The position numbers and the translations under genes are program-made. Below, piece by piece: positions 1-64,000 of a stretch of DNA of 64,000 bases. Position 1 is the stretch's first letter. The number at the start of each line of letters is the position of its first letter. Below the pieces are notes generated by a model that did not search any database, had not been told where the DNA came from, and saw nothing but the letters and a program-made list of their open reading frames with translations. The DNA lies in IMG/VR virus record IMGVR_UViG_3300020202_000064, positions 30,000 through 93,999 of that record; one strand, written 5' to 3'. This DNA is from a virus.

Positions 1-553
1 GCAAATCTTGAGTGTGAGGATAACTTGGCTTATAACTAGGGTCTTTCTTATCCCTTTTTTGGATTAGAAGACGGCGGACGTTCATAAGCGCCACACCGAG
101 TAAATTGCGGCCAAGCCAATTACGTTCATCCAAAATTTCGGGGTCGCTCTCGTACCAGCCCACACCCCAAATCTTGTCCCTACGGGAAGCTTCAACTAAA
201 ATACGGTTGCCGGTTTGTAGAATCTGTTTTTCGAATTCTGGGTTTTGCGAGAATTTTAAATAGTTGACATAGGTCATGTAGCCAAGCGCAACACAATCCC
301 AAGCGTATTCATCGAAGTTCTTTACCTGACGCCCGAGACTTTTAACCATTGATGGGTCTGTTTCCATGGCGATAATTTGCGCTGATTCCTTATCTCCAAA
401 GAACAGCGCTTTGTACATCATGAAGGCTTGTTCTGTGGAATCGAACGGAGCGTCGCCCAACAAGGGGTCTATGAATTGCTTGGGTGTCGAGTGCCAATTC
501 GAATAGATTTCTCCACCCGAATAAAAGTATACGTGTGTATCGGTTGTTTTCAT
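1..553 (-). CDS. NADAR (YbiA/DUF1768-like) family protein, 3' end runs off window
   Basis: Manual translation from ATG at 553: MKTTDTHVYFYSGGEIYSNWH...STEQAFMMYKALFFGD...ILVEASRRDKIWGVGW...WLGRNLLGVALMNVR. NADAR motifs present; no stop before position 1, so absent from the ORF track. Confidence 0.9.
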   Translation of the reverse strand, partial: MKTTDTHVYFYSGGEIYSNWHSTPKQFIDPLLGDAPFDSTEQAFMMYKALFFGDKESAQIIAMETDPSMVKSLGRQVKNFDEYAWDCVALGYMTYVNYLKFSQNPEFEKQILQTGNRILVEASRRDKIWGVGWYESDPEILDERNWLGRNLLGVALMNVRRLLIQKRDKKDPSYKPSYPHTQDL

Positions 554-855
554 TTGTTAAGTTCCGCCTTTATCTCTATATAGATTCCGCGATATTTATT
601 ATAAACATTTGCGTCGAAACCAACTTCTCTCCAATTTTTGACAAACTCAATAATATTAATTTCTTTATAATCATTCAATTCGTCATTTTTGATACATACC
701 GGACTGCCATTATCTCCATGGTAGGTCGCGATAACCGTATATATTGGGGCGTGCTTATTCATGAATAAAATCCAGCGCGAACCAACAGTTGGAAGTTGAT
801 AACTTAGCCGAGGATTAAAACACCGTTTCAGAGCATCGATTATTACATCAATCAT
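550..855 (-). CDS. hypothetical protein
   Basis: ORF packed between neighbours; likely start ATG 855 (MIDVII...). Confidence 0.6.
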   Translation of the reverse strand: MIDVIIDALKRCFNPRLSYQLPTVGSRWILFMNKHAPIYTVIATYHGDNGSPVCIKNDELNDYKEINIIEFVKNWREVGFDANVYNKYRGIYIEIKAELNK

Positions 856-856
856 A

Positions 857-2017
857 TTAACGAAATTTAAAATAGCGATGGTTTGTATAATACGAGGGAT
901 ATCGATGTCCGTTACCATCTTTATCGTATTCGTTTTTATGGAAGAATATCCATAGAGCTACTTGTGATACAAGCATGAATATAATAAAAGACCATAGCGC
1001 CCACATCGGGACCGGAACAGAAATATGCGAAAAATCGTTCCAATTTTTCAACTTATAATTAGCGCGAATTTCCTTACCGATAAGCGGCAATACGTCATTC
1101 GATATACCATTCTCTAGGACAATCTGTTCCAAATTGCGCTTACAAGTCTCTTCGTCCGTCCAACCGAAACATTTTACCCAATTTGGTTTTTTATTATCGC
1201 CGCCCCAAACTATAACAACATCATTCTTTTTGCCGCCAATCCAAGCCGCGCGCTGCCATTCCGCCATCATTGAATCAACATCCCCCATTCCAACGAGGAT
1301 AACGTTCACCTTGCATAACGGACCTAAAACGGCATTAAACTGGTCGAAAGTAAGATAATCAACTGTGTTCGCCGCCGTACCCACTAATCGGTCAGAGCGA
1401 AACGGGTCCGCATTGACGGGATACGGAAATACCTTTATATCGATTGGAACCTTTTCAAATGAGAAGACGGAGGGTGCGGCCTTAACGCGATTTTCAAAAT
1501 AACGTGTGTCGGTCACTGGCTCCAACCAACCTGTTTTGTTGTGAGCGATATAAATGTTGTGGTCACCCTTGTGAAAGCCGCTTTTATGCACCCAGCGAGT
1601 TTCAATATGGTTGCCAAATTTTTGCGCTAATTCATGATACTTGTCTTCTGAAATACGAATGTTACTTATTGTAGTTTCGGCTACCCAATATTCATGATGG
1701 GTGCGGTATTCAGTTGTGTAATAAATCTCGGTTCTCGTGCCACCACGACCATCAGAGACAGTACGAGTATGCATCTGTTGATACTGTTCAACCCAACGAG
1801 GATGGAAAACAGCCTGTTCAACTCGTCCACTCCAAGTTTCCGTATCGATTGTCTGACCGTATAAACCGACGAAATGGAAGACACCCGCTAACGCGAAACA
1901 AAGCGCCGCATTACCAATCCACTCAATCCAATGGACGCGTTTGCCTAGCGCCCACATAATGCCGCCATATACGAATGGAATGACGGCAAGAATGTAGAAT
2001 ATGACTGCGGGAATCAT
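857..2017 (-). CDS. membrane protein with N- and C-terminal TM segments (partner of LemA-like gene)
   Basis: 386 aa; two N-terminal and one C-terminal hydrophobic helices; W.GGKKNDVV motif. Confidence 0.7.
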   Translation of the reverse strand: MIPAVIFYILAVIPFVYGGIMWALGKRVHWIEWIGNAALCFALAGVFHFVGLYGQTIDTETWSGRVEQAVFHPRWVEQYQQMHTRTVSDGRGGTRTEIYYTTEYRTHHEYWVAETTISNIRISEDKYHELAQKFGNHIETRWVHKSGFHKGDHNIYIAHNKTGWLEPVTDTRYFENRVKAAPSVFSFEKVPIDIKVFPYPVNADPFRSDRLVGTAANTVDYLTFDQFNAVLGPLCKVNVILVGMGDVDSMMAEWQRAAWIGGKKNDVVIVWGGDNKKPNWVKCFGWTDEETCKRNLEQIVLENGISNDVLPLIGKEIRANYKLKNWNDFSHISVPVPMWALWSFIIFMLVSQVALWIFFHKNEYDKDGNGHRYPSYYTNHRYFKFR

Positions 2018-2098
2018 TTTAGATTTTGAGCAGCCAAAAACACAGCTATACAGAGCGATACAAGCATTAAACAGAAGATAAGTATTCGAATTTTCATA

Positions 2099-2662
2099 TT
2101 ACTTCTTCGCTCCCATGTTTAGATTAACATCGTCATCCTTGCCAGTGGCGAACGCGGCTTCGGTTCGAGTAGACGTAATAACCTTGGGAACGATTTTCTG
2201 AAACCCCATCATAGGCAAGATAAAATTGCCGGGAAAGACGGATAGCCGCTGATTGTATTGTTCAGAGATACTTACAAGTTCGCGCTGGTTACGCGTCCAA
2301 CCATCACGAGAACCCGTAATGATATTCATAAGCTGACCATAGAGCCGCAAATCAACCGTGGGTGCGGCTTCCTTAATCCATGTCATCACGCGCCCCTGAC
2401 CCTCACTCGTGCGAGCATTTGCATACCCCTCAAAAATTTCGCGGAAGGCGTTCTTCTGTGCCTCGGGCACTTGCGCCGTCTGCTGAATCTTCTTCCACAT
2501 GTTATCAAATTCGGCAGAATTAGCCGCCACCTTTGATTCATATTGGTTTCGAAGGGTTGCGGCATCATTATAAGTACCTATCAGCCAAAGACCAAGGACG
2601 AGAGCTAGCAGCGCAAAACCGCCAGCGAAGATACCGCCGACAATGAGGAATGTTTTATTCAT
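2099..2662 (-). CDS. LemA-like membrane-anchored helical protein
   Basis: N-terminal TM helix followed by YNDAATLRNQ...YNQRLSVFPGNFI, a LemA-like pattern; likely start ATG 2662. Confidence 0.6.
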   Translation of the reverse strand: MNKTFLIVGGIFAGGFALLALVLGLWLIGTYNDAATLRNQYESKVAANSAEFDNMWKKIQQTAQVPEAQKNAFREIFEGYANARTSEGQGRVMTWIKEAAPTVDLRLYGQLMNIITGSRDGWTRNQRELVSISEQYNQRLSVFPGNFILPMMGFQKIVPKVITSTRTEAAFATGKDDDVNLNMGAKK

Positions 2663-2708
2663 AGGAATTTGAGGTAAAATCAAAGAGCGGCGCACGTCAA
2701 GAATTATT

Positions 2709-2945
2709 TTAAACTTTTGTAGCGCCAGTCGTCGTTTTTACAAGTCCAATTGTAATAACTGGAATGGGAGTGTCGTCAATTTCTTGCGGTTTTGAAAAAT
2801 GGGTCGCCGTAAAAGAATGGTGGATTTCTGGATTTTTCAGCCAAAGGTTGAAAGCTTTCATGAGATTTCTTTTATTCGCGTAAATGCCGCCCATCGAGGA
2901 ACTAGCCCCAAATTGACTCCAAATGTAATTATACTTGGTTTTCAT
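2709..2945 (-). CDS. hypothetical protein
   Basis: 78 aa ORF in a tightly packed minus-strand run. Confidence 0.55.
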   Translation of the reverse strand: MKTKYNYIWSQFGASSSMGGIYANKRNLMKAFNLWLKNPEIHHSFTATHFSKPQEIDDTPIPVITIGLVKTTTGATKV

Positions 2946-2947
2946 AT

Positions 2948-3163
2948 TTATCTTTCTTCAAGCCAAATACTCATATCATCCCAAATAGAATAATCGCTAT
3001 CATTATATCGATTTTTCTTTTCCAAATCCTTTTTTACTACATCCCTAAAATCTTTCGTCACCAATAAAAGCGCATTGTTTATTGCCTGTTCTTTGGTTTT
3101 AAAGGGGCCACGTCTTTTCCTTCCATCATCGCCAAAAGATTCTTTGTAAAGAAAATATTTCAT
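2948..3163 (-). CDS. hypothetical protein
   Basis: 71 aa ORF, ATGA overlap with upstream gene. Confidence 0.6.
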   Translation of the reverse strand: MKYFLYKESFGDDGRKRRGPFKTKEQAINNALLLVTKDFRDVVKKDLEKKNRYNDSDYSIWDDMSIWLEER

Positions 3164-3612
3164 ATCTTCGTTGGGTCGATTTGTAAATGAGCAACTTCGT
3201 CCCGGTTTACCGCAAACCCATACGCTTCATACGTCGCATTCTTTACCCGCTTCGGTTTCATAGTTTTGATTTTCTCATCCAAGAACTTGGCCAATTCACA
3301 TGCATTGAACCAGAAAAGTTTCTTGTCGTATAAAAACAGATAGACGAAATAATCAATATTGTCCTTACACGTTCTCCAAGGGCCACCAATTGCGCCAGAT
3401 TTTGTATTTCCAACATACTCCATAAAGAAGTTTGGCGTCTTCGCCATAGAATACGTATCGGTTTTCAACTCTATCCGTTTCCCGTTTAAAACGAAGTCAT
3501 CCACGCGCCCGTTCGTCTTAACGGCTGAAGGGTATAACGTTTGAAAATAACGTTCTCCCTTATTACCTACACTTAATTGTTCATGCCATCCAAATACTTG
3601 GTCTTCCGCCAT
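3160..3612 (-). CDS. PD-(D/E)XK-like nuclease / hypothetical
   Basis: GE...DDFVLNGKRIELKTD motif (D-x(n)-E-x-K). Confidence 0.55.
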   Translation of the reverse strand: MAEDQVFGWHEQLSVGNKGERYFQTLYPSAVKTNGRVDDFVLNGKRIELKTDTYSMAKTPNFFMEYVGNTKSGAIGGPWRTCKDNIDYFVYLFLYDKKLFWFNACELAKFLDEKIKTMKPKRVKNATYEAYGFAVNRDEVAHLQIDPTKI

Positions 3613-3615
3613 AAA

Positions 3616-3810
3616 TTATAATTTAGAATGTTCGTAGGTAGCCCAACACGACGCAATAAAAGCTGAAACCTTTGCCGAAAGACCAAGATACCATATTGTG
3701 GGCGACGGTAGTGGTATTATGTTCAAAAGAACACAACCAAACCAAATTGCAATAAGCAGATATATAATAATGCAAATCCAAGTTAGATTATAGAGTATTG
3801 TTTTCTTCAT
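3616..3810 (-). CDS. small membrane protein
   Basis: 64 aa with two hydrophobic segments. Confidence 0.55.
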   Translation of the reverse strand: MKKTILYNLTWICIIIYLLIAIWFGCVLLNIIPLPSPTIWYLGLSAKVSAFIASCWATYEHSKL

Positions 3811-4583
3811 TATGAAACTTCATTAAGCGCGCGATTTATCGCATTATTACGTTCTATAGCTTTGTCTGTTGCTATCTTACATATCTCAATAATCCTCTCA
3901 TAAAGTTCTCGCTCTCTTAGAATGGATTTAACAATATTAATTTGATAGATTCCGCCCAAAATTTCCGCAATGTATCCTTTTTGCAAACCACTTCCTGTTT
4001 CGTAAGTTTTGACAGTGAGCGTCAAAACTTCCAAAGTTGATTCGCCACCAACCAAAGGAACTCCGCTAAATACAAGTTGTGAACGAGTTAGTGGTTGATG
4101 AATACGTGTAAAAATAGTCTTAAGAGCGTTTCCGATAACCGCACCGCTGCGCGTTGTTATTTCTCGGGTTGTGGCAATAAGCGCAATTAACTCATTAAAT
4201 GAAATACCGGCATCTCTAGCCGTCCCACCAACTCTCTCCAATGCTTCAACTAAATCACGCGTGGAGGCGGCAAAATGTGTATCGACTTTCGATAGCTTAT
4301 TTAATGTAGTTGTGGTGGTAAGCTTATCAAAAGTTTTTAGAGTATTTGTTAACACTGTTATAGATTCACTAATACACAGACCGGACAGACGCGATAGAAT
4401 AAGAGCGGCTCGCGTTTTTTTTAATATATCGTCCATATTAAGTCCCTGCCTCATAAATTCTCTTATGGTACTTGCGATAGTATCAGCGTTACTATTCGTG
4501 TCATGTGCGATATCGAACAAATCCCTTGTGAAATCCGCTAAATTATCTGAGTTTAAGTGGAATATTCCATTATCGTTTTTCAT
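3810..4583 (-). CDS. stand-alone tape-measure (TP901-type core) domain protein
   Basis: NKLSKVDTHFAASTRDLVEALERVGGTARDAGISFNELIALI...RSGAVIGNALKTIFTRI resembles the TMP core region, but the protein is only 257 aa. Confidence 0.7.
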   Translation of the reverse strand: MKNDNGIFHLNSDNLADFTRDLFDIAHDTNSNADTIASTIREFMRQGLNMDDILKKTRAALILSRLSGLCISESITVLTNTLKTFDKLTTTTTLNKLSKVDTHFAASTRDLVEALERVGGTARDAGISFNELIALIATTREITTRSGAVIGNALKTIFTRIHQPLTRSQLVFSGVPLVGGESTLEVLTLTVKTYETGSGLQKGYIAEILGGIYQINIVKSILRERELYERIIEICKIATDKAIERNNAINRALNEVS

Positions 4584-4584
4584 A

Positions 4585-5589
4585 TTATTCCTTATAATTT
4601 TGATTTATAATCTTCACGCTTAACATACCCTGTAATGATTCTGAATATCGTGAAAGGACGGGCCGCACAACAATACCCTCCGCAGGTTTACCATTTGGGT
4701 AGGTAAGGTTGTTTGCAAATTCGCGCAACCTCTCAATATTCCAAGTCTCATCCCAACGGAACGTATGCAAAACTGGAACCATACGCAAGGCCAAACTTCC
4801 ACAAATAGAATATAATCCCGAAAGACCAACATATTCCATAGTGCTGAAGTCCCTATATGTGAACACGTAATAGTCCAATTCGGTAAGGTCCATTTTATTG
4901 CCGTTTATCTTCGGTCCACAGACTTCACCCTGTAACGCTCCATTGATACCAAGTTGACGCATTTTATTGAAGACATCATATTTACGTTGCATTTGCCAAA
5001 ATGCGCTATCACCCTCTTTCAAAGTCAGACGGCGAGAACACACCATTTCTTCCGTCTCATTACGAATCATCGTACAACTGCTACCATCCATCTTCATCGA
5101 TATATAGCAGGTTAATCCGTCAAATTCCTTAAGAGTACGAGGGGCCGAAAGAAGATTTGTTTCGTCTGTGATGGAAACATATTTTGTTGGGAAATTCCCT
5201 TTTGCCATACCCATCACTTCGGCGGCGAGCGGCTTTTCATAGTGGGTACACTTGAGTAGTTCGGACACTTCTGTTCCCTCAATACAATCCTCCAATTTCA
5301 TACCCTTTTTCAACACAAGTTTAAGAGGACATACCAAACCCGAACTCGGTTCGCCACGAAACCGTGCGTTCCAAGTCCGCCATTTCTGCTTTTCCATAAA
5401 AGCAAAATAAGGATTATCCTTATCTACAATTGTATCAATTTGAATGAATACAACCAAGTCACCATCTTTATAATTATCGTCTTTCTTGATGACAACGGGC
5501 CATTCGAGCACTTTGGCACATGCTAATTTATCAGCGTTCGGATGAACTCTTATAGAATGAATTTTCTCAATCGTCGCTATTTTATTCAT
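4585..5589 (-). CDS. RNA ligase, DRB0094-like family
   Basis: N-terminal OB-like HPNADKL..., nucleotidyltransferase motif KMDGSS, LQGEVCGPKINGN, EGIVVR, SVKIIN. Confidence 0.9.
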   Translation of the reverse strand: MNKIATIEKIHSIRVHPNADKLACAKVLEWPVVIKKDDNYKDGDLVVFIQIDTIVDKDNPYFAFMEKQKWRTWNARFRGEPSSGLVCPLKLVLKKGMKLEDCIEGTEVSELLKCTHYEKPLAAEVMGMAKGNFPTKYVSITDETNLLSAPRTLKEFDGLTCYISMKMDGSSCTMIRNETEEMVCSRRLTLKEGDSAFWQMQRKYDVFNKMRQLGINGALQGEVCGPKINGNKMDLTELDYYVFTYRDFSTMEYVGLSGLYSICGSLALRMVPVLHTFRWDETWNIERLREFANNLTYPNGKPAEGIVVRPVLSRYSESLQGMLSVKIINQNYKE

Positions 5590-5764
5590 TTTTTATAATA
5601 GTAGTTGAGTTTTTATTCATTTGTGTCCAAATGGAGTCGAATACATTCTTACGTGCTTCCATTGTAAAACCCCAAATCGTGGCCCCATCATGGATACTTA
5701 GTGAACCGCGCAAAGTATCAAATAGAACTTGCCACTGTGCTTCCGTTATCGTTATTTTGCTCAT
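5582..5764 (-). CDS. hypothetical protein
   Basis: 60 aa ORF in operon. Confidence 0.5.
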   Translation of the reverse strand: MSKITITEAQWQVLFDTLRGSLSIHDGATIWGFTMEARKNVFDSIWTQMNKNSTTIIKNE

Positions 5765-5996
5765 TTGGTATCAATCCTAGTTCTTTCAATTTCTTTTCTA
5801 GTTCGGCGGCAAGCGCCAATCTAACCCTCAATCGGGAATATCCAGTCTGAGAAATGACAATATTCTTTGGGAGATATTTTAGCGTCAATCTAATTGGAGA
5901 GGTAGAATTAGCTCGGAATTCCCTAACTTCTATCTCACCCGGCTTTATTTCAAACTTAGGCTTTTCAACTGGTATGGTTGTATCTGTAGATGACAT
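5718..5996 (-). CDS. hypothetical protein
   Basis: 92 aa ORF in operon. Confidence 0.55.
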   Translation of the reverse strand: MSSTDTTIPVEKPKFEIKPGEIEVREFRANSTSPIRLTLKYLPKNIVISQTGYSRLRVRLALAAELEKKLKELGLIPNEQNNDNGSTVASSI

Positions 5997-6337
5997 TAAT
6001 AATCCTTTTGTTCGGGTAAATCAATACCTTGTTCATTAATTAAGTTAAAAGTGGATGGGGGCATGGCAACAATACGTAAGCCGCTTTCAGCTTCCCAAAA
6101 TTGGATGCAGTCCATCATGAGGTGGATTCTTGTGTCTTCTGGAGTTTTCTTTTGGTCTAACCATGAAAATGCGCCAGAATATGTCTCATTTGGTAGCGTA
6201 TATCGAAGATAAAATGGAACCTTATACTTAGAAAGGAATTCCATATATTCTTTTGTTTTCTCTAGGACCGCTGCGGTAACGTCATTTGTTACCTTTTCGG
6301 TATCGGTAATTGCCCCGCCACGATGTTCGATTTTCAT
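5996..6337 (-). CDS. hypothetical protein
   Basis: 113 aa ORF with coupled stop/start. Confidence 0.6.
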   Translation of the reverse strand: MKIEHRGGAITDTEKVTNDVTAAVLEKTKEYMEFLSKYKVPFYLRYTLPNETYSGAFSWLDQKKTPEDTRIHLMMDCIQFWEAESGLRIVAMPPSTFNLINEQGIDLPEQKDY

Positions 6338-6918
6338 GTAATGATTGTTTTATTGTGTAGCTCTGACGGAATAGATAGATTGTAACCAGCAAGATTGAGT
6401 TTTTTAAACGCGAAGTCAACAATATATTGGTGTCCTCCAAGAACATAGTCCGCAAGTTTAATCATCCAGATATTTGGATTAGCTTGTGGACGGACCACAA
6501 AAACATAATTCCAAGCATACTCAAGATGCGCACGCGTTGGATAAGCGTCGGGATAACATATTAATGCTATAAAAGCCGCCGCAGTGGAACGGGAAATTCC
6601 GGCATGACAGTGAAAAAGGATGTGCGCATTTTTTTCTTCTTCCCATGTCAGCGCTTTGATAAATCGAATCAGGCGGCGAATATCAGATTCTTTTGCAAAG
6701 AGGAAGTCACTGTCAATAATCTGAGGAATTAAAGCGGCGTTAACATCGTCTACATCATCAAATTCTAAACGCAAAATGGCATCAAGCTTTTTATTGATGC
6801 CAAAAAATCCCCCAATAGGAGGGAAGTGGTCACCCGGACCACCAATAGAAACCAAATGAGTTACGCCCTTATCATAATAGGTTGGAACCTCATTAAAAGA
6901 GCATATCGAAATTTTCAT
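6334..6918 (-). CDS. Cys-based (tyrosine/dual-specificity-like) phosphatase
   Basis: HCHAGISRS (CX5R) motif, LEFDD, and RPQANPN. Confidence 0.85.
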   Translation of the reverse strand: MKISICSFNEVPTYYDKGVTHLVSIGGPGDHFPPIGGFFGINKKLDAILRLEFDDVDDVNAALIPQIIDSDFLFAKESDIRRLIRFIKALTWEEEKNAHILFHCHAGISRSTAAAFIALICYPDAYPTRAHLEYAWNYVFVVRPQANPNIWMIKLADYVLGGHQYIVDFAFKKLNLAGYNLSIPSELHNKTIIT

Positions 6919-6991
6919 AGGGAAGATTTTTCATATCTTGCCCCATACGTCAAGTAATTTTATTTACATTTGACGATTTTGTGCCAGAAAG

Positions 6992-7068
6992 TGGTGGCAC
7001 TGCCCGAAATCGAATCGGGATTGACGCACCTTATGAGAGTGCCGCTCTACCAGTTAAGCTACAGTGCC
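6992..7068 (-). tRNA. tRNA-Met/Ile2 (CAT)
   Basis: GGCACTG...GCACT-CTCATAA-GGTGC...CAGTGCC-ACCA cloverleaf. Confidence 0.9.
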
Positions 7069-7247
7069 GTAAGAAGTGAGAATTGGAACCCGAAGTAATA
7101 AGGGTGTGGATTTTACCCACATATGACGCGCCTTCCGCCTCACTTCTTGACCATTAATAAAACACATGATTCGAAATCAATCTTGTTATTTGGTATATTT
7201 TGCGAAAGAACGTTTTCCGTCACACTACTATTTACACGCGAAACTAT

Positions 7248-7553
7248 CTAGATTTTCTTTTGATAGTTCTGCGCGTTAAATTTTTCTGATTGGCGTAACG
7301 CTTGCTGTAGGAATTCGATGTAAGTATTGATTGCCTGCACGTCTTCTTGCATGATAGCAATTTGCGCCTCAAGTAATTCTATTTTCTGTTGTTTTATGAG
7401 AACTTGTTCAAATGCCTGTTTCTGAAACAATGCCAACTCTAATTGACGCTTTTGGATTATAAGCTTATCATCGATGGCATGAAGCCATCCAACGATATGA
7501 AAGAGGATAGCCAAAAAGAATACGCCGCCGATAATAAGGAGTCCTTTAATCAT
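7248..7553 (-). CDS. membrane-anchored coiled-coil protein
   Basis: N-terminal TM helix then Q/L-rich coiled coil; likely start 7553. Confidence 0.6.
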   Translation of the reverse strand: MIKGLLIIGGVFFLAILFHIVGWLHAIDDKLIIQKRQLELALFQKQAFEQVLIKQQKIELLEAQIAIMQEDVQAINTYIEFLQQALRQSEKFNAQNYQKKI

Positions 7554-7831
7554 GAGATTAGTTTTTTTAAGTCGTCTGGATGATAACCAATTTCCCAAAT
7601 CGCGCCGTTAGTTTGATGAAACTTTTCTGCTTTTAAATGACAAGATGGGCATAGACTGATACCGTTGTCAAGTTCGTAACCCCCATCCTCGATAAGATTT
7701 CTATTAATGATATGATGGGCGTCCAAACTTATATCATCGTCAAATTTATCGCAAACTCGGCAGCGATGACCGTCGCGTTCAAAAACGGCTTTCCGAAACG
7801 CCGCCCTAATTTGTTTTTTCTTTACGGACAT
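7550..7831 (-). CDS. small HNH endonuclease
   Basis: RDGHRCRVC...AHHI...NGISLCPSCH. Confidence 0.85.
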   Translation of the reverse strand: MSVKKKQIRAAFRKAVFERDGHRCRVCDKFDDDISLDAHHIINRNLIEDGGYELDNGISLCPSCHLKAEKFHQTNGAIWEIGYHPDDLKKLIS

Positions 7832-8369
7832 ACCAACTTGGCAAATTATCCTCGGTTGTAGACCAAATCATTCCTTTATCAAAGAAGAAGTTGTCTACAC
7901 AGCGTTTCACTTCAACAAGGTTACGACGAACAAATGAGTTTTTGTAATCATGCCCCGCAATTATGCCGCCTACTTTTACTTTTGGATACCACGCTCGTAA
8001 GTCCGTACTAACTGAATGATAGTCGTGCCGCGCATCAAGATAAACAAAATCAATTGAATTATCCTGAAAAGTCTTTGCGGCATCAATCGAAAATTCCCGC
8101 ATAATGACTGAACGTGTGCCAAATTGCTTAAGCATGTCCCGACATACGTTATACGCTTCATCATGTTCCTGCTGCGAAACATTTGATGCATCAAACATCA
8201 CATCTTCCTGATGTTTCCACGGGTCCACCGAAAACAACCTTTTACCTTTCCAATGTTCAAGTATGAACCACGAAAAAAAACCATCGTGAACTCCGACTTC
8301 TACAGCATCGCCGGTCAGTCCAAGTTGATTTAAGAGAGTAGGGAAGCAGTCTCTATCTGGGATTTGCAT
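7806..8369 (-). CDS. class I SAM methyltransferase (Methyltransf_24-like)
   Basis: VEVGV..G, VDPW, DFVYLDARHDY, GGIIAGHDY. Confidence 0.85.
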   Translation of the reverse strand: MQIPDRDCFPTLLNQLGLTGDAVEVGVHDGFFSWFILEHWKGKRLFSVDPWKHQEDVMFDASNVSQQEHDEAYNVCRDMLKQFGTRSVIMREFSIDAAKTFQDNSIDFVYLDARHDYHSVSTDLRAWYPKVKVGGIIAGHDYKNSFVRRNLVEVKRCVDNFFFDKGMIWSTTEDNLPSWYVRKEKTN

Positions 8370-8713
8370 TACTTTGTTTGCAAAGCCAACCAGAATGCAT
8401 CAGGATGGTCAAGATATTTTTCTATATTTTTCTCGTCGCCAGTATCATCCTCTAACTCGTTCTCTGTCTGGGGTTTATTTTCTGCTTCCATAGTTGGAGC
8501 CGATAGCGGGCACGACTCCGCGACATTCTCATTACCAATGAGACATTCTACATCTGAATTATATCGGCAAAAATTTGTTTCTTGGCGGCTTGACGGGTAG
8601 TCTTTTTTAAACGTTTATGTTCCATATTCGAACATATCGGGCAACCAGAACCATGAGGTTTGGAATGCAGATTACCCGATTTTTTCTTTCGCAATCCATA
8701 GGGCTTCATAAAT

Positions 8714-8789
8714 TGGTGGATAAGGAGAGTTTCGAAATCTCAACCTCTAGAGTGTCGTTCTAGCCGTCTGCCTTTGACTATACTTATCC
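8714..8789 (-). tRNA. atypical tRNA, apparent anticodon GAC (Val)
   Basis: GGATAAG/CTTATCC-ACCA acceptor; CTAGA-ACGACAC-TCTAG anticodon arm lacks U33; T-stem mismatch. Confidence 0.6.
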
Positions 8790-8791
8790 GT

Positions 8792-8885
8792 TGGCGGAAG
8801 ATACAGGATTCGAACCTGTGGGGCCATATTTCAGACCCAAAACTTTAGCAAAGTTTCTCGATAAACCGGACTCCGACAATCTTCC
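8792..8885 (-). tRNA. tRNA-Ser(GCT)
   Basis: AAACT-TTGCTAA-AGTTT, long V-arm, GCCA end. Confidence 0.92.
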
Positions 8886-8886
8886 A

Positions 8887-9408
8887 TTAATTAAATATTT
8901 TCAAAAACATAAATACAAGTTTTACAACCCACTTAGGATAAACAATAACCTTAACATTACCACCTTCCACAGTCGGCTTATCGGCGTTTAAAACGCGAAC
9001 ACGCACCGGCTTGCCATCTGAAGAAGTAACATTTCGTAAAACAACGTTTGTTGTGCGCGCCTTTGTAATTGGGGTGAAATTCCCCAAATCGATATCAACG
9101 GTCTTACCATGTTGTTCAATTATAACATTTTCAAGCGCAACCAAATCGCAACCACCTTTGATTGTAACAACATATTTACCAGCGCCATACAGCCGACAAT
9201 TTTTGAGATGGATAAGTTGCGAGTAGCGCATGATATCAATTGCGTCTTCCTGAGAGCCGAAGATTGTGGTGTCGTATATCGCCGCTCGATTTACGTGGCT
9301 TAACTTCAGGGTATCACTGTAACTTTCATCAGGAGGGGAAATACTTTCCCCAATAATAACAACATCTTCAGTGTCAGCGTAACTTCGGTAATTTTTATCT
9401 GCGGCCAT
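8887..9408 (-). CDS. hypothetical protein, possible right-handed beta-helix
   Basis: Repetitive beta-type pattern (EDAIDI, VTIKGG, VVLRNV); GTGTAA motif upstream. Confidence 0.55.
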   Translation of the reverse strand: MAADKNYRSYADTEDVVIIGESISPPDESYSDTLKLSHVNRAAIYDTTIFGSQEDAIDIMRYSQLIHLKNCRLYGAGKYVVTIKGGCDLVALENVIIEQHGKTVDIDLGNFTPITKARTTNVVLRNVTSSDGKPVRVRVLNADKPTVEGGNVKVIVYPKWVVKLVFMFLKIFN

Positions 9409-9479
9409 ACTCTAATTTACACTAAAAATATTGCAAACGTAACATATTTTCTTGTAGAATAATTTTGTACTCTAAAGAT

Positions 9480-9989
9480 ATGAAAACTTCCATAAATCAA
9501 GAAAAAATTGAAATGATGAAATCGTTAAAATTAAGTGGTCTCAGCTATAGGTTAATTGCGGAGCAAATCAAGTGTTCTATCGGAACTGTAAAGTATCACT
9601 TGGACCCCAATTTTAAAGAGAGTGTGAAAAAGCGACACAAAATGAACACAAAAAAGTATTATCACATGTACAAAGGAAAATATTGCACATGCGGTTTATC
9701 GAAAAAGGTCGCCTTCTTTTTTAGAAAGACTGGTCGAAAATTTACAACAAAAGACCTACGTAACAAGCTTGGTGATAATCCAATGTGTTATTTAACAGGA
9801 ATTCCGATTAACCTCGATAAAACAGAAACTTATCAATTAGACCATATTATGCCGCGGTCTAGGGGTGGAGACAATTCATTAGAAAATTGTGGGCTGGTTA
9901 CAAAAGAAATTAATTTGGCAAAATCAGATAAAACACCAGAAGAATTTATAGCGTTATGTAGGAAAGTTGTAGAACGAGTCAATAAATAA
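9480..9989 (+). CDS. HNH homing endonuclease with N-terminal HTH
   Basis: GLSYRLIAEQIKCSIGTVKYHL HTH; CYLTG...LDHIMPRSRGGDNSLENCGLV; opposite strand to the tRNA array. Confidence 0.85.
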   Translation: MKTSINQEKIEMMKSLKLSGLSYRLIAEQIKCSIGTVKYHLDPNFKESVKKRHKMNTKKYYHMYKGKYCTCGLSKKVAFFFRKTGRKFTTKDLRNKLGDNPMCYLTGIPINLDKTETYQLDHIMPRSRGGDNSLENCGLVTKEINLAKSDKTPEEFIALCRKVVERVNK

Positions 9990-10365
9990 TATCGTTGCAA
10001 ACAATTTATTACGTCGTTTACAACGTCAACCATAGATTATTAATCACTCCAGAGAACTTGCTTAATGTCAATTAAGCTTTATTCATAACCTATTTCACTC
10101 ATTGACCGGTTAGTGAACTCATTTTCAGCACTTATGATGAAAATGTTTTCGGTTGAAATGGCAGCTTTTCATCGAATATTATCGATTGTTCTCATACTAC
10201 CCTTGTCTCTATTTATACTGAGCTTTCGGTTGAAATTATAAAAATTCTGCATCTAGCGGAACAGCGAAACCCCGCAAGCCTTTCCGGTTTGGAAACGCTA
10301 TTAACGCCATTTTTCCCACACTATGCTGCACTCTCGTATGGAAGTGGTCTTTTAGCTATAGATGC

Positions 10366-10443
10366 TGGTGGTTATGGAGGGATTTGAACCCATCACTATA
10401 CTCGTTTTGAGTGAGGTGTCTCTACCGGTTGGACTACATAACC
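10366..10443 (-). tRNA. tRNA-Leu(CAA), short variable arm
   Basis: GGTTATG/CATAACC-ACCA; loop CTCAAAA; weak anticodon stem. Confidence 0.75.
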
Positions 10444-10446
10444 AAA

Positions 10447-10560
10447 CTAAGCCCTTTTTTTTGGATGCTACCATTACATTAGAGCGGCTTCCAACTCCGC
10501 TTGCCGACTCGAACGGCTCTCCTTGTTTCGTAGACAATTTTTGTTTGCTGTATGGGCTAA
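10447..10560 (-). ncRNA. Y-RNA-like (CAGC-motif) RNA with permuted tRNA module
   Basis: TTAGCCC-ATA-CAGCAA...GCCG-TTCGAGT-CGGC (T arm), AGCGG-loop-CCGCT (closed acceptor), ATGT-AATGGTA-GCAT (D arm)...GGGCTTAG. Confidence 0.8.
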
Positions 10561-10566
10561 TGGAAG

Positions 10567-10644
10567 TGGAGTTGACGGAGGCACTCGAAACCTCATGATA
10601 TCCTCTTTACAAGAGAGGTGCTTTTCCTCTTAAGCCACGTCAAC
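10567..10644 (-). tRNA. tRNA-Thr(TGT)
   Basis: CCTCT-CTTGTAA-AGAGG; GTTGACG/CGTCAAC-TCCA. Confidence 0.9.
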
Positions 10645-10703
10645 GTTAAATCGATACAAAATTTCGTGTAATCTAATTCGAGCCTAAATAAAGGATTCGA
10701 ATT

Positions 10704-11102
10704 ATGAATATTAAAGAACAATGTCTGAAACTAAAATCAGAAAATCCAAAAATGTATTATAAAGAAATCGCAAAGATTGTCGGGTGTCAACCAAGCACTG
10801 TTTGCTATCATTTGAATGAAGACACGAGAAAAAATTACCGACATCGCCAATCTAAAAACAGAAGAATTAATAATAATGCATTAAAAAGTGTTAACGGCGG
10901 TAAATGTAAACTTTGTGGTTACTGCAAATCTTTGTCCGCTCTGCATTTTCATCATTTAGACCCAGATACGAAAACCGATGAAGTTTCAAGAATATTGAGA
11001 ACGCGCGGAAAATTAGCAGCCACGAACGAAGCAAAAAAATGTATTCTTATTTGTGCTAATTGTCATCATGAAATCCACGACGGATTAATAAAATTAGAAT
11101 GA
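10704..11102 (+). CDS. HNH homing endonuclease with HTH
   Basis: GGKCKLCGYCKSLSALHFHHLDP...KCILICANCHHEIH. Confidence 0.88.
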   Translation: MNIKEQCLKLKSENPKMYYKEIAKIVGCQPSTVCYHLNEDTRKNYRHRQSKNRRINNNALKSVNGGKCKLCGYCKSLSALHFHHLDPDTKTDEVSRILRTRGKLAATNEAKKCILICANCHHEIHDGLIKLE

Positions 11103-11104
11103 AA

Positions 11105-11179
11105 TGGAGTCCCGTATCGAACTTGAATCGATTTATTCGCGTTACGAATGCGAGGCATCACCATCAATGCTTACAGGAC
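11105..11179 (-). tRNA. tRNA-Thr(CGT)
   Basis: TCGCA-TTCGTAA-CGCGA; GTCCTGT/ACGGGAC-TCCA. Confidence 0.85.
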
Positions 11180-11337
11180 GAAAAATTATTTTCTTTGGCG
11201 ATTTCTAAATATGATTTTTCGCCGGGTTTTTGCTGTATAAAATAATCCAACACCCTTGCTATTTCAAGGGGGTCTGTTCCTCGCTCAACCGAAGTAATTG
11301 TTAACTCCAATAGTTCCTTTTTCTTTTGATTATTCAT
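11164..11337 (-). CDS. small hypothetical protein
   Basis: MNNQKKKELLEL... fills the spacer between two tRNAs. Confidence 0.45.
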   Translation of the reverse strand: MNNQKKKELLELTITSVERGTDPLEIARVLDYFIQQKPGEKSYLEIAKENNFSSCKH

Positions 11338-11340
11338 AGA

Positions 11341-11417
11341 TGGCGCGACCAGCCCGATTCGAACGGGCACTAAAGCTACTTAGAAGGAAGCTTGACTTTC
11401 CAATTGCCGATGGTCGC
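11341..11417 (-). tRNA. tRNA-Arg(TCT)
   Basis: GCTTC-CTTCTAA-GTAGC; GCGACCA/TGGTCGC-GCCA. Confidence 0.88.
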
Positions 11418-11422
11418 AAAAA

Positions 11423-11653
11423 TTATTTATCGATTCTACGGATGGATTGATGTTCCTTAACGCGCATTTTGTCAAGTTCTTTCTGACTATAAATTTTGCG
11501 CACTGCTACACCAACATATTTCTTTGGCAGAAAACCAATTGCACAATGTAAACCGATGCGAAATGGAATCTCCGCAATCAACCTTTCGCTTTCTCGCTTG
11601 GCGGCGCTTTCCTCAAATTCGCCAATATTATCATCTACCATCCAATTTTTCAT
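11423..11653 (-). CDS. hypothetical protein
   Basis: 76 aa ORF exactly filling a tRNA spacer. Confidence 0.55.
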   Translation of the reverse strand: MKNWMVDDNIGEFEESAAKRESERLIAEIPFRIGLHCAIGFLPKKYVGVAVRKIYSQKELDKMRVKEHQSIRRIDK

Positions 11654-11654
11654 A

Positions 11655-11749
11655 TGGTGGTTCCTGTCAGAATCGAACTGACGCTCGGCGGCAATCTACC
11701 GCATACAGGTTATAAATCTGTCGGTGCTCTCCAATTACACTAAGGAACC
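11655..11749 (-). tRNA. tRNA-Ile(TAT) with long variable arm
   Basis: ACAGA-TTTATAA-CCTGT then GCGGTAGATTGCCGC V-arm; GGTTCCT/AGGAACC-ACCA. Confidence 0.88.
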
Positions 11750-11870
11750 AAGCGAACCGTTTGCTTGAAGGCACTTTTACCCATCTACCCACAAACTTAA
11801 TTTTGCACCACGGTTCGACAGACAACTCACCCTCACATAACAGGTATTCTTCTGTGAGGGGACTAGCAAA

Positions 11871-11948
11871 TGGCATCCACGGTGAGCCTTGAACTCACAT
11901 ATGACCAACTTGAGAGGTTGGTGACTTTGCCAATTTGTCAACGTGGAC
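11871..11948 (-). tRNA. tRNA-Glu(CTC)
   Basis: CCAAC-CTCTCAA-GTTGG. Confidence 0.88.
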
Positions 11949-11960
11949 AAAAGGTCCAAC

Positions 11961-12224
11961 TTAATGAACTGATTTATCAGAAGGATTTTCTATACTTCTT
12001 TGAATTACTTTTGCACTTAGTAAGGTTAGCAAATAACTACCTAACGTTGCACCTACACTCGCGGGTATTTCCACAAGCGCGCCCGTCTTAATACAGGCGA
12101 ATAACCAGCCGCCGCAGATAGTTGTAAGAATCAGCATCGTACCAAGGAACACAACCAAACGTGTCGTGGAAGGGGTGTCAGGGGCTTCTTCCAAAGCCTT
12201 GCCTAACCAAGTAAAAAAGTTCAT
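11961..12224 (-). CDS. small two-TM membrane protein (holin-like)
   Basis: PSTTRL followed by two hydrophobic helices; GTGTAA motif upstream. Confidence 0.6.
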   Translation of the reverse strand: MNFFTWLGKALEEAPDTPSTTRLVVFLGTMLILTTICGGWLFACIKTGALVEIPASVGATLGSYLLTLLSAKVIQRSIENPSDKSVH

Positions 12225-12259
12225 AATCTGAATTACACGTAAGAATCAATCATTTAGCA

Positions 12260-12342
12260 TGGTGGTCAAGGTGGGACTCGAACCCACAAGCCGAAGCATA
12301 TGCACCTCAAGCATACGTGTATGCCAATTTCACCACATGACC
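12260..12342 (-). tRNA. tRNA-Leu(GAG)
   Basis: TATGC-TTGAGGT-GCATA, V-arm GCTTCGGC. Confidence 0.92.
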
Positions 12343-12381
12343 ATAACGGATTTTAACGTAGAAAGCCGCAAACGCACAATA

Positions 12382-12660
12382 TCATGTCCAATCCCAAGCG
12401 TTATCTCTTGGTTCTCTGGGTAAATTAACTTCTTCCTCGTCTATATTTCCCGCGCGTAGGTTTTTTAGTTCCTGATTGCGCTCGGCGCGACGGGCGCGCT
12501 CTCTCATTTGTTTGTGCCATTTTGGCGATTTATCCCAACGCTTTTTATCGCGAGTAAATTTCCATTCTGGCGTATTGTCAACAAGCGGTTCTCCCCACAT
12601 CATTATAGTGGGGCGCTTGCCACGTAGTTTCCTATCGTCAAAACGGCGTGTTCTGCTCAT
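12382..12660 (-). CDS. basic hypothetical protein
   Basis: MSRTRRFDDRK...AWDWT; likely start 12660. Confidence 0.6.
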   Translation of the reverse strand: MSRTRRFDDRKLRGKRPTIMMWGEPLVDNTPEWKFTRDKKRWDKSPKWHKQMRERARRAERNQELKNLRAGNIDEEEVNLPREPRDNAWDWT

Positions 12661-12700
12661 AGGAAGAAGCCTTTCGGCTGAGGTTTGTATTGGTAGAAGA

Positions 12701-12780
12701 TGGGGTATACGACGGGGCTTAAACCCGCAGGGACCAAGCTTCACAGGCTTGTGCGTCTAATCAATTTCGCCACGTATACC
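12701..12780 (-). tRNA. tRNA-His(GTG)
   Basis: CAAGC-CTGTGAA-GCTTG; G-1:C73 extended acceptor. Confidence 0.88.
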
Positions 12781-12784
12781 ATAA

Positions 12785-12912
12785 CTAAGTTCATTTTTAT
12801 ATTGTCGCCTAAACCAGACTAGGCTACTTCCGCATATTGTAAATGGTGCGGAAGGTGGGATTTGAACGCCACGTATAACAATTTCCATGAAATTGGATGC
12901 TGTTAGAACTTA
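12785..12912 (-). ncRNA. Y-RNA-like (CAGC-motif) RNA with permuted tRNA module and internal ACCA
   Basis: TAAGTTC-TAA-CAGCAT...GTGGCGTTCAAATCCCAC (T arm), CTTCCGC-ACCA-TTTACAATAT-GCGGAAG (acceptor), TA-GCCT-AGTCTGGTTT-AGGC (D arm)...GAACTTAG. Confidence 0.85.
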
Positions 12913-12992
12913 AATTGGTTTTTGATTTTATTATAAATCGTCATTTTTCTTCGTGTAATCTTTTATGGCAGGACCATAAGGATTCGAAAAAG

Positions 12993-13718
12993 ATGATTAA
13001 ACTATTTACTGATAAAGAATTTAATTCGGCTAAATCGCGGGATTTACTACCTCTTAAATGCGAAAAATGTGGAAAAACTTTCCACAAGGCAAAACACAGA
13101 ATACAGGATGCCTTATCGACCAAGACGAAGCTTTTCTGGAAATTTTGTTCTAAACGATGCAGTGATGAACACTTCGAAACATCCATAGAAGTCGAATGTT
13201 GCCAGTGCAAACGGAAAACATTCAAAACCCCGTCAGAGATAAAAAAAGTAAGACGCCCATTTTGTTCACAATCTTGTGCAGCTTTATATAACAACACGCA
13301 TAAAACACACGGAACATCTCGTTCAAAACTAGAAAAATGGTTGGAATCTAAATTAATAACTGAATATCCCGAATTAGAATTTCATTTCTCAAGAAAAGAT
13401 GCTATCAACGGTGAACTAGATATTTATATTCCATCATTAAAATTGGCATTTGAGTTAAACGGGATTTTCCATTATGAACCAATTTATGGTAAGGAACAAT
13501 TAATCAAAATGCAGAACAACGATAAACGAAAGTTCCAAGCGTGTTTAGAAAATGGAATAGAACTATGTATTATAGATACAACGTCTCAAAAGTATTTTAA
13601 AGAAAATACCTCTTTAAAATTTCTTAATATCATCCGAGATATAATCGAAAGAAAAATGGCAGGACATGTAGGTGAGGAACCCACTTCTTCGCGTTTGGAG
13701 TGCGAGGCACATACCTAA
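12993..13718 (+). CDS. homing endonuclease: Zn-ribbon repeats plus Vsr/DUF559-like PD-(D/E)XK domain
   Basis: CEKCGK...FCSKRC, CCQC...FCSQSC; ELDIYIPSLKLAFELNGIFHY; C-terminus overlaps the antisense of tRNA-Trp. Confidence 0.8.
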   Translation: MIKLFTDKEFNSAKSRDLLPLKCEKCGKTFHKAKHRIQDALSTKTKLFWKFCSKRCSDEHFETSIEVECCQCKRKTFKTPSEIKKVRRPFCSQSCAALYNNTHKTHGTSRSKLEKWLESKLITEYPELEFHFSRKDAINGELDIYIPSLKLAFELNGIFHYEPIYGKEQLIKMQNNDKRKFQACLENGIELCIIDTTSQKYFKENTSLKFLNIIRDIIERKMAGHVGEEPTSSRLECEAHT

Positions 13719-13732
13719 TATACCAATGTCCT
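13657..13732 (-). tRNA. tRNA-Trp(CCA), atypical T-loop
   Basis: TCGCA-CTCCAAA-CGCGA; AGGACAT/ATGTCCT-GCCA; T-loop TTCCTCA. Confidence 0.8.
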
Positions 13733-13738
13733 ATAAAG

Positions 13739-13900
13739 TCATTTCTGACCATCTAAATATTTCTTGAACGCATCTTGATTTTTAATCGCCGCCCGAAGTT
13801 CTGGCGTCGTATCATCAATATACAACGGACATTGTACTGGTTCGTGATAACAGCCTTCGGCCAATATTTCTTTTATTTCTTCAATAGTCGTCTGATTCAT
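13739..13900 (-). CDS. small hypothetical protein
   Basis: MNQTTIEEIKEIL... in a tRNA spacer. Confidence 0.5.
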   Translation of the reverse strand: MNQTTIEEIKEILAEGCYHEPVQCPLYIDDTTPELRAAIKNQDAFKKYLDGQK

Positions 13901-13903
13901 AAT

Positions 13904-13980
13904 TGGTGCAAATGGAAGAAATCGAATCCTCAGTATAACTACGTTCGAAGCGTAGGTGGCTCTCCTGTGCCAGCATTTGC
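13904..13980 (-). tRNA. tRNA-Arg(TCG), atypical D arm
   Basis: CTACG-CTTCGAA-CGTAG; GCAAATG/CATTTGC-ACCA. Confidence 0.78.
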
Positions 13981-14011
13981 GTGTTTTAATTTTAGCTACG
14001 TATGTATTAAA

Positions 14012-14088
14012 TGGTGGGGGCCGAGCGAATTGAACGCTCACATCAAGATTTTCAATCTAGCATGCTCACCAGTTTACATCAAACCCCC
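14012..14088 (-). tRNA. tRNA-Phe(GAA)
   Basis: CTAGA-TTGAAAA-TCTTG. Confidence 0.85.
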
Positions 14089-14237
14089 AAAGGCTAGCAG
14101 CCACCCCACAACTTCGGGTATGTGACACCTGAAAGTCGGTTTCGCGCTATGCGCTAATCAAACACCGAACCTTTCCTTTATTGTAGTCCTTGTGGACTAT
14201 CCTTTCCTTTTCCTTACCTACGGTATTTAACCATAGG

Positions 14238-14423
14238 TTATGCGCGGTTACCAGCCGCGACTTTATATCCCGGTAACCAGCCGGGAAATTTGTGAAATTT
14301 ATACATAAACGGCGGATTTAATTCGTCATTCATTCTGTTACAGTGTTCTCTGAGTAATCTTTTTAAATATACAGACTTAATCCATTGGTCTATAAACTCG
14401 CGCGCTTTATCTTGTTTATTCAT
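14238..14423 (-). CDS. hypothetical protein
   Basis: 61 aa ORF in a spacer. Confidence 0.5.
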   Translation of the reverse strand: MNKQDKAREFIDQWIKSVYLKRLLREHCNRMNDELNPPFMYKFHKFPGWLPGYKVAAGNRA

Positions 14424-14541
14424 GAATATACTGGTGTGTCTTTTCGTTGGTCTCCGACTAAAATCAATATTGCTTTGACCGCCTCAGTGAAGATATTCTA
14501 TTCATCGGGTTTTCTGCGACCCACTCTCCTTTTATATTCAT

Positions 14542-14618
14542 TGGTAGTCGCAATGGGATTCGAACCCATACTGAAAAGTTTTTAAGACTTTTGCTTCTGC
14601 CGGTTGAGCGATGCGACC
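14542..14618 (-). tRNA. tRNA-Leu(TAA), short variable arm
   Basis: AAAGT-CTTAAAA-ACTTT. Confidence 0.88.
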
Positions 14619-14623
14619 ATAGC

Positions 14624-15187
14624 TTATTTCAGAGGGAATGCAACTGTATTTGTTGGGGCGCTATTGCCAGAAGAATTATAAGCGAACACACGATACCAAT
14701 ATGTACCAACGCCTATATTCGTATCAATAAATGTATTTATGTTAGCTGAAGTCGTACCTATAACAACAAAATTTTCCCCATCATTACTACGCTCTATTTT
14801 AAAACCAGTTTCGTTGCTGGAATTATCACTCCAAGTTAATGTTACTGACGATGGGACGCTTCTAACACTCACACTTTCTAATTTTAAATATGTATATAAA
14901 CTGTCAATTTTTCGCAATACTGTTTGTAAATCTGTATTTGTATTATTTTGATTTTCCTTCAAAGCCGCTAACTCTTGCAATGCCAAATCTCTCTCTTGTT
15001 GAGCTTGCGCTACAAGCTTTTCTTGATACACAGCATATAAATGCCATGCTATAATCTGAGAATTTTTTGCATCCCACGCGGATTGTGCTGGATAAGCGGG
15101 GCGAGGAACGGGGGTAATAGATGTAACTTGAGCTAATAAAACACTCGCCAAAGCAACAACGAAGAAACTAATAAGAATTTTTTTCAT
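14624..15187 (-). CDS. secreted fibronectin type III domain protein
   Basis: Signal peptide MKKILISFF...; LTWSDNSSNETGFKIERS...YWYRVFAYNSSGNS. Confidence 0.85.
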   Translation of the reverse strand: MKKILISFFVVALASVLLAQVTSITPVPRPAYPAQSAWDAKNSQIIAWHLYAVYQEKLVAQAQQERDLALQELAALKENQNNTNTDLQTVLRKIDSLYTYLKLESVSVRSVPSSVTLTWSDNSSNETGFKIERSNDGENFVVIGTTSANINTFIDTNIGVGTYWYRVFAYNSSGNSAPTNTVAFPLK

Positions 15188-15196
15188 AAAACAACT

Positions 15197-15272
15197 TGGT
15201 GCGATATAGGAGATTTGAACTCCTACCCCATGCTTGGAAGGCGCGTGTGCTGCCATTAAACACTAATATCGC
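15197..15272 (-). tRNA. tRNA-Gly(TCC)
   Basis: Loop CTTCCAA; GCGATAT/ATATCGC-ACCA. Confidence 0.88.
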
Positions 15273-15282
15273 AAAATGGGTA

Positions 15283-15438
15283 TTAGCCCAAGATAAATCC
15301 GAGTACGAAAGCAACTACTGTCGAAATTAACGTCACTTTCATGCTAACCTGCTTGGCAAGAAACTGCTGAGTTTCCTCTTTGGCTTCATGCTTTAAGCGC
15401 GCTTTTGCCTCTTCAACGTGTTCTTTTAAATCGCTCAT
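15283..15438 (-). CDS. small tail-anchored membrane protein (51 aa)
   Basis: Manual translation: MSDLKEHVEEAKARLKHEAKEETQQFLAKQVSMKVTLISTVVAFVLGFILG*; GTGTAA motif upstream. Confidence 0.55.
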   Translation of the reverse strand: MSDLKEHVEEAKARLKHEAKEETQQFLAKQVSMKVTLISTVVAFVLGFILG

Positions 15439-15586
15439 AGTATTGTTATGTTCAATCTAAATTACACTTTAAACTAGGGGCTTTACTCTAGCCCGACGGT
15501 ACAACAATCCACTGTTGCCATTGCGCCGCTTTTACATTAGCGGCAGAAAGCCCGCACATTTAAGCTGGCGGGGACTAACTATAGTC

Positions 15587-15662
15587 TGGTGGGCATGGCA
15601 GGAATCGAACCCGCAATCTTCACCGTGTAAAAGTGCCGCGTTAACCGTTACGCTACACGCCC
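15587..15662 (-). tRNA. tRNA-Val(TAC)
   Basis: Loop TTTACAC; GGGCGTG/CATGCCC-ACCA. Confidence 0.92.
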
Positions 15663-15664
15663 AT

Positions 15665-16029
15665 TTTCTATTCCAGTTTAGCCGCGATTCTGGTTTATCT
15701 CTACATTTCTCTAATCGGCTTTCGCCAATTCCCACCGTCAATAGATGGGTGCATCAACCCGGCCTCATCGATAAGCACTAATCTCAGCCTGTTTGACTTG
15801 CTACTACCATGAGGTATTAACGAATACGTGATAGGCTATGGTTTGTAAGCCATGCCGAGTATTCTCCCTATCGGTTGCTTTGTAGTCGCGAACTTCCTCT
15901 GACTTATGGAATGCGGGGTTCCTCTCTTTCGAGTTTGGCATACCGCATCTTACGTCCCTTTACGCACCATTCTCAGGCCGTGGCCTGATTAAAGGTTTCA
16001 CCTTTCGTCAGCGTAGAGTCGAATAGAAA
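15665..16029 (-). ncRNA. rnpB: RNase P RNA (compact, reduced S-domain)
   Basis: P1 TTTCTATTC/GAATAGAAA; CR-I GAGGAAGTTCGCGAC; GTAGCAAG; CR-IV TAGAGAAATG; CR-V ACCAGAATCGCGGCTA; P4 pairing (T)CGCGA/TCGCGG. Confidence 0.85.
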
Positions 16030-16081
16030 TTTTGCACCCCGGACGTAACAATCTATAGTCATTGGAATCCGGCCCGTCTCC

Positions 16082-16567
16082 CTATAGTGTTTGTGCGGCC
16101 ACCCTCGACCGTAAAGTAAATTCATAATGAAGCATCGTTGAACGGGACAATAACCCCGGCGACACTTCCCAAGCTTTCGTATTATTTAGTAAAGAAATTC
16201 CTGCGTGTTCAAACGCCGCATAAATCAATTCAGAGCAAAACCACTTGTCTTTCGAACCGCCCGATTCAGATTCACGAGAAAGGAAACGAAGTACCATGGT
16301 AATGTCGTACTTCTTACCCACTTGAGCATAAAGGAACTGGCTGATTTTACGGAATTGTTCCGACGTAACTTCAGTCGAATACATATCAATATATTCGTCC
16401 TTCTTAAATTTGTACTTCTGGAATTTACGAACACCGTAAAAACGGGTGGCCTCAATTACGTCTTTTTCCAATGATATACTTACATGTGAATATTTACTAC
16501 GAGTTTGCCAACGAATAATTTTATCAAAAATAGAGTTAGCTGAATGTAATCCAATGTAGATTTTCAT
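16082..16567 (-). CDS. permuted papain-like NlpC/P60 amidase (YiiX/YaeF-like)
   Basis: SKYSHV...GKKYD...KWFCSELI...VSPG. Confidence 0.85.
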   Translation of the reverse strand: MKIYIGLHSANSIFDKIIRWQTRSKYSHVSISLEKDVIEATRFYGVRKFQKYKFKKDEYIDMYSTEVTSEQFRKISQFLYAQVGKKYDITMVLRFLSRESESGGSKDKWFCSELIYAAFEHAGISLLNNTKAWEVSPGLLSRSTMLHYEFTLRSRVAAQTL

Positions 16568-16587
16568 ACATTAAGTTACACTAAATT

Positions 16588-16665
16588 TGGCGCGGGAGGT
16601 GGGCTTCGAACCCACAACCTTGAAATTTAGAGTTTCCTGCTCTGAACCAGTTGAGCTACTCCCGC
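16588..16665 (-). tRNA. amber suppressor tRNA (anticodon CTA)
   Basis: GCGGGAG-TA-GCTCAACTGGTTCAGAGC-A-GGAAA-CTCTAAA-TTTCA-AGGTT-GTGGG-TTCGAAG-CCCAC-CTCCCGC-GCCA; canonical cloverleaf. Confidence 0.9.
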
Positions 16666-16724
16666 AATAAGCCCGAATAAATCGGGCACTAAATTACTAT
16701 TTCTACGATGTATCCTATTTCAAA

Positions 16725-17003
16725 TCAATCACCCCCTTTCTTGCCGCTCGCGGCTCGAATATGGGCAGTGCCATCCGAAATATCTATATCAACATTTTTA
16801 AATCTCAAACTTCCCTTAGTATGTTGATTATCAGGGGTTTCTTTTGTGGAAAAGGGAACTTCGCAATCCACATGGTTAACGTAGTACGTTATACCTTTTG
16901 TCTTAATTACCCACGGGGCAATTCGACTATCGAACAAGTGTGCCTTATTAAAATGGAACACTGCTTCTTTACAATTCTGAACCTAATGTTCTTCCTATTT
17001 CAT
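16725..17003 (-). CDS. hypothetical phage protein, probably starting at 17003 with two in-frame TAG codons
   Basis: ATG AAA TAG GAA GAA CAT TAG GTT CAG AAT TGT AAA GAA GCA GTG TTC CAT TTT AAT AAG... is in frame with track ORF 16725..16961; GTGTAA motif 11 nt upstream of this ATG. Confidence 0.6.
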
Positions 17004-17082
17004 GTCAGTATATATTACACTTATTTTTGTTGTTCGTGCAAACTAAAATCTTCAATTTTACATCAAACCGAAGGTTTGAAAA

Positions 17083-17158
17083 TGGAGGCAGCGCCGTGAA
17101 TTTAACAACGGTTCTTCCAACTTTGCGGTCGGACGGATTAGCGTCTTCCTCCGCTGCC
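17083..17158 (-). tRNA. tRNA-Cys(GCA), atypical
   Basis: GGCAGCG/CGCTGCC-TCCA (U73); TCCGA-CCGCAAAG-TTGGA irregular loop; degenerate T arm. Confidence 0.65.
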
Positions 17159-17308
17159 ATATTTATAACCTAGCAGCCCCACTGCAACCCGTATAGCATA
17201 ACAATTTAGGTTAGAACTGTTCGTATGCCGATTACTTCATGATTAGGAGCAACCCTATTATTTTTCATACTACACCCGATGGTGCCACCGATTTTTGTCA
17301 TTATAAAT

Positions 17309-17384
17309 TGGTGTGCCGTGCGAGACTCGAACTCGCGATATCCAACTTGGCAAGCTGGCGCAATAGCCACTATGCGAACGACAC
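17309..17384 (-). tRNA. tRNA-Gly(GCC)
   Basis: CCAGC-TTGCCAA-GTTGG. Confidence 0.88.
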
Positions 17385-17433
17385 AGAAGAACGCCTCTTA
17401 ATCGGAGACGAGAATCGAAATTCTTTATTTTTA

Positions 17434-17508
17434 TGGTAGCACACGGCGGCGTTTGAATCCGCTGCTCCAACTTATGAGGATGGCGAGTTACCTATACTCT
17501 ACGGTGCA
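17434..17508 (-). tRNA. tRNA-Met(CAT), initiator-like
   Basis: Loop CTCATAA; mismatched 1:72; GAGT/ACTC D stem. Confidence 0.75.
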
Positions 17509-17549
17509 ATAAGGGGAATCGATATTGTTAGGTATCTATTCCCATCGTT

Positions 17550-17915
17550 TCAACCCTGCATCTTTTTCAACTTATCTTCTAACTGCTTTAATTGATATTC
17601 CAACTGATTCACTTTACCAGCATATTGCATGTTCTGGAATTGAACCAGAGCAATTTGTTTTTCAAGCTGTAATTTCTCGTTCAATAATTCATTATATTTA
17701 TCAGATACATCAGGATTTGCTTTTAACTTTGAAATCTCCAACTCCAATGAAGTAATTTTTTCTTTAAGAACATCTGATGCAGAAAGTTTTAAGAAAAAAC
17801 TATTAATAAATTCCAACTTGGTCTTTAAAATCGAAATTTCAGTATCAAGAGATTCAATTGTCGCTTTGAGTTGAAGGTTATTCGCTAATAAGGCGGTGCG
17901 TGTGACATAGGTCAT
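17550..17915 (-). CDS. coiled-coil hypothetical protein
   Basis: Heptad-rich 121 aa; GTGTAA motif upstream. Confidence 0.65.
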   Translation of the reverse strand: MTYVTRTALLANNLQLKATIESLDTEISILKTKLEFINSFFLKLSASDVLKEKITSLELEISKLKANPDVSDKYNELLNEKLQLEKQIALVQFQNMQYAGKVNQLEYQLKQLEDKLKKMQG

Positions 17916-17938
17916 ATATATAGTTACACCAAAAATAA

Positions 17939-18016
17939 TGGTGGCTACATAGGGATTCGAACCCTAAAAATTCACGTTCTAAGCGCGACACGTCTAGCCA
18001 GTTGCGTCATGTAGCC
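17939..18016 (-). tRNA. tRNA-Leu(TAG), short variable arm
   Basis: TCGCG-CTTAGAA-CGTGA. Confidence 0.88.
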
Positions 18017-18195
18017 TAATAGCACGCACAAGTTTTACGTTGTGCGGCTTTGTTGTCTTACTTATCGCGAGGACGGTATTCGTTGTCATAAATGACAATA
18101 AGACCGAGCATCACGAGGACAGAGAAGAAGGCAATCATCTTGCTTTCCTTTCTTGTTTTAGGTGCCGTCGTCCCGTAGGATAGGCGGCAGATAAA

Positions 18196-18272
18196 TGGCT
18201 GTCTTGTTTGAATTTGAATCAAAATATTTCGGGTCAGAGCCGAATGTAATAACCAAGTTATACGACAAGACA
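18196..18272 (-). tRNA. tRNA-Gln(CTG)
   Basis: TTCGG-CTCTGAC-CCGAA; U1:A72, G73. Confidence 0.88.
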
Positions 18273-18277
18273 ATAAC

Positions 18278-18402
18278 GATGCCCAAATCCATCAACGCTG
18301 GATAAACGCGAATTACTTTCATTCCACCTTTCGGCGCGGGCGTAATCGACCATTTTTACTTCACGTAGTAGTTGTTTTTATTTGATTTGCTGTGTGGGCG
18401 TC
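18278..18402 (-). ncRNA. Y-RNA-like (CAGC-motif) RNA, variant stem
   Basis: GACGCCC-ACA-CAGCAA...GGGCATC. Confidence 0.6.
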
Positions 18403-18440
18403 TACGAATCTACGATTCTATTATAAATCGAAGATTTAAT

Positions 18441-18531
18441 TGGCAGTCCTCCCCGGACTCGAACCGGGACATCTATTTCTAGATATGACAGCTTCAAAGG
18501 CTGTTGTGCTAACCAATTACACTAGAGGACA
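18441..18531 (-). tRNA. tRNA-Gln(TTG) with long variable arm
   Basis: ACAGC-CTTTGAA-GCTGT followed by an ATCTA-GAAA-TAGAT V-arm. Confidence 0.85.
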
Positions 18532-18579
18532 ATAAAATCGGTCATGATTTGCGTGTAATTAACATGAGTAAGTTAATTT

Positions 18580-19032
18580 ATGAGTAAATCATCAGAGGCC
18601 GTTAAAAAATGGAGAAAAGCAACTAAACAACGAATAATTGATGCTATGGGCAAACAGTGTCAATGTTGTGGGTATAATAGATGTAACGAGTGTTTAGATT
18701 TACATCATTTGGACCCAAACGAAAAGGAACTAAGTTTTGGAGCGATAAGGGCGAACCCAATCGCTTGGTCGAAAATTGTAGAAGAGTTAAGAAAATGTAT
18801 ATTAGTGTGTAGAAATTGCCATGGAGAAATACATAATAACAATCTTCCAATTCCAAACAACTATTGTAAATTTGACGAATCCTATTCAGAATACAAAATT
18901 GTATCCGAAGAACTTGCGTCTAAGTGTCCAAAATGCGGGGACCAAAAATTAACAATACATAAATTCTGTTCCCAGAATTGTGCAAAACGTGGACGTAAAT
19001 TGGCTATACAGGTTGGAGCCGCCCCAACATAA
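18580..19032 (+). CDS. HNH homing endonuclease
   Basis: CQCCGYNRCNECLDLHHLDP...KCILVCRNCHGEIH; C-terminus overlaps the antisense of tRNA-Asn. Confidence 0.88.
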   Translation: MSKSSEAVKKWRKATKQRIIDAMGKQCQCCGYNRCNECLDLHHLDPNEKELSFGAIRANPIAWSKIVEELRKCILVCRNCHGEIHNNNLPIPNNYCKFDESYSEYKIVSEELASKCPKCGDQKLTIHKFCSQNCAKRGRKLAIQVGAAPT

Positions 19033-19094
19033 GATTTTATTCTTCACTCGCTTAACAGGCGAAGCCAGCTAACTTAGCTATCTGGGTCTGCATA
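19001..19094 (-). tRNA. tRNA-Asn(GTT), atypical (long V-arm, odd T-loop)
   Basis: TTCGC-CTGTTAA-GCGAG; AAGA-ATAAAA-TCTT V-arm; GTTGG-GGCGGCT-CCAAC. Confidence 0.7.
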
Positions 19095-19099
19095 ATAGA

Positions 19100-19173
19100 T
19101 GGCTCCGGAAATTCGGGTCGAACGAATGATTTTTGGGTAACAGCCAAACGTGATGCCACTTCACTATACCGGA
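19100..19173 (-). tRNA. tRNA-Asn(GTT)
   Basis: TTTGG-CTGTTAC-CCAAA; TCCGG/CCGGA-GCCA. Confidence 0.85.
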
Positions 19174-19179
19174 ATAAAA

Positions 19180-19258
19180 CTAAGTTCCTTGTGCCTTTTA
19201 TTAACCGGTGGCAAAGCCCGTCTCCTGATTATGTCATAGATATTGCTGTATGAACTTA
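19180..19258 (-). ncRNA. Y-RNA-like (CAGC-motif) RNA
   Basis: TAAGTTC-ATA-CAGCAA...GAACTTAG. Confidence 0.78.
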
Positions 19259-19262
19259 AAAG

Positions 19263-19400
19263 TGGAACGTATGGGATTCGAACCCATATCGACGAACTTT
19301 ACGCCCGTCTCGTAAGATTATCTTATATATTCTTTTACCGGTGCGAATATATCACTTCATCAAACTACTTGTGGAGCTTTGACCATTAAGCTAACGTCCC
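19263..19400 (-). ncRNA. tRNA-like RNA with Ala identity elements and the anticodon arm replaced by an ~85 nt domain
   Basis: GGGACGT/ACGTTCC-A (G3:U70, A73); canonical D arm GCTT-AATGGTCA-AAGC; T arm ATGGG-TTCGAAT-CCCAT; no anticodon stem-loop. Confidence 0.65.
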
Positions 19401-19436
19401 ATAAATCGTAGATTTACATAAACCTACGGTTTAATA

Positions 19437-19583
19437 CTAAGCGCAACGCATTTACAGCGCGCGACTGAATGGCTTTTGTATTAGGCACCATCATTTCCTC
19501 GTGCAACCCGCCTCACTTCATCTTTCGATGGTGATTGGATGTTTGCACATCATCGATAAGTTTATTATCGCTGTATGCGCTTA
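19437..19583 (-). ncRNA. Y-RNA-like (CAGC-motif) RNA
   Basis: TAAGCGC-ATA-CAGCGA...GCGCTTAG. Confidence 0.78.
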
Positions 19584-19587
19584 AAAC

Positions 19588-19729
19588 CTAAGTATAACGA
19601 AAAGTTTAGGCTCTTTTCGCGTTCCTAAAAAGCATGGAGAAGCTTTTCAATCTAACAGTTATGGAATGTCAGCCGGTGCCGCCCCGAAGGGTAGCGTCTT
19701 GTTAAGATAAGGATTGCTGTATATACTTA
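19588..19729 (-). ncRNA. Y-RNA-like (CAGC-motif) RNA
   Basis: TAAGTAT-ATA-CAGCAA...ATACTTAG. Confidence 0.78.
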
Positions 19730-19821
19730 TGGCGGTGAGGGCGAGAATCGAACTCGCGGGGCAACTTTCGTCACCCTTTTGCTTTCCAAGCAAATGCATT
19801 AGGCCGCTCTGCCACCTCACC
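19730..19821 (-). tRNA. tRNA-Ser(GGA)
   Basis: TTTGC-TTGGAAA-GCAAA, long V-arm. Confidence 0.93.
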
Positions 19822-19825
19822 AAGA

Positions 19826-20026
19826 TTACGCAATTTCTGCGAATCGCTTTTTAAAATAATTACTGGTCTCGTCCGGGGTGTGCCGCAAGAACAGTTGCTC
19901 GTCAATCTCATCAAACGCTCTGAAATCACCATTAGATGCGGCAATCAACGCGTCGCTAAGTTCTGGCGAACATTCGAACCTAAAGCCGAATGAATCCCAG
20001 ATTTCTTTAAATCTTTCGTATGTCAT
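19826..20026 (-). CDS. hypothetical protein
   Basis: 66 aa ORF filling a tRNA spacer. Confidence 0.55.
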   Translation of the reverse strand: MTYERFKEIWDSFGFRFECSPELSDALIAASNGDFRAFDEIDEQLFLRHTPDETSNYFKKRFAEIA

Positions 20027-20029
20027 AAT

Positions 20030-20117
20030 TGGTGGTCCCGGTGGGATTCGAACCCACAGTGAGCTTACGCTTTCGGCTTAAGAGGCCGGACTAATCAACC
20101 GTTCTAGGCACGGAACC
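20030..20117 (-). tRNA. tRNA-Lys(CTT) with extended variable arm
   Basis: CGGC-CTCTTAA-GCCG then an AGC-GTAA-GCT V-arm. Confidence 0.8.
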
Positions 20118-20121
20118 AAAT

Positions 20122-20471
20122 TGGTGGAGATGGAGGGCTTCGATTCCCTCGTGTCCGATACTTCGTATTTCCATTCTTGTTACATGCTTAGAATCACTTG
20201 ATAATATCGTTTTCGGTTTGATTCTACCAAACGACATTTGACGGTTATATAATCAGCTTCTATCAACCAGTCAATTTTAAAGCTGATTCCCGATGATGAC
20301 GAGTGGCCCAATTTATCGGCGGTCAATTGGAACTCGGTTAGCCGCAATTAAGCAGCGTAAGCATAAACTTCTGTTTTCTTAGCGTTTATTTTGTGATACG
20401 TTTTACGACGTGGCATCATTGTCGGCATGGAATGTAAACCTACGTATTGGATAGAATCCAAATACATCCCC
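20122..20471 (-). ncRNA. ssrA: tmRNA
   Basis: GGGGATG...CATCTCC-ACCA (G3:U70); resume context ATAAAC-GCT; tag AKKTEVYAYAA*. Confidence 0.92.
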
Positions 20472-20482
20472 AAAAGAAATAT

Positions 20483-20560
20483 TGGTGCGCCCCGAGGGAG
20501 TTGAACCCTCACGATGGTCCGCTTAAAAGGCGGCTGCTCGTCCACTGTAGCTTGAGGCGC
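20483..20560 (-). tRNA. tRNA-Lys(TTT)
   Basis: CCGC-CTTTTAA-GCGG. Confidence 0.85.
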
Positions 20561-20569
20561 ATATTAAAA

Positions 20570-20644
20570 TGGAGTCCCTAGCGGCTTACGAGACCGCGTA
20601 TGAATCTTTTGCAGAGATTTGCATTTCCTCTTTGCTATAGGGAC
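20570..20644 (-). tRNA. tRNA-Cys(GCA)
   Basis: AATCT-CTGCAAA-AGATT; U73. Confidence 0.8.
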
Positions 20645-20652
20645 ATAAAAAT

Positions 20653-20755
20653 TGGCGGAAGAGGCAAGATTCGAACTCGCACGCGCTATGGTTTACATAT
20701 CGCCCTCGCATTTCAAGTGCGCTGCCGCTAGGCCATATCCTCGGCTTACTCTTCC
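20653..20755 (-). tRNA. tRNA-Ser(TGA)
   Basis: CGCA-CTTGAAA-TGCG; enlarged D loop and V-arm. Confidence 0.85.
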
Positions 20756-20757
20756 AT

Positions 20758-20815
20758 CTAAGCGGGCGCAATTTTCCCTTTCGGGATGGCGATTTATATT
20801 TTGCTGTATCCGCTT
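20758..20815 (-). ncRNA. Y-RNA-like (CAGC-motif) RNA, short
   Basis: AAGCGG-ATA-CAGCAA...CCC-GAAA-GGG...CCGCTTAG. Confidence 0.75.
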
Positions 20816-20873
20816 GTTGCTTTAATTGCGCGAAATCTTAAAACCTTCGGTTTTATTATAAATCGAAGATTTA

Positions 20874-20950
20874 TGGTGGCCGAGGGTGGGTTTGAACCAC
20901 CAACCGTTCGTCTATCAAACGAATGCACTAGCCAATTGTGCTACACGGCC
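20874..20950 (-). tRNA. tRNA-Ile(GAT)
   Basis: TTCGT-TTGATAG-ACGAA. Confidence 0.88.
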
Positions 20951-20955
20951 ATTAT

Positions 20956-21048
20956 CTAAGCTCTATTATTGTGCGGGCATCGAATCCCGCTCAATTCGTG
21001 TTTTTGAAACGAATTTTTATCCATTTAAGGTTTTGCTGTGAGAGCTTA
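20956..21048 (-). ncRNA. Y-RNA-like (CAGC-motif) RNA with a T-arm-like hairpin
   Basis: TAAGCTC-TCA-CAGCAA...GCGGG-ATTCGATG-CCCGC...GAGCTTAG. Confidence 0.78.
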
Positions 21049-21088
21049 TTGTGGAGCTTACTCCACCGTTCCAGCAAAGCTGGAAATA

Positions 21089-21145
21089 CTAAGCGCATTT
21101 TGTTTTTCATTAATCATTGAATTTTTAATTCGCTGTTAGCGCTTA
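21089..21145 (-). ncRNA. Y-RNA-like (CAGC-motif) RNA, minimal
   Basis: TAAGCGC-TAA-CAGCGA...A-rich...GCGCTTAG. Confidence 0.75.
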
Positions 21146-21328
21146 TAAGGAAACGAAAACTTGTTATGTTTTTGGCTTCTGATTCGAAGCATATTTGACG
21201 AAACGTTTATAATTTTTTAAATCGCGGCTAGCGTCTGTGCGCCGGGAATATGGACCGTAATCTAAATCCCCCCATTGATTTTTAAACCAAAACTTTCCAT
21301 CTCGCTTGAAAATTTTCATACTCTAAAA

Positions 21329-21403
21329 TGGCGGGACCAACGAGTGCTACCCTCGCTTCTGTATCGTGACAGGATACCGCTTTTGTTGATAAGCTATGGC
21401 CCC
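21329..21403 (-). tRNA. tRNA-Asp(GTC)
   Basis: GTATC-CTGTCAC-GATAC; atypical D and T loops. Confidence 0.8.
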
Positions 21404-21510
21404 AAAATTACAAAGGTCACTCCATCCCTTTGAATGGCAGTTTATAAACGTGGAAACGTTTAAAGGTTTTATTTTTCGCCGGTTCTGCTTTACCCTGAAC
21501 CTAGAGAAGT

Positions 21511-21589
21511 TGGTAGCGCGTGTGGGGCTCGAACCCACGCATGACCGATTTGAAAGACCGGTGACTTGAACCTGCTTGTCAAACGCGCC
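21511..21589 (-). tRNA. tRNA-Glu(TTC)
   Basis: CCGGT-CTTTCAA-ATCGG. Confidence 0.9.
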
Positions 21590-21725
21590 GTAAAGATATT
21601 CTTTTGTATCCATCTATTCGGATTAACAACAACCCCAATGTTCGATACAAATAAACTACAATAACAGTTGTTTTTGATATATTATTATAGAAGAACTGAG
21701 GTGGAAATAAGTGTAATTACACTAT

Positions 21726-22301
21726 ATGTCCACTAAAATATTATCTGAATTTTCTCGATGTGACTCCTTTGGAACGCAGCGTAAATACGTTTCTTACCAT
21801 TGTACTCGATGCGGTGTCGAACATTCCAAACCAAAACGTAACTTTTGGTTAGATAGACCCAACTTCTGTTCCGTTAACTGTGCAAGAGAACATCAAAAAA
21901 TTTTGCATTCATTTGAAGCTGAGTGCGCATGGTGCGCAAATAAATTCCACAAAAAGATATCAACAAAGGGAAATAGTCGTTCCGGTTTATATTTTTGTTC
22001 CAGACTATGCAAAGACAAGGCTCAAAGCTTGGAAGGTGGTATAAAGGAAATACAGCCAAATCATTACGGAGAAATTAAAAAGAATTATCGCGAAACTGCA
22101 TTTAAAAATCTGCCAGCACGCTGTAATCGATGCGACTTTGCTGCTTACCCAGAGATACTAGAGGTTCATCACAAAGACCATAATCACCATAATAATACCG
22201 TAGATAATTTGGAAATTTTATGTCCAAACTGCCACGAAATTCATCACTTCGAAACGAAATCGGGTAAATATGCCAAAAGTGGTGGACTGGAAGGGGATTG
22301 A
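21726..22301 (+). CDS. HNH homing endonuclease with Zn-ribbon repeats
   Basis: FCSVNC, FCSRLC repeats; CNRC...LEVHHKD...NLEILCPNCHEIHH; ends inside the antisense of tRNA-Ala. Confidence 0.88.
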   Translation: MSTKILSEFSRCDSFGTQRKYVSYHCTRCGVEHSKPKRNFWLDRPNFCSVNCAREHQKILHSFEAECAWCANKFHKKISTKGNSRSGLYFCSRLCKDKAQSLEGGIKEIQPNHYGEIKKNYRETAFKNLPARCNRCDFAAYPEILEVHHKDHNHHNNTVDNLEILCPNCHEIHHFETKSGKYAKSGGLEGD

Positions 22302-22355
22302 ACCCTCCACACGAACATTGCAAATGTCTGTCGCCTCCGAGGAACATGCCAGCCC
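22280..22355 (-). tRNA. tRNA-Ala(TGC)
   Basis: Loop TTTGCAA; G3:U70. Confidence 0.85.
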
Positions 22356-22358
22356 AAC

Positions 22359-22435
22359 TGGTGTTTCCACTCGGAATTGAACCAAGATGATACAGTTTAG
22401 GAAACTGTTGCCTTATCCAGTTAGGCGATGGAAAC
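22359..22435 (-). tRNA. tRNA-Arg(CCT)
   Basis: ACAGT-TTCCTAA-ACTGT. Confidence 0.9.
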
Positions 22436-22436
22436 G

Positions 22437-22670
22437 TTAACTCAAAATTACACCCAAATCATTAACTTCGTTTTCAAACTCGTCGAACGTCGGTTCAATA
22501 TCTTCCATTGAGGCATCGATTCTTTTCTGCTTCATGCGACGATACTGAGTGTGACAGACTGCCAATCTTTGTTTATCATTACCATATTCCTTTTGCATCA
22601 AATCCGAATCCATACAACGATTGATGAATTCAGTCTGTTTTTCATTGGACTTTGGTGTAGGCAGTGGCAT
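22437..22670 (-). CDS. small phage hypothetical protein
   Basis: MPLPTPKSNEKQTEFINRCM...QRLAVC; GTGTAA motif upstream. Confidence 0.7.
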   Translation of the reverse strand: MPLPTPKSNEKQTEFINRCMDSDLMQKEYGNDKQRLAVCHTQYRRMKQKRIDASMEDIEPTFDEFENEVNDLGVILS

Positions 22671-22700
22671 ACACTATATTACACTAAATGTCACCTAAAA

Positions 22701-22787
22701 TGGTGGTCCCGGTGGGATTTGAACCCACAGTGCCCGAAGGCGGCAGATTTACAGTCTGCTACGTCTACCAATTGACGCGTCGTGACC
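22701..22787 (-). tRNA. tRNA-Tyr(GTA)
   Basis: GCAGA-CTGTAAA-TCTGC, V-arm GCCTTCGGGC. Confidence 0.88.
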
Positions 22788-22945
22788 ATCATACGAACTA
22801 CGGTACATATGATTTATCATCACCCCAATGCCTTGGGCCGATTTTTTGCGAGGTTGTACATTCCTCCGTTCGTATTCTGTATTAGGGATGCCTCCCTTTT
22901 AACATATGAGAGATAGGTGAGTTAATTACACTCACTTATCTTTGA

Positions 22946-23039
22946 CTAAGTATATTTTTATCACCCCATAAATTTGAAATGGCGGGGTGTGAAGGAATTG
23001 AACCTTCTGTTTCCAGAAAAGTCATGCTGTTAATACTTA
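22946..23039 (-). ncRNA. Y-RNA-like (CAGC-motif) RNA with permuted T arm/acceptor and internal GCCA
   Basis: TAAGTAT-TAA-CAGCAT...GAAGG-TTCAATT-CCTTC-ACACCCC-GCCA-TTTCAAATTTAT-GGGGTG...ATACTTAG. Confidence 0.82.
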
Positions 23040-23040
23040 A

Positions 23041-23117
23041 TGGTGCGGTCAGAGGGACTCGAACCCCCACTAAAAGATTCGTAATCTTTCGTGCTAATTC
23101 CATTACACTATGTCCGC
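23041..23117 (-). tRNA. tRNA-Arg(ACG)
   Basis: AAAGA-TTACGAA-TCTTT. Confidence 0.92.
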
Positions 23118-23167
23118 ATATCGACGGGCCTACCCGCCGTGGTTTAACCAATTTTTAGGAAAAATAA

Positions 23168-23290
23168 CTAAGTTCGTTTTTTTCGTTGTTCTGCTTTAAA
23201 CTAACTTGCTGAAATTGAAATTGGTGGCAAGTGAAGTGCGCTACGCTCCATCTCCGTCTTATGTGATGATTTAACCGCTGTTAGAACTTA
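23168..23290 (-). ncRNA. Y-RNA-like (CAGC-motif) RNA with permuted tRNA module and internal ACCA
   Basis: TAAGTTC-TAA-CAGCGG...ACTTGCC-ACCA-ATTTCAATTTC-AGCAAGT-TA-GTTT-AAAGCA-GAAC...GAACTTAG. Confidence 0.8.
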
Positions 23291-23291
23291 A

Positions 23292-23365
23292 TGGTCCACC
23301 TAGAAAGATTCGAACTTTCACCTTACCGCCCCAAACGGTAAACGCTGCCTTTACGCTATAGATGG
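23292..23365 (-). tRNA. tRNA-Pro(TGG)
   Basis: TACCG-TTTGGGG-CGGTA; C1:G72. Confidence 0.88.
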
Positions 23366-23620
23366 ATAATTACTCTGAATCCCAACCGATTAGTTGGGCA
23401 AGTCAAGTCTGCCTGCTCGCACGGACTTTCGTTAAAGTATCGCTGGCGCTCGATACCAAAGCGGAAATTTTTCCCTCTCCCCTCTCCCGAGGTTTGAGTT
23501 GGCGGTGACATACTAACTTCCAAAAGTCACCCTTCGTAATCTGTTAAAATGAACGTCCTTCCTTTCGGTCGGATGTACGAGCCGCATTTTTTAAGATACG
23601 CTCGATAAACTATGCCCAAC

Positions 23621-23648
23621 ACCTTACCATAGGTTTTGCATTCGTCAA
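23621..23648 (-). promoter_or_regulatory. sigma70-like promoter at the head of the tRNA/ncRNA operon
   Basis: TTGACG-N16-TAAGGT with an extended TG, ~260 nt upstream of the first tRNA. Confidence 0.55.
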
Positions 23649-23712
23649 GAGATTTTCTTGATTTCCTTTGCATTACTTACGTAAACCGTTGAACTTTAAA
23701 GAACTAAAATGG

Positions 23713-23744
23713 GAAAGCCGGGGGGTTTTATTCCACCGGCTTTC
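23713..23744 (-). terminator. probable intrinsic terminator hairpin
   Basis: GAAAGCCGG...CCGGCTTTC inverted repeat after ORF 23779..24024. Confidence 0.55.
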
Positions 23745-23778
23745 GAAGCTTTCTTTGCTTTGGGCTTTTTAGCCGGTG

Positions 23779-24024
23779 TTATTCATCAATCACTAATCCG
23801 AGTTTGGAGGCGACGAGATTAAATACGTATTCGTCATCTGTACCCCAATTTTCATATTCTACGCCTTCAATTGTAACTCGGTTTACGGTTAGGGTCGCAG
23901 CGCTCGAATCTAATAAGGCCCATTGAACACTAGCAGATTGTGAAAGAACAAGATGAACATCGTCAACGCGCAATTGCGTTGCGGTATTGGGGAATACTGT
24001 GACTGGCTCGATGTTCTTTATCAT
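23779..24024 (-). CDS. hypothetical phage protein
   Basis: 81 aa; GTGTAA motif upstream. Confidence 0.7.
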   Translation of the reverse strand: MIKNIEPVTVFPNTATQLRVDDVHLVLSQSASVQWALLDSSAATLTVNRVTIEGVEYENWGTDDEYVFNLVASKLGLVIDE

Positions 24025-24074
24025 ATTGTCTGTATAGGATATTACACGTAAAAAGGGAGAATTTGCAACAAAAC

Positions 24075-24911
24075 TTACAATTTTCTCAATTTAAACTCTT
24101 CAATCTTCTCATCAGGAACAAGGAGAATGTCCTGTCGCCATTCTGAATAGATGGTAAGCGGCTCAAGGCAATAGCCACAATACATACTGTAACCAATGTA
24201 ATCCTGCAATTGTTTGATTGCCATATGCGTGCGCGGGAACCACTCGGCATGAATCACGGGACGATGTTCCTTAATAATATCCCTGAAACTCCACAAGATG
24301 TGGAAGTCATGCCCCTCAGTATCGATTTTAATAAACGAGATATCGGCAAAGTTAACCTGTGGCCCAAGAAACTTTTCAAAACTGACAGCGCGAATCAAAC
24401 GGGGTACTGTGTAAGTTCCAACCCAAGAATTCGTAGAAGGATGCCCGCCATTATCATCGGTGGCCGAATATAGAAATTGGTGGATACCTTCATGTTCCAT
24501 AACGGCATAAGGACAACCAACAATATTCATACTTGGGTTAAGCCCCAAATTGATATTAAGTTGTGACGAAAAGCTCGGACTACATTCGAAAGCAAATACT
24601 TTACCACCATCCGTGAGGATAGAAATGGCCAAACTCGTGTCACCATCGTAGGCACCAATATCAACCGCCACTGAACCAGAACGAACGAATCGATGATTGA
24701 CGTTGATGAAATTATTTACGAACTCTGAGTATGGAGTTGGTAACGAGCCGCGTTTCTGTGGCGCTTTATGACAGAAGGCTATCTTATAATCTTTATCTTT
24801 ATAATTTACCTTAAATTTCTCAACATGAGTCAGGATATCATTACCTTTTAATTCCTCGATGTGAGGAAGACCATCAATATAATTCTTTTCGTTGACGTAA
24901 GGGGGAGACAT
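24075..24911 (-). CDS. FkbM-family methyltransferase
   Basis: VDIGAYDGD, VFAFE, FIKIDTEGHD. Confidence 0.88.
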   Translation of the reverse strand: MSPPYVNEKNYIDGLPHIEELKGNDILTHVEKFKVNYKDKDYKIAFCHKAPQKRGSLPTPYSEFVNNFINVNHRFVRSGSVAVDIGAYDGDTSLAISILTDGGKVFAFECSPSFSSQLNINLGLNPSMNIVGCPYAVMEHEGIHQFLYSATDDNGGHPSTNSWVGTYTVPRLIRAVSFEKFLGPQVNFADISFIKIDTEGHDFHILWSFRDIIKEHRPVIHAEWFPRTHMAIKQLQDYIGYSMYCGYCLEPLTIYSEWRQDILLVPDEKIEEFKLRKL

Positions 24912-24918
24912 AATAAAA

Positions 24919-25065
24919 TTATTGAGCCATCAGACCACCAAGCGCAATGCCGCCGATTAGAGTAAATCCAATGTCGTTTTGAATACCACCAGCAATGATG
25001 AACACAGCCGCAATTAATCCTAAAATCACGGCCCTAAACAAATCGTGTAGTTTCTTCTGCGTCAT
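24919..25065 (-). CDS. small membrane protein (48 aa)
   Basis: Manual translation: MTQKKLHDLFRAVILGLIAAVFIIAGGIQNDIGFTLIGGIALGGLMAQ*. Confidence 0.5.
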   Translation of the reverse strand: MTQKKLHDLFRAVILGLIAAVFIIAGGIQNDIGFTLIGGIALGGLMAQ

Positions 25066-25069
25066 AAAT

Positions 25070-25098
25070 AATGAAACCCGTCGCTGTTATACGACGGG
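25070..25098 (-). terminator. probable intrinsic terminator of the Ro60-like gene
   Basis: CCCGTCG-TATAACAG-CGACGGG followed by TTTCATTATTT. Confidence 0.55.
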
Positions 25099-25109
25099 AA
25101 TCAGTTTCC

Positions 25110-26645
25110 TTAAGCCTTAATCGGTTCGTACCTTTCGGTATTCACCGTCTGCAAGAACATGTCCCATGGGGAAGTAATCTTGCCACTCATAATTGTCTTG
25201 AGGATGCTTGGGGAAGCACCCGAACACAACATGACACCCTTTTCGTCAAACTTCACCGGACTGTCTGAGTAGGCGTTAACCTGCCAGAATACAATATCAG
25301 GAAGTTTATATCCTGCTTGCGCATATTGCCGCTTAATTGCTTCGTGGTTTGTTCCACCATTAACACAATTAAACTGCATATCAGATATGATAACAATCTT
25401 TGATGGCATTTCAGACTGTGGCACGTTATTTTGGATAGCGTGGCGAAGAATTGCTTGGAACGAAGATTGTACATTCGTGGAGCCGCCCCAATCAGCCGAA
25501 TTAAGGTTAATCAATTTCTCCTTGAGATTTCCGCCAACAACCTTCTGCAAACGGGAGTCGTCTGAGAAAGTTAGGAAATAACCGTTGAATGCGCCGCGAT
25601 TACGCTCTGCCGTATAAAGGGCGAGTGAAACGCAGATATCGATTGGGCTTACACTTTCGCCATAACGAACACCCAAATTTCCCATGGAGCCGGAAACGTC
25701 CGCAACAACAAGGATATTGTCGTTCTTCCCTTCTGTGTAGTCGGGAAGTGCATTCCATTGCGCTTCGATTGTACGAAGGTCGTTACCGTCCTTCTGTGTA
25801 ATTCCGCGCATCAAATCATACGGATATAGCGTTGCAGAATTAATCTTCGCTTCGCCCTTCTCGACCTTGGTCAAGAACTTCTCATAGCGCTTTGGGTCGT
25901 GCTTGTTAAAGGCAGACTTGTAAATAAGCGCAGCACGAGATGGTACTTGCTCAAAGTTAATCTTGCTCCATTCACCACTGGTCATCAACCGTTCAACGAT
26001 ACCGATTTCCTCACGAAGACCGGACAACATCTTACGATATGCCTTTGGTGACATTTTCATTGCGGCGCGAACCTTTTCAGCCAAACGACGTGTCGTCGCG
26101 CTGGAAGCCTGCGCAGATGGTGCCCATTTTGCAGCCAATGTAATCGCTTCGCCCTTTGCCTTCTTATAAGCATCGGTCTTCAATTGGGACGCAACGAAAA
26201 CCAATGCATCCTTCTCCAATGGAGTGCCCTCCAAGGATTCAAGAACATTGTCGAAACGGGTATATTCAGGAACGTGCTGAATAAGCTTCTTTGCCACAGG
26301 CGCGTCATTCTTCGCGAGCCAGTTAAGACCCAAGCGAAAAAGACGACGTTCACCCTGTCCGCCGCGCACGTCACCCAAATAGAATAACGTCCTTAGTGCA
26401 AGGGTTTTATCTTCTGCATATGCGGCGCTGAAAAGCTTTGTAACTTCGGCATCGGCTTGATTGCGCAATGCGCCACCTCGCGAGAACAAGTCCAGCAAGG
26501 ATGTGCCAGTGGTTGAATGTGATACTGCGCCGTTTAAGGTTGTAGTATCTTTCGTTTGCATAGCGCTAATAAGCGCATTCTGCTTCTTAGGGGTTGCAGT
26601 GTTACGGGTAAACTGCCCCAATGAGTTTCTCTTTATATTCTTCAT
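25110..26645 (-). CDS. Ro60/TROVE-like helical + vWA protein (DUF2828-like)
   Basis: T.NGA.SHSTTG..LLDLF; DVRGGQGERRLF; AAKWAP; INFEQVPSRA; LYPYDL; MIDAS VADVSGSM; DWGGSTN; ISDMQF; IVFWQV. Confidence 0.88.
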   Translation of the reverse strand: MKNIKRNSLGQFTRNTATPKKQNALISAMQTKDTTTLNGAVSHSTTGTSLLDLFSRGGALRNQADAEVTKLFSAAYAEDKTLALRTLFYLGDVRGGQGERRLFRLGLNWLAKNDAPVAKKLIQHVPEYTRFDNVLESLEGTPLEKDALVFVASQLKTDAYKKAKGEAITLAAKWAPSAQASSATTRRLAEKVRAAMKMSPKAYRKMLSGLREEIGIVERLMTSGEWSKINFEQVPSRAALIYKSAFNKHDPKRYEKFLTKVEKGEAKINSATLYPYDLMRGITQKDGNDLRTIEAQWNALPDYTEGKNDNILVVADVSGSMGNLGVRYGESVSPIDICVSLALYTAERNRGAFNGYFLTFSDDSRLQKVVGGNLKEKLINLNSADWGGSTNVQSSFQAILRHAIQNNVPQSEMPSKIVIISDMQFNCVNGGTNHEAIKRQYAQAGYKLPDIVFWQVNAYSDSPVKFDEKGVMLCSGASPSILKTIMSGKITSPWDMFLQTVNTERYEPIKA

Positions 26646-26648
26646 AAA

Positions 26649-26685
26649 CTAAGTAATTTTTAATTGTTAATGCTGACATTACTTA
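26649..26685 (-). promoter_or_regulatory. minimal CAGC-motif stem in the 5' leader of the Ro60-like gene
   Basis: TAAGTAA-TGT-CAGCAT...TTACTTAG-TTT-ATG; same architecture as the 11 ncRNA units. Confidence 0.75.
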
Positions 26686-26747
26686 AATAACTAAATTCTA
26701 CGTTGTAGGACATTTTAGTGTCCGTCAAGACATTTGTGCAAATTATT

Positions 26748-27416
26748 TTATGCCGCTGCCATAGCGCCCATCAAATATTCTGCCCATTCATGACGAGGCG
26801 TCACGTTAGGGGGAAGAGTGTAGTGAACGGGACGAATTTTCATCTTTGCTTCGATTGGCTTGCCAAAGATATCCAATTTGGGCATGGCGTGTCCAGCACG
26901 GGAATTACAAGACTTGCAAGCAAGCGCAATGTTATCCTCGTGATTTTTACCACCAAAAGCCTTTGAATGAATATGTTCGCGACTAGCCTCACTCAGTTTG
27001 ATTTTCGTATAGCAGAAGCAGCACTTACCATCATAGTAATCATATACTTCTCTAAGTGGTGGCAATGCAACTTGGCCATCCTTGTTTTCCTTTCGTTCCT
27101 TCAGCAGTTTTTTCCGCTTGAAGAAGAAATCTTCGTTTGCAACAAAGATGGTTGGAATAACCCAAATATTATCCTTGTACGAAGCATTAAAGCCGCTCCG
27201 CATGAAGGGTTGGTCAGGTAAAACCGAAATGTTTCGAGAAATGTAACGGTCCCACTTATATGGAACACCATTGGCATCGATACCCGTCCCCTTACCCTTC
27301 AGTAGAGAGTAGAACGCCGCCCGAGCCGTAGCGATACCAAATGGCATGTACGCCGGGTCAAGGAGTAGCGTCGTTATTTGTTCTGGATTTACAACTTTCA
27401 TTTCAGACGTGAGCAT
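26748..27416 (-). CDS. HNH endonuclease (McrA-like)
   Basis: TLLLDPAYMP; YDGKCCFC...SREHIHSKAFGGKNHEDNIALACKSCNSR. Confidence 0.82.
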   Translation of the reverse strand: MLTSEMKVVNPEQITTLLLDPAYMPFGIATARAAFYSLLKGKGTGIDANGVPYKWDRYISRNISVLPDQPFMRSGFNASYKDNIWVIPTIFVANEDFFFKRKKLLKERKENKDGQVALPPLREVYDYYDGKCCFCYTKIKLSEASREHIHSKAFGGKNHEDNIALACKSCNSRAGHAMPKLDIFGKPIEAKMKIRPVHYTLPPNVTPRHEWAEYLMGAMAAA

Positions 27417-27459
27417 ATGGAAACAGCGTGGCCAATGTCAAGAACTTACAGAAAAAATA

Positions 27460-27699
27460 TCACTCTTTCGACATATCTTCCTCTTCATCAGGAAGTTGCA
27501 AATTTCCATTTTTCTCTAACTTTTCCAGCGAGTTATTATCACCGAGAATAATCGCGTTCATAGTTGGTATCATTGCGATAAAACTAAGTAGGTTGTACTC
27601 CTTCTCCCCTTTATCGTTTAAAGTTACCAGAATTACATGGCTTTCATCGTCGTCTGCGCCAAATTTGGCCAGACCTCGTTTCAGGTCTTTCAATTTCAT
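27460..27699 (-). CDS. hypothetical protein
   Basis: 79 aa; ATGA overlap with dnaE. Confidence 0.6.
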   Translation of the reverse strand: MKLKDLKRGLAKFGADDDESHVILVTLNDKGEKEYNLLSFIAMIPTMNAIILGDNNSLEKLEKNGNLQLPDEEEDMSKE

Positions 27700-30308
27700 T
27701 TTGGGTCTTTCTCAAGTTCTTTCAAATCTGCTAATTTCGTATAAATCTTTTCATCTTGAACAACGATTGTATGTGCAAACACCGTATTACCATCCTTCTT
27801 AGTTCCTTCAAATACAACAATGTTATCTTCATCTGGTAAAGAACCACCGTTTTTTTCCTTCATCGAATCGATGTTACCAACGGTACTACCACGACCAACC
27901 GTATTAAATATCATCAAAGTGATTTCACCACGTTCATCAGCGACGCGATACTTTACATATTTATTCTTATTCTTACTAATACCGGTACGTTTTTCCAGTA
28001 TCGTTCCAATACCACGAACTTTCACACCTTCAACCTCGGTGTTAATCTCATCTAATGGCATAAGGTTTTCGAAATGCTCACTAAAAATTGACATCAGTGT
28101 CCCCGAATAAGAGAAGCCAAGTAGCAACTTTTCGAAGTAATAATTGGCAAACTTTTCGTGCTTTCTATTCTGTTCCCAAATCTGTTTATACTTACTATAC
28201 TTGGACATGAATGTTGTCCATCGCTCTGGTTTAATCAGAGGTTTGCCCTTTTCGTTTTTCGCATCCTTAATAAAAGCCAAGGTGTCCAAAATATCATATT
28301 TGAAACGAGGGGCATACTCGTTAACAAGCTGGCGCTCCTTATCTGATAACATACCGGGAGACGAAGATAGGTATGTCTGTAATTCTAGTACGGTACGGAT
28401 TCGACTCGCGCCAACACTCTGTAGACATCCCGCTTGAGCAAGCGCGGCGCCCACCCCAACAGACAGTCCTGATTCGCGCAGAGCGTTAAACATGGAAATC
28501 TTATTAGGTTTGTCTTTTGACCTAAACATTTTTACCTTCTCAATGGTCTTGTCGGAGATACCCTTAATAAATCCCAATCCATAACGAATGTTTCCATTCT
28601 CCATTGTAAAATCAATGTCGGATAGTGCCAAGTCGGGCGGCAGGATTTTAATCCCAAAATGATGCATCTCACGCTCCACTTTCGCGACTTCTTCCTGCGG
28701 TGTGCGACCAGATTGAGATTTAGATTCGCATAAACAGGACCAATAAAATTGTAATGGGTACTTATACTTTAGATAAGTGGTGAGCGCCGAAGTCATGGAG
28801 GTAGCAAGACTATGTGAGGCATTAAATGAATACCTAGAACTGTCTTCTAGAATCTTCCACAACACATCGCCAACTCTGTCATCAAAGCCGTTTTTCTTCG
28901 CCGTTTCATAGATACGCTGTTTCCACGCGTTGATTTCATCTACCTTCTTCTTACCAACAATGCGGCGAATTTGTTCGGCCTCTTCACCTGTAAAACCAAG
29001 CTTCATCGCCATATTAAGGAATTGCTCCTGATATAGACATACGTTGCGGGTTGGACCTAGAATGTCAGCAAACGCAGGATGGGGGCATACTGCCTTTCTT
29101 TCGGCATAATCATCAACATAGGCCAATGCACCCGGACGCGCTGTCGCGGAAACGTCAGAAAGTTCGTCCAGATTCTTCGGTCTGAATTTATTCAATACCC
29201 GATATGCGGTGTCAGCCGAAATTTGATATAATCCATAGGGAAGTAGCCGCCCATTCTGATAGGGACCATAAATAATGGGGTCGTTCTTCAACTTAGGGCG
29301 AATGTCTGACAGTTTCTCGGGGATTACATCTTCAATTCGCTTAAGAATTGCATTAGTAGAAAGACCTAGAAGGTCGAGTTTAATGGCAAATTCGGCGGCA
29401 TCTTCTTTTGCCAAACCACATGTCACTTCACCTTCTTTGTTAAGTTGGAGTGGTACGTAACCATACAACGGTCGTGCACAAATAAGATATCCACTGGCGT
29501 GTTTACCTTCCTGAGATATCAGGTCACGTAACGACAAACAAATATTGTAGGTTTCGGGATGTGATTCGGCCCAAGCTTTAAATTCTTCGCTCTTTTCGGG
29601 CATCTTCTCGATATCTTCAACGATACCCTGATTCTTTTCGACCATGTTCGAAATACGCTTGGCTTCATCCGGGTCAACTTCGTCATAACATTTGTATACA
29701 TCGGTAACAAGCGCTTTACCAGTGAATGTACCTAATGTCATAATCGCAGAAAGACAGCCGGGATAGGTTTCGTGCAGCCACCGCTTAACCTTATCACGTG
29801 TCGGACCAAGGTTCAAATCTGCGTCTGCAATCAGGTCGCCCTTCAAATACATTACCCCACCAATCATTTCTTTCTTCGAACGTGCCCGGTTAACAAACCG
29901 CTCGAAAATCAAATGATGTTCAATTGGGTCTGCGCCAGTAATATCTAGTAGATAAAAGCACAAGCTACTGACCATAGAGCCACGTCCATAGTCAATGAAT
30001 GCGCCGAATTCCCGCGCTTTCTCAATAACCTGCCAAACAAGAAGACAGTAATCAATAAAGCCAAGTTCTTCAAGAATCTTTAACTCGTGATTTATGCGCT
30101 GTTCATATTTGGACAACAATTCTGGTTTGAATTCAGCTTTCTTTATATCATAAGAACTACGAACAAGTGCGCCGAAAAATTCAATTGTATTTGCGCCCTC
30201 CTTAAGACCAACCTTAGTATACGATTCGGGGGCAATATGAATTTTTGGCAATTGTACATAGCCAAATTTGTCAATTTCTATCTGTTCAAAATCTTGTGTG
30301 AAACTCAT
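27696..30308 (-). CDS. dnaE: DNA polymerase III alpha-like catalytic subunit lacking the PHP domain
   Basis: GRGS, FERFVN, DADLN, HASG, KLDLLGL, YQEQ, YSFNASHS, IRYGL, C-terminal OB fold. Confidence 0.92.
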   Translation of the reverse strand: MSFTQDFEQIEIDKFGYVQLPKIHIAPESYTKVGLKEGANTIEFFGALVRSSYDIKKAEFKPELLSKYEQRINHELKILEELGFIDYCLLVWQVIEKAREFGAFIDYGRGSMVSSLCFYLLDITGADPIEHHLIFERFVNRARSKKEMIGGVMYLKGDLIADADLNLGPTRDKVKRWLHETYPGCLSAIMTLGTFTGKALVTDVYKCYDEVDPDEAKRISNMVEKNQGIVEDIEKMPEKSEEFKAWAESHPETYNICLSLRDLISQEGKHASGYLICARPLYGYVPLQLNKEGEVTCGLAKEDAAEFAIKLDLLGLSTNAILKRIEDVIPEKLSDIRPKLKNDPIIYGPYQNGRLLPYGLYQISADTAYRVLNKFRPKNLDELSDVSATARPGALAYVDDYAERKAVCPHPAFADILGPTRNVCLYQEQFLNMAMKLGFTGEEAEQIRRIVGKKKVDEINAWKQRIYETAKKNGFDDRVGDVLWKILEDSSRYSFNASHSLATSMTSALTTYLKYKYPLQFYWSCLCESKSQSGRTPQEEVAKVEREMHHFGIKILPPDLALSDIDFTMENGNIRYGLGFIKGISDKTIEKVKMFRSKDKPNKISMFNALRESGLSVGVGAALAQAGCLQSVGASRIRTVLELQTYLSSSPGMLSDKERQLVNEYAPRFKYDILDTLAFIKDAKNEKGKPLIKPERWTTFMSKYSKYKQIWEQNRKHEKFANYYFEKLLLGFSYSGTLMSIFSEHFENLMPLDEINTEVEGVKVRGIGTILEKRTGISKNKNKYVKYRVADERGEITLMIFNTVGRGSTVGNIDSMKEKNGGSLPDEDNIVVFEGTKKDGNTVFAHTIVVQDEKIYTKLADLKELEKDPK

Positions 30309-30943
30309 ATTTCGAATGCCCAAATCATTTTCTTAAACACCTCTACGTTTAGAAGTACATCGTAAAGCGCTTCGTGCAAGCGTTCTTCTTCATAAGGCAC
30401 CTTAAATTCTTTTGTCATTAAACCCAATCTCCACTTTACCCCCTCACGCATCGAAAGCATACGATACTGCCAAGCGAGGAAATTAGTCCGGTCCGGTTTT
30501 AGTTGTTTTTGATATGCCTTAGCAAGTGCACCAGTATCAATGTATCTAAGGGTTCGACTATAATCATCAGGTGGCAACCCAAGATAACGCCGCCAAACTT
30601 GATGAATCATAGAGTCGTAACCAAGAATATTATGACCAACAATAAGATATTGAGGGTCATTTGTATAACTCTCAAACTTCTCTAGGATGGGTTTTGGGTC
30701 AACCGCTTTTTCTTTATATAAGAAAGGGTTGAAGCGCGTCTTTTCCGCCGCCCCCTTACTTACATTCAAGTCGGCCCAATATAAATAATGGTCGTGCTGT
30801 TCCAAAATTTCGGATTGGGTGAATACCACGAAAGAAATCTGATAGGGTCGAGCATAAAACTTGTTTAGGGATTCAGTCTCCTTGTCGAAACAGATATACT
30901 TCTGTTCTTTGTTAAATCTGAGTAAATTATCACCTAGAGTCAT
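30305..30943 (-). CDS. DEDDh 3'-5' exonuclease (epsilon-like)
   Basis: FDKETES, VGHNILGYD, IDT, LHEALYDV. Confidence 0.88.
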   Translation of the reverse strand: MTLGDNLLRFNKEQKYICFDKETESLNKFYARPYQISFVVFTQSEILEQHDHYLYWADLNVSKGAAEKTRFNPFLYKEKAVDPKPILEKFESYTNDPQYLIVGHNILGYDSMIHQVWRRYLGLPPDDYSRTLRYIDTGALAKAYQKQLKPDRTNFLAWQYRMLSMREGVKWRLGLMTKEFKVPYEEERLHEALYDVLLNVEVFKKMIWAFEI

Positions 30944-31716
30944 GTGGAAAGATTCCTCCAAACCTCGAAGCAGAAGGCATCCGAGCAAAAATATTCAATA
31001 TCTGGGTCAGCGAAACTACCACCATTTTGGATAGCTCGATAAACTGTGTATGCTCTAAAATCTTTTCTATTTTTGTAGTAAATAGTCTTTGTTTTCTGAA
31101 CTTTGTTGTTTGATGCGGCCACGTATTTACTGATAGCATCAGATATTAATAGTTCATGCGGATGTTCGGTGCCGACTTCTTGGAACAATGAAATGTTTTT
31201 ATTACAAAATGACAAATCTGGCAAAATATTCGTATTAAAGCCGAGAAGGTTTCGAGCAATAAATCCATCAAAGAATGGCACAGACATATACAAGTCAGGC
31301 GTCCATAATGCCGCCAGTTGATTATAATCAAAGCGCTGACGGTAATATTTATGAGTTGGGTCTGTATGATACGAAGAATACACTTTAAGTAAATCAGAGT
31401 ATCCCTTACTGTTTCGCGCAAATACTATAATCTTATGTTCGTTATATCGACTCTCTGGTGTTTGAGCCTTAGCATCATCACACATTATAATTTCGACACC
31501 AAATATCAATTTGATATTCCGTGATTTACAACCCTTCCAAGCTTCAAGAAAGGTGGCGAAACTTTTAGATACAAACACTATCTCCTTTAACTTAGCCTCT
31601 TCCGCCATACTAAAGATGGATTGTGGTCCATTCGCATAGCAATCCTTTGGGTTCCAAAAGGTTAATATGCTCTTTTCTGAAGAATGGTCGTAGAATATTG
31701 GGATAATGTCACTCAT
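30940..31716 (-). CDS. stand-alone PHP domain (DnaE N-terminal part)
   Basis: DHSSEKSIL, KLIFGVEI, IIVFARNSKGYSDL. Confidence 0.82.
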   Translation of the reverse strand: MSDIIPIFYDHSSEKSILTFWNPKDCYANGPQSIFSMAEEAKLKEIVFVSKSFATFLEAWKGCKSRNIKLIFGVEIIMCDDAKAQTPESRYNEHKIIVFARNSKGYSDLLKVYSSYHTDPTHKYYRQRFDYNQLAALWTPDLYMSVPFFDGFIARNLLGFNTNILPDLSFCNKNISLFQEVGTEHPHELLISDAISKYVAASNNKVQKTKTIYYKNRKDFRAYTVYRAIQNGGSFADPDIEYFCSDAFCFEVWRNLST

Positions 31717-32618
31717 TCGAAAATATAACCCTCGCGTCGTCCCATTAGATTTTCATTAAGCGTCTGCTTGCGCGCGGCAACCCATTTGTTATCGTCAATG
31801 AATTCGACAGGTTTTACATAAAAATCACCAATCACATCGGGAAATTTGTATATGGAGCCGAAAGATATATCGCCATTTGGTTGTATAATTGCGTATGTGC
31901 TCTGTCCCCCATCTATACAATAGGAACCGCCAATACTTCTAACAGTATTATGTTTTGGTGTGTGTCCAACAATTTGTTTAACGGGAAGATTGTCTTCAAA
32001 ATCGTGATTCCAATCAGCCCAAATCGGGCCACCGAGTGCCACACTTCCGCCGCGAGAGAATCCGACCGCAAAAAGTGGGTGCTTGCCAAAATGGACCAGT
32101 TGTAGCGCTTCCTCCGATTCGGTATTCAATTTTTCGTAGTTTTCCTCTACCGAAGCAAACGGACGCCAGTTATTTTCACGAAAACCAGCATGTGACGCAA
32201 GCCACCCATTTACAACTGTAAACAGACGCATCTTTCGCCAATCTTTAATAGTTAGAACGTCATTAATTTTATGCGCCTTATTATTAGTATAACCAGAGCA
32301 ATAATTATAAAGTTTCTTTATTGAATAACCCCTCCGAAGGTGATAGGCGGCTTCTAAATAAGCAATATCATGATTCCCCAGAAGTAGAGTTGCGTTACCA
32401 TACGCTCCATCAAGCATTTGTTTGACGAACGTTGCAGTTTCAGCGACCCCTGAAACAATCGGAGGTTCGTTGAAACTATCAAACCAATCCCCCAAAAACA
32501 CAATATGGTCAAAATTACCACGCTCCTGTTCGAGCACAGCCTTTACCCAATCGATACGTTGGTGCGCATCACTCAGCACGAGTGCGCGAACGCCATCAAT
32601 TTTCCATTTTGGATTCAT
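31713..32618 (-). CDS. calcineurin-like metallophosphoesterase
   Basis: SDAH, LGDWFD, GNHD, SHAG, GHTP. Confidence 0.9.
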   Translation of the reverse strand: MNPKWKIDGVRALVLSDAHQRIDWVKAVLEQERGNFDHIVFLGDWFDSFNEPPIVSGVAETATFVKQMLDGAYGNATLLLGNHDIAYLEAAYHLRRGYSIKKLYNYCSGYTNNKAHKINDVLTIKDWRKMRLFTVVNGWLASHAGFRENNWRPFASVEENYEKLNTESEEALQLVHFGKHPLFAVGFSRGGSVALGGPIWADWNHDFEDNLPVKQIVGHTPKHNTVRSIGGSYCIDGGQSTYAIIQPNGDISFGSIYKFPDVIGDFYVKPVEFIDDNKWVAARKQTLNENLMGRREGYIFE

Positions 32619-32649
32619 CCAAATAATATCTAGGACTTTGAAAGGATAG

Positions 32650-33645
32650 TCAAGAGTAGTTTCTTAGTTTTCCATCTGGGCTATAAAAATAAGGACACCC
32701 CGAATAAAAATGTTCCGTAATTATTTCGCCTCCAACGGGTTGAATGGGAGTCTTGGATGTTCGGGTAATTTTGCCATTTTGTAAGGCGGCAAAGTATGTA
32801 AACGGCGCACGATATCCGCAAACGTTAAAACAAAACCCCTTATCTTCGATAGCGCGAAGATTGAGTTTCGCCTTTTCCACAGTAAACGTTTCGAATTCAC
32901 CATGTAAATTTTCGACATATGAGACCAAGCCTTTAAGTTGGGAATCGGTATATGGTTCAACAACTTGTAAAAACTTCTTGGGGTCTTTCTTATTTGCGGC
33001 GTGACGTAATAGAATAAATTCCACTTTTGCGGGGACACCAAACACTTCCTTAACGGCGAGTTGATAAATGGCCGCTTGAATGTTATTTTCCAATTCGTCT
33101 TCGGTAAATTTGTTCTTCTGTGTTTTATAATCTCGAATTATAGCATAACCATCATAGAAAGCAAGACGGTCAACAAATCCTTTAATTTTCGCCTTTCCTA
33201 TAAGCAATTCAAAACGCCATTCAGGAGGTAGAACCTTGGTTGCCCCAGTAAAATAGAAATCATAACCAAGTGCTACCATTAACAAGTCATCTAAATCGGC
33301 AGAATGCTTATCTTCCATTAATGGATTATCTCGTTTAAAATTCTCGACTAATCGAGCTATAGATGGGACGGATTTATGTGTGCCAGTACGAATAATCGTT
33401 TCGACATATTCTTTACGTCTTAGATTATCTTTCGCAAGACATTCCAAAACGATATGGCATAAGGAACCAACAAATGTTTTACTCCAAACCCGTTCTGGAA
33501 GTTTTAAGCATGCAGAGCAATAAAATTCCCAACTACAGCTTTGCAATCCCTTTATGCGGGAAGCGGACAGCCTTGGTTTCTCCGAAGGCATCGGAGGATA
33601 AGTTTTCTTAGGAAAAGTATCTTTAATTTGTGAGCCGAAAGCCAT
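32650..33645 (-). CDS. PD-(D/E)XK exonuclease (RecB/Cas4-like)
   Basis: LSASRI, GFVDRL, IRDYKT, QAAIY, Cys cluster. Confidence 0.85.
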   Translation of the reverse strand: MAFGSQIKDTFPKKTYPPMPSEKPRLSASRIKGLQSCSWEFYCSACLKLPERVWSKTFVGSLCHIVLECLAKDNLRRKEYVETIIRTGTHKSVPSIARLVENFKRDNPLMEDKHSADLDDLLMVALGYDFYFTGATKVLPPEWRFELLIGKAKIKGFVDRLAFYDGYAIIRDYKTQKNKFTEDELENNIQAAIYQLAVKEVFGVPAKVEFILLRHAANKKDPKKFLQVVEPYTDSQLKGLVSYVENLHGEFETFTVEKAKLNLRAIEDKGFCFNVCGYRAPFTYFAALQNGKITRTSKTPIQPVGGEIITEHFYSGCPYFYSPDGKLRNYS

Positions 33646-33647
33646 GG

Positions 33648-34028
33648 TTATATTGGGAGGGTTTCCTTGGGTACATACGTAATAAGTTTGTACTTGCGTT
33701 GTTTTTTATCACATTCCTTGCAGACATTGTTGGCATTTTCACTTTCGCCATCGGCAATAACATATACGAAGTCGGAATTTTGAACGATTTGAGAATTGGA
33801 AATTAGCGCGCCGCCCACTTTATGTGGTACGGGAAAAACTGTAAATGGAACAGTGGCCTTTTTTGCAAAAGTCTGAACCGTCTCGCCGCCACTAACGACG
33901 TTATTAGTCACGATGTGGCTTACATAGTCTAGTTTATCCTTAAGTAATTCTTCAAGAAAACCCAAGTCGCAAAACGTGCGTGGGGCTACAATACCCAACT
34001 TATATACTTTATTTTTTTTGTCTAACAT
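33648..34028 (-). CDS. SLOG/YspA-like protein
   Basis: RTFCD...SGGE...GALISNSQIVQNSD pattern. Confidence 0.55.
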   Translation of the reverse strand: MLDKKNKVYKLGIVAPRTFCDLGFLEELLKDKLDYVSHIVTNNVVSGGETVQTFAKKATVPFTVFPVPHKVGGALISNSQIVQNSDFVYVIADGESENANNVCKECDKKQRKYKLITYVPKETLPI

Positions 34029-34899
34029 ATAAATCCTTCCCCCATTCCATAATCTCTTCGTTATTCATGATACCAAAATCTTTCTTGGGTGGAAGCTTAA
34101 TTTCAACAACTCCATCATCAAAAAAATTATCAAGTTTACCCTTTATTTTCCGTGCCGCGTCTTGACCGGCAGTATGCTTTACATCGTTATTTGTCGCAAC
34201 GTAAATCTTATCGGGATTCAGGCCGACAAGTCGAGCAATTAATATTTGTGATATCGATGCCCCAAAAATAACCAGAACACACTTAAAGCCCGCCTCCCAA
34301 AGCGCCAACATATCACCCACGGATTCCACCAAAATTACGTGGCCGCTTTTTCGAATGTCTTCTTTATTAAAATACAGTGGATAAACCCAAGTAGAACTTT
34401 TTCCAATTTTCTTCCACGGTATAGAATGTTTACCCGGCTGCGCCCAACGTCCAGTCATCCCGTGAATACGTCCTTTTTCATCAAATATTGGAAAACAGAA
34501 ACGTCCATTCATGCTGTTATTAATGGACAGTCCACCACGAAAAAATTCTAACGTTCGACTGCTGACCCCTCGTCCGTTCCAATAATCATAAACCGGCATC
34601 AGGCGATTTAGGTCTTCCTCTTTAAAGAACACTTCAATCTCTAACTCTGGTTTTGTATAAGAATATTCCTTGGGTGCTTCGTTAGATTGGTCACCCTCTT
34701 GTTTACCAGCTAGCCGAAAAATGAGTTCAGTATGCTCTTTGTTATCTTGGTTGGCCGCACATCCATACGCCCCATCCCTAAAAATAAACAGGTGCGTCTT
34801 CTCGGGGTCACCCCCCGATGCCATACAAGCGGGGCAACCGGCGCGAAAGCCGTTGCTCATCTTGCGAAGATTAATAAGCTTGGAATGGTCTAAGGCCAT
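34009..34899 (-). CDS. DNA primase (Zn-binding + TOPRIM)
   Basis: CPAC, RFCFPI, TGR, LVESVGD, ATNND. Confidence 0.8.
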   Translation of the reverse strand: MALDHSKLINLRKMSNGFRAGCPACMASGGDPEKTHLFIFRDGAYGCAANQDNKEHTELIFRLAGKQEGDQSNEAPKEYSYTKPELEIEVFFKEEDLNRLMPVYDYWNGRGVSSRTLEFFRGGLSINNSMNGRFCFPIFDEKGRIHGMTGRWAQPGKHSIPWKKIGKSSTWVYPLYFNKEDIRKSGHVILVESVGDMLALWEAGFKCVLVIFGASISQILIARLVGLNPDKIYVATNNDVKHTAGQDAARKIKGKLDNFFDDGVVEIKLPPKKDFGIMNNEEIMEWGKDLYVRQKK

Positions 34900-34901
34900 T
34901 T

Positions 34902-36413
34902 TTAAATCGGAACAGTGTTACTATTATCGGTATGGTGGTGTAGGTCTGCTTTTCCTATCGAATTATTTTTAACCCATGTGCGGAAATCGGTCAACTCTTT
35001 TACATTGAATGATTCGATATTAAACAATAGGAAGTTGTCTGAATACTTATCCTTTCCATCTGAACCTTTATATTTAACAAACGAACTAAAACCCTGAGAC
35101 TGCGGCCCCTGATTACGAGTATAAAGAGGGAGAAGCATATGTGTGGCAAGTTCCTTAAATTGAGCATACTGTGCGTTGGTAAGTCGCTGTAACAGATAAA
35201 TGTTGGATGCAAATTGGCTGATTTGGTCAGAGAGACCAACTGCACGTCCATCTGAAATGATTTCGGATTCGTCTCTACCTTCGTTCAATCGATTAGCCTG
35301 TCCAGCGGTGAGGCAGTGATATCTTAATTCTACGGCTAGTTGTTTATGTGCATCAACTTTTTGCCCAACAAGTTGATAATCTTTAATGCCACCACCAAGG
35401 TCGTCTTGGCTACCCAATTTCACATAGTCAAGACATACAATCGTGTCGGTATCATCATTGACACCAACGTTCTTACCGTGCCAGCGACGAATAACACTGA
35501 GAATCTCTGGCAACTTCATATTGCCAACGTAGATATGGTCAATTGTATTATACCACGGTTTGATTAGCGCCCACACCGCACGAACCTTCTGTACCATCTC
35601 TTCGTTCTTACGCCAGAAACCAGTACGTAACCAATACTCCCCAACTCCACTTAACGAAGATACCATGCGGCGAACCTCACGCTCATAATCTAATTCGGTA
35701 TCGAGTACAAGAGTCTTGAAGCGACGATTATTCTTCTTAGATTGTTCAACACATTTGATAAGCGTACTAAGAAGCCAAGTTGACTTACCCGCCTTTGCAC
35801 GTGCGATAATAAAACTCATATCGCCAACGCTAAAGTCGCCAAACAATTCTCGGAACATCGGATATGGCGCTTCAACACCGTCAATACGAGGGTTATTACC
35901 AATAGTTTCAATGTGTTCCTCGGCACCCGAAAACAAATCCCGTGGTTCATTTTTACGAACTGAATCGAGAATATTTACTTCCCGATTAAATATCGAGTTA
36001 ACTTCGTTAAGTAGTTCAAGCCCGTTTTTGGTCTCTGTGTGATTTGTCTTGGCGACAATCTGCTGTCCCAAATTATTAAGCTTACGCTGGACGGTCTTAT
36101 TTGTAAGTTCGAGAACAATTGAATGTACCGATTCCTCAGATATACTAAGCTGGTCTAATCCCTCAATATAAATATCAGGTTCTACTTCTTCGCCAATACG
36201 CTGATTGCACGCTTTTAGATAATCGATTACAAGTAGCTTATTACAATCGCCCTTCTCCTTCTTTACAATCTTTATCGCCTGATAAATCGTTTGATGCGTC
36301 TTGCTAAAATCATCTTTGCTGATAATATTCGCATACTCGTCGATAAGAGAGGGGTTTTTTAATGCGGCGCTTAGAAAGTATTTTTCGTATTTAAGATGAT
36401 AAAGATTAGACAT
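34902..36413 (-). CDS. dnaB: DnaB-like replicative helicase
   Basis: ARAKAGKS, DTEL, LDYVK, GQANR. Confidence 0.88.
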   Translation of the reverse strand: MSNLYHLKYEKYFLSAALKNPSLIDEYANIISKDDFSKTHQTIYQAIKIVKKEKGDCNKLLVIDYLKACNQRIGEEVEPDIYIEGLDQLSISEESVHSIVLELTNKTVQRKLNNLGQQIVAKTNHTETKNGLELLNEVNSIFNREVNILDSVRKNEPRDLFSGAEEHIETIGNNPRIDGVEAPYPMFRELFGDFSVGDMSFIIARAKAGKSTWLLSTLIKCVEQSKKNNRRFKTLVLDTELDYEREVRRMVSSLSGVGEYWLRTGFWRKNEEMVQKVRAVWALIKPWYNTIDHIYVGNMKLPEILSVIRRWHGKNVGVNDDTDTIVCLDYVKLGSQDDLGGGIKDYQLVGQKVDAHKQLAVELRYHCLTAGQANRLNEGRDESEIISDGRAVGLSDQISQFASNIYLLQRLTNAQYAQFKELATHMLLPLYTRNQGPQSQGFSSFVKYKGSDGKDKYSDNFLLFNIESFNVKELTDFRTWVKNNSIGKADLHHHTDNSNTVPI

Positions 36414-36418
36414 GCAAA

Positions 36419-36841
36419 TTAGAGGACAATTTTATGGTTAGTCCAGAACCAAGCGGACGATAACTGTTCAATATCATCATCATATATCTCGATGAACATG
36501 ATGTTGTTTTGTTCACACCATTTTTGTTTATCTAAATCTCGCTTAACCGTTGATAAAAAATTCCATCTGCTACCCCGATGGAAATGAGGGTTATATTTTC
36601 TATGTGTGGCTTCCGGAGAAACTTCTATAGCTATGCGTTTATGAAAATTTAGCAAGTCTATTCGGAGTAAAGAGCCGGGAATTAGGAATTCCTCGCAAAC
36701 GGCAGGATGATTTTTCCAAAACGGATAAAGGAAATCCTTGACCGCTTTTTGAGGCTTACTTACCGCCCTATCCCAATTTATAAGATATTTCGCAATCGGC
36801 CAAGAGACTTCACGAGTTGAATTAAGTTTCTTTAATTTCAC
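36419..36841 (-). CDS. Vsr/DUF559-like endonuclease
   Basis: EEFLIPG..RIDLLN...IAIEV...RDLDKQKWC. Confidence 0.7.
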   Translation of the reverse strand: MKLKKLNSTREVSWPIAKYLINWDRAVSKPQKAVKDFLYPFWKNHPAVCEEFLIPGSLLRIDLLNFHKRIAIEVSPEATHRKYNPHFHRGSRWNFLSTVKRDLDKQKWCEQNNIMFIEIYDDDIEQLSSAWFWTNHKIVL

Positions 36842-37962
36842 GTGATGGTGTTCTGGACCTTCTTTAAGAAGAAACTAAGTATTTCCTTATTTTCCTCAAG
36901 ATAATCATATAGTTGATTTACACCTTGTACTTTTTCCTTAAGTTCGATTTTGGCGGCTTTAGCTTCTTCAATAATCTCCTTTTCAAAGGTCAGCCAAGAA
37001 CCAGCTTTGGTCGCCCAACCAAGACCGATAATAAAATCGACCACTTCTTTTTCAATCCAGATAGCGCAACCAACCCGTCCCTTCTTAATAGGAATCTTAA
37101 CCTTGGTTCCTGTCGCGTCGGTGGAGCCTTTCTTGATTTCGATAGATGAATATACACCGATAATCTTATTCTTCTGATAATCGGGTTGCTCATCTGGTTT
37201 TTCAAGAATATAATCACTCTTGAAACGGATACCGTATTCGAAGATATAATCAGATTGATGTCCAGCCGACGAGCCGCCGCCGCCAGCGGTTTGGTTAATA
37301 ACCGGATTATATTTATCCAATTGAATAACAACGCTGTATTGGCTCGTCATAAGGAGCATCGCGTCGTAGTAATTGATAGGGAGCGCCAAACGTCGAAACA
37401 TTAACTTCGTCAGTTTTTGAACGCCTGCGACTTGAGTTGTGTTTGTATAACCCTTGGTTGTCAAATCATCCTTGAGAATAAGACCGTCCAAGCTATCAAT
37501 AATAACGCATAGATGTTCTCCCAACTCATGCATTGACTTCAACAATGTCTCGATTGTATCTGCCACCGTCTCAAACACATTACATGGGAAGATGAAGACC
37601 GTACCATACTCCCAATCCTTCGCCTCGGTACAGAACTTGTGCCCACTCCGCATTTGCATTTCGGGAGACAAACGAGCTTCTGCCTTAATATAAATGGTCT
37701 TACTCTTGGGCATTTCCTTCATATAATTAGCAGCGAAAACGAACCCCTGCGAACTTTTACCCAATTCAAAACCCTTACCCGTAAGACGCACTGTGGAACC
37801 GCTACGTACCTTTACAATACTATCAAGAATCAAGCTGCCCGTAGATATAATCCTATTCTTCGGCGCTTCGAATGCATAGTGGTCTGCTTTTGTCGCTTTC
37901 AAAATCTTTTCCAAAACTTCGTTTGACGATTCTTTCTTTTCTTCTTTGTCTGCTTTAGCCAT
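36838..37962 (-). CDS. recA: RecA/UvsX-like recombinase
   Basis: ISTGSLILD, GKSS, IIDSLDGL, KAGSWL. Confidence 0.85.
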   Translation of the reverse strand: MAKADKEEKKESSNEVLEKILKATKADHYAFEAPKNRIISTGSLILDSIVKVRSGSTVRLTGKGFELGKSSQGFVFAANYMKEMPKSKTIYIKAEARLSPEMQMRSGHKFCTEAKDWEYGTVFIFPCNVFETVADTIETLLKSMHELGEHLCVIIDSLDGLILKDDLTTKGYTNTTQVAGVQKLTKLMFRRLALPINYYDAMLLMTSQYSVVIQLDKYNPVINQTAGGGGSSAGHQSDYIFEYGIRFKSDYILEKPDEQPDYQKNKIIGVYSSIEIKKGSTDATGTKVKIPIKKGRVGCAIWIEKEVVDFIIGLGWATKAGSWLTFEKEIIEEAKAAKIELKEKVQGVNQLYDYLEENKEILSFFLKKVQNTIT

Positions 37963-37964
37963 AA

Positions 37965-38396
37965 TTATTTAGTTGTTAAAATGTCCCGTAGAGAAAGTTG
38001 CTTCTTTGCGGGAACATAATCCTCCCCCACTTTTTCTTTACCCTCTACAATGTAGTCTTTGGCTTTCCAGTCAAGCTTACTCAGCCACCAAGCTTTTTCG
38101 ATTTCCGACTTACCCTGCCCGACAAACCATAACATACTTTTGATTTTATATGAAATGCGGAAATTGCGCCAGAACGTCGCATCTGGGTAACGCTTACATA
38201 AATTGTAAAACGTTCCCATTTCCAGTGACCAATTAACACCTTCCTCACTAACGAGGAAAGATTTTATAATTGCCAAGCATTCATCCTTGGAGAAAAGACC
38301 TTTGCGGGTGCGTTTGGGCACTACCGAATTGGGGTCTTTACGCGGACGACCACGCTTCTTTTTTACTTCTTGAGGAAAGATTTCGATTTGTTCCAT
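37965..38396 (-). CDS. hypothetical protein (AT-hook-like KRGRPRK)
   Basis: ORF in the replication operon; likely start 38396. Confidence 0.6.
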   Translation of the reverse strand: MEQIEIFPQEVKKKRGRPRKDPNSVVPKRTRKGLFSKDECLAIIKSFLVSEEGVNWSLEMGTFYNLCKRYPDATFWRNFRISYKIKSMLWFVGQGKSEIEKAWWLSKLDWKAKDYIVEGKEKVGEDYVPAKKQLSLRDILTTK

Positions 38397-38884
38397 AAGC
38401 CTTTTAAACCCAATTCTAGCATAAACTGTTTCCATTTATTAGCTGGGGTTTCTGACCGACCTAGATTGGCCCAGAAACAACACAATACTATATTATCTAG
38501 AGTATAAGGTTTGTCTCCATCAATTCTATCGGCGCTCACCGCTTTAGGATTTTTTCTAAATCCGTGAACTTTATCCATTTTCATACCGGTCCAATAACAA
38601 ACACCATCTTGCTTCTCCCATAAAGACTCTAAATCTTTAATAAGAGGTGGTTTGGGCCATCCGCGTTTAAAACATGTTTTCTTCATGTTCTTGCGAATAG
38701 TATTAAAAATGTTATTTTTCTGATAGAGTTTAGACAACTCTCTAACTCTATCAATATTTTTATCTCTCCATTTTTTTATTTTTTTATTAGTGCAATCTCT
38801 ACACCACGATGCGTAACCATCCCCTCTTATACCAAAACATGATTGGTGGCGATTGGTTTTACATTTTGGGCATCGCTTTTTCAT
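38363..38884 (-). CDS. His-Me finger/HNH-like homing endonuclease
   Basis: CPKC...CRDC; QDGVCYWTG...SADRIDGDKPYTLDNIVLCC...N. Confidence 0.75.
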   Translation of the reverse strand: MKKRCPKCKTNRHQSCFGIRGDGYASWCRDCTNKKIKKWRDKNIDRVRELSKLYQKNNIFNTIRKNMKKTCFKRGWPKPPLIKDLESLWEKQDGVCYWTGMKMDKVHGFRKNPKAVSADRIDGDKPYTLDNIVLCCFWANLGRSETPANKWKQFMLELGLKGLWNKSKSFLKK

Positions 38885-39876
38885 TTACGCACAACCCGTG
38901 GTTCTTTAAGATTCTGGTCTGCAAAAAGATACCTATATTGACGCCATCCGTAGAAATTTCCAATTTGTTCTTCACTATCTAAACATTGTGCTACATGTTC
39001 TGTTGGCGAAAGGTGACGTGGAACGCTGCCGAAAAGCCGGTCGCAAAGCTTGATATCAGCTTCGTAATCGTCTTTACCTTCAAAATTAAGATATGAAACA
39101 CGAGCGCATCGCGCAATAGCAATTTTGGCTTTTGAAATTTCGATTTGTTGGGGAGATGGCGCCCATCCACCATTCTGGGAAACTAATGATGTAACTAATC
39201 GATTAAATTCAATCTTATCCCCAAATGGTATATGCCATTCACCCGGTTGGAGTTTCTTAGGTTCGGATGTATTATACAATTCCAACATCTTATACGCAAG
39301 TGCTTGAAATTCGGGCTGGGCGTCAGGATGTGCACGGAGAGCGAAGAAGTTTTCGAATTCAGTTCCAGATAGGATAATACGAATATTGAACCACGGCTCC
39401 AAAATACGATTGGCAATTTGTTTATGAAGACCAAGCGCCATCAAGCCTTTAACTTTTTCAATAGCATCATCTCTAGCTTGCAGCCATTTAATTTGCGCCA
39501 ACTGCAAATCAGTCAGACCAAAATAATAACCTTCACCTTGCCGACGAGTCATCAACCCTTTTGGATAATACTTACTATCGGTTTCTAAAACATAATCAGA
39601 AACAAATACTTCTTTGTGGATAGTATTATCTAATTCCTCTTTAGCCTGCATTCCAGACTGATTCTTTCCCCACCAAACAGGCATGGCCGGATTATCAAGA
39701 ACCGATTGAATAATCTTCTCAACGGGAATTGCGCGCGAGGACGCCGCGTTCTTTGAAAAGACGCGATGCGTCATTAGCTCGCTATGAATAAAGCGAGGAT
39801 ATTCAAGGATAAACGTAGTAAGACGCTTCCCCTTTGGATTGATGCTATCTGCAATAATTTCGGCTTTAATACTCAT
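38881..39876 (-). CDS. thyX: FAD-dependent thymidylate synthase
   Basis: YPRFIHSELMTHRVFSKNAASSRAIP; HKQIANRILEP; LRAHPDAQPE. Confidence 0.92.
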   Translation of the reverse strand: MSIKAEIIADSINPKGKRLTTFILEYPRFIHSELMTHRVFSKNAASSRAIPVEKIIQSVLDNPAMPVWWGKNQSGMQAKEELDNTIHKEVFVSDYVLETDSKYYPKGLMTRRQGEGYYFGLTDLQLAQIKWLQARDDAIEKVKGLMALGLHKQIANRILEPWFNIRIILSGTEFENFFALRAHPDAQPEFQALAYKMLELYNTSEPKKLQPGEWHIPFGDKIEFNRLVTSLVSQNGGWAPSPQQIEISKAKIAIARCARVSYLNFEGKDDYEADIKLCDRLFGSVPRHLSPTEHVAQCLDSEEQIGNFYGWRQYRYLFADQNLKEPRVVRK

Positions 39877-40886
39877 GGATATAATTCAAATACTGGTTTT
39901 CTTACTGGATGCAAGCCATCTTCTAATCTCATATCCCATTCACACATCAAATGAATGTGGTCCTTGAACGGCATACGATTTGGGCGCCACCCAAGTTCCC
40001 TCTGCGCCAGTGAACTATCACCAACCAACTTTACAACTTCATTTGGACGAAAACGGGATTTGTCAATCTTCACATAGTCTTGCCAGCGGAGATTGAAATA
40101 TCCAAAAGCCAAGTCAAGGAATTCTTCGCCGCTATGGCAAGTTCCCGTGCAAATCACATAATCCTTTGGAGTTTCGCGCTGCAACATTTTCCACATCATT
40201 TCGCAGCCGAAATCAGACCAGTGTTCGTCACGGAAGAAATCGAGATTTCCAAGGGTTAGCTCCTTTAATTTACCAAGGTGGATTTGCGCCGCCGCATTGG
40301 TCACACGCCGAATGAAGAAGTCCTTTCCGCGATATTGGTTCGAATGATTAAAAAGAACGCCGTAACAAGCAAACAACCCCATCTGTCGATAAAACTTCAC
40401 CCATCGTGTTCCCATCTCCTTGCCGATGGAATAGGGTGAGCGGCAATCGTATTCAGATTCCTCATTATATGGACCGGGATTTGCCCCTCCAAATAGTTCA
40501 CTGGTTGCGGCGAAATATACTTTAGATTTTGGACAAATGTTTCTTACATTCTCCAATACATAGAAGACCGACATGCCATTTGTAATGGCGGTTGATTCCT
40601 GAGAGGTGAAGGAAAACCCAACGTGGCTCTGCGCGGCCAGCAAATAGATTTCATCTGCATCAGGATGCTTGGTTAGCAGCGTCTTGACCGACTGCATATC
40701 GGTCACATCACATAATTCAAAAGATAGGTTGGGGTTGTGGTTAAACAACGAATGGACCTCATCTCTCAGATTGATTGTATTGCGACGATACGTCCCAACA
40801 ATATTATAATCCTTAGCGAGAAGGAAATGCGAAAGACTCTTCGCATCCATTCCATTAATACCAAAAATAATTGCTTTTTTTCTCAT
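39873..40886 (-). CDS. gmd: GDP-mannose 4,6-dehydratase
   Basis: GINGMD, LAAQSHV, TSELFG, RSPYSIGK, LFNH, RFRPNEV. Confidence 0.9.
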   Translation of the reverse strand: MRKKAIIFGINGMDAKSLSHFLLAKDYNIVGTYRRNTINLRDEVHSLFNHNPNLSFELCDVTDMQSVKTLLTKHPDADEIYLLAAQSHVGFSFTSQESTAITNGMSVFYVLENVRNICPKSKVYFAATSELFGGANPGPYNEESEYDCRSPYSIGKEMGTRWVKFYRQMGLFACYGVLFNHSNQYRGKDFFIRRVTNAAAQIHLGKLKELTLGNLDFFRDEHWSDFGCEMMWKMLQRETPKDYVICTGTCHSGEEFLDLAFGYFNLRWQDYVKIDKSRFRPNEVVKLVGDSSLAQRELGWRPNRMPFKDHIHLMCEWDMRLEDGLHPVRKPVFELYP

Positions 40887-40941
40887 GCTATAAAACGATA
40901 AATGATATACCCAATCCATTTGAAAGGACTGGGAATATGAT

Positions 40942-41943
40942 TTATAGCATCACGAGAAGCTGTGTACCACCAACCAACTTACGATTAGTAGAAGTAGACT
41001 GAACGAATACTCTGAACTTACCGTGCGTCGCAGGATTTACTTTTACTTCGTGACTTGGCAAACCAAGCAACTGGCGAGCCTCAAGCCCTGCATAAATCTT
41101 GCCGCTAATCTTATCCTGTACGGCAACCTGCTTACCAGATTGGATTGTTTCTGGTTTCATCAGTTCATAATAGGCCGCGCCTTGGCGGAATGGAAGCTTC
41201 CATGATTCGACAAAGGGCTTTATGACCGCTTCTTTATGAACGTTCAAAATCTTGTAATCCACGCCATCTTTAAGCTCTACAAGATTCTGCTTAATCTGAG
41301 TTGCGCTTAGTTTTGTTGCATCCAAAGTAAAGAGCGATTTTGTACCACGGACACCAGTTGCGCGTGCGGCCATATAACTATTCGTTACATCGCGCATGAC
41401 ATTACCAACTTCCTGAATACCCTTACTATCGGTACTCCACTGTTTGATATTTTCCGCTGGGAATCCAAACTTCTTCGCCTCTGAAACACCAAGCGCATCC
41501 GGAACGAAGACTCCCAATGTCCAATTATCTGGAAGAGATTTAATCTTTCTTGCCAATTCAGACGCCGTTTTTGTACTCTGATTTTCTTGTCCATCGGTGA
41601 GGACGAAAATCAAAAATGCATGGTCGCCATATAGGGTTGCGGTCTTTTCCAAATCCTCAATCGATTTAAATGTAGCGTCGATAAGTGGCGTTCCACCATC
41701 TGGACGATAATCACTCGCGATACTTGGAAGCCGAAGAACATCCAAATCGTATGCAATACATTCTGTCTTAAATTGACTAAACGTATAAACGGATACACGA
41801 GTTTCCTGATTTGTTTCCTTTGAACGTTGCGCCAAATTTTGTATCTGGGCATCAAACACCTTGATTACCTCATCGGTTAGGTGTTGCATCGAACCGCTGG
41901 CGTCTAGCACCACGGCGATATGGTTAATGTAACTTTGCTTCAT
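40942..41943 (-). CDS. vWA domain protein
   Basis: VLDASGSM, GGTPLIDA, LTDGQEN. Confidence 0.88.
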   Translation of the reverse strand: MKQSYINHIAVVLDASGSMQHLTDEVIKVFDAQIQNLAQRSKETNQETRVSVYTFSQFKTECIAYDLDVLRLPSIASDYRPDGGTPLIDATFKSIEDLEKTATLYGDHAFLIFVLTDGQENQSTKTASELARKIKSLPDNWTLGVFVPDALGVSEAKKFGFPAENIKQWSTDSKGIQEVGNVMRDVTNSYMAARATGVRGTKSLFTLDATKLSATQIKQNLVELKDGVDYKILNVHKEAVIKPFVESWKLPFRQGAAYYELMKPETIQSGKQVAVQDKISGKIYAGLEARQLLGLPSHEVKVNPATHGKFRVFVQSTSTNRKLVGGTQLLVML

Positions 41944-41946
41944 ACT

Positions 41947-42960
41947 TTAATTTTTTCCTACTTTAACATAGTCCACACTTTTTAAGCCGTTAAGGTCTGA
42001 TGACCCGGCATAAGAGCATGCACTTTGCAAACTTTGTTCTATTTCAAGCAGCTTTTGCTTGTACATAAGATTATTACACGGAATTTGTGCTTCGAATCCT
42101 TCAATATTCCTAACTTCTTGACCAGCAAGGAGTTTATTTTTTTGTGACGCCGAACCGAAAAATGATTTATATTTGCGCTTTTCGTCTTCGTGGGTGAATT
42201 CCGCTGGACTGTCAATACATGCCGCAAAAATGCTTCCAGCCATTACCATTGTAGCACCGGCACGAATAGCCTTTGCGATGTCTCCGTTATTCCTAATGCC
42301 GCCATCTGCAATAATTGGAATCGGGGTAGTGGTTGGATATATTTCATTTTGTAAATATATTACAGAAGAAAAACAACCCCGAATGCAAGAAAACATTGGA
42401 ACGTGAAAGCCCGTTTGTGTTTTGGTGGAGCATACCCCGCCGCCAGCTATTCCAACTTTGGCTGCATCAGCGCCCCAAACCGCTAAATCGTTAACCGCTT
42501 GGGGGGTTGCCACGTTTCCAGCAATTATTCGAGGCTTCCTATCGTCAAAGTGTGACCGGATGTGTCGAATGGTATCTTTAACCTGTTGGGAATGACCATG
42601 CGCGACATCAATAGTAACGAAATCAACTCGATGATTTGTATTGTGGAATAACCATTCAATAAAATCCCAATCTGTAGATTTTACACCAACACTTATGCTA
42701 ATAGTGTTCCAGTTTTCCTCATTGGCGCGTTTTACAAACTCCTTATTATCACCAAATCTATGCATGATGTAGAAATATCCATTTTCAGACATCCATTTGG
42801 CGATGTTTGTGGATATTACCGACACCATGTTTGCCGGGACAACCGGTAGCTTCCACTTCTTACCCAAAAACCATACCCCAACATCAACATTGGAGCGGCT
42901 TTCTACTTCCGTATATCTTGGAACTAGATAAACCTCTTGATAACTTAGTGACTCTTCCAT
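41947..42960 (-). CDS. guaC: GMP reductase
   Basis: PVVPANM, MHRF, IDVAHGH, KVGIAGGGVCST, IADGGIR. Confidence 0.9.
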   Translation of the reverse strand: MEESLSYQEVYLVPRYTEVESRSNVDVGVWFLGKKWKLPVVPANMVSVISTNIAKWMSENGYFYIMHRFGDNKEFVKRANEENWNTISISVGVKSTDWDFIEWLFHNTNHRVDFVTIDVAHGHSQQVKDTIRHIRSHFDDRKPRIIAGNVATPQAVNDLAVWGADAAKVGIAGGGVCSTKTQTGFHVPMFSCIRGCFSSVIYLQNEIYPTTTPIPIIADGGIRNNGDIAKAIRAGATMVMAGSIFAACIDSPAEFTHEDEKRKYKSFFGSASQKNKLLAGQEVRNIEGFEAQIPCNNLMYKQKLLEIEQSLQSACSYAGSSDLNGLKSVDYVKVGKN

Positions 42961-43001
42961 TTCGCCATATTAGGGCGACTTATGGAAAATCTGTCAAGGG
43001 A

Positions 43002-43319
43002 TTACTTAGCTTTGCTTGAAAAATACACGTAAAGCCCTATGCCCGCCCACGTAACCAAGTGCGGCAAAAGGAGTTTAAAAACATCCCATTCCTTACCCTT
43101 ACGCTCGGTATCCTTGCTCTCTAATACCTTAAGACGACTTTCTAAGTCTTGAGTTTTTAGCGCCGCCGCCTGATGCGCTGCACTCCACTCAGCAAGATTT
43201 TGAGCCAATCTACTAAATTGGTTCTCAAACGCCGCGAAGCGCTCTTTCAGTGCGGTCAACTGAACTAAAATACTTATGTTATCGTCTTTTTGCATAGGAT
43301 GATTAGAATCCGAATTCAT
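43002..43319 (-). CDS. coiled-coil protein with C-terminal TM helix
   Basis: 105 aa; GTGTAA motif upstream. Confidence 0.6.
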   Translation of the reverse strand: MNSDSNHPMQKDDNISILVQLTALKERFAAFENQFSRLAQNLAEWSAAHQAAALKTQDLESRLKVLESKDTERKGKEWDVFKLLLPHLVTWAGIGLYVYFSSKAK

Positions 43320-43368
43320 GTGGTAAAAATAGGTATCTATATTTACACTCTAAAATGAGTAGATTATA

Positions 43369-45012
43369 TCACGATTCGCAACTTGTACAGGTAAGTATCT
43401 TACGCGATAGATTTTGTGCTGGATTTGCACCGCGTTGGTAGTAAAATGTCTTTATACCAAGCCTCCAACCCTCAATTAGTAAATCGCTAACGTCTTTTGG
43501 TTTTACATCAAATGCCACCATCAAATTGAGACTTTGAGACTGGTCAATAAACTTCTGACGTGTAGCGGCTTGTATTACAATTTCCTTCTGGCTTATTTCA
43601 CCGAAAGTTTTAAATACATCCTTTTCATGCGGAGAAAGAAATGTTAGATGTTGTACACTACCACCATGCAAGAGAATTGAAGCCCAAGTTTCATCATCGT
43701 TTTTGTTGTGTTTTGACAGCAACTCGATAAGATATGGATTTTTGTATGTGAAATTACCCTTTTCGAGCTTCTTAACAAAATAGTTACTATCCAAAGGTTC
43801 GATACTTTGAGAAACTTGACCTAATATGAAGGAAGAGGAAGTTGTCGGAGCGACAGCCATAGTTGTCACATTTCGCCGTCCCGTTCCCTTCAACAACTCT
43901 GGTTCACCGAAAATCGATGCTAATTGAGTAGTTGCTAGGTCACAACGTTCACGAATTGCCTTAAATATACGAGTATTGAGTAGCTTTGCCTCCAAACTTT
44001 CAAACGAAATCATCTTCGATTGTAGCAGAGAATGCCAGCCTAAGACACCCAAACCGACTGCACGCTGCGTTTTAGCAAAATTATGCGCCGATTCCATGTA
44101 CTTCATATTGGCTGTCTTATCAACAAATTCCTGATTTACGGCATCAAGAAAATAAATAAGAGTCTCCACCGCATCCGTCTTCTCAATTTCTTCCCAATGT
44201 AAGAGGTTAACCGAAGAAAGTACACATACGAATGATTCCGTCTCGGAAGTGGCCAACGCAATTTCGCTGCATAAGTTTGAAGCCCGAATCTTACGTCCAG
44301 TATCCTTATAAACTTGTGGCGCGTTATTATTAATGGTATCGGTAAAAAAGAGATACGGATAGCCGCTAGCAAACCGCTTCTTGATAATTTCACCCCAAAT
44401 TTTACGCTTTGCGCTATCGCCGCTGACCATATCCTGCATCCATGCGTCGGTTATTGTAACACCAATATTAATATCCTGAATAGGAAAACCGTCCGATTTA
44501 ATACGGAGAAATTCCAAGATATCAGGATGGTCCACTGGAAAGTAGGCCGCAAATGCCCCGCGACGGGCTGAAGACTGACTAACAACCTTGGCGCAGGAAT
44601 CGAATAACTCCATGAAATGAACAGGACCACTCGATTCACCACCCACGCTAATGGGACTGCCACGGGGCCGCAAATCGCCAAAATAAGCTGATGTGCCGCC
44701 ACCACGCTTTGTCATAATACCAATTTCGGAAACCTTATCGAAGATGGATTCAATATTATCTCCAACATAACTTCCATAACATGACACGGGCAAACCGCGC
44801 GACGTGCCGAAATTAATCCAAATGGGGGTCGCCAAGCTATAGAAGCCACGAGTTAAGTAATCCTCAAACTTCGCGGCAAAGCCGGGAATGTTGAGAATCC
44901 TTTCTGCGTTTTGGGCAATTTCAGTCATTCGAGCCTCGGGTGTGACGCCGGGGCGCAAATAATCGCGTTTCAAAAACAATCTAGAATCTTCGTTAAGCCA
45001 GTAATTTTTCAT
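43369..45012 (-). CDS. nrdA: ribonucleotide reductase class Ia alpha subunit
   Basis: RGLPVSC, GGGTS, SNLCSEI, APTTSSS, KTFYY, C-terminal CTSCES. Confidence 0.95.
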   Translation of the reverse strand: MKNYWLNEDSRLFLKRDYLRPGVTPEARMTEIAQNAERILNIPGFAAKFEDYLTRGFYSLATPIWINFGTSRGLPVSCYGSYVGDNIESIFDKVSEIGIMTKRGGGTSAYFGDLRPRGSPISVGGESSGPVHFMELFDSCAKVVSQSSARRGAFAAYFPVDHPDILEFLRIKSDGFPIQDINIGVTITDAWMQDMVSGDSAKRKIWGEIIKKRFASGYPYLFFTDTINNNAPQVYKDTGRKIRASNLCSEIALATSETESFVCVLSSVNLLHWEEIEKTDAVETLIYFLDAVNQEFVDKTANMKYMESAHNFAKTQRAVGLGVLGWHSLLQSKMISFESLEAKLLNTRIFKAIRERCDLATTQLASIFGEPELLKGTGRRNVTTMAVAPTTSSSFILGQVSQSIEPLDSNYFVKKLEKGNFTYKNPYLIELLSKHNKNDDETWASILLHGGSVQHLTFLSPHEKDVFKTFGEISQKEIVIQAATRQKFIDQSQSLNLMVAFDVKPKDVSDLLIEGWRLGIKTFYYQRGANPAQNLSRKILTCTSCES

Positions 45013-45980
45013 TAAAATAGAGAATTTTCGTCAAAGGAATGAGACTTTTTGCTATAGTTTGTACTACGTGAATGAAAGAAATCAACATGGGAATTCCCAA
45101 GAATCTCTTCATCGAACCACCGGGTCTTAGCAATCATTTCCTTATCGACTTCAAAAATCTTTGTAAACCCAATGTGTACAAGAGATTCGTTAATCCTATT
45201 TTTAACAAATTCTTTCAAAAGTGGGGCGTTCAGTCTCTCGTCGTTGATACCATTAACCATCCAATCAATAATCTTGGATTCAGCCTTAAACGCCTCTGTC
45301 GCCTCCTGTAGAATTTTCTGTGTCAATTCTTCATCGAATAGTTCAGGGTGTTCTTCCCGAATGACATTTACCAATTTCATGCCAACAAGTGCATGAAGCT
45401 GTTCTTCGCGAGCCGTATAAGCGACCTGCTGATTGGTATCTTTTAGGAGTCTCTTTCGGCCAAACCAGTTAACAATGTAGAACTGGCTAAAAAGTGAAAC
45501 ATTTTCAACGAAAAGTGTAAACAGAATAAGTGCGTAAACATACTGTTTCTTGCTATCTTTATAATACTTATGGGTGTATTTCTTAAGATACTTAACCCGA
45601 CCTGATATCCAGTCGAGTTTAAGATTCTTTTCGAATTGGTCTTCCAGACCTAAGACATCAAGAAGCCTTTCATAAGCATTGTTATGAATGACTTCAATAT
45701 GAGCTAGGCAATAACCTAAGTCGGCCAACGACGGATGGGGTAAATTCTCTCCCAGCTTCGCCCAGAAAGTCTTAACTGCAATCTCAATCTGACCAATAGC
45801 GGAAAGTGTACGGACGATAATTTCACGTTCTTCCTCTGTCAAATGGACTTTAAAATCCTGTATGTCAGAAGAAAAACTGAATTCTTTATCTGTCCAGAAC
45901 CCCGCATGGGCAGCTTCAATGAATTCCTTTGACCAAGGATAATTATCAGGCTTACGTGCTATCTGTTCGTCAAAAATCAT
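45012..45980 (-). CDS. nrdB: ribonucleotide reductase class I beta subunit
   Basis: FW, EVIHNNAY, ENVSLFSQF, EEQLH, DFF. Confidence 0.95.
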   Translation of the reverse strand: MIFDEQIARKPDNYPWSKEFIEAAHAGFWTDKEFSFSSDIQDFKVHLTEEEREIIVRTLSAIGQIEIAVKTFWAKLGENLPHPSLADLGYCLAHIEVIHNNAYERLLDVLGLEDQFEKNLKLDWISGRVKYLKKYTHKYYKDSKKQYVYALILFTLFVENVSLFSQFYIVNWFGRKRLLKDTNQQVAYTAREEQLHALVGMKLVNVIREEHPELFDEELTQKILQEATEAFKAESKIIDWMVNGINDERLNAPLLKEFVKNRINESLVHIGFTKIFEVDKEMIAKTRWFDEEILGNSHVDFFHSRSTNYSKKSHSFDENSLF

Positions 45981-46120
45981 AAATAGAGTACGCAGTAGCG
46001 TATGGTTTTATAAGATTACACCATCACATTTCAGGATAAATCCAAAAGAAAAAAACTATTCTTTTGTTTTCAACCCGTTATATCTGCGTGTAAGAATGGA
46101 ACTGGGTTTTGCCCATTCGG

Positions 46121-46894
46121 TCAAGCGGGAATTTTGACAATTTCCGGGAGCGCCAGACCACGAGAACGGTAATATTCTGTGTTGAATTCCAAACGCGCCA
46201 ATTCGTAATTCCATTTAAAACTGCATTGCCAGCCACGAGCAGTCTGATATTCGACCTTATGTTTGGAGCGAAAATCAGATAGCCATGTAAGATGTTTAAC
46301 CCAAGCCACGGTCTTCGGTATGGTAAGATTGGCTAATTGGATATCTCTAACTTCAACACCATCATTATCATACATGATATTGTTATCGTCCCAAAACTTC
46401 GTGATAACGCATGAATTAAACTTCGTGCGATGAATTCGCATTGGGTTGAAGGGTTCAGCTAGATAGGTGTCTTGGTCAAAGACGAAATTTTTCAAGCAAA
46501 GTCGAAAGGCAGGAATGAAAGATTGTCGTTCCACATATCGAATAATTTTAGAAATCTCATCTATTGTGTAAAATTCATCTGAGTCAACCTGCCAAACGAT
46601 ATCTACACCATATGCGAATGCACTCGTCAATCCCCAACCCCGTGCCACAGTTTCTTTAACTGGATGTGTTTCAGAATGTACTATATCGATTTTCTCATTA
46701 GATACCAACTCTATAAGTTTACCATGCGTGTCATCCATCCTCGATTGACCAAACTTATCAAAGGGAGCGCAAATCGCCGCGATATAGAACTCATGACCGC
46801 CTAACTTATTCGACCTTGCTTCTATCCAAGCTTGGAGAGAATCAGCTATGTAATGTTCTGAGTTAAAAGCTGTATATATAATTCCGATTTTCAT
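46121..46894 (-). CDS. GT-A fold glycosyltransferase
   Basis: IYTAFNSE..., WQVDSDE. Confidence 0.7.
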   Translation of the reverse strand: MKIGIIYTAFNSEHYIADSLQAWIEARSNKLGGHEFYIAAICAPFDKFGQSRMDDTHGKLIELVSNEKIDIVHSETHPVKETVARGWGLTSAFAYGVDIVWQVDSDEFYTIDEISKIIRYVERQSFIPAFRLCLKNFVFDQDTYLAEPFNPMRIHRTKFNSCVITKFWDDNNIMYDNDGVEVRDIQLANLTIPKTVAWVKHLTWLSDFRSKHKVEYQTARGWQCSFKWNYELARLEFNTEYYRSRGLALPEIVKIPA

Positions 46895-47469
46895 GAATTA
46901 ACTCTGTGGAAGTTGCGATGATACCAAGTGGCGTTAGAACCGTACTTCATATACTTTAAAGCGTGTGGTAACTCTTCTGAGACGGCACGACGAACGGGGT
47001 CGTGACCCAAATCATGCCCAGCAATGATTCCACCTAGCTTTATCTTGGGAAGCCAAAGACGAATATCTTCCTTTACTGATTCATAATCATGAGAGGCATC
47101 AATGTAAACAAATTCAAGAGAACCATCTTGAAATTTTGTCGCTGCTTCCGAACTTAACATACGTAGTGGATTAACAACACCATCTAAGCCACTTTCGCGA
47201 ATATTATTCATGAAAGTTTCATATGCGTCACCTCCCAAAGCTTTCAGCCGCGCTGCAACCACTTCATCGGGAACAGGACCGTTCTGCCAAGTATCGACTG
47301 CGTAAAATTTAATATTTTTACCTGATTTCTTAATCAAATCTCCCATGAACGCGGCGCTTCGACCAAGCCATGAGCCTACTTCAACAAAAGTTGCGTTATC
47401 ATATAATGCAACAATCTCTTCATATACATCTTCAAAATCAAACCATCCATCAATATCTTTATAATTCAT
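46891..47469 (-). CDS. class I SAM methyltransferase (Methyltransf_24-like)
   Basis: VEVGSWLGRS, YIDASHDY, GGIIAGHD. Confidence 0.88.
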   Translation of the reverse strand: MNYKDIDGWFDFEDVYEEIVALYDNATFVEVGSWLGRSAAFMGDLIKKSGKNIKFYAVDTWQNGPVPDEVVAARLKALGGDAYETFMNNIRESGLDGVVNPLRMLSSEAATKFQDGSLEFVYIDASHDYESVKEDIRLWLPKIKLGGIIAGHDLGHDPVRRAVSEELPHALKYMKYGSNATWYHRNFHRVNS

Positions 47470-47471
47470 AA

Positions 47472-48080
47472 TTAATCCTTGTAGAACCAAACATCTGTGT
47501 ATTGGTTAAGAAACACTTTATATTTGTTTTCAACCAACCACTTCTTTATTTCTTCAAAACCGGGGGTTGTATACACCTTCTTTTGTTCATCGTTTTTCAT
47601 AAACATTTCCATAACCAGTAAACGAGGGCGACTTACAATCTGTGATATCACATTCCATTCGCTACCCTCCACATCGATAAGCGCCACATCAATCTGACCA
47701 TGGTCAAATCGCGACAATTTACAACATGGTACTTTGGCTTTTTCTCTAGGTGGGTTGCCAAAGAATACAGTAGGAGACGTTACACCTTCAACCCAAGAAC
47801 ATTCATTATCGTGATTGAATTCTATTTCTCCATCTTTATCAAATACGGCAATGTTAAATATATCAACGTTGGGAAAAGAACCATACGCCTCTGTTAATTT
47901 TTTATAATTTGGGTAAAATGGTTCGAATAATTTAATCGGAATCCCGGTTGGCATAAACGCCTGAGAACGACACAATTCAGGTTGTCCAACTCCAATCTCC
48001 CATATATTCTTGGGGTTGAAAGCCGCCAGTAATTCGAGTATAGTGTACTCACGTTCTTCCAAAACTGGCAAATTACTCAT
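47472..48080 (-). CDS. FkbM-family methyltransferase
   Basis: WEIGVG, FEP, IDVEGSE. Confidence 0.82.
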   Translation of the reverse strand: MSNLPVLEEREYTILELLAAFNPKNIWEIGVGQPELCRSQAFMPTGIPIKLFEPFYPNYKKLTEAYGSFPNVDIFNIAVFDKDGEIEFNHDNECSWVEGVTSPTVFFGNPPREKAKVPCCKLSRFDHGQIDVALIDVEGSEWNVISQIVSRPRLLVMEMFMKNDEQKKVYTTPGFEEIKKWLVENKYKVFLNQYTDVWFYKD

Positions 48081-48949
48081 GGCACCAACTCCTTCACTTT
48101 ATTTATGACTTCATTTACGTGAATATTACTGGCCCCGTTAGGGGCGAAGAAATTGTAATTCTTCGTGCTGTTGGTTGCAAATGCATAAGGATTATTCACG
48201 TGTCCCGGCCAATGGTTTGTAAGTAAGCTAATCGTGGGGTGTTCGTAGGCACCAAAAATCAAGGTGGAACCACTATCGGTCCCAACTACCAAATCACATC
48301 CGAGCGACAACTTAATCTGGTCAAAAAACGACAGCAAACGATAATCTTTGAAATAACTTGGTGTCCACCAATAATCAAAAGTATAATCTCGGGGGTGACC
48401 AAATTGATAAATTGTATAACCGGCCTTGATTAATTCATCCGTAAATGTATCGTACCATTCTCGACTAGGATTGCGTTTATTCTCCTTCCCATAACCGGCA
48501 CAAGGCCAAAGCGCTATCGTTTTCCGCTTTTGGATTTCTACTGGAAACCATTTGTATAATTTTGGCCTCTTCTCTTCTTCGGTCATTTCTGCGTATTGAG
48601 CATCGCTAAACCCAGCCATGCGAAATGTCTCATGATAAATATCTCGAATATTTGGCCAATTATCTCCTTCTGGATGCTGCGGCATGACATTAAAAACATA
48701 TTGACACTGTTTAGCGATTTCAATATCTCGCGGCCCCATCCCTTCATCACAATCACTTATCACAATTTGGTCGATAAGGGGATGATTAATGTAAAGAGGC
48801 GCAGCTTGGCTGCATTTACGAGCTACCTGCCAATATTTGTAGCACCCCGGCGCTTTCTTGTCGATATAATTTAAGACGGGTAACGCCATAATCGAATCTC
48901 CGATTAGACTTCCACGAATACCAAACACTTTAAAATTCTTACCTGTCAT
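48077..48949 (-). CDS. GT9 (heptosyltransferase-like) glycosyltransferase
   Basis: LIGDSIMALP...VGTDSG. Confidence 0.8.
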   Translation of the reverse strand: MTGKNFKVFGIRGSLIGDSIMALPVLNYIDKKAPGCYKYWQVARKCSQAAPLYINHPLIDQIVISDCDEGMGPRDIEIAKQCQYVFNVMPQHPEGDNWPNIRDIYHETFRMAGFSDAQYAEMTEEEKRPKLYKWFPVEIQKRKTIALWPCAGYGKENKRNPSREWYDTFTDELIKAGYTIYQFGHPRDYTFDYWWTPSYFKDYRLLSFFDQIKLSLGCDLVVGTDSGSTLIFGAYEHPTISLLTNHWPGHVNNPYAFATNSTKNYNFFAPNGASNIHVNEVINKVKELVP

Positions 48950-49752
48950 GCTAGCGCGCGATTAATTGTTTCTTCTAAATTATATTTCTGGACAAAGCCC
49001 AATGCTTGAAGCTTGTCGGTATTCATGAAGAAATTTGGAGCCTGAACTTTTTTGTGAAAATCTGGTACGGGAACTATTTTAATCTTACTAGATGATTTGG
49101 TTTTCCAAATAGCATAGTGCACTATATCATATATACGATGGCTTTGGATAGACCCAATATTATATGTATCATTTAGATTGCCCTTTTCTAATACCAACTT
49201 AATGGCGCGACAGCAATCTTCGATATCTAGATAATTACGATAGTTATCACCCTCGTAAACCGAAATATCTTCACCACGTTTAATTTTGGCCAATAGAAAT
49301 TCCAATGCGTTATTTTTGGAACTCGTAGAGGGATTCTTTCCTATTACGTTAGAAAGTCGAAGAATTCTATAATTATGGTTAAATGTTGAACAATATGATT
49401 TCGTAAGTTGTTCGGCGCACAATTTGGTGATTGGATAGAAGCCTCTCGGATTACATACCGTGTCTTCCCGTATATCGTGCATACCTCTGTCACCTACACA
49501 ATTTATCGTACTAACATAATTGAACGTACCACCAATTCGGGGTAGGTCTCCCATAAGACGAACCAAGTTTACCCTAACATCCAGAGTTGGGTCATTAAAA
49601 ACATTATAATTATTAGTGGTTGAAATCAGGTAAAGTGCATCGCCCGCCTGAAACTCCTTGTTTTCACGAGGGACAACATGCGTTTCGGGATACAGCGCAT
49701 GAAAATGCGAACCAATAAATCCCGTTCCACCAAATATTTTTAAGCTTTCCAT
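48946..49752 (-). CDS. NAD-dependent nucleotide-sugar epimerase/dehydratase
   Basis: GGTGFIG, YPITK, RLSNV. Confidence 0.88.
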   Translation of the reverse strand: MESLKIFGGTGFIGSHFHALYPETHVVPRENKEFQAGDALYLISTTNNYNVFNDPTLDVRVNLVRLMGDLPRIGGTFNYVSTINCVGDRGMHDIREDTVCNPRGFYPITKLCAEQLTKSYCSTFNHNYRILRLSNVIGKNPSTSSKNNALEFLLAKIKRGEDISVYEGDNYRNYLDIEDCCRAIKLVLEKGNLNDTYNIGSIQSHRIYDIVHYAIWKTKSSSKIKIVPVPDFHKKVQAPNFFMNTDKLQALGFVQKYNLEETINRALA

Positions 49753-51053
49753 GCCGTTAATACCTTCTCAATGTAATCGATATTCTCTTGGGTAATCGTA
49801 GGTGCACAACCCACAAAAAACACTAAATCGAGAACTTTGTTAGCTTCTGGATAGTTTGCAAAATTGTCAAGATGCTTATATCCTTCATGCAACAAAAGAT
49901 TTCCTGCAAAATAATTTCTGGTTTGTATACCGTTAAATTCCAGATATTTAACCAATTTGCGCTTCTGTTCAGCCGACTTGCAAATCAATGGAACGCCGAA
50001 TGGCACCCAATACGCCCGTTCATAGACGGATGGGAATGAAACCGATTCCACATTAAGGGTAAATAATTTTTGAATTTTTGCAATATTCTGCCTGCGCTTT
50101 TCACAAAACGAATCCAGTTTTTTTAATTGTTCCAATCCTATTGCCGCTTGCAGGTCCAAAGGTTTTAAGTTCCAACCGATTCTATTGAATACATACTTGT
50201 GGTCTATGATAGTTTCAGGAAGGTTTGGTAGCCAGTTCGAAAAACGTTTCCCACAAACGCCGTTTGGAATGAGATTGGCGGCTCCAACACAAAAACAATC
50301 GCGCCCCCAACTAGCAAAGCTACGCGCCAGACGAATTATTTCAGTATGACGGGAGGATACCATACCTCCCTCAAGAGTTGTAATTTCATGAGAGGGGTAG
50401 AAAGAACAGGATGATGCTTCCGCATATTCGTTTAAGAATTTCCCGTTCCACTTCGTGCCGAGGGAATCGCAGTTATCTAAAAGTAGCGTAATATCTCTAT
50501 CATTGCAAAACGTGGTTAAATAATCCATGTCTGGCGGATTACCAAGCACGGGGCTTAAGAATATAGCGACCGGTTTTTTATCTAGTTCGGAAACTTTCTT
50601 GGTCAGTAGACGCAAATCGAAGTTAAGTGTATGCCACTCTATATCAATAAAGATTGGTTTTAATCCATTTTGTACAATGGCGGAAATGGTTGTCGGAAAG
50701 CCGACCGGAGATACAAGAATCGAATCGCCATCTTGCCATTTGAAATGTTCCTTGCAGGCGGCAATAAGGAGAAGGTTGGCACTTGAGCCGCTGTTACAGA
50801 AGAAAGAGTATGGAGTATTTATATGTTTACTAAAAGCATTTTCGAACCGCATGCACACTTCACCACTGGAAGCCCATTTTCCAAATAGCAGTGTTTCTAT
50901 CGCCGCCGTTAATTCGCTTTCATCAAAACAAGGACCGGCATAATACACCTTATTTGCCGACTTTGAATTGTGCGCAAATTTTGGAAGTGTCCCATATTTC
51001 TGAGACATTTCAGAAATAAAGCGCGCGATATCTTCTTTAAACGATTTTTCCAT
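49740..51053 (-). CDS. PLP-dependent 3-dehydrase, RfbH/DdhC-like
   Basis: NSGSSANL, DNCDSLG, SFYPSHEITTLEGG, WGRDCFC, DHKYVF. Confidence 0.88.
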   Translation of the reverse strand: MEKSFKEDIARFISEMSQKYGTLPKFAHNSKSANKVYYAGPCFDESELTAAIETLLFGKWASSGEVCMRFENAFSKHINTPYSFFCNSGSSANLLLIAACKEHFKWQDGDSILVSPVGFPTTISAIVQNGLKPIFIDIEWHTLNFDLRLLTKKVSELDKKPVAIFLSPVLGNPPDMDYLTTFCNDRDITLLLDNCDSLGTKWNGKFLNEYAEASSCSFYPSHEITTLEGGMVSSRHTEIIRLARSFASWGRDCFCVGAANLIPNGVCGKRFSNWLPNLPETIIDHKYVFNRIGWNLKPLDLQAAIGLEQLKKLDSFCEKRRQNIAKIQKLFTLNVESVSFPSVYERAYWVPFGVPLICKSAEQKRKLVKYLEFNGIQTRNYFAGNLLLHEGYKHLDNFANYPEANKVLDLVFFVGCAPTITQENIDYIEKVLTAWKA

Positions 51054-51732
51054 CTAGAACTTCCTTACACTTCTCAATAAAAAGTGGAACACTGCGCGAA
51101 TCCGCCGCCTGCATTGCATGATAAAATAAATTTGGGCCAAACGTATTACCAAGACCAAATTTCATACCATTATCCAAATCACAATTTGCGTCAACCACAT
51201 GTGAGGGATAATATAGACAAACTCCGTAACCAAGTTCTTTAGTCCGATACGTCAATTCTTCCGCAATATCACTACGAGGATTAAAGTGGTCCAAATCTGG
51301 TCTTCCAAGTTTATCATAAAGGCTAGAAGAGAAACAAAGAATTGCTTGGCTTGCATACGCATGTTGTATGTTCCCGTTTGGACCTTTCAGATGATTGCTT
51401 TGCTGGGCTAATCCAAAAACCGTAGTTTTATTTTTTACAATATCATAAATCAACTGCATACAATTCGGTTTAAGGAAAATTGCGTCATAATCGATAAATA
51501 AATAGTAATCAGGGCGATTTGGTGTATCAATTGTATTTTTTAAAATATGGTTCATGAAGAACCCGTTGGAATAGGCCGGAAAAGGACAGCCAACATAATT
51601 AATATTTAACCCAAAATGTTCGGTCATAACCTTTTGATGCCATTGCAACGCTTCAATTTTCCGGTTATTACCGAATAAGGTTATAGCGAGAATCTTCTCA
51701 CCACCAATTTCGATATTTATTAAGTTGTTCAT
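51037..51732 (-). CDS. putative GT-A glycosyltransferase
   Basis: YLFIDYD (DxD) within the sugar island. Confidence 0.55.
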   Translation of the reverse strand: MNNLINIEIGGEKILAITLFGNNRKIEALQWHQKVMTEHFGLNINYVGCPFPAYSNGFFMNHILKNTIDTPNRPDYYLFIDYDAIFLKPNCMQLIYDIVKNKTTVFGLAQQSNHLKGPNGNIQHAYASQAILCFSSSLYDKLGRPDLDHFNPRSDIAEELTYRTKELGYGVCLYYPSHVVDANCDLDNGMKFGLGNTFGPNLFYHAMQAADSRSVPLFIEKCKEVLDGKIV

Positions 51733-51959
51733 GGTGCCTTCCTGTGCGTTCTCCTTGTAGCAGATTTCGCATATTCGTCAATCTCTTTTAAAAGTTTATT
51801 TAGGGTGATGCCCCCACAGGTACGACTATATGTGGGCCAAACAATTTTCGCTTCCCACATACCATGATATTTGAAGTATCTTTTTAAAGATTTCAATTTA
51901 CCATGTCGCTTTTCGACGTACTTGGTAATAAAGCTTTTTGTTCTGGGGGAGATATTCAT
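51729..51959 (-). CDS. hypothetical protein
   Basis: Likely start 51959, coupled with neighbours. Confidence 0.5.
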   Translation of the reverse strand: MNISPRTKSFITKYVEKRHGKLKSLKRYFKYHGMWEAKIVWPTYSRTCGGITLNKLLKEIDEYAKSATRRTHRKAP

Positions 51960-53176
51960 CTTGTCAAGATATTTAATCCAGACGCCAATCTGAGAATGTG
52001 TTTCTGTGTCACGTTTTGGTGTAGCCCAACATAGCACGCATTATGATGCAGCCATTCCGCACCCGGAAAATCAAGAGGGTTTCCATATTTCTTGAACGCT
52101 GTTTGGCGCAATAAGTTTCCACTAATCAACGGACGAGATTCAACTCCAGCCAAATCTAACGTCATACGCACTTGCCTCATCAAACCCGGCTTCGCCTTTT
52201 GGGATGCAACGATGGGTAAAGCAAATGGGGCATTATCATCATAATCCTGAAGATGTGGCTTTAAATAACTATCGTTCAACGCCGACATGAATAGATTGGA
52301 AAGTCTAATTCGACTATGATATTTATCTGTGTTCGTGGAAAAATCCAGCGCTCGTTCGAAGTCTAACAGACCCATAAAAGCCGCCAGATTATGACTGCGA
52401 TAATTCGAACCCATCATGTAGAAATCAAAGAGGGGGTCAACTTCAGGATTCTTGTATTTGTTGGGTAAACCGCGCGTCATACCATGTGCTCGCGCCATCT
52501 TATACCATTCGTATTCTTCATCATCTCGACAAAATACCATTCCACCCTCAGTACCAGTTGTTGTAAGATGTGAGAAATACATTGACGTTGAACTTGTTAC
52601 AAAAGCACAAAGATGCGTAGCCTTCTTAATATTATCTGCCACCCAGCTAAAAGAGGATTCACAATTATCTAACATTAATGCAACATTCCTTTCGTTGCAT
52701 AAATCTTTGATTTTCATCAAATCTTCTGAAAAGCCGAGAAGTGAAGTATAGAATACTGTACTGATTTCACCGGCTGTATCAGCATCCAAAACCTTCTTAA
52801 CGTCGTTGTAACAAGAGTTAAGTGTTGCTCCGGTTACATCCATAAATACTGGTTCAAAATCAAAATTAACCCAAGGTGAAATTGAGCTTATCCATGTAAC
52901 GGCGGGAAACACAACCTTACGCCGTTTTGGCCATGATGCAACACGACGTAGTTCTTCCCGCCGCCGAAGGGCAATCAACTCATTGGCGGCACTACCACTC
53001 GCAACAAAAACGGCGTGATTTGCACCAGTATATTCCTCCCAAGTTTCTTCGTACTTACGAACCCATTCCCCCTGTGTCCAACGGTCTTCCGTAAATATGA
53101 ATTTACTTATCTTGAGTTTATCAAGAAATGTAAATGATGGAGCATTAAGCGGCCAGAAATAAGATGGAGATTTCAT
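51956..53176 (-). CDS. DegT-family PLP enzyme, ColD-like (His at the catalytic position)
   Basis: SGSAAN, DNCES, YFSHLTTTGTEGG, RAHG, GNLLRQ. Confidence 0.82.
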   Translation of the reverse strand: MKSPSYFWPLNAPSFTFLDKLKISKFIFTEDRWTQGEWVRKYEETWEEYTGANHAVFVASGSAANELIALRRREELRRVASWPKRRKVVFPAVTWISSISPWVNFDFEPVFMDVTGATLNSCYNDVKKVLDADTAGEISTVFYTSLLGFSEDLMKIKDLCNERNVALMLDNCESSFSWVADNIKKATHLCAFVTSSTSMYFSHLTTTGTEGGMVFCRDDEEYEWYKMARAHGMTRGLPNKYKNPEVDPLFDFYMMGSNYRSHNLAAFMGLLDFERALDFSTNTDKYHSRIRLSNLFMSALNDSYLKPHLQDYDDNAPFALPIVASQKAKPGLMRQVRMTLDLAGVESRPLISGNLLRQTAFKKYGNPLDFPGAEWLHHNACYVGLHQNVTQKHILRLASGLNILTR

Positions 53177-53862
53177 TGAAATTTTGGACTGGTTCTACCC
53201 TGATGGTTTTGCCCATGTCTTCCGATATGATAAACGTAAAACGGTAATTCTGCAAGGTTTCCTATAACCCTAGTATAATCATTGGGGGCATGGTCTCCCC
53301 ACTGATTTCGGAACATCCAATCACTTTCGCAAACATCGCCTCTAGGTGATGCTGGATATAACATAGTTCTATTCTTGATATGATTCTGAACTACAGAAGA
53401 ATTCCAATTGAACATTTGGAAAAAGCCATACCCAATACCAAGTGGAATTTCAAAATCACTTTCCTTCTTGGCGCCCGAAACGAAATCGAGATAGTCTTGA
53501 TAAGTATTTAGAAGTACGCGACGTGAACCATAAAAGAATTCGCGGTTCAACTCTGGCATTTTATCCCGCCAATTCGGAGGTACGAATACATCACAATCAG
53601 CATGAATTACCCAATCAGCATCATGGGCTATAGTATACCATGCCGCATTCAGCGCCAAACCTCTATCGAACTTCCTACCTTGATGGTAAAACAGTTCGGT
53701 TACAATCACATTGATACCGTTATCGCGGCAAAATTCTTGGGTTTCAGGGTCACGTTCAGATGTAACCACAGTAAATCTATCAAATTCGTTTTTATTATGT
53801 TTGAACGAAACTTGTAAATAATCCAATGTATTTACACAAGCTGTAATATAATCTAATTTCAT
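53173..53862 (-). CDS. GT-A glycosyltransferase
   Basis: HADCD; GFFQMF; HIG. Confidence 0.72.
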   Translation of the reverse strand: MKLDYITACVNTLDYLQVSFKHNKNEFDRFTVVTSERDPETQEFCRDNGINVIVTELFYHQGRKFDRGLALNAAWYTIAHDADWVIHADCDVFVPPNWRDKMPELNREFFYGSRRVLLNTYQDYLDFVSGAKKESDFEIPLGIGYGFFQMFNWNSSVVQNHIKNRTMLYPASPRGDVCESDWMFRNQWGDHAPNDYTRVIGNLAELPFYVYHIGRHGQNHQGRTSPKFQ

Positions 53863-54227
53863 TTATAACCTAATTTCTGTTCTACAAAATCCGAATCGGG
53901 AAAGAACTTAGTTTGCAATGCGTGCTTAAGTTGAGCGCGTTCGAAATTCATAGGGTCTGGGTCTTCAATTGGGTCTCCACGGTCCTTCCTACGATGATTT
54001 TCATCAATCAAATCAAAGAGCGCGGAGTTGATAGCAAAAAGTTTTTTGTATTCTGGGGATGCGTATACTTCGTTAAGCTTTTTAACGCCAATCTCCCGTT
54101 CGATTTCACTTACAAAAAAATCATAGTTGTGCTTTGCTCGTTTATTCGCGGGGAACTTCGTCAGTTTAACATCTAGAACAGATAAAATATCAAAAATAAA
54201 ACCTTCACCTAAAGAAACTCTAATCAT
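53859..54227 (-). CDS. hypothetical protein of sugar-modification clusters
   Basis: VSLGE..D.LSVL..K...N.ER..LK pattern. Confidence 0.6.
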   Translation of the reverse strand: MIRVSLGEGFIFDILSVLDVKLTKFPANKRAKHNYDFFVSEIEREIGVKKLNEVYASPEYKKLFAINSALFDLIDENHRRKDRGDPIEDPDPMNFERAQLKHALQTKFFPDSDFVEQKLGYK

Positions 54228-54250
54228 TTTAATCTTTCCATGAAAATTAT

Positions 54251-55012
54251 TTATTTGTAATCCGGCAACGTATGATGTTCACAATAATGTTCTACCTTGA
54301 AATCGGCGTTCCAATATATCTCATTATGGCCATTGGCGCGAAAATTCTCACAAATAACTGCGGTGTCGCAATCAGGCTTATTTAAGCGATTATTAAATCC
54401 TCCAAAACTGATACCACGCTTTATCGGCTCGGCATTATATAAGGCAAAACAATTGAATACACTCCATAATGGTTCAATACCTTTTGAATCATGTGATTCG
54501 TCACACGCCTCCACATTATTTGTTTTACGGGTGCCCCATGAATCATAGATATTATTTGGTAGATTCGGATGATGACTAAAACCTGTCAAAATATCAAATT
54601 TCTTTCCGTAGACAGCTTCATGGTCGCATAAAATTAATTTTGCTTTTTCAGCATCATACCTTACGTCGGTTTCGATAGAGAGGACAAAATCCATCTCTTT
54701 CAAAAAGTAAAACCCATAGATGCTGCTATTTCTGGCGTAAGCCAATATTTGGGTACGCATGGGGTGCATACCACCAATAAAATATGGAACTGACAATCTC
54801 TCTGAAGTTAAGCGATGCCGACCAAAGAAACTATAGTCAAACGAGGATAGTTTTTCAAAACTACCGTCTTTAGAGTCGTTCTCGTAAACACTTAGAAAGA
54901 ACTCAAAATTTTGCGAATTGGATTCGACTAATTTCTTAACGTGGAAATACCACATGTCTAAGAATTTAGCCTCATCCCTAACTATCGTTGAAATTAAAAT
55001 CTTTTTCTTCAT
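54251..55012 (-). CDS. GT-A glycosyltransferase
   Basis: IVRDE, YENDSKDGS, ARN, IETD, YDSWG, SVFNCFALY. Confidence 0.75.
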   Translation of the reverse strand: MKKKILISTIVRDEAKFLDMWYFHVKKLVESNSQNFEFFLSVYENDSKDGSFEKLSSFDYSFFGRHRLTSERLSVPYFIGGMHPMRTQILAYARNSSIYGFYFLKEMDFVLSIETDVRYDAEKAKLILCDHEAVYGKKFDILTGFSHHPNLPNNIYDSWGTRKTNNVEACDESHDSKGIEPLWSVFNCFALYNAEPIKRGISFGGFNNRLNKPDCDTAVICENFRANGHNEIYWNADFKVEHYCEHHTLPDYK

Positions 55013-55779
55013 TTAAAAATCTTTTCGTAATTTTTGAAATTTACATACCAAACGCGAACTGCTCTGTTGTCGGCTGGGTTAAAACTACTAGGAAAACAAT
55101 CTCTCGTATATAAATGCATCTTATAGTCGTAATTCCAAGCGTTATCAGGAATTAATGTTACACAGCGACCACCAACCCCAATCATCAAATGATAGTCACC
55201 AGTGTCAGGGCCAATATAGCGACCAATAACTTGGTACATGGCCGCAAGTTTGGCAATAGGAAGGTCCGGAACTGCAATTGCACCATCATACGTTTCTTGA
55301 TTTCCAGTGATGCCGAATGTAATTGGGGTGAAGCCCGACTTTAGAAGTTGTTGAACTATCCATTCCATCGTTTCACGCGGCGGCTTACGATAGAATCTTA
55401 ACGGATGGTCGCTGTTACCCCCGCCCACGGCACCATTGACGACGATTGGTGATTTGATATCACGTGAACGAATCCACTCGATTGCTTCATTTATGTCGTC
55501 ATCCTTCGGTTTCACATACGGCGTCCCGTAATCTTTTATACCCAAAGCATTTAAAACTCGCTTCGCTGCTGGACCCTCACCCGCCAGAGGCATTGGAGAA
55601 GTAACAGCGGGTACAAATTTTACTTCCGCTATCTCGTTAAAAATAGCAGAAAAATTTCGAATTCTTGGTTCGTCAGTAAGGGTGACGGAGCCAGTGCGGC
55701 CATTCTTAAAAACGGCTGTGGCGGCTAGCATATCACCCAAGGAACCCGCTTCGCAAGGAATATGATATTCGTTACTCAT
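55009..55779 (-). CDS. GT9-like glycosyltransferase
   Basis: SLGD...YIGPDTGDYHL. Confidence 0.72.
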   Translation of the reverse strand: MSNEYHIPCEAGSLGDMLAATAVFKNGRTGSVTLTDEPRIRNFSAIFNEIAEVKFVPAVTSPMPLAGEGPAAKRVLNALGIKDYGTPYVKPKDDDINEAIEWIRSRDIKSPIVVNGAVGGGNSDHPLRFYRKPPRETMEWIVQQLLKSGFTPITFGITGNQETYDGAIAVPDLPIAKLAAMYQVIGRYIGPDTGDYHLMIGVGGRCVTLIPDNAWNYDYKMHLYTRDCFPSSFNPADNRAVRVWYVNFKNYEKIFK

Positions 55780-56432
55780 TTCTTATAAGCCCCCGCTAAA
55801 CCTGCCGCAAAACCCCAACCTTCAAACTTATCCGTGGCGTCTCGTACAAATTCATTAAGTACGCGCTTCAATTCTTCAAATCCGCCGTTCGGGTCATCTG
55901 GATGTGGGTAGTCGTGGAAAAGCATCGGTGCTCCCTTTTTCAACTTTGGATACCATGCAAGAATATCCGATTTAACATTCTCATAATCATGTGCCGCGTC
56001 AATGAAAGCAGCATCCAGCGATTCATCAGCGTAGTCCTTCGCTGCCTCTACAGATGGCATCTGAACAATGGTTACATTATCCTGATACCCATGGTTGAAA
56101 ATATTAAACTCAAACTCTTCACGCGTCGAAGCACCTTTGAGGGTTTCTTGATGTTCGGCGGAACCGGTAAAAATATCAACCACATCCAAATGAAATCGGG
56201 TTAGGTCTGCACCACTGAGCAATGTAAGCGACGTTCGTCCTTTCCAAGCGCCAACCTCTACCATTCTTCCGCGAATCTTGCCAGCCATATCCCACATGAT
56301 AGGAATTTGTGCATTGCACAGCCATCCATCTATTTGGGTGATTTCTTGAATTAATTTCTGAATGAACTCAGGTCTGTAAAGATTGAGAGCGCGAACAGAG
56401 CACGCAAAAGGGCCAAGAGGATATTTACTCAT
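55776..56432 (-). CDS. class I SAM methyltransferase (Methyltransf_24-like)
   Basis: VEVGAWKGRT, FIDAAHDY, FHDY. Confidence 0.88.
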   Translation of the reverse strand: MSKYPLGPFACSVRALNLYRPEFIQKLIQEITQIDGWLCNAQIPIMWDMAGKIRGRMVEVGAWKGRTSLTLLSGADLTRFHLDVVDIFTGSAEHQETLKGASTREEFEFNIFNHGYQDNVTIVQMPSVEAAKDYADESLDAAFIDAAHDYENVKSDILAWYPKLKKGAPMLFHDYPHPDDPNGGFEELKRVLNEFVRDATDKFEGWGFAAGLAGAYKK

Positions 56433-56464
56433 TGATTAATGAATCTTATAAGTTGTTAAACATG

Positions 56465-57208
56465 TCAATACTCTTTTAATGGGTCGAATTCCTGACTTCC
56501 AATATGGATATGGCGCAATTTATCCAAATGAAAACAGGCGAATGGAACCCCGTCCCCGGAAATCGCTCGTAAAACTTCAGTTGCATATCGCTCAATATGA
56601 ATCCCTTGCACGGTTGGAAAATTATTTTTAAAAAACGAACCGAGTGTCCAAGCGTCGCGAGAACGCATCACGTTAGCGCGGAAGCTAAAACAGTCAAGAT
56701 GTGGGAAGATTAAATCATCACCCTTGTCCGAAATAAGAAGAGAAGGGAGTATGTCTTCCCGGTCGAGTACCCGAACGCACATTTTTTCCGGATGCTTATC
56801 CAGATAATCCATAGCTTGAACAATTCGAGCTTTCACGTGTTCAAAACCCTCTGGCGCTTTTAGAATAACATCATCCTCAATCCAGAATACATACGGGTTG
56901 GATTGAACCTGACTAGATTGCATCAGTCTACATATATCTTTAGAATGTTCTACATAGTGACTATTATCATTATGCTTCCATTGACCTTCATTCTCAATTA
57001 CATCGAAACTATGTTGCCGAAAGAACCCGTTCATGGCGACTCTTTTATATGCATCCTTTGTACCTTCATACTTAATATGGGCTACCATCTTACGAAAGAA
57101 GGGTGGATGTTTTATAGTTTCTAGATACTTGACTGTTGTAGGATAGGTATCCTTGTCGTAATGTCCCTTTGTAGAGGTAAACATTGCTAATGTAATAGGC
57201 AAACTCAT
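56465..57208 (-). CDS. putative GT-A glycosyltransferase
   Basis: YVFWIEDD; HIG near the C-terminus. Confidence 0.6.
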   Translation of the reverse strand: MSLPITLAMFTSTKGHYDKDTYPTTVKYLETIKHPPFFRKMVAHIKYEGTKDAYKRVAMNGFFRQHSFDVIENEGQWKHNDNSHYVEHSKDICRLMQSSQVQSNPYVFWIEDDVILKAPEGFEHVKARIVQAMDYLDKHPEKMCVRVLDREDILPSLLISDKGDDLIFPHLDCFSFRANVMRSRDAWTLGSFFKNNFPTVQGIHIERYATEVLRAISGDGVPFACFHLDKLRHIHIGSQEFDPLKEY

Positions 57209-58086
57209 ATTTTCACCAAATCCTTCCAATCGTGGTTATCCTTGAATTGTCTATCGCCAACCACATGAAAACGATAAAAGTCATTCAATATCTTCTCAGT
57301 GTTAAAGTGACGACGAATATTTGGGTCCATATCATCTGGCTTAGTCTTCAAAATATACTCTTTCAAAGCTTGTACCGTATTGGAAATACCCGCCTCCCGG
57401 AGACAACGCTTGAAGTCTAAGCGCTGTGCATCACGTTTTTGGAAGTTTTCCGATATATTCTGACCACGGTTCTCAATGCCAAGCAAACAGTGATTCGCGC
57501 CCCACGGGTATAGGTAATATTTTACGTAATGGTCTACGAAATGGTATGGGTCTGGCCGCTTGATTGGGCGCACGTTAAACCGCACGTTATTCTCAATTGG
57601 AAAGATTTGAGAAAGTTCAACCCCCGCACCCTTACCATCAAGTCGCTTTAATCCCTCGTGTGGATTGCCGAAGTATTGAAGGCTCTCATGAAATTCAAAT
57701 AAGAACGGCTTGTTATAATAAAAGATGATGTTAGCGCCCTGCTGCTGGAAGAAGTCCGCGTGTGCTCGCGCGTCTTTTGCAAACTCTGGATTCAACCGTT
57801 CCAGCACATCTATTTGTAAACACCAATCACCCTCCTTAATTGGGCCGCAATAAAGATAATGATTTCGACTGAAATCGTGTCGGCGGCAAAACGGAAGATA
57901 GATTATCTGTCCGGCGCCTTTGACTGATTCCAAATATTCAGCTTCATCATCAAAATCTCGACCATGATATACCGCCACAATACCATCGAAGTATTGCTTG
58001 ATTGGTTCGACCAATTCTTTCAAGTCTTCTAGAGAGCCGGGACCGGCCATAAACACCAACCAAAACTTTTTATTTATGATTTCCAT
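57205..58086 (-). CDS. putative GT-A glycosyltransferase
   Basis: HDFSRN, LQIDVLE, PHE. Confidence 0.6.
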   Translation of the reverse strand: MEIINKKFWLVFMAGPGSLEDLKELVEPIKQYFDGIVAVYHGRDFDDEAEYLESVKGAGQIIYLPFCRRHDFSRNHYLYCGPIKEGDWCLQIDVLERLNPEFAKDARAHADFFQQQGANIIFYYNKPFLFEFHESLQYFGNPHEGLKRLDGKGAGVELSQIFPIENNVRFNVRPIKRPDPYHFVDHYVKYYLYPWGANHCLLGIENRGQNISENFQKRDAQRLDFKRCLREAGISNTVQALKEYILKTKPDDMDPNIRRHFNTEKILNDFYRFHVVGDRQFKDNHDWKDLVKI

Positions 58087-58280
58087 GTATTTGTTAAATT
58101 CCTATTTTCTAACCATCTGTCCAGCCAAAATTCAAAATCCTTATCCTCTAGATAGAACACGGGTGGTGAATCACTCGGAATAATATTAAGTATAAGTTGG
58201 TTGAAACGAAGGTCTGGCGCAGCCGCCCAAGCCGTTTCAATTTTATTTAAAATTCGTTTAATTCGAAGTGGATTTCTCAT
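58074..58280 (-). CDS. hypothetical protein
   Basis: MRNPLRIKRIL...PDLRFNQ..., a common phage small-protein pattern. Confidence 0.65.
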   Translation of the reverse strand: MRNPLRIKRILNKIETAWAAAPDLRFNQLILNIIPSDSPPVFYLEDKDFEFWLDRWLENRNLTNTWKS

Positions 58281-58281
58281 T

Positions 58282-58737
58282 TTATTTTTTTTTCGGCAAG
58301 TAACCATTGTACCAGTTTCCACCCCAACCCTGTTTACAAACGTAAATCAATTCACATTTCCATCGCAAAGGAACTCCACCATCTTTCTCATCGCCATAAA
58401 ACTTCCTACCGGGCCTACCCATGTTTGGGTCGAATATAGTCATTCCAAAATCATCCTTGCGCACAATTATGTAATGTCCACCACCTTCAAAATTCAATGA
58501 TGGAACCGAGGCTAGATAATGACCATTGAATACAAAATACTCAAATAGAAGTGCGTTCCACCAGAACCTACATTTATTAAGTGCGTTGTATACGTCATAC
58601 GAACTCATTGGAATATCACCAAATACAGAAATAAAATCCTGTACTGGGACACCAAGTAACATCGCCAAGCATGTTTGACCACACGTATTATTATCTGGTT
58701 GTTGCTGGTGAATTATTTCGAATTTGTCGTTTTCCAT
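58282..58737 (-). CDS. C39-like peptidase domain protein
   Basis: QQPDNNTCGQTCLAM...HYII...FDP. Confidence 0.75.
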   Translation of the reverse strand: MENDKFEIIHQQQPDNNTCGQTCLAMLLGVPVQDFISVFGDIPMSSYDVYNALNKCRFWWNALLFEYFVFNGHYLASVPSLNFEGGGHYIIVRKDDFGMTIFDPNMGRPGRKFYGDEKDGGVPLRWKCELIYVCKQGWGGNWYNGYLPKKK

Positions 58738-59507
58738 AATGGTAGTCCATGCGCTTTTGTCGCGCGTTTCAATAACTCTTCTTCAGAAGTAACATGTTTA
58801 TTTGGGTCGCCTCCCGTAGCTTCTTCCCAAAATTTCTTCCACCACGTTGCGCGGGAAGCGCGGTCCTTCAAATTAAGATACCCTAAGTGCATCGTATATG
58901 GCATACCCTGTTCTGCATAAGCTCGTAACGAATCAATAGTTAAATTATCAAGCAGGGATACAGTGGGTACAAGTGCGCCATTTTTATCGATAAGTTCATC
59001 CGTACTCGTCTTGTTATAGTCAGGTCTACCGTCAGACTTAAGACCAAATCGAACCGCACCGCGATATAATCCACGTTTATGAATATACCACTTACGACCA
59101 ATGTTTACAAAATTATTCGGGTCGCCATACAAATCAATGGTTGGAACGAAGAAAGCCTGAAAACTTCCATCCAACAAATGCTGACCGAGAATATGGAGAA
59201 TTTCCTTATCGCCGCACCAGCGTTCATCCAAATTCTGCTGAATAAGTAAATCGCCAGTACATTGCTGCAATGCATTATTTTCCATTTTACCATAGTAGAA
59301 CGGGTCAGAATGGATAAGTGGCGGCTGAGTTATTAGAATGGGGAAATTTTTCTCTTCCTCCTTAAGAGCATCGAGTGTGCCGTCGTCACTTGGACCAACT
59401 GATATACTTATCTCATCTGCGTATAAAGACCAATTAGCAAGGGCGTCTTTATAATCAAAGCCGTATTTTAATATATTCCAAGCTGTTGTATATATAGAAA
59501 TTTTCAT
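58713..59507 (-). CDS. GT-A glycosyltransferase
   Basis: SDDGT, ALQQCTGD, NLDE, HLGY. Confidence 0.75.
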   Translation of the reverse strand: MKISIYTTAWNILKYGFDYKDALANWSLYADEISISVGPSDDGTLDALKEEEKNFPILITQPPLIHSDPFYYGKMENNALQQCTGDLLIQQNLDERWCGDKEILHILGQHLLDGSFQAFFVPTIDLYGDPNNFVNIGRKWYIHKRGLYRGAVRFGLKSDGRPDYNKTSTDELIDKNGALVPTVSLLDNLTIDSLRAYAEQGMPYTMHLGYLNLKDRASRATWWKKFWEEATGGDPNKHVTSEEELLKRATKAHGLPLWKTTNSK

Positions 59508-59510
59508 AAA

Positions 59511-59861
59511 TTAGTCTATCCACTTTCCAATCGTGCGGAGAAACGCTTCTGCACGCATTGCGGCACTAGCGTGACACTGGAATCCGGCAATTCGATGTGG
59601 TTGTTTTTTGAAATTTAATCTCATTGTCACTTTAGAAAGTTCCATTATATATCGATTAACTAATTTTTCGTCTAATAGTTTTTCGACATCGTGCATGGCG
59701 TTGAGGTCGGCGGTATAAAACGGTAGCATCTGTGCGTTGTCATATGTCCTAAACCTGTCCGGTATATTTGGTGGCCAACCCATACCAGCAAGTGGCGGTA
59801 CGGTGTTGATTGTCCACCCGCACGCCTCCGCAATCGCAATACGTTGTGCTTCGGGTGTCAT
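59511..59861 (-). CDS. hypothetical protein, paralog A of a tandem pair
   Basis: AIAEACGW...YTADLNAMH...RAEAFLRTIGKWID; likely start 59861. Confidence 0.7.
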   Translation of the reverse strand: MTPEAQRIAIAEACGWTINTVPPLAGMGWPPNIPDRFRTYDNAQMLPFYTADLNAMHDVEKLLDEKLVNRYIMELSKVTMRLNFKKQPHRIAGFQCHASAAMRAEAFLRTIGKWID

Positions 59862-60247
59862 TAGTCTATCCACTTGTTAAGGGTTCGAAGGAAGGCTTCG
59901 GCGCGTTGGGCGGCGGTTGCGCGAACAGCACGAACGAATGCCCAGCGATTGAGGTTAATTGAGCCGATAGTGGATTTGTAACCTAAGACAATCTTACAAA
60001 GATGGTCCGCAAAGTCTTCCATTTGTTCGTGGGACTTTATCACGGTTTCCTCCGCCTCGTGCATGGCGTTCAAATCATTTACATAATCTTTAACACCAGT
60101 ACGAATTGTTCCTAAATCATGACCCTGCCAGATTTTCCCACCTTTGGGGTTAAACCAAATGTCCGTAGATTGATTATCCTTATCATCATACAGTGGTTTC
60201 CATCCGGCGGCGAGCGCAATAGTTAAATTTTGATGTTCTGGATTCAT
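59861..60247 (-). CDS. hypothetical protein, paralog B of a tandem pair
   Basis: TIALAAGW...YVNDLNAMH...RAEAFLRTLNKWID. Confidence 0.7.
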   Translation of the reverse strand: MNPEHQNLTIALAAGWKPLYDDKDNQSTDIWFNPKGGKIWQGHDLGTIRTGVKDYVNDLNAMHEAEETVIKSHEQMEDFADHLCKIVLGYKSTIGSINLNRWAFVRAVRATAAQRAEAFLRTLNKWID

Positions 60248-61047
60248 AGATTCAAATTATCCCAACAACTAAACGATAATTTTTTATCGATATATATTTG
60301 GGGAATTTTCCCCACTGGCCATTTTCCAGCAATTGCCAACTCCCATTCTTCGTCCGTATGTTCTGGGAATACATATTTTTCAGTTGGTGCAATTTCCCAA
60401 GTAACAGCTTTCGTATCTGTGCGCATGCGCACGCGCCCGCCCGCGCAGTCGCGAATGGTCCACTTACCAATATCGACCGCCAAAGGGGGATGCCCTGTAA
60501 AATGTAAGTAGCTATTTTCCTTGTAATATTTCTGAATCTGTTCCTCGCGCCAAGGTCCATGGTGATACGGGCCAGCGCCATAGGGTCCGAGAGGAATAGA
60601 GAACTCCATCAGTCGATAGAAATCAGTCTTTATAATATGGGCGCGCTCAGAGTATATGTCTGCGCCAGCGGTTGGTCCGGCTAGCGCCACGGACTTCACG
60701 TTGTCTTGCTCGACCAATAATTTAAGAAACTCGAATTCTTCCTTTTCAAATGCGCGGCCAACTACTTGGTCATTCTGGAAATAAATCGTATATGGCGTGA
60801 ATACAGACGCCATCAAATCCCGCGTTCCAACTCCAAGACCGTTATTTTCCTTAGATTGAATGAATGTGTCAATCAATCCGGCGCGATAAAGTTCATATGC
60901 GTAGTCACTTTTACCATTATGTAGATAAGCTATACGATATGGAAATTTTACCTGATTTCTAATAGAAGAAATGCAGTGTTTAGTTTCCTGTGGTTTCTGG
61001 AAATCCAAAATGGCAAACGTTACCTCTGGCTCTAAATAATCTTTCAT
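60244..61047 (-). CDS. putative GT-A glycosyltransferase
   Basis: LHNG, ENNGLG, YFQND. Confidence 0.62.
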   Translation of the reverse strand: MKDYLEPEVTFAILDFQKPQETKHCISSIRNQVKFPYRIAYLHNGKSDYAYELYRAGLIDTFIQSKENNGLGVGTRDLMASVFTPYTIYFQNDQVVGRAFEKEEFEFLKLLVEQDNVKSVALAGPTAGADIYSERAHIIKTDFYRLMEFSIPLGPYGAGPYHHGPWREEQIQKYYKENSYLHFTGHPPLAVDIGKWTIRDCAGGRVRMRTDTKAVTWEIAPTEKYVFPEHTDEEWELAIAGKWPVGKIPQIYIDKKLSFSCWDNLNL

Positions 61048-61637
61048 GATTTTTGTTTATTTGCTACAACACGAACCAACTCGATAACATCCAAACAATC
61101 TTGAACGGCGGTGTGTGCGGTTTCGGTATTTCTTAGTCCAGCGCGAATTCTACATTCCTTTAAACTTGGCTTAACTTCGTCCTTATCGTAAATTATGAAA
61201 TTTTCTGTCGGGTCAAGAAATCGATGCGAAACACTTTTTCTCAAAAAATTTTGAAATTTCGGCTCGCGGCTCAGAAACGGCACATCGAACGAACCAATAT
61301 TCTTTCCCGCTAGAGTAATTCTTTTGTTTAAACCGAAAACACCCATGTATTCGGACCCAAAGTTTTCACTAACGAATCGCAAGAACTGTGTGATAGCAGA
61401 TGTAAGAGAGTAACGGCAGGAACTTTGCCACTTATTCAATAGACCGGTTTTGAGATGTAATTGTATTGCATCGAAATTTCCGCGCACTTGACCCTCATCA
61501 ATATACATTTCGAATTTTGGCAATTCGTTTAATGGTATTTGATTTGACGTATCATCAATAACGGCGCCGAGTTGTATTATAGAATCTGTCTCTGGATTAA
61601 GGCCAAGAGTTTCGATATCTATTGCTATATATTTCAT
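61044..61637 (-). CDS. DEDDh 3'-5' exonuclease
   Basis: IDIETLGL, AGKNIGSFD, AHTAVQD. Confidence 0.85.
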   Translation of the reverse strand: MKYIAIDIETLGLNPETDSIIQLGAVIDDTSNQIPLNELPKFEMYIDEGQVRGNFDAIQLHLKTGLLNKWQSSCRYSLTSAITQFLRFVSENFGSEYMGVFGLNKRITLAGKNIGSFDVPFLSREPKFQNFLRKSVSHRFLDPTENFIIYDKDEVKPSLKECRIRAGLRNTETAHTAVQDCLDVIELVRVVANKQKS

Positions 61638-62539
61638 GTTGAAAGTTTAAGGATTTTTGAAGCCACCGCTATCCCACTAAATTTTTCTTTATGATGGGCG
61701 AGGTAGTAAGCATGGAGTCTATTCTTAAATTTTTGCTTTGCGTCGTTATCCTGCATAAATTGCGCGATAAACATAGCGACTGAAGATGGGGTTGGGTCAA
61801 CTTCATCGTACTCAGGGAATACATCAGATGGTAATAATTCTTGACGAGTTGTCATATCATTGCAGATAACGGGGATTGACCCCGTAGCCATCGCCTCAAT
61901 TACTGGTAGATTCAAACCCTCAAATTTACCAAGGCACATTACGAAATCGGCGCCATTATAAAATGCATTGAGGTTAGCCTTCTTAACTAGGCCGAAATTT
62001 GTACCCCAATCAATATTTTCATGTCCAATCATCGCGACTTCCTTCGATTCAACGCCGAGAAGGAGTAATGCATGATACCCAATTCCAACGCGCTTATTCG
62101 GGTCGTATTTCCTGCCCGCAAATAGGAAGCGCCACTTCCAATCTAGATTTTCCGGCCTTTCTTCCCACATTCTATAAACTGGCATGATGGGTTGATGAAT
62201 GATTTCGGAATCAAATCCTGTATATTTCACGAGTTCATTTTTTGTGAACTTAGAAATAGAGGTAATGACATGCGCCCCACCTATCTGACGCTTAAGTTTA
62301 TTCTCGTCAAAATGGGGATGAATCGACTTCGGAACATCGAGAACGTTAAAGACGCATTTTCCTAAAGCGCCAGTTTTTTCAATTTTTTCTAAAATTTCGT
62401 CGTACCACCCATTATTAGCATAGATGATATCGGCTTCTTCGATTGTTTCAGTTATCGTATGTCCCAATTCCACAAATCCTTTTTCGATTTGCGGCAACTG
62501 GCACCATTCACATTTTCCTCCGTATGTAAAAATCTTCAT
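61634..62539 (-). CDS. GT4 (GT-B) glycosyltransferase
   Basis: GRKYDPNK, EGLNLPVIEAMATG. Confidence 0.85.
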   Translation of the reverse strand: MKIFTYGGKCEWCQLPQIEKGFVELGHTITETIEEADIIYANNGWYDEILEKIEKTGALGKCVFNVLDVPKSIHPHFDENKLKRQIGGAHVITSISKFTKNELVKYTGFDSEIIHQPIMPVYRMWEERPENLDWKWRFLFAGRKYDPNKRVGIGYHALLLLGVESKEVAMIGHENIDWGTNFGLVKKANLNAFYNGADFVMCLGKFEGLNLPVIEAMATGSIPVICNDMTTRQELLPSDVFPEYDEVDPTPSSVAMFIAQFMQDNDAKQKFKNRLHAYYLAHHKEKFSGIAVASKILKLST

Positions 62540-63106
62540 TTTTATCTAAATCATTCAACCATATGTTTTTGCCGTATGTCCTCTCGGCTATTTCCTACAT
62601 AAATTCTCATATTTTCTATATCCTGCAAGACTTTGTAGTTTTGGTCAACCTCAAAAATATTGCATTTTCTTATAAAAAATGCTTGACACACTCCCAAACT
62701 ATTATATTTATCGAAGCGTAGCGGAGATAAATACCTCCTAACCCAGCGTAGCTTGTGGAATCAAAGACGCAAACGTACCAATGTTGTTTCGGAATACAAC
62801 CCCAAAAGAAAGAGATAACCGAATCCCGCAGGCGAAGCCGAGGAATGCAGGTTTTCCCCCGATAGGGGGAACATAGGATATACGAACCTCGGGGCGCTTA
62901 CATGTTGGGTTGGGCTTAAGGCGAGGTGTATTCAAACATCTTTTCATTTTTCGGTTTCCGCGAGGCCAAAGGCCGAGGTATTTGAACATCAAACAATTGT
63001 GTGGGTTTTTTACAATTTTTTTACAATTAGATATGGACAAATGTCAGATGGTCGAAAGAAATATCCTTGACACATCTAACAATAAGATGAGATTAGATTC
63101 ACTTAT

Positions 63107-63535
63107 ATGACACTTGTAGAAATCAAAAATCAGGTTGTGGAGGTTCTAATCAAGAAGCAAACGTTCGATGTGAACGACTTTGAAAAAATCAAAGTATCAG
63201 AAGATTTGGTAAAAAGCCGCGATTCTCTTATTAGAGAGGCTCTGAAAGACTTAGTTGAAACAAAGTTTGTCCGAGCAGGTAAAGCTGATGGTGATATTGA
63301 ATCTTCAGTGTGGGTTATGGAGTTTCCAGTTGGGTTCCATGGTCAACAGGTGGAAATTGACCTGCAAACCGCCAGCTTAGTAGCAAGTGTTATAAATCGA
63401 TATCGAGAAGCCAATAAGATTGAAGACCAGTATTGTAATGTACTGGCTATAAACCAAGCCGATATACAAAATCTTTGTGGAATAGCACTGGAATTGTTAA
63501 ACGATAGAGAAGAAGTTCAAGAAGAAACTGAATGA
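63107..63535 (+). CDS. hypothetical protein
   Basis: 142 aa; first gene after the strand switch; TTGACA upstream. Confidence 0.7.
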   Translation: MTLVEIKNQVVEVLIKKQTFDVNDFEKIKVSEDLVKSRDSLIREALKDLVETKFVRAGKADGDIESSVWVMEFPVGFHGQQVEIDLQTASLVASVINRYREANKIEDQYCNVLAINQADIQNLCGIALELLNDREEVQEETE

Positions 63536-64000
63536 ATAACGACGCAATTGTAATTGGAATCGCTGGGGTGGCACGCGCTGGTAAGGATACCTTTGCCAGT
63601 CTAATAAAAAAATCAAAAAAGTTTGAAGGAAAGAAAATCCGACAACTTGCTTTTGCCGATGACCTGAAAGCTACGGCGGGAGAATTTCTTAAGGAATACT
63701 GTAACGTACCAGATGTAACCAAACTTACTGGCGACGCCAAGACAGATGTGCGTCCATTTTTGGTGTGGTATGGATGTTACATGAGAAAGCAAAACCCTCT
63801 TCATTGGGTTCAGCCTGTAGCGCAAAAAATTCTTCAGGATTCAGATACCGATGTATTTGTTGTAACGGATATACGTTTCAAGAACGAAGCCGATTGGATT
63901 CATGATATCGGAGGCAAGCTTATCCATGTGAAACGTTTCCAACCAGAGCCATTGCAGGCGTCGGTAGTCCCGCCAGCTAATGAAGAAGAAGCTAAAAACG
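63532..64000 (+). CDS. deoxynucleoside monophosphate kinase (runs off window)
   Basis: Manual translation: MNNDAIVIGIAGVARAGKDT...AFADDLK...RPFLVWYG...VTDIRFKNE. Confidence 0.88.
   Translation, partial: MNNDAIVIGIAGVARAGKDTFASLIKKSKKFEGKKIRQLAFADDLKATAGEFLKEYCNVPDVTKLTGDAKTDVRPFLVWYGCYMRKQNPLHWVQPVAQKILQDSDTDVFVVTDIRFKNEADWIHDIGGKLIHVKRFQPEPLQASVVPPANEEEAKN

What the first reader, a model, noticed from the sequence alone, without database searches (positions are those of the whole stretch)
26643..26685. Minimal copy of the ncRNA motif 3 nt upstream of the Ro60-like start codon: likely translational autoregulation
The leader reads TAAGTAA-TGT-CAGCAT-TAACAATTAAAAA-TTACTTAG-TTT-ATG. This is the same stem/3-nt/CAGC layout with its own compensatory pairs (TAA/TTA), covering the ribosome-loading region. 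It is the direct sequence link between the motif and this protein. Inference: protein not titrated by the ncRNAs binds its own mRNA leader and represses translation, as ribosomal proteins do.
Basis: partly seen in the sequence, partly recalled or inferred. Interest (0 to 1): 0.88.

Follow-up and report, generated by a model that had tools for sequence, protein, structure and literature searches.

The report
Partner-RNA hairpin in Ro60-like gene leader
A 38-base hairpin just before the start codon of a phage's Ro60-shaped protein gene is a real, minimal copy of the small RNAs that accompany this gene in many phages, so the protein probably binds its own message, though nothing yet shows that this throttles its synthesis.

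Summary
Window 26686-26649 (minus strand) reads UUAAGUAA-UGU-CAGC-loop-AAAAA-UUACUUA-G, followed by UUU-AUG. This is the same layout as the 11 other units in this phage's tRNA array.

It is not chance. The strict pattern occurs 9 times, all on the minus strand, against 0 in 150 simulated windows. A covariance model built only from other phages finds the 11 units plus this one (18.1 bits; E 0.11 window-wide, 2.9e-4 within the leader).

The key new result is comparative. In 30 of 84 DUF2828 homologue loci a unit ends within 30 nt of the start codon, against 3 of 458 control ORFs. At least 17 different compensated stems are involved. Cultured Synechococcus phage B3 is one case, and in two relatives sigma-70-like promoters sit just upstream of the units.

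The protein model matches Ro60 over its full length.

Autoregulation is plausible from position alone: the hairpin spans -41 to -4 in a Shine-Dalgarno-poor phage. It is unproven. The known habit of Y RNAs lying upstream of, and co-transcribed with, Ro60 genes explains the conservation about as well. About half of the homologues lack a leader unit.

This scan had already noted the RNA family in three other genomes. I rate this a new variant of a known kind.

The parts
26649..26686 (-). Leader unit, a minimal handle RNA. P1 5' strand 26685-26679 (UAAGUAA), with U26686 able to wobble-pair with G26649. Spacer UGU 26678-26676. CAGC 26675-26672. Loop 26671-26662. A-run 26661-26657. P1 3' strand 26656-26650 (UUACUUA). 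Family-invariant G at 26649.
   Evidence: Sequence; descriptor; model R2 18.1 bits, full-length alignment; simulation.
26643..26648 (-). UUU spacer (26648-26646) and the AUG start codon (26645-26643) of the Ro60-like gene.
   Evidence: An in-frame stop lies just upstream, and the N-terminal alignment supports this start.
25110..26645 (-). Gene for a Ro60-shaped protein of 511 aa (Pfam DUF2828 + DUF7788), with a DxSGS MIDAS-type motif in its vWA part.
   Evidence: Pfam. AlphaFold2 model with pLDDT 88 and pTM 0.87. The top 13 Foldseek hits are all Ro60/TROVE, E 3e-7, TM 0.58-0.61. Conserved DxSGS columns.
26695..26730 (-). Promoter-like stretch. TCTTGACG lies at 26730-26723, 36 nt before the unit, followed by weak -10 candidates TACAAC (26707-26702) and TAGAAT (26700-26695). 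The predicted transcription start is 2-20 nt upstream of the unit.
   Evidence: The same octamer occurs in other intergenic regions (23650, 2702). Relatives L001 and L009 have strong sigma-70-like promoters at the same relative place. These are consensus matches only; no start site has been mapped.
25077..25098 (-). Terminator-like GC hairpin followed by a T-rich tail, 12 nt after the stop codon. It would make the gene a one-gene transcription unit.
10447..23291 (-). The 11 other units of the same family, inside the tRNA/tmRNA array: 10447-10561, 12785-12913, 18277-18403, 19180-19259, 19437-19584, 19588-19730, 20758-20817, 20956-21049, 21089-21146, 22946-23040, 23168-23291. These are the presumed trans-acting partner RNAs.
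   Evidence: Model R2 hits, all on the minus strand; descriptor; tRNAs.

Best explanation
The 38-nt hairpin is the gene-proximal member of a widespread family of small handle RNAs that travel with DUF2828 (Ro60-shaped) genes in phages. It is transcribed as the 5' end of the protein's own mRNA, in the order promoter, about 7-20 nt, unit, UUU, AUG.

The family handle has four parts: a closing stem, a 3-nt spacer plus CAGC on the 5' strand, an A-rich 3' strand, and a terminal G. It is the presumed docking site of the protein.

A protein molecule bound to the leader copy would sit on nucleotides -41 to -4. In a phage that does not use Shine-Dalgarno sequences, that would block the 30S subunit from an initiation region that must be open. 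Synthesis would then fall once free protein exceeds the pool of free handle RNAs, giving negative feedback by target mimicry. The same contact loads the first protein molecules onto an RNA in cis.

Shown here: family membership, conserved position, same-strand co-orientation, the Ro60-like fold, and overlap with the initiation region.

Inferred: that the protein binds the handle, that the unit stays on the mRNA, and that binding represses translation.
For: - Family membership and non-chance occurrence.
- Conserved position: a unit ends within 30 nt of the start codon in 30/84 homologue loci against 3/458 control ORFs (Fisher p about 1e-23, not corrected for relatedness). Distances cluster at 5-12 and 17-28 nt.
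- In Shine-Dalgarno-using relatives the unit's last G is the first G of GGAG (CAACTT|GGAGaaaaattATG).
- At least 17 different compensated P1 helices occur among 37 leader-proximal units.
- All 137 model hits in 612 kb lie on the gene's strand.
- Leader units occur in most deep clades of the protein tree, including the window's own clade (L001, L009, L011, L016) and cultured Synechococcus phage B3, where the unit ends 7 nt before the ATG.
- Sigma-70-like promoters lie just before the units in L001 (TTGACA-16-TAGTAT) and L009 (TTGACA-17-TATGAT), and TTGACG lies at the same distance in the window. This places the units in the 5' UTR.
- The hairpin alone is weak (-4.8 kcal/mol), so any block would depend on a bound protein. 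The pairing probability of -15..-1 ranks 54th of 58 ORFs.
- The phage is Shine-Dalgarno-poor (13/58).
- The protein has a Ro60 fold, and a phage Ro60 binds RNAs encoded upstream of its gene in vitro (PMC12135203).
Against: - There is no binding, reporter or transcript-end data.
- 42 of 84 homologues have no unit within 150 nt upstream. These include a clade with a promoter directly before the gene and a clade with a different small hairpin. Cluster-L mycobacteriophages carry the units downstream of the gene.
- Relatives often have 2-3 tandem units, the distal ones too far from the start to act as operators.
- In several relatives 17-55 nt, including a free Shine-Dalgarno sequence, separate the unit from the ATG.
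- Units sit equally tightly against tRNA genes, so short spacing may only reflect compact phage DNA.
- Nothing in the leader units' sequence sets them apart from free units, for example as weaker sites.
- The model score is modest: E 0.11 window-wide, and R1 missed the leader.
Confidence: 0.42

Rival explanations
1. The leader unit is a plain partner-RNA gene in an RNA-protein operon. It is one more, minimal, trans-acting handle RNA that is co-transcribed with the protein gene, cut off the precursor, and has no selected role in controlling translation. Its place next to the ATG would be inherited from an ancestral layout of promoter, one or more units, then the ORF.
For: - 2-3 tandem units precede the gene in many relatives, behind one promoter.
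- Minimal 40-60-nt units are the usual free form elsewhere.
- Y RNAs upstream of rsr are processed from one precursor in M. smegmatis and D. radiodurans (PMC4201824).
- Yrl1 and Yrl2 lie upstream of the Thermus phage phiLo Ro60 gene (PMC12135203).
- Units are packed just as tightly against tRNA genes.
- Leader units show no distinguishing sequence feature.
Against: - The window phage already has 11 units released by tRNA processing, whereas the leader copy has no flanking tRNA to provide cleavage sites.
- Cleavage at the terminal G would leave a 3-nt leader (UUU-AUG) here and would cut into the GGAG in the cyanophage-like clade, which should harm translation.
- If the protein binds the handle at all, a copy 3 nt from the AUG can hardly be neutral.
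Confidence: 0.35
2. The element acts on the mRNA without the Ro60-like protein. It would be a 5'-terminal hairpin that protects the message from 5'-end-dependent decay, or a recognition site for a host or phage RNase.
For: The predicted start site is only a few nucleotides before the hairpin, in the window and in L001. 5'-terminal stem-loops are a well-known stabiliser of bacterial mRNAs (established knowledge).
Against: A generic stabiliser does not need the conserved spacer-CAGC, A-rich strand and terminal G shared with the tRNA-array units. The hairpin is very weak (-4.8 kcal/mol). The element is specific to this one gene family.
Confidence: 0.1
3. The protein acts positively in cis. Bound to the leader handle, it would stabilise its own mRNA or shield it from PNPase or other nucleases, giving feed-forward rather than repression.
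For: Ro60 stabilises the Y RNAs it binds (established knowledge). The phiLo Ro60-Yrl complexes slowed PNPase in vitro (PMC12135203).
Against: The site overlaps the initiation region, so steric hindrance of the ribosome is the simpler outcome. There are no data either way.
Confidence: 0.08
4. The match is a chance AT-rich hairpin.
For: The fold energy is no better than shuffles. Model R1 missed it.
Against: There were 0 matches in 150 simulated windows against 9 observed. Model R2 gives E 2.9e-4 in the leader. Syntenic copies with compensated stems occur in at least 30 homologue loci.
Confidence: 0.02

Closest known systems
Y RNAs encoded next to Ro60/Rsr genes: D. radiodurans Yrn1/Yrn2, M. smegmatis YrlA/YrlB (PMC4201824), and Thermus phage phiLo Yrl1/Yrl2 (PMC12135203)
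   Same: Small RNAs whose 5' and 3' ends form a stem lie directly upstream of, and on the same strand as, the gene for a Ro60-fold ring protein. They are made from the same precursor transcript. In phiLo they bind the phage protein in vitro.
   Different: The protein here is DUF2828/DUF7788, not a Pfam TROVE match, and is related to Ro60 only at fold level. The handle has a spacer-CAGC/A-rich internal loop, not the Y RNA helix or CGAA motif. Rfam Y_RNA and YrlA models do not match. The leader copy has no effector or tRNA-like module and ends 3 nt from the AUG. No feedback role has been reported for any Y RNA.
Translational autoregulation by target mimicry: ribosomal proteins such as S8, L1 and L20 on their own operon leaders, the MS2/PP7 coat protein-replicase operator, T4 RegA, and gp43 (established knowledge)
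   Same: A copy of the protein's RNA target sits on or beside the ribosome-binding region of its own mRNA. Free protein not taken up by the main target would bind there and block initiation. The hairpin is weak without the protein.
   Different: Binding and repression are untested here. In many relatives there are several tandem copies, or a free Shine-Dalgarno sequence after the copy. About half of the family lacks a leader copy altogether.
Class I RNAs of dictyostelid social amoebae (PMC7919456)
   Same: They are 42-65-nt RNAs with a short covarying stem joining the 5' and 3' ends, a conserved motif directly after the 5' stem strand, a conserved AAG start and a CUGU-like end, and a variable remainder. 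The phage units start (U)AAG or UAG, end CUUG or CUAG, and carry NNN-CAGCAA after the 5' strand.
   Different: They are eukaryotic, have their own promoters, and are not known to sit in an mRNA leader. Their known binding partner is an RRM protein (Rnp1A). I did not verify the 11-nt sequence itself; the lead came from an earlier scan note and from memory.

Membership tests
DUF2828-associated handle RNA family (uncatalogued; defined here by models R1 and R2) | A closing stem P1 of 6-8 bp joining the 5' and 3' ends, kept by compensatory changes | tested here: met
   UAAGUAA/UUACUUA, 7 Watson-Crick pairs plus a possible U-G. The inner three pairs differ from those of every other window unit. In relatives 98.9% of cells are paired and 6 of 7 pairs covary, although those units were chosen for having a stem.
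DUF2828-associated handle RNA family (uncatalogued; defined here by models R1 and R2) | A 3-nt spacer followed by the invariant CAGC directly after the 5' strand of P1 | tested here: met
   UGU-CAGC at 26678-26672. CAGC is invariant in 68 aligned units.
DUF2828-associated handle RNA family (uncatalogued; defined here by models R1 and R2) | An A-rich strand before the 3' strand of P1, and an unpaired G right after it | tested here: met
   AAAAA at 26661-26657 and G at 26649. The G is invariant in alignments A2 and A3.
DUF2828-associated handle RNA family (uncatalogued; defined here by models R1 and R2) | A significant score against a covariance model built without the sequence under test | tested here: inconclusive
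   R2 gives 18.1 bits, E 0.11 over the window and 2.9e-4 over the leader. The leader ranks 7th among 12 true units. R1 gave no full-length hit.
DUF2828-associated handle RNA family (uncatalogued; defined here by models R1 and R2) | Same strand as, and close to, a DUF2828 gene | tested here: met
   The unit ends 3 nt from the start codon, on the same strand. All 137 hits in relatives lie on the gene's strand.
Y RNA / YrlA (Rfam RF00019, RF02553) | A match to the Rfam covariance models, which include the conserved Ro-binding helix (and, for YrlA, the tRNA-like T and D arms) | tested here: not met
   There was no hit at gathering score in the window and none up to E 10 in 25000-26800. The leader has no room for T or D arms.
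Translational operator by target mimicry | The operator resembles the protein's main RNA target | tested here: met
   The layout is the same as in the 11 array units. That these units are the protein's target is itself inferred from co-occurrence.
Translational operator by target mimicry | The operator overlaps the ribosome-binding region | tested here: met
   The unit spans -41 to -4, with no Shine-Dalgarno sequence. The phage is Shine-Dalgarno-poor. The pairing probability of -15..-1 is 0.64, rank 54 of 58.
Translational operator by target mimicry | The protein binds the operator and represses translation | not testable with these tools
   This needs EMSA, toeprinting or a reporter. The complex predictor does not take RNA.
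Ro60/TROVE proteins | A HEAT-repeat ring plus a vWA domain with a MIDAS motif | tested here: met
   The AlphaFold2 model (pLDDT 88) aligns over its full length to 1yvr, 2nvo, 2i91, 9kop and 9l5y, with TM up to 0.61. DxSGS is conserved.
Ro60/TROVE proteins | Sequence-level membership (Pfam TROVE, PF05731) | tested here: not met
   Pfam gives DUF2828 + DUF7788 only. A profile search against PDB sequences gives TROVE proteins at E 0.7.

The most novel reading that the evidence does not exclude
The mRNA of a phage Ro60-like protein carries its own Y-RNA-like handle as its 5' end. The message would therefore both encode the protein and serve as its first binding partner. The protein would load in cis and shut off its own translation once free handle RNAs are saturated. 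This would be the first translational feedback loop described for the Ro60 superfamily, and it may be ancestral to a large part of the phage DUF2828 family, since leader units occur in most deep clades.
Probability: 0.35. Interest if true: 0.75.

Novelty: new variant of a known kind. Interest (0 to 1): 0.58.

Why it matters
Ro60-Y RNA particles are well known from autoimmunity and RNA quality control, but how the balance between protein and RNA is set is not understood.

Here a Ro60-shaped protein family that is common in phages (705 INPHARED phage records match it; 566 IMG/VR stretches encode a relative) keeps a copy of its partner-RNA handle in its own 5' UTR in a large share of its members. 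That gives a concrete and easily tested hypothesis for such a balance. It also points to culturable systems for testing it, namely Synechococcus phage B3, Bacillus phage PK-3 and cluster-L mycobacteriophages.

Even if there is no feedback, the conserved gene-proximal copy is the most direct sequence evidence that these uncatalogued RNAs and DUF2828 proteins belong together.

Tried and rejected
- Fold energy as evidence: the hairpin is no more stable than shuffles, so I did not use it.
- Model R1, built from 38 units of one register: it found only a partial A-rich hit at the leader. The window's P1 is one pair shorter between the conserved AG and the loop. R2, built from all 137 hits, recovered the leader.
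- Rfam at gathering and at loose thresholds: no family matches any unit.
- Sequence-only profile search against the PDB: Ro60 was not significant. The fold search was needed.
- A promoter inside the unit giving a leaderless mRNA: no acceptable -35/-10 pair exists there, so I rejected it.
- A downstream start codon (M29): rejected because it would cut into the conserved N-terminal helix.
- A DNA-level operator or inverted repeat: unlikely, given the 137:0 strand bias, the asymmetric loop and the G-U pairs.
- Features that might mark leader units as weaker sites (spacer base, CAGCAU versus CAGCAA, loop length): none is consistent.
- Literature: the term 'DUF2828' gives no relevant paper, and I found no paper on Ro60 autoregulation.

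Full report
WHAT IS THERE

The window is part of a 94-kb IMG/VR phage record that CheckV rates about 46% complete. It carries 31 tRNA genes and a tmRNA gene on the minus strand.

The ORF 25110-26645(-) encodes a 511-aa protein with Pfam DUF2828 and DUF7788.

The ATG at 26645 is the first start after an in-frame TAG. It is also the only start that keeps the conserved N-terminal helix. Relatives L009, L011 and L016 have similar basic N-terminal extensions.

IS IT MORE THAN CHANCE?

The hairpin itself is weak: -4.8 kcal/mol, z -0.66 against shuffles. Thermodynamics therefore says nothing, and the case rests on pattern and comparison.

The strict descriptor taken from the other units is TAAG-N3-N3-CAGC, then the complement of the first N3, then CTTAG. 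It occurs 9 times in the window, always on the minus strand, and one of the 9 is the leader. None occurred in 150 simulated windows.

I then built covariance models only from units of other phages. R1 used 38 units and missed the leader. In this phage P1 is one pair shorter between the conserved AG and the loop, and the leader's loop is short.

R2 was built from the 137 hits of R1 in 84 homologue loci. Its 12 best window hits are exactly the 11 units of the tRNA array plus the leader. All are on the minus strand and aligned full length. The leader scores 18.1 bits, with E 0.11 for the whole window and 2.9e-4 for the 161-nt leader region. Accepted units at 12785-12913 and 23168-23291 score the same or lower.

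A search of IMG/VR with the protein and then with a protein alignment gave 87 loci. The protein also matches 705 INPHARED phage records.

All 137 R1 hits with E <= 1 lie on the strand of the DUF2828 gene and none on the other strand.

I combined the model hits with a simple descriptor scan. A unit ends within 30 nt of the homologue's start codon in 30 of 84 non-redundant loci, and within 60 nt in 37 of 84. For other same-strand ORFs of the same loci the figures are 3 and 6 of 458. Fisher p is about 1e-23, but this is not corrected for relatedness. The count is conservative, because by eye L004, L017, L025, L032, L039 and L043 also have a leader unit that the filters missed.

The 37 leader-proximal units use at least 17 different P1 helices, all compensated.

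On a protein tree, leader units occur in most deep clades, including the window's own clade (L001, L009, L011, L016). They are absent from two clades. One has a promoter of the TTG...TAnnTTTG type directly before the gene. The other has a different small hairpin (CCUCUUGUCCAAGAGG) in the leader.

Among cultured phages:
- Synechococcus phage B3 has two tandem units, the second ending 7 nt before the ATG of gp345.
- Bacillus phage PK-3 has its nearest unit 85 nt upstream.
- Mycobacterium phage AvadaKedavra, whose gene is annotated 'Ro-like RNA binding protein', has three units downstream of the gene.
- A T4-like Citrobacter phage has none.

ARCHITECTURE

In L001 a sigma-70-like promoter (TTGACA-16-TAGTAT) is followed within a few nucleotides by two tandem units, the second ending 2 nt before the ATG. 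In L009, TTGACA-17-TATGAT is followed by three tandem units, a Shine-Dalgarno sequence and the ATG.

In the window, TCTTGACG lies 36 nt before the unit, the same distance as in L001, but the -10 candidates are weak. A terminator-like hairpin follows the stop codon.

The likely layout is therefore promoter, one or more units, ORF, terminator, with a single unit here. The promoter calls are consensus matches only; no start site is mapped.

In the cyanophage-like clade the unit's invariant last G is the first G of the GGAG Shine-Dalgarno sequence (CAACUU|GGAGAAAAAUU|AUG). In the window and in L001 only 2-3 nt separate the unit from the AUG.

The window phage rarely uses Shine-Dalgarno sequences (13 of 58 ORFs), so initiation should depend on an open A/U-rich leader. 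The predicted pairing of -15..-1 ranks 54th of 58 ORFs.

THE PROTEIN

A 36-sequence alignment gave an AlphaFold2 model with pLDDT 88 and pTM 0.87. Its 13 best PDB matches are all Ro60/TROVE structures aligned over the full length: Xenopus, human, Deinococcus Rsr and Thermus phage phiLo, with E down to 3e-7 and TM up to 0.61 at 12-17% identity.

Sequence profiles alone do not reach Ro60. 'Ro60-like' therefore holds at fold level but not at Pfam-family level.

HOW IT MOST LIKELY WORKS

The handle is shared by all units, it co-occurs with the gene across very different phages, and it lies on the gene's strand. The handle is therefore the probable docking site of the protein, although this is inferred and not shown.

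A copy occupying -41 to -4 of the protein's own mRNA would place a bound protein inside the ribosome's footprint. The expected outcome is negative feedback, as with ribosomal proteins or the MS2 coat protein. Because the bare hairpin is weak, any block would depend on the protein. I give this 0.42.

The main rival (0.35) is that the unit is simply the last partner-RNA gene of an RNA-protein operon and is cut off the precursor. This is the known pattern for Y RNAs upstream of rsr (PMC4201824) and for Yrl1/Yrl2 upstream of the phiLo Ro60 gene (PMC12135203). It fits the 2-3 tandem units in relatives and the fact that 40-60-nt cargo-less units are the normal free form elsewhere.

Two points count against the rival. 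The leader copy has no flanking tRNA to supply cleavage sites. Cleavage at the terminal G would also leave a 3-nt leader here and would cut into the Shine-Dalgarno sequence in other clades.

The two readings are not exclusive. Lesser rivals are a protein-independent 5' stabiliser or RNase site (0.1), a positive cis effect (0.08) and chance (0.02).

COMPARISON WITH WHAT IS KNOWN, AND NOVELTY

No Rfam 15 family matches the units. The term 'DUF2828' returns no relevant paper, and I found no report of Ro60 autoregulation.

The gene order (partner RNAs upstream of a Ro60-fold gene) is known. Feedback by target mimicry is a classical mechanism. Their combination in a Ro60-type system would be new, so I rate this a new variant of a known kind.

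Earlier notes of this scan had already described the RNA family next to DUF2828 genes in three other genomes, and one of them mentions copies at gene starts. The family as such is therefore not new to the scan. One note pointed to dictyostelid Class I RNAs. The paper confirms a similar build: 42-65 nt, a covarying terminal stem, a motif directly after the 5' strand, an AAG start and a CUGU end. I did not verify the motif sequence itself.

VERDICT

The link between motif and gene is strongly supported. Autoregulation is plausible, testable and unproven.

Noticed in passing
window 25077-25098 (-): The terminator-like hairpin right after the DUF2828 stop codon (CCCGTCG-TATAACAG-CGACGGG plus a T-rich tail) contains TAACAGCGA. 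This is the same nonamer as the spacer-plus-core of the unit at 21146-21089. It could be coincidence or a decayed unit.
   Followed up: no
window 9406-9427, 16565-16586, 22668-22689 (+ coordinates; motif on the minus strand), weaker at 17915 and 15256: A repeated motif, ATTTAGTGTAAnTTAnnGT, ends directly in the ATG of small ORFs inside the tRNA array. It may be a promoter for near-leaderless mRNAs or a shared initiation or regulatory site.
   Followed up: partly
window 26748-27416 (-): A free-standing HNH endonuclease gene (HNH_5/HNH) sits between the DNA polymerase III alpha gene (27696-30323) and the Ro60-like gene. It has its own TTGACA-18-TATGCT promoter-like site at 27441-27412.
   Followed up: no
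L056, L059, L064, L065, L067, L075, L080, L084-L086, about 30-50 nt before the homologue's ATG: A clade of phages of roughly 100-200 kb lacks the CAGC unit in the leader. It has instead a conserved small hairpin, UUCCUCUUGUCCAAGAGGAG, just before the Shine-Dalgarno sequence and after a TATAAT-rich stretch. This may be a different leader element for the same gene.
   Followed up: no
L006/L007 4682-7275, L005: The DUF2828 homologue appears to be interrupted. Residues from about 36 onward match at 4730 and residues from 97 onward resume at about 6001, with roughly 1 kb in between. This suggests an inserted intron, intein or homing-endonuclease element.
   Followed up: no
L001 5855-5922; L003 1057-1118: Some units replace the otherwise invariant CAGC by CUGC (the first unit of L001) or CCGC (the leader-proximal unit of L003). 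The second position of the core therefore tolerates change.
   Followed up: no
L045 2871-2929; L025 2827-2921; L043 2815-2920: In some relatives the leader-proximal unit itself carries a T-arm-like insert (for example ctGGGTTCAAATCCCag). Cargo-bearing units can therefore also occupy the position next to the start codon.
   Followed up: no
window 16588-16665 (-): A tRNA with anticodon CUA (an amber suppressor; ARAGORN calls it Pyl) lies within the array. Another finding of this scan has already examined it.
   Followed up: no
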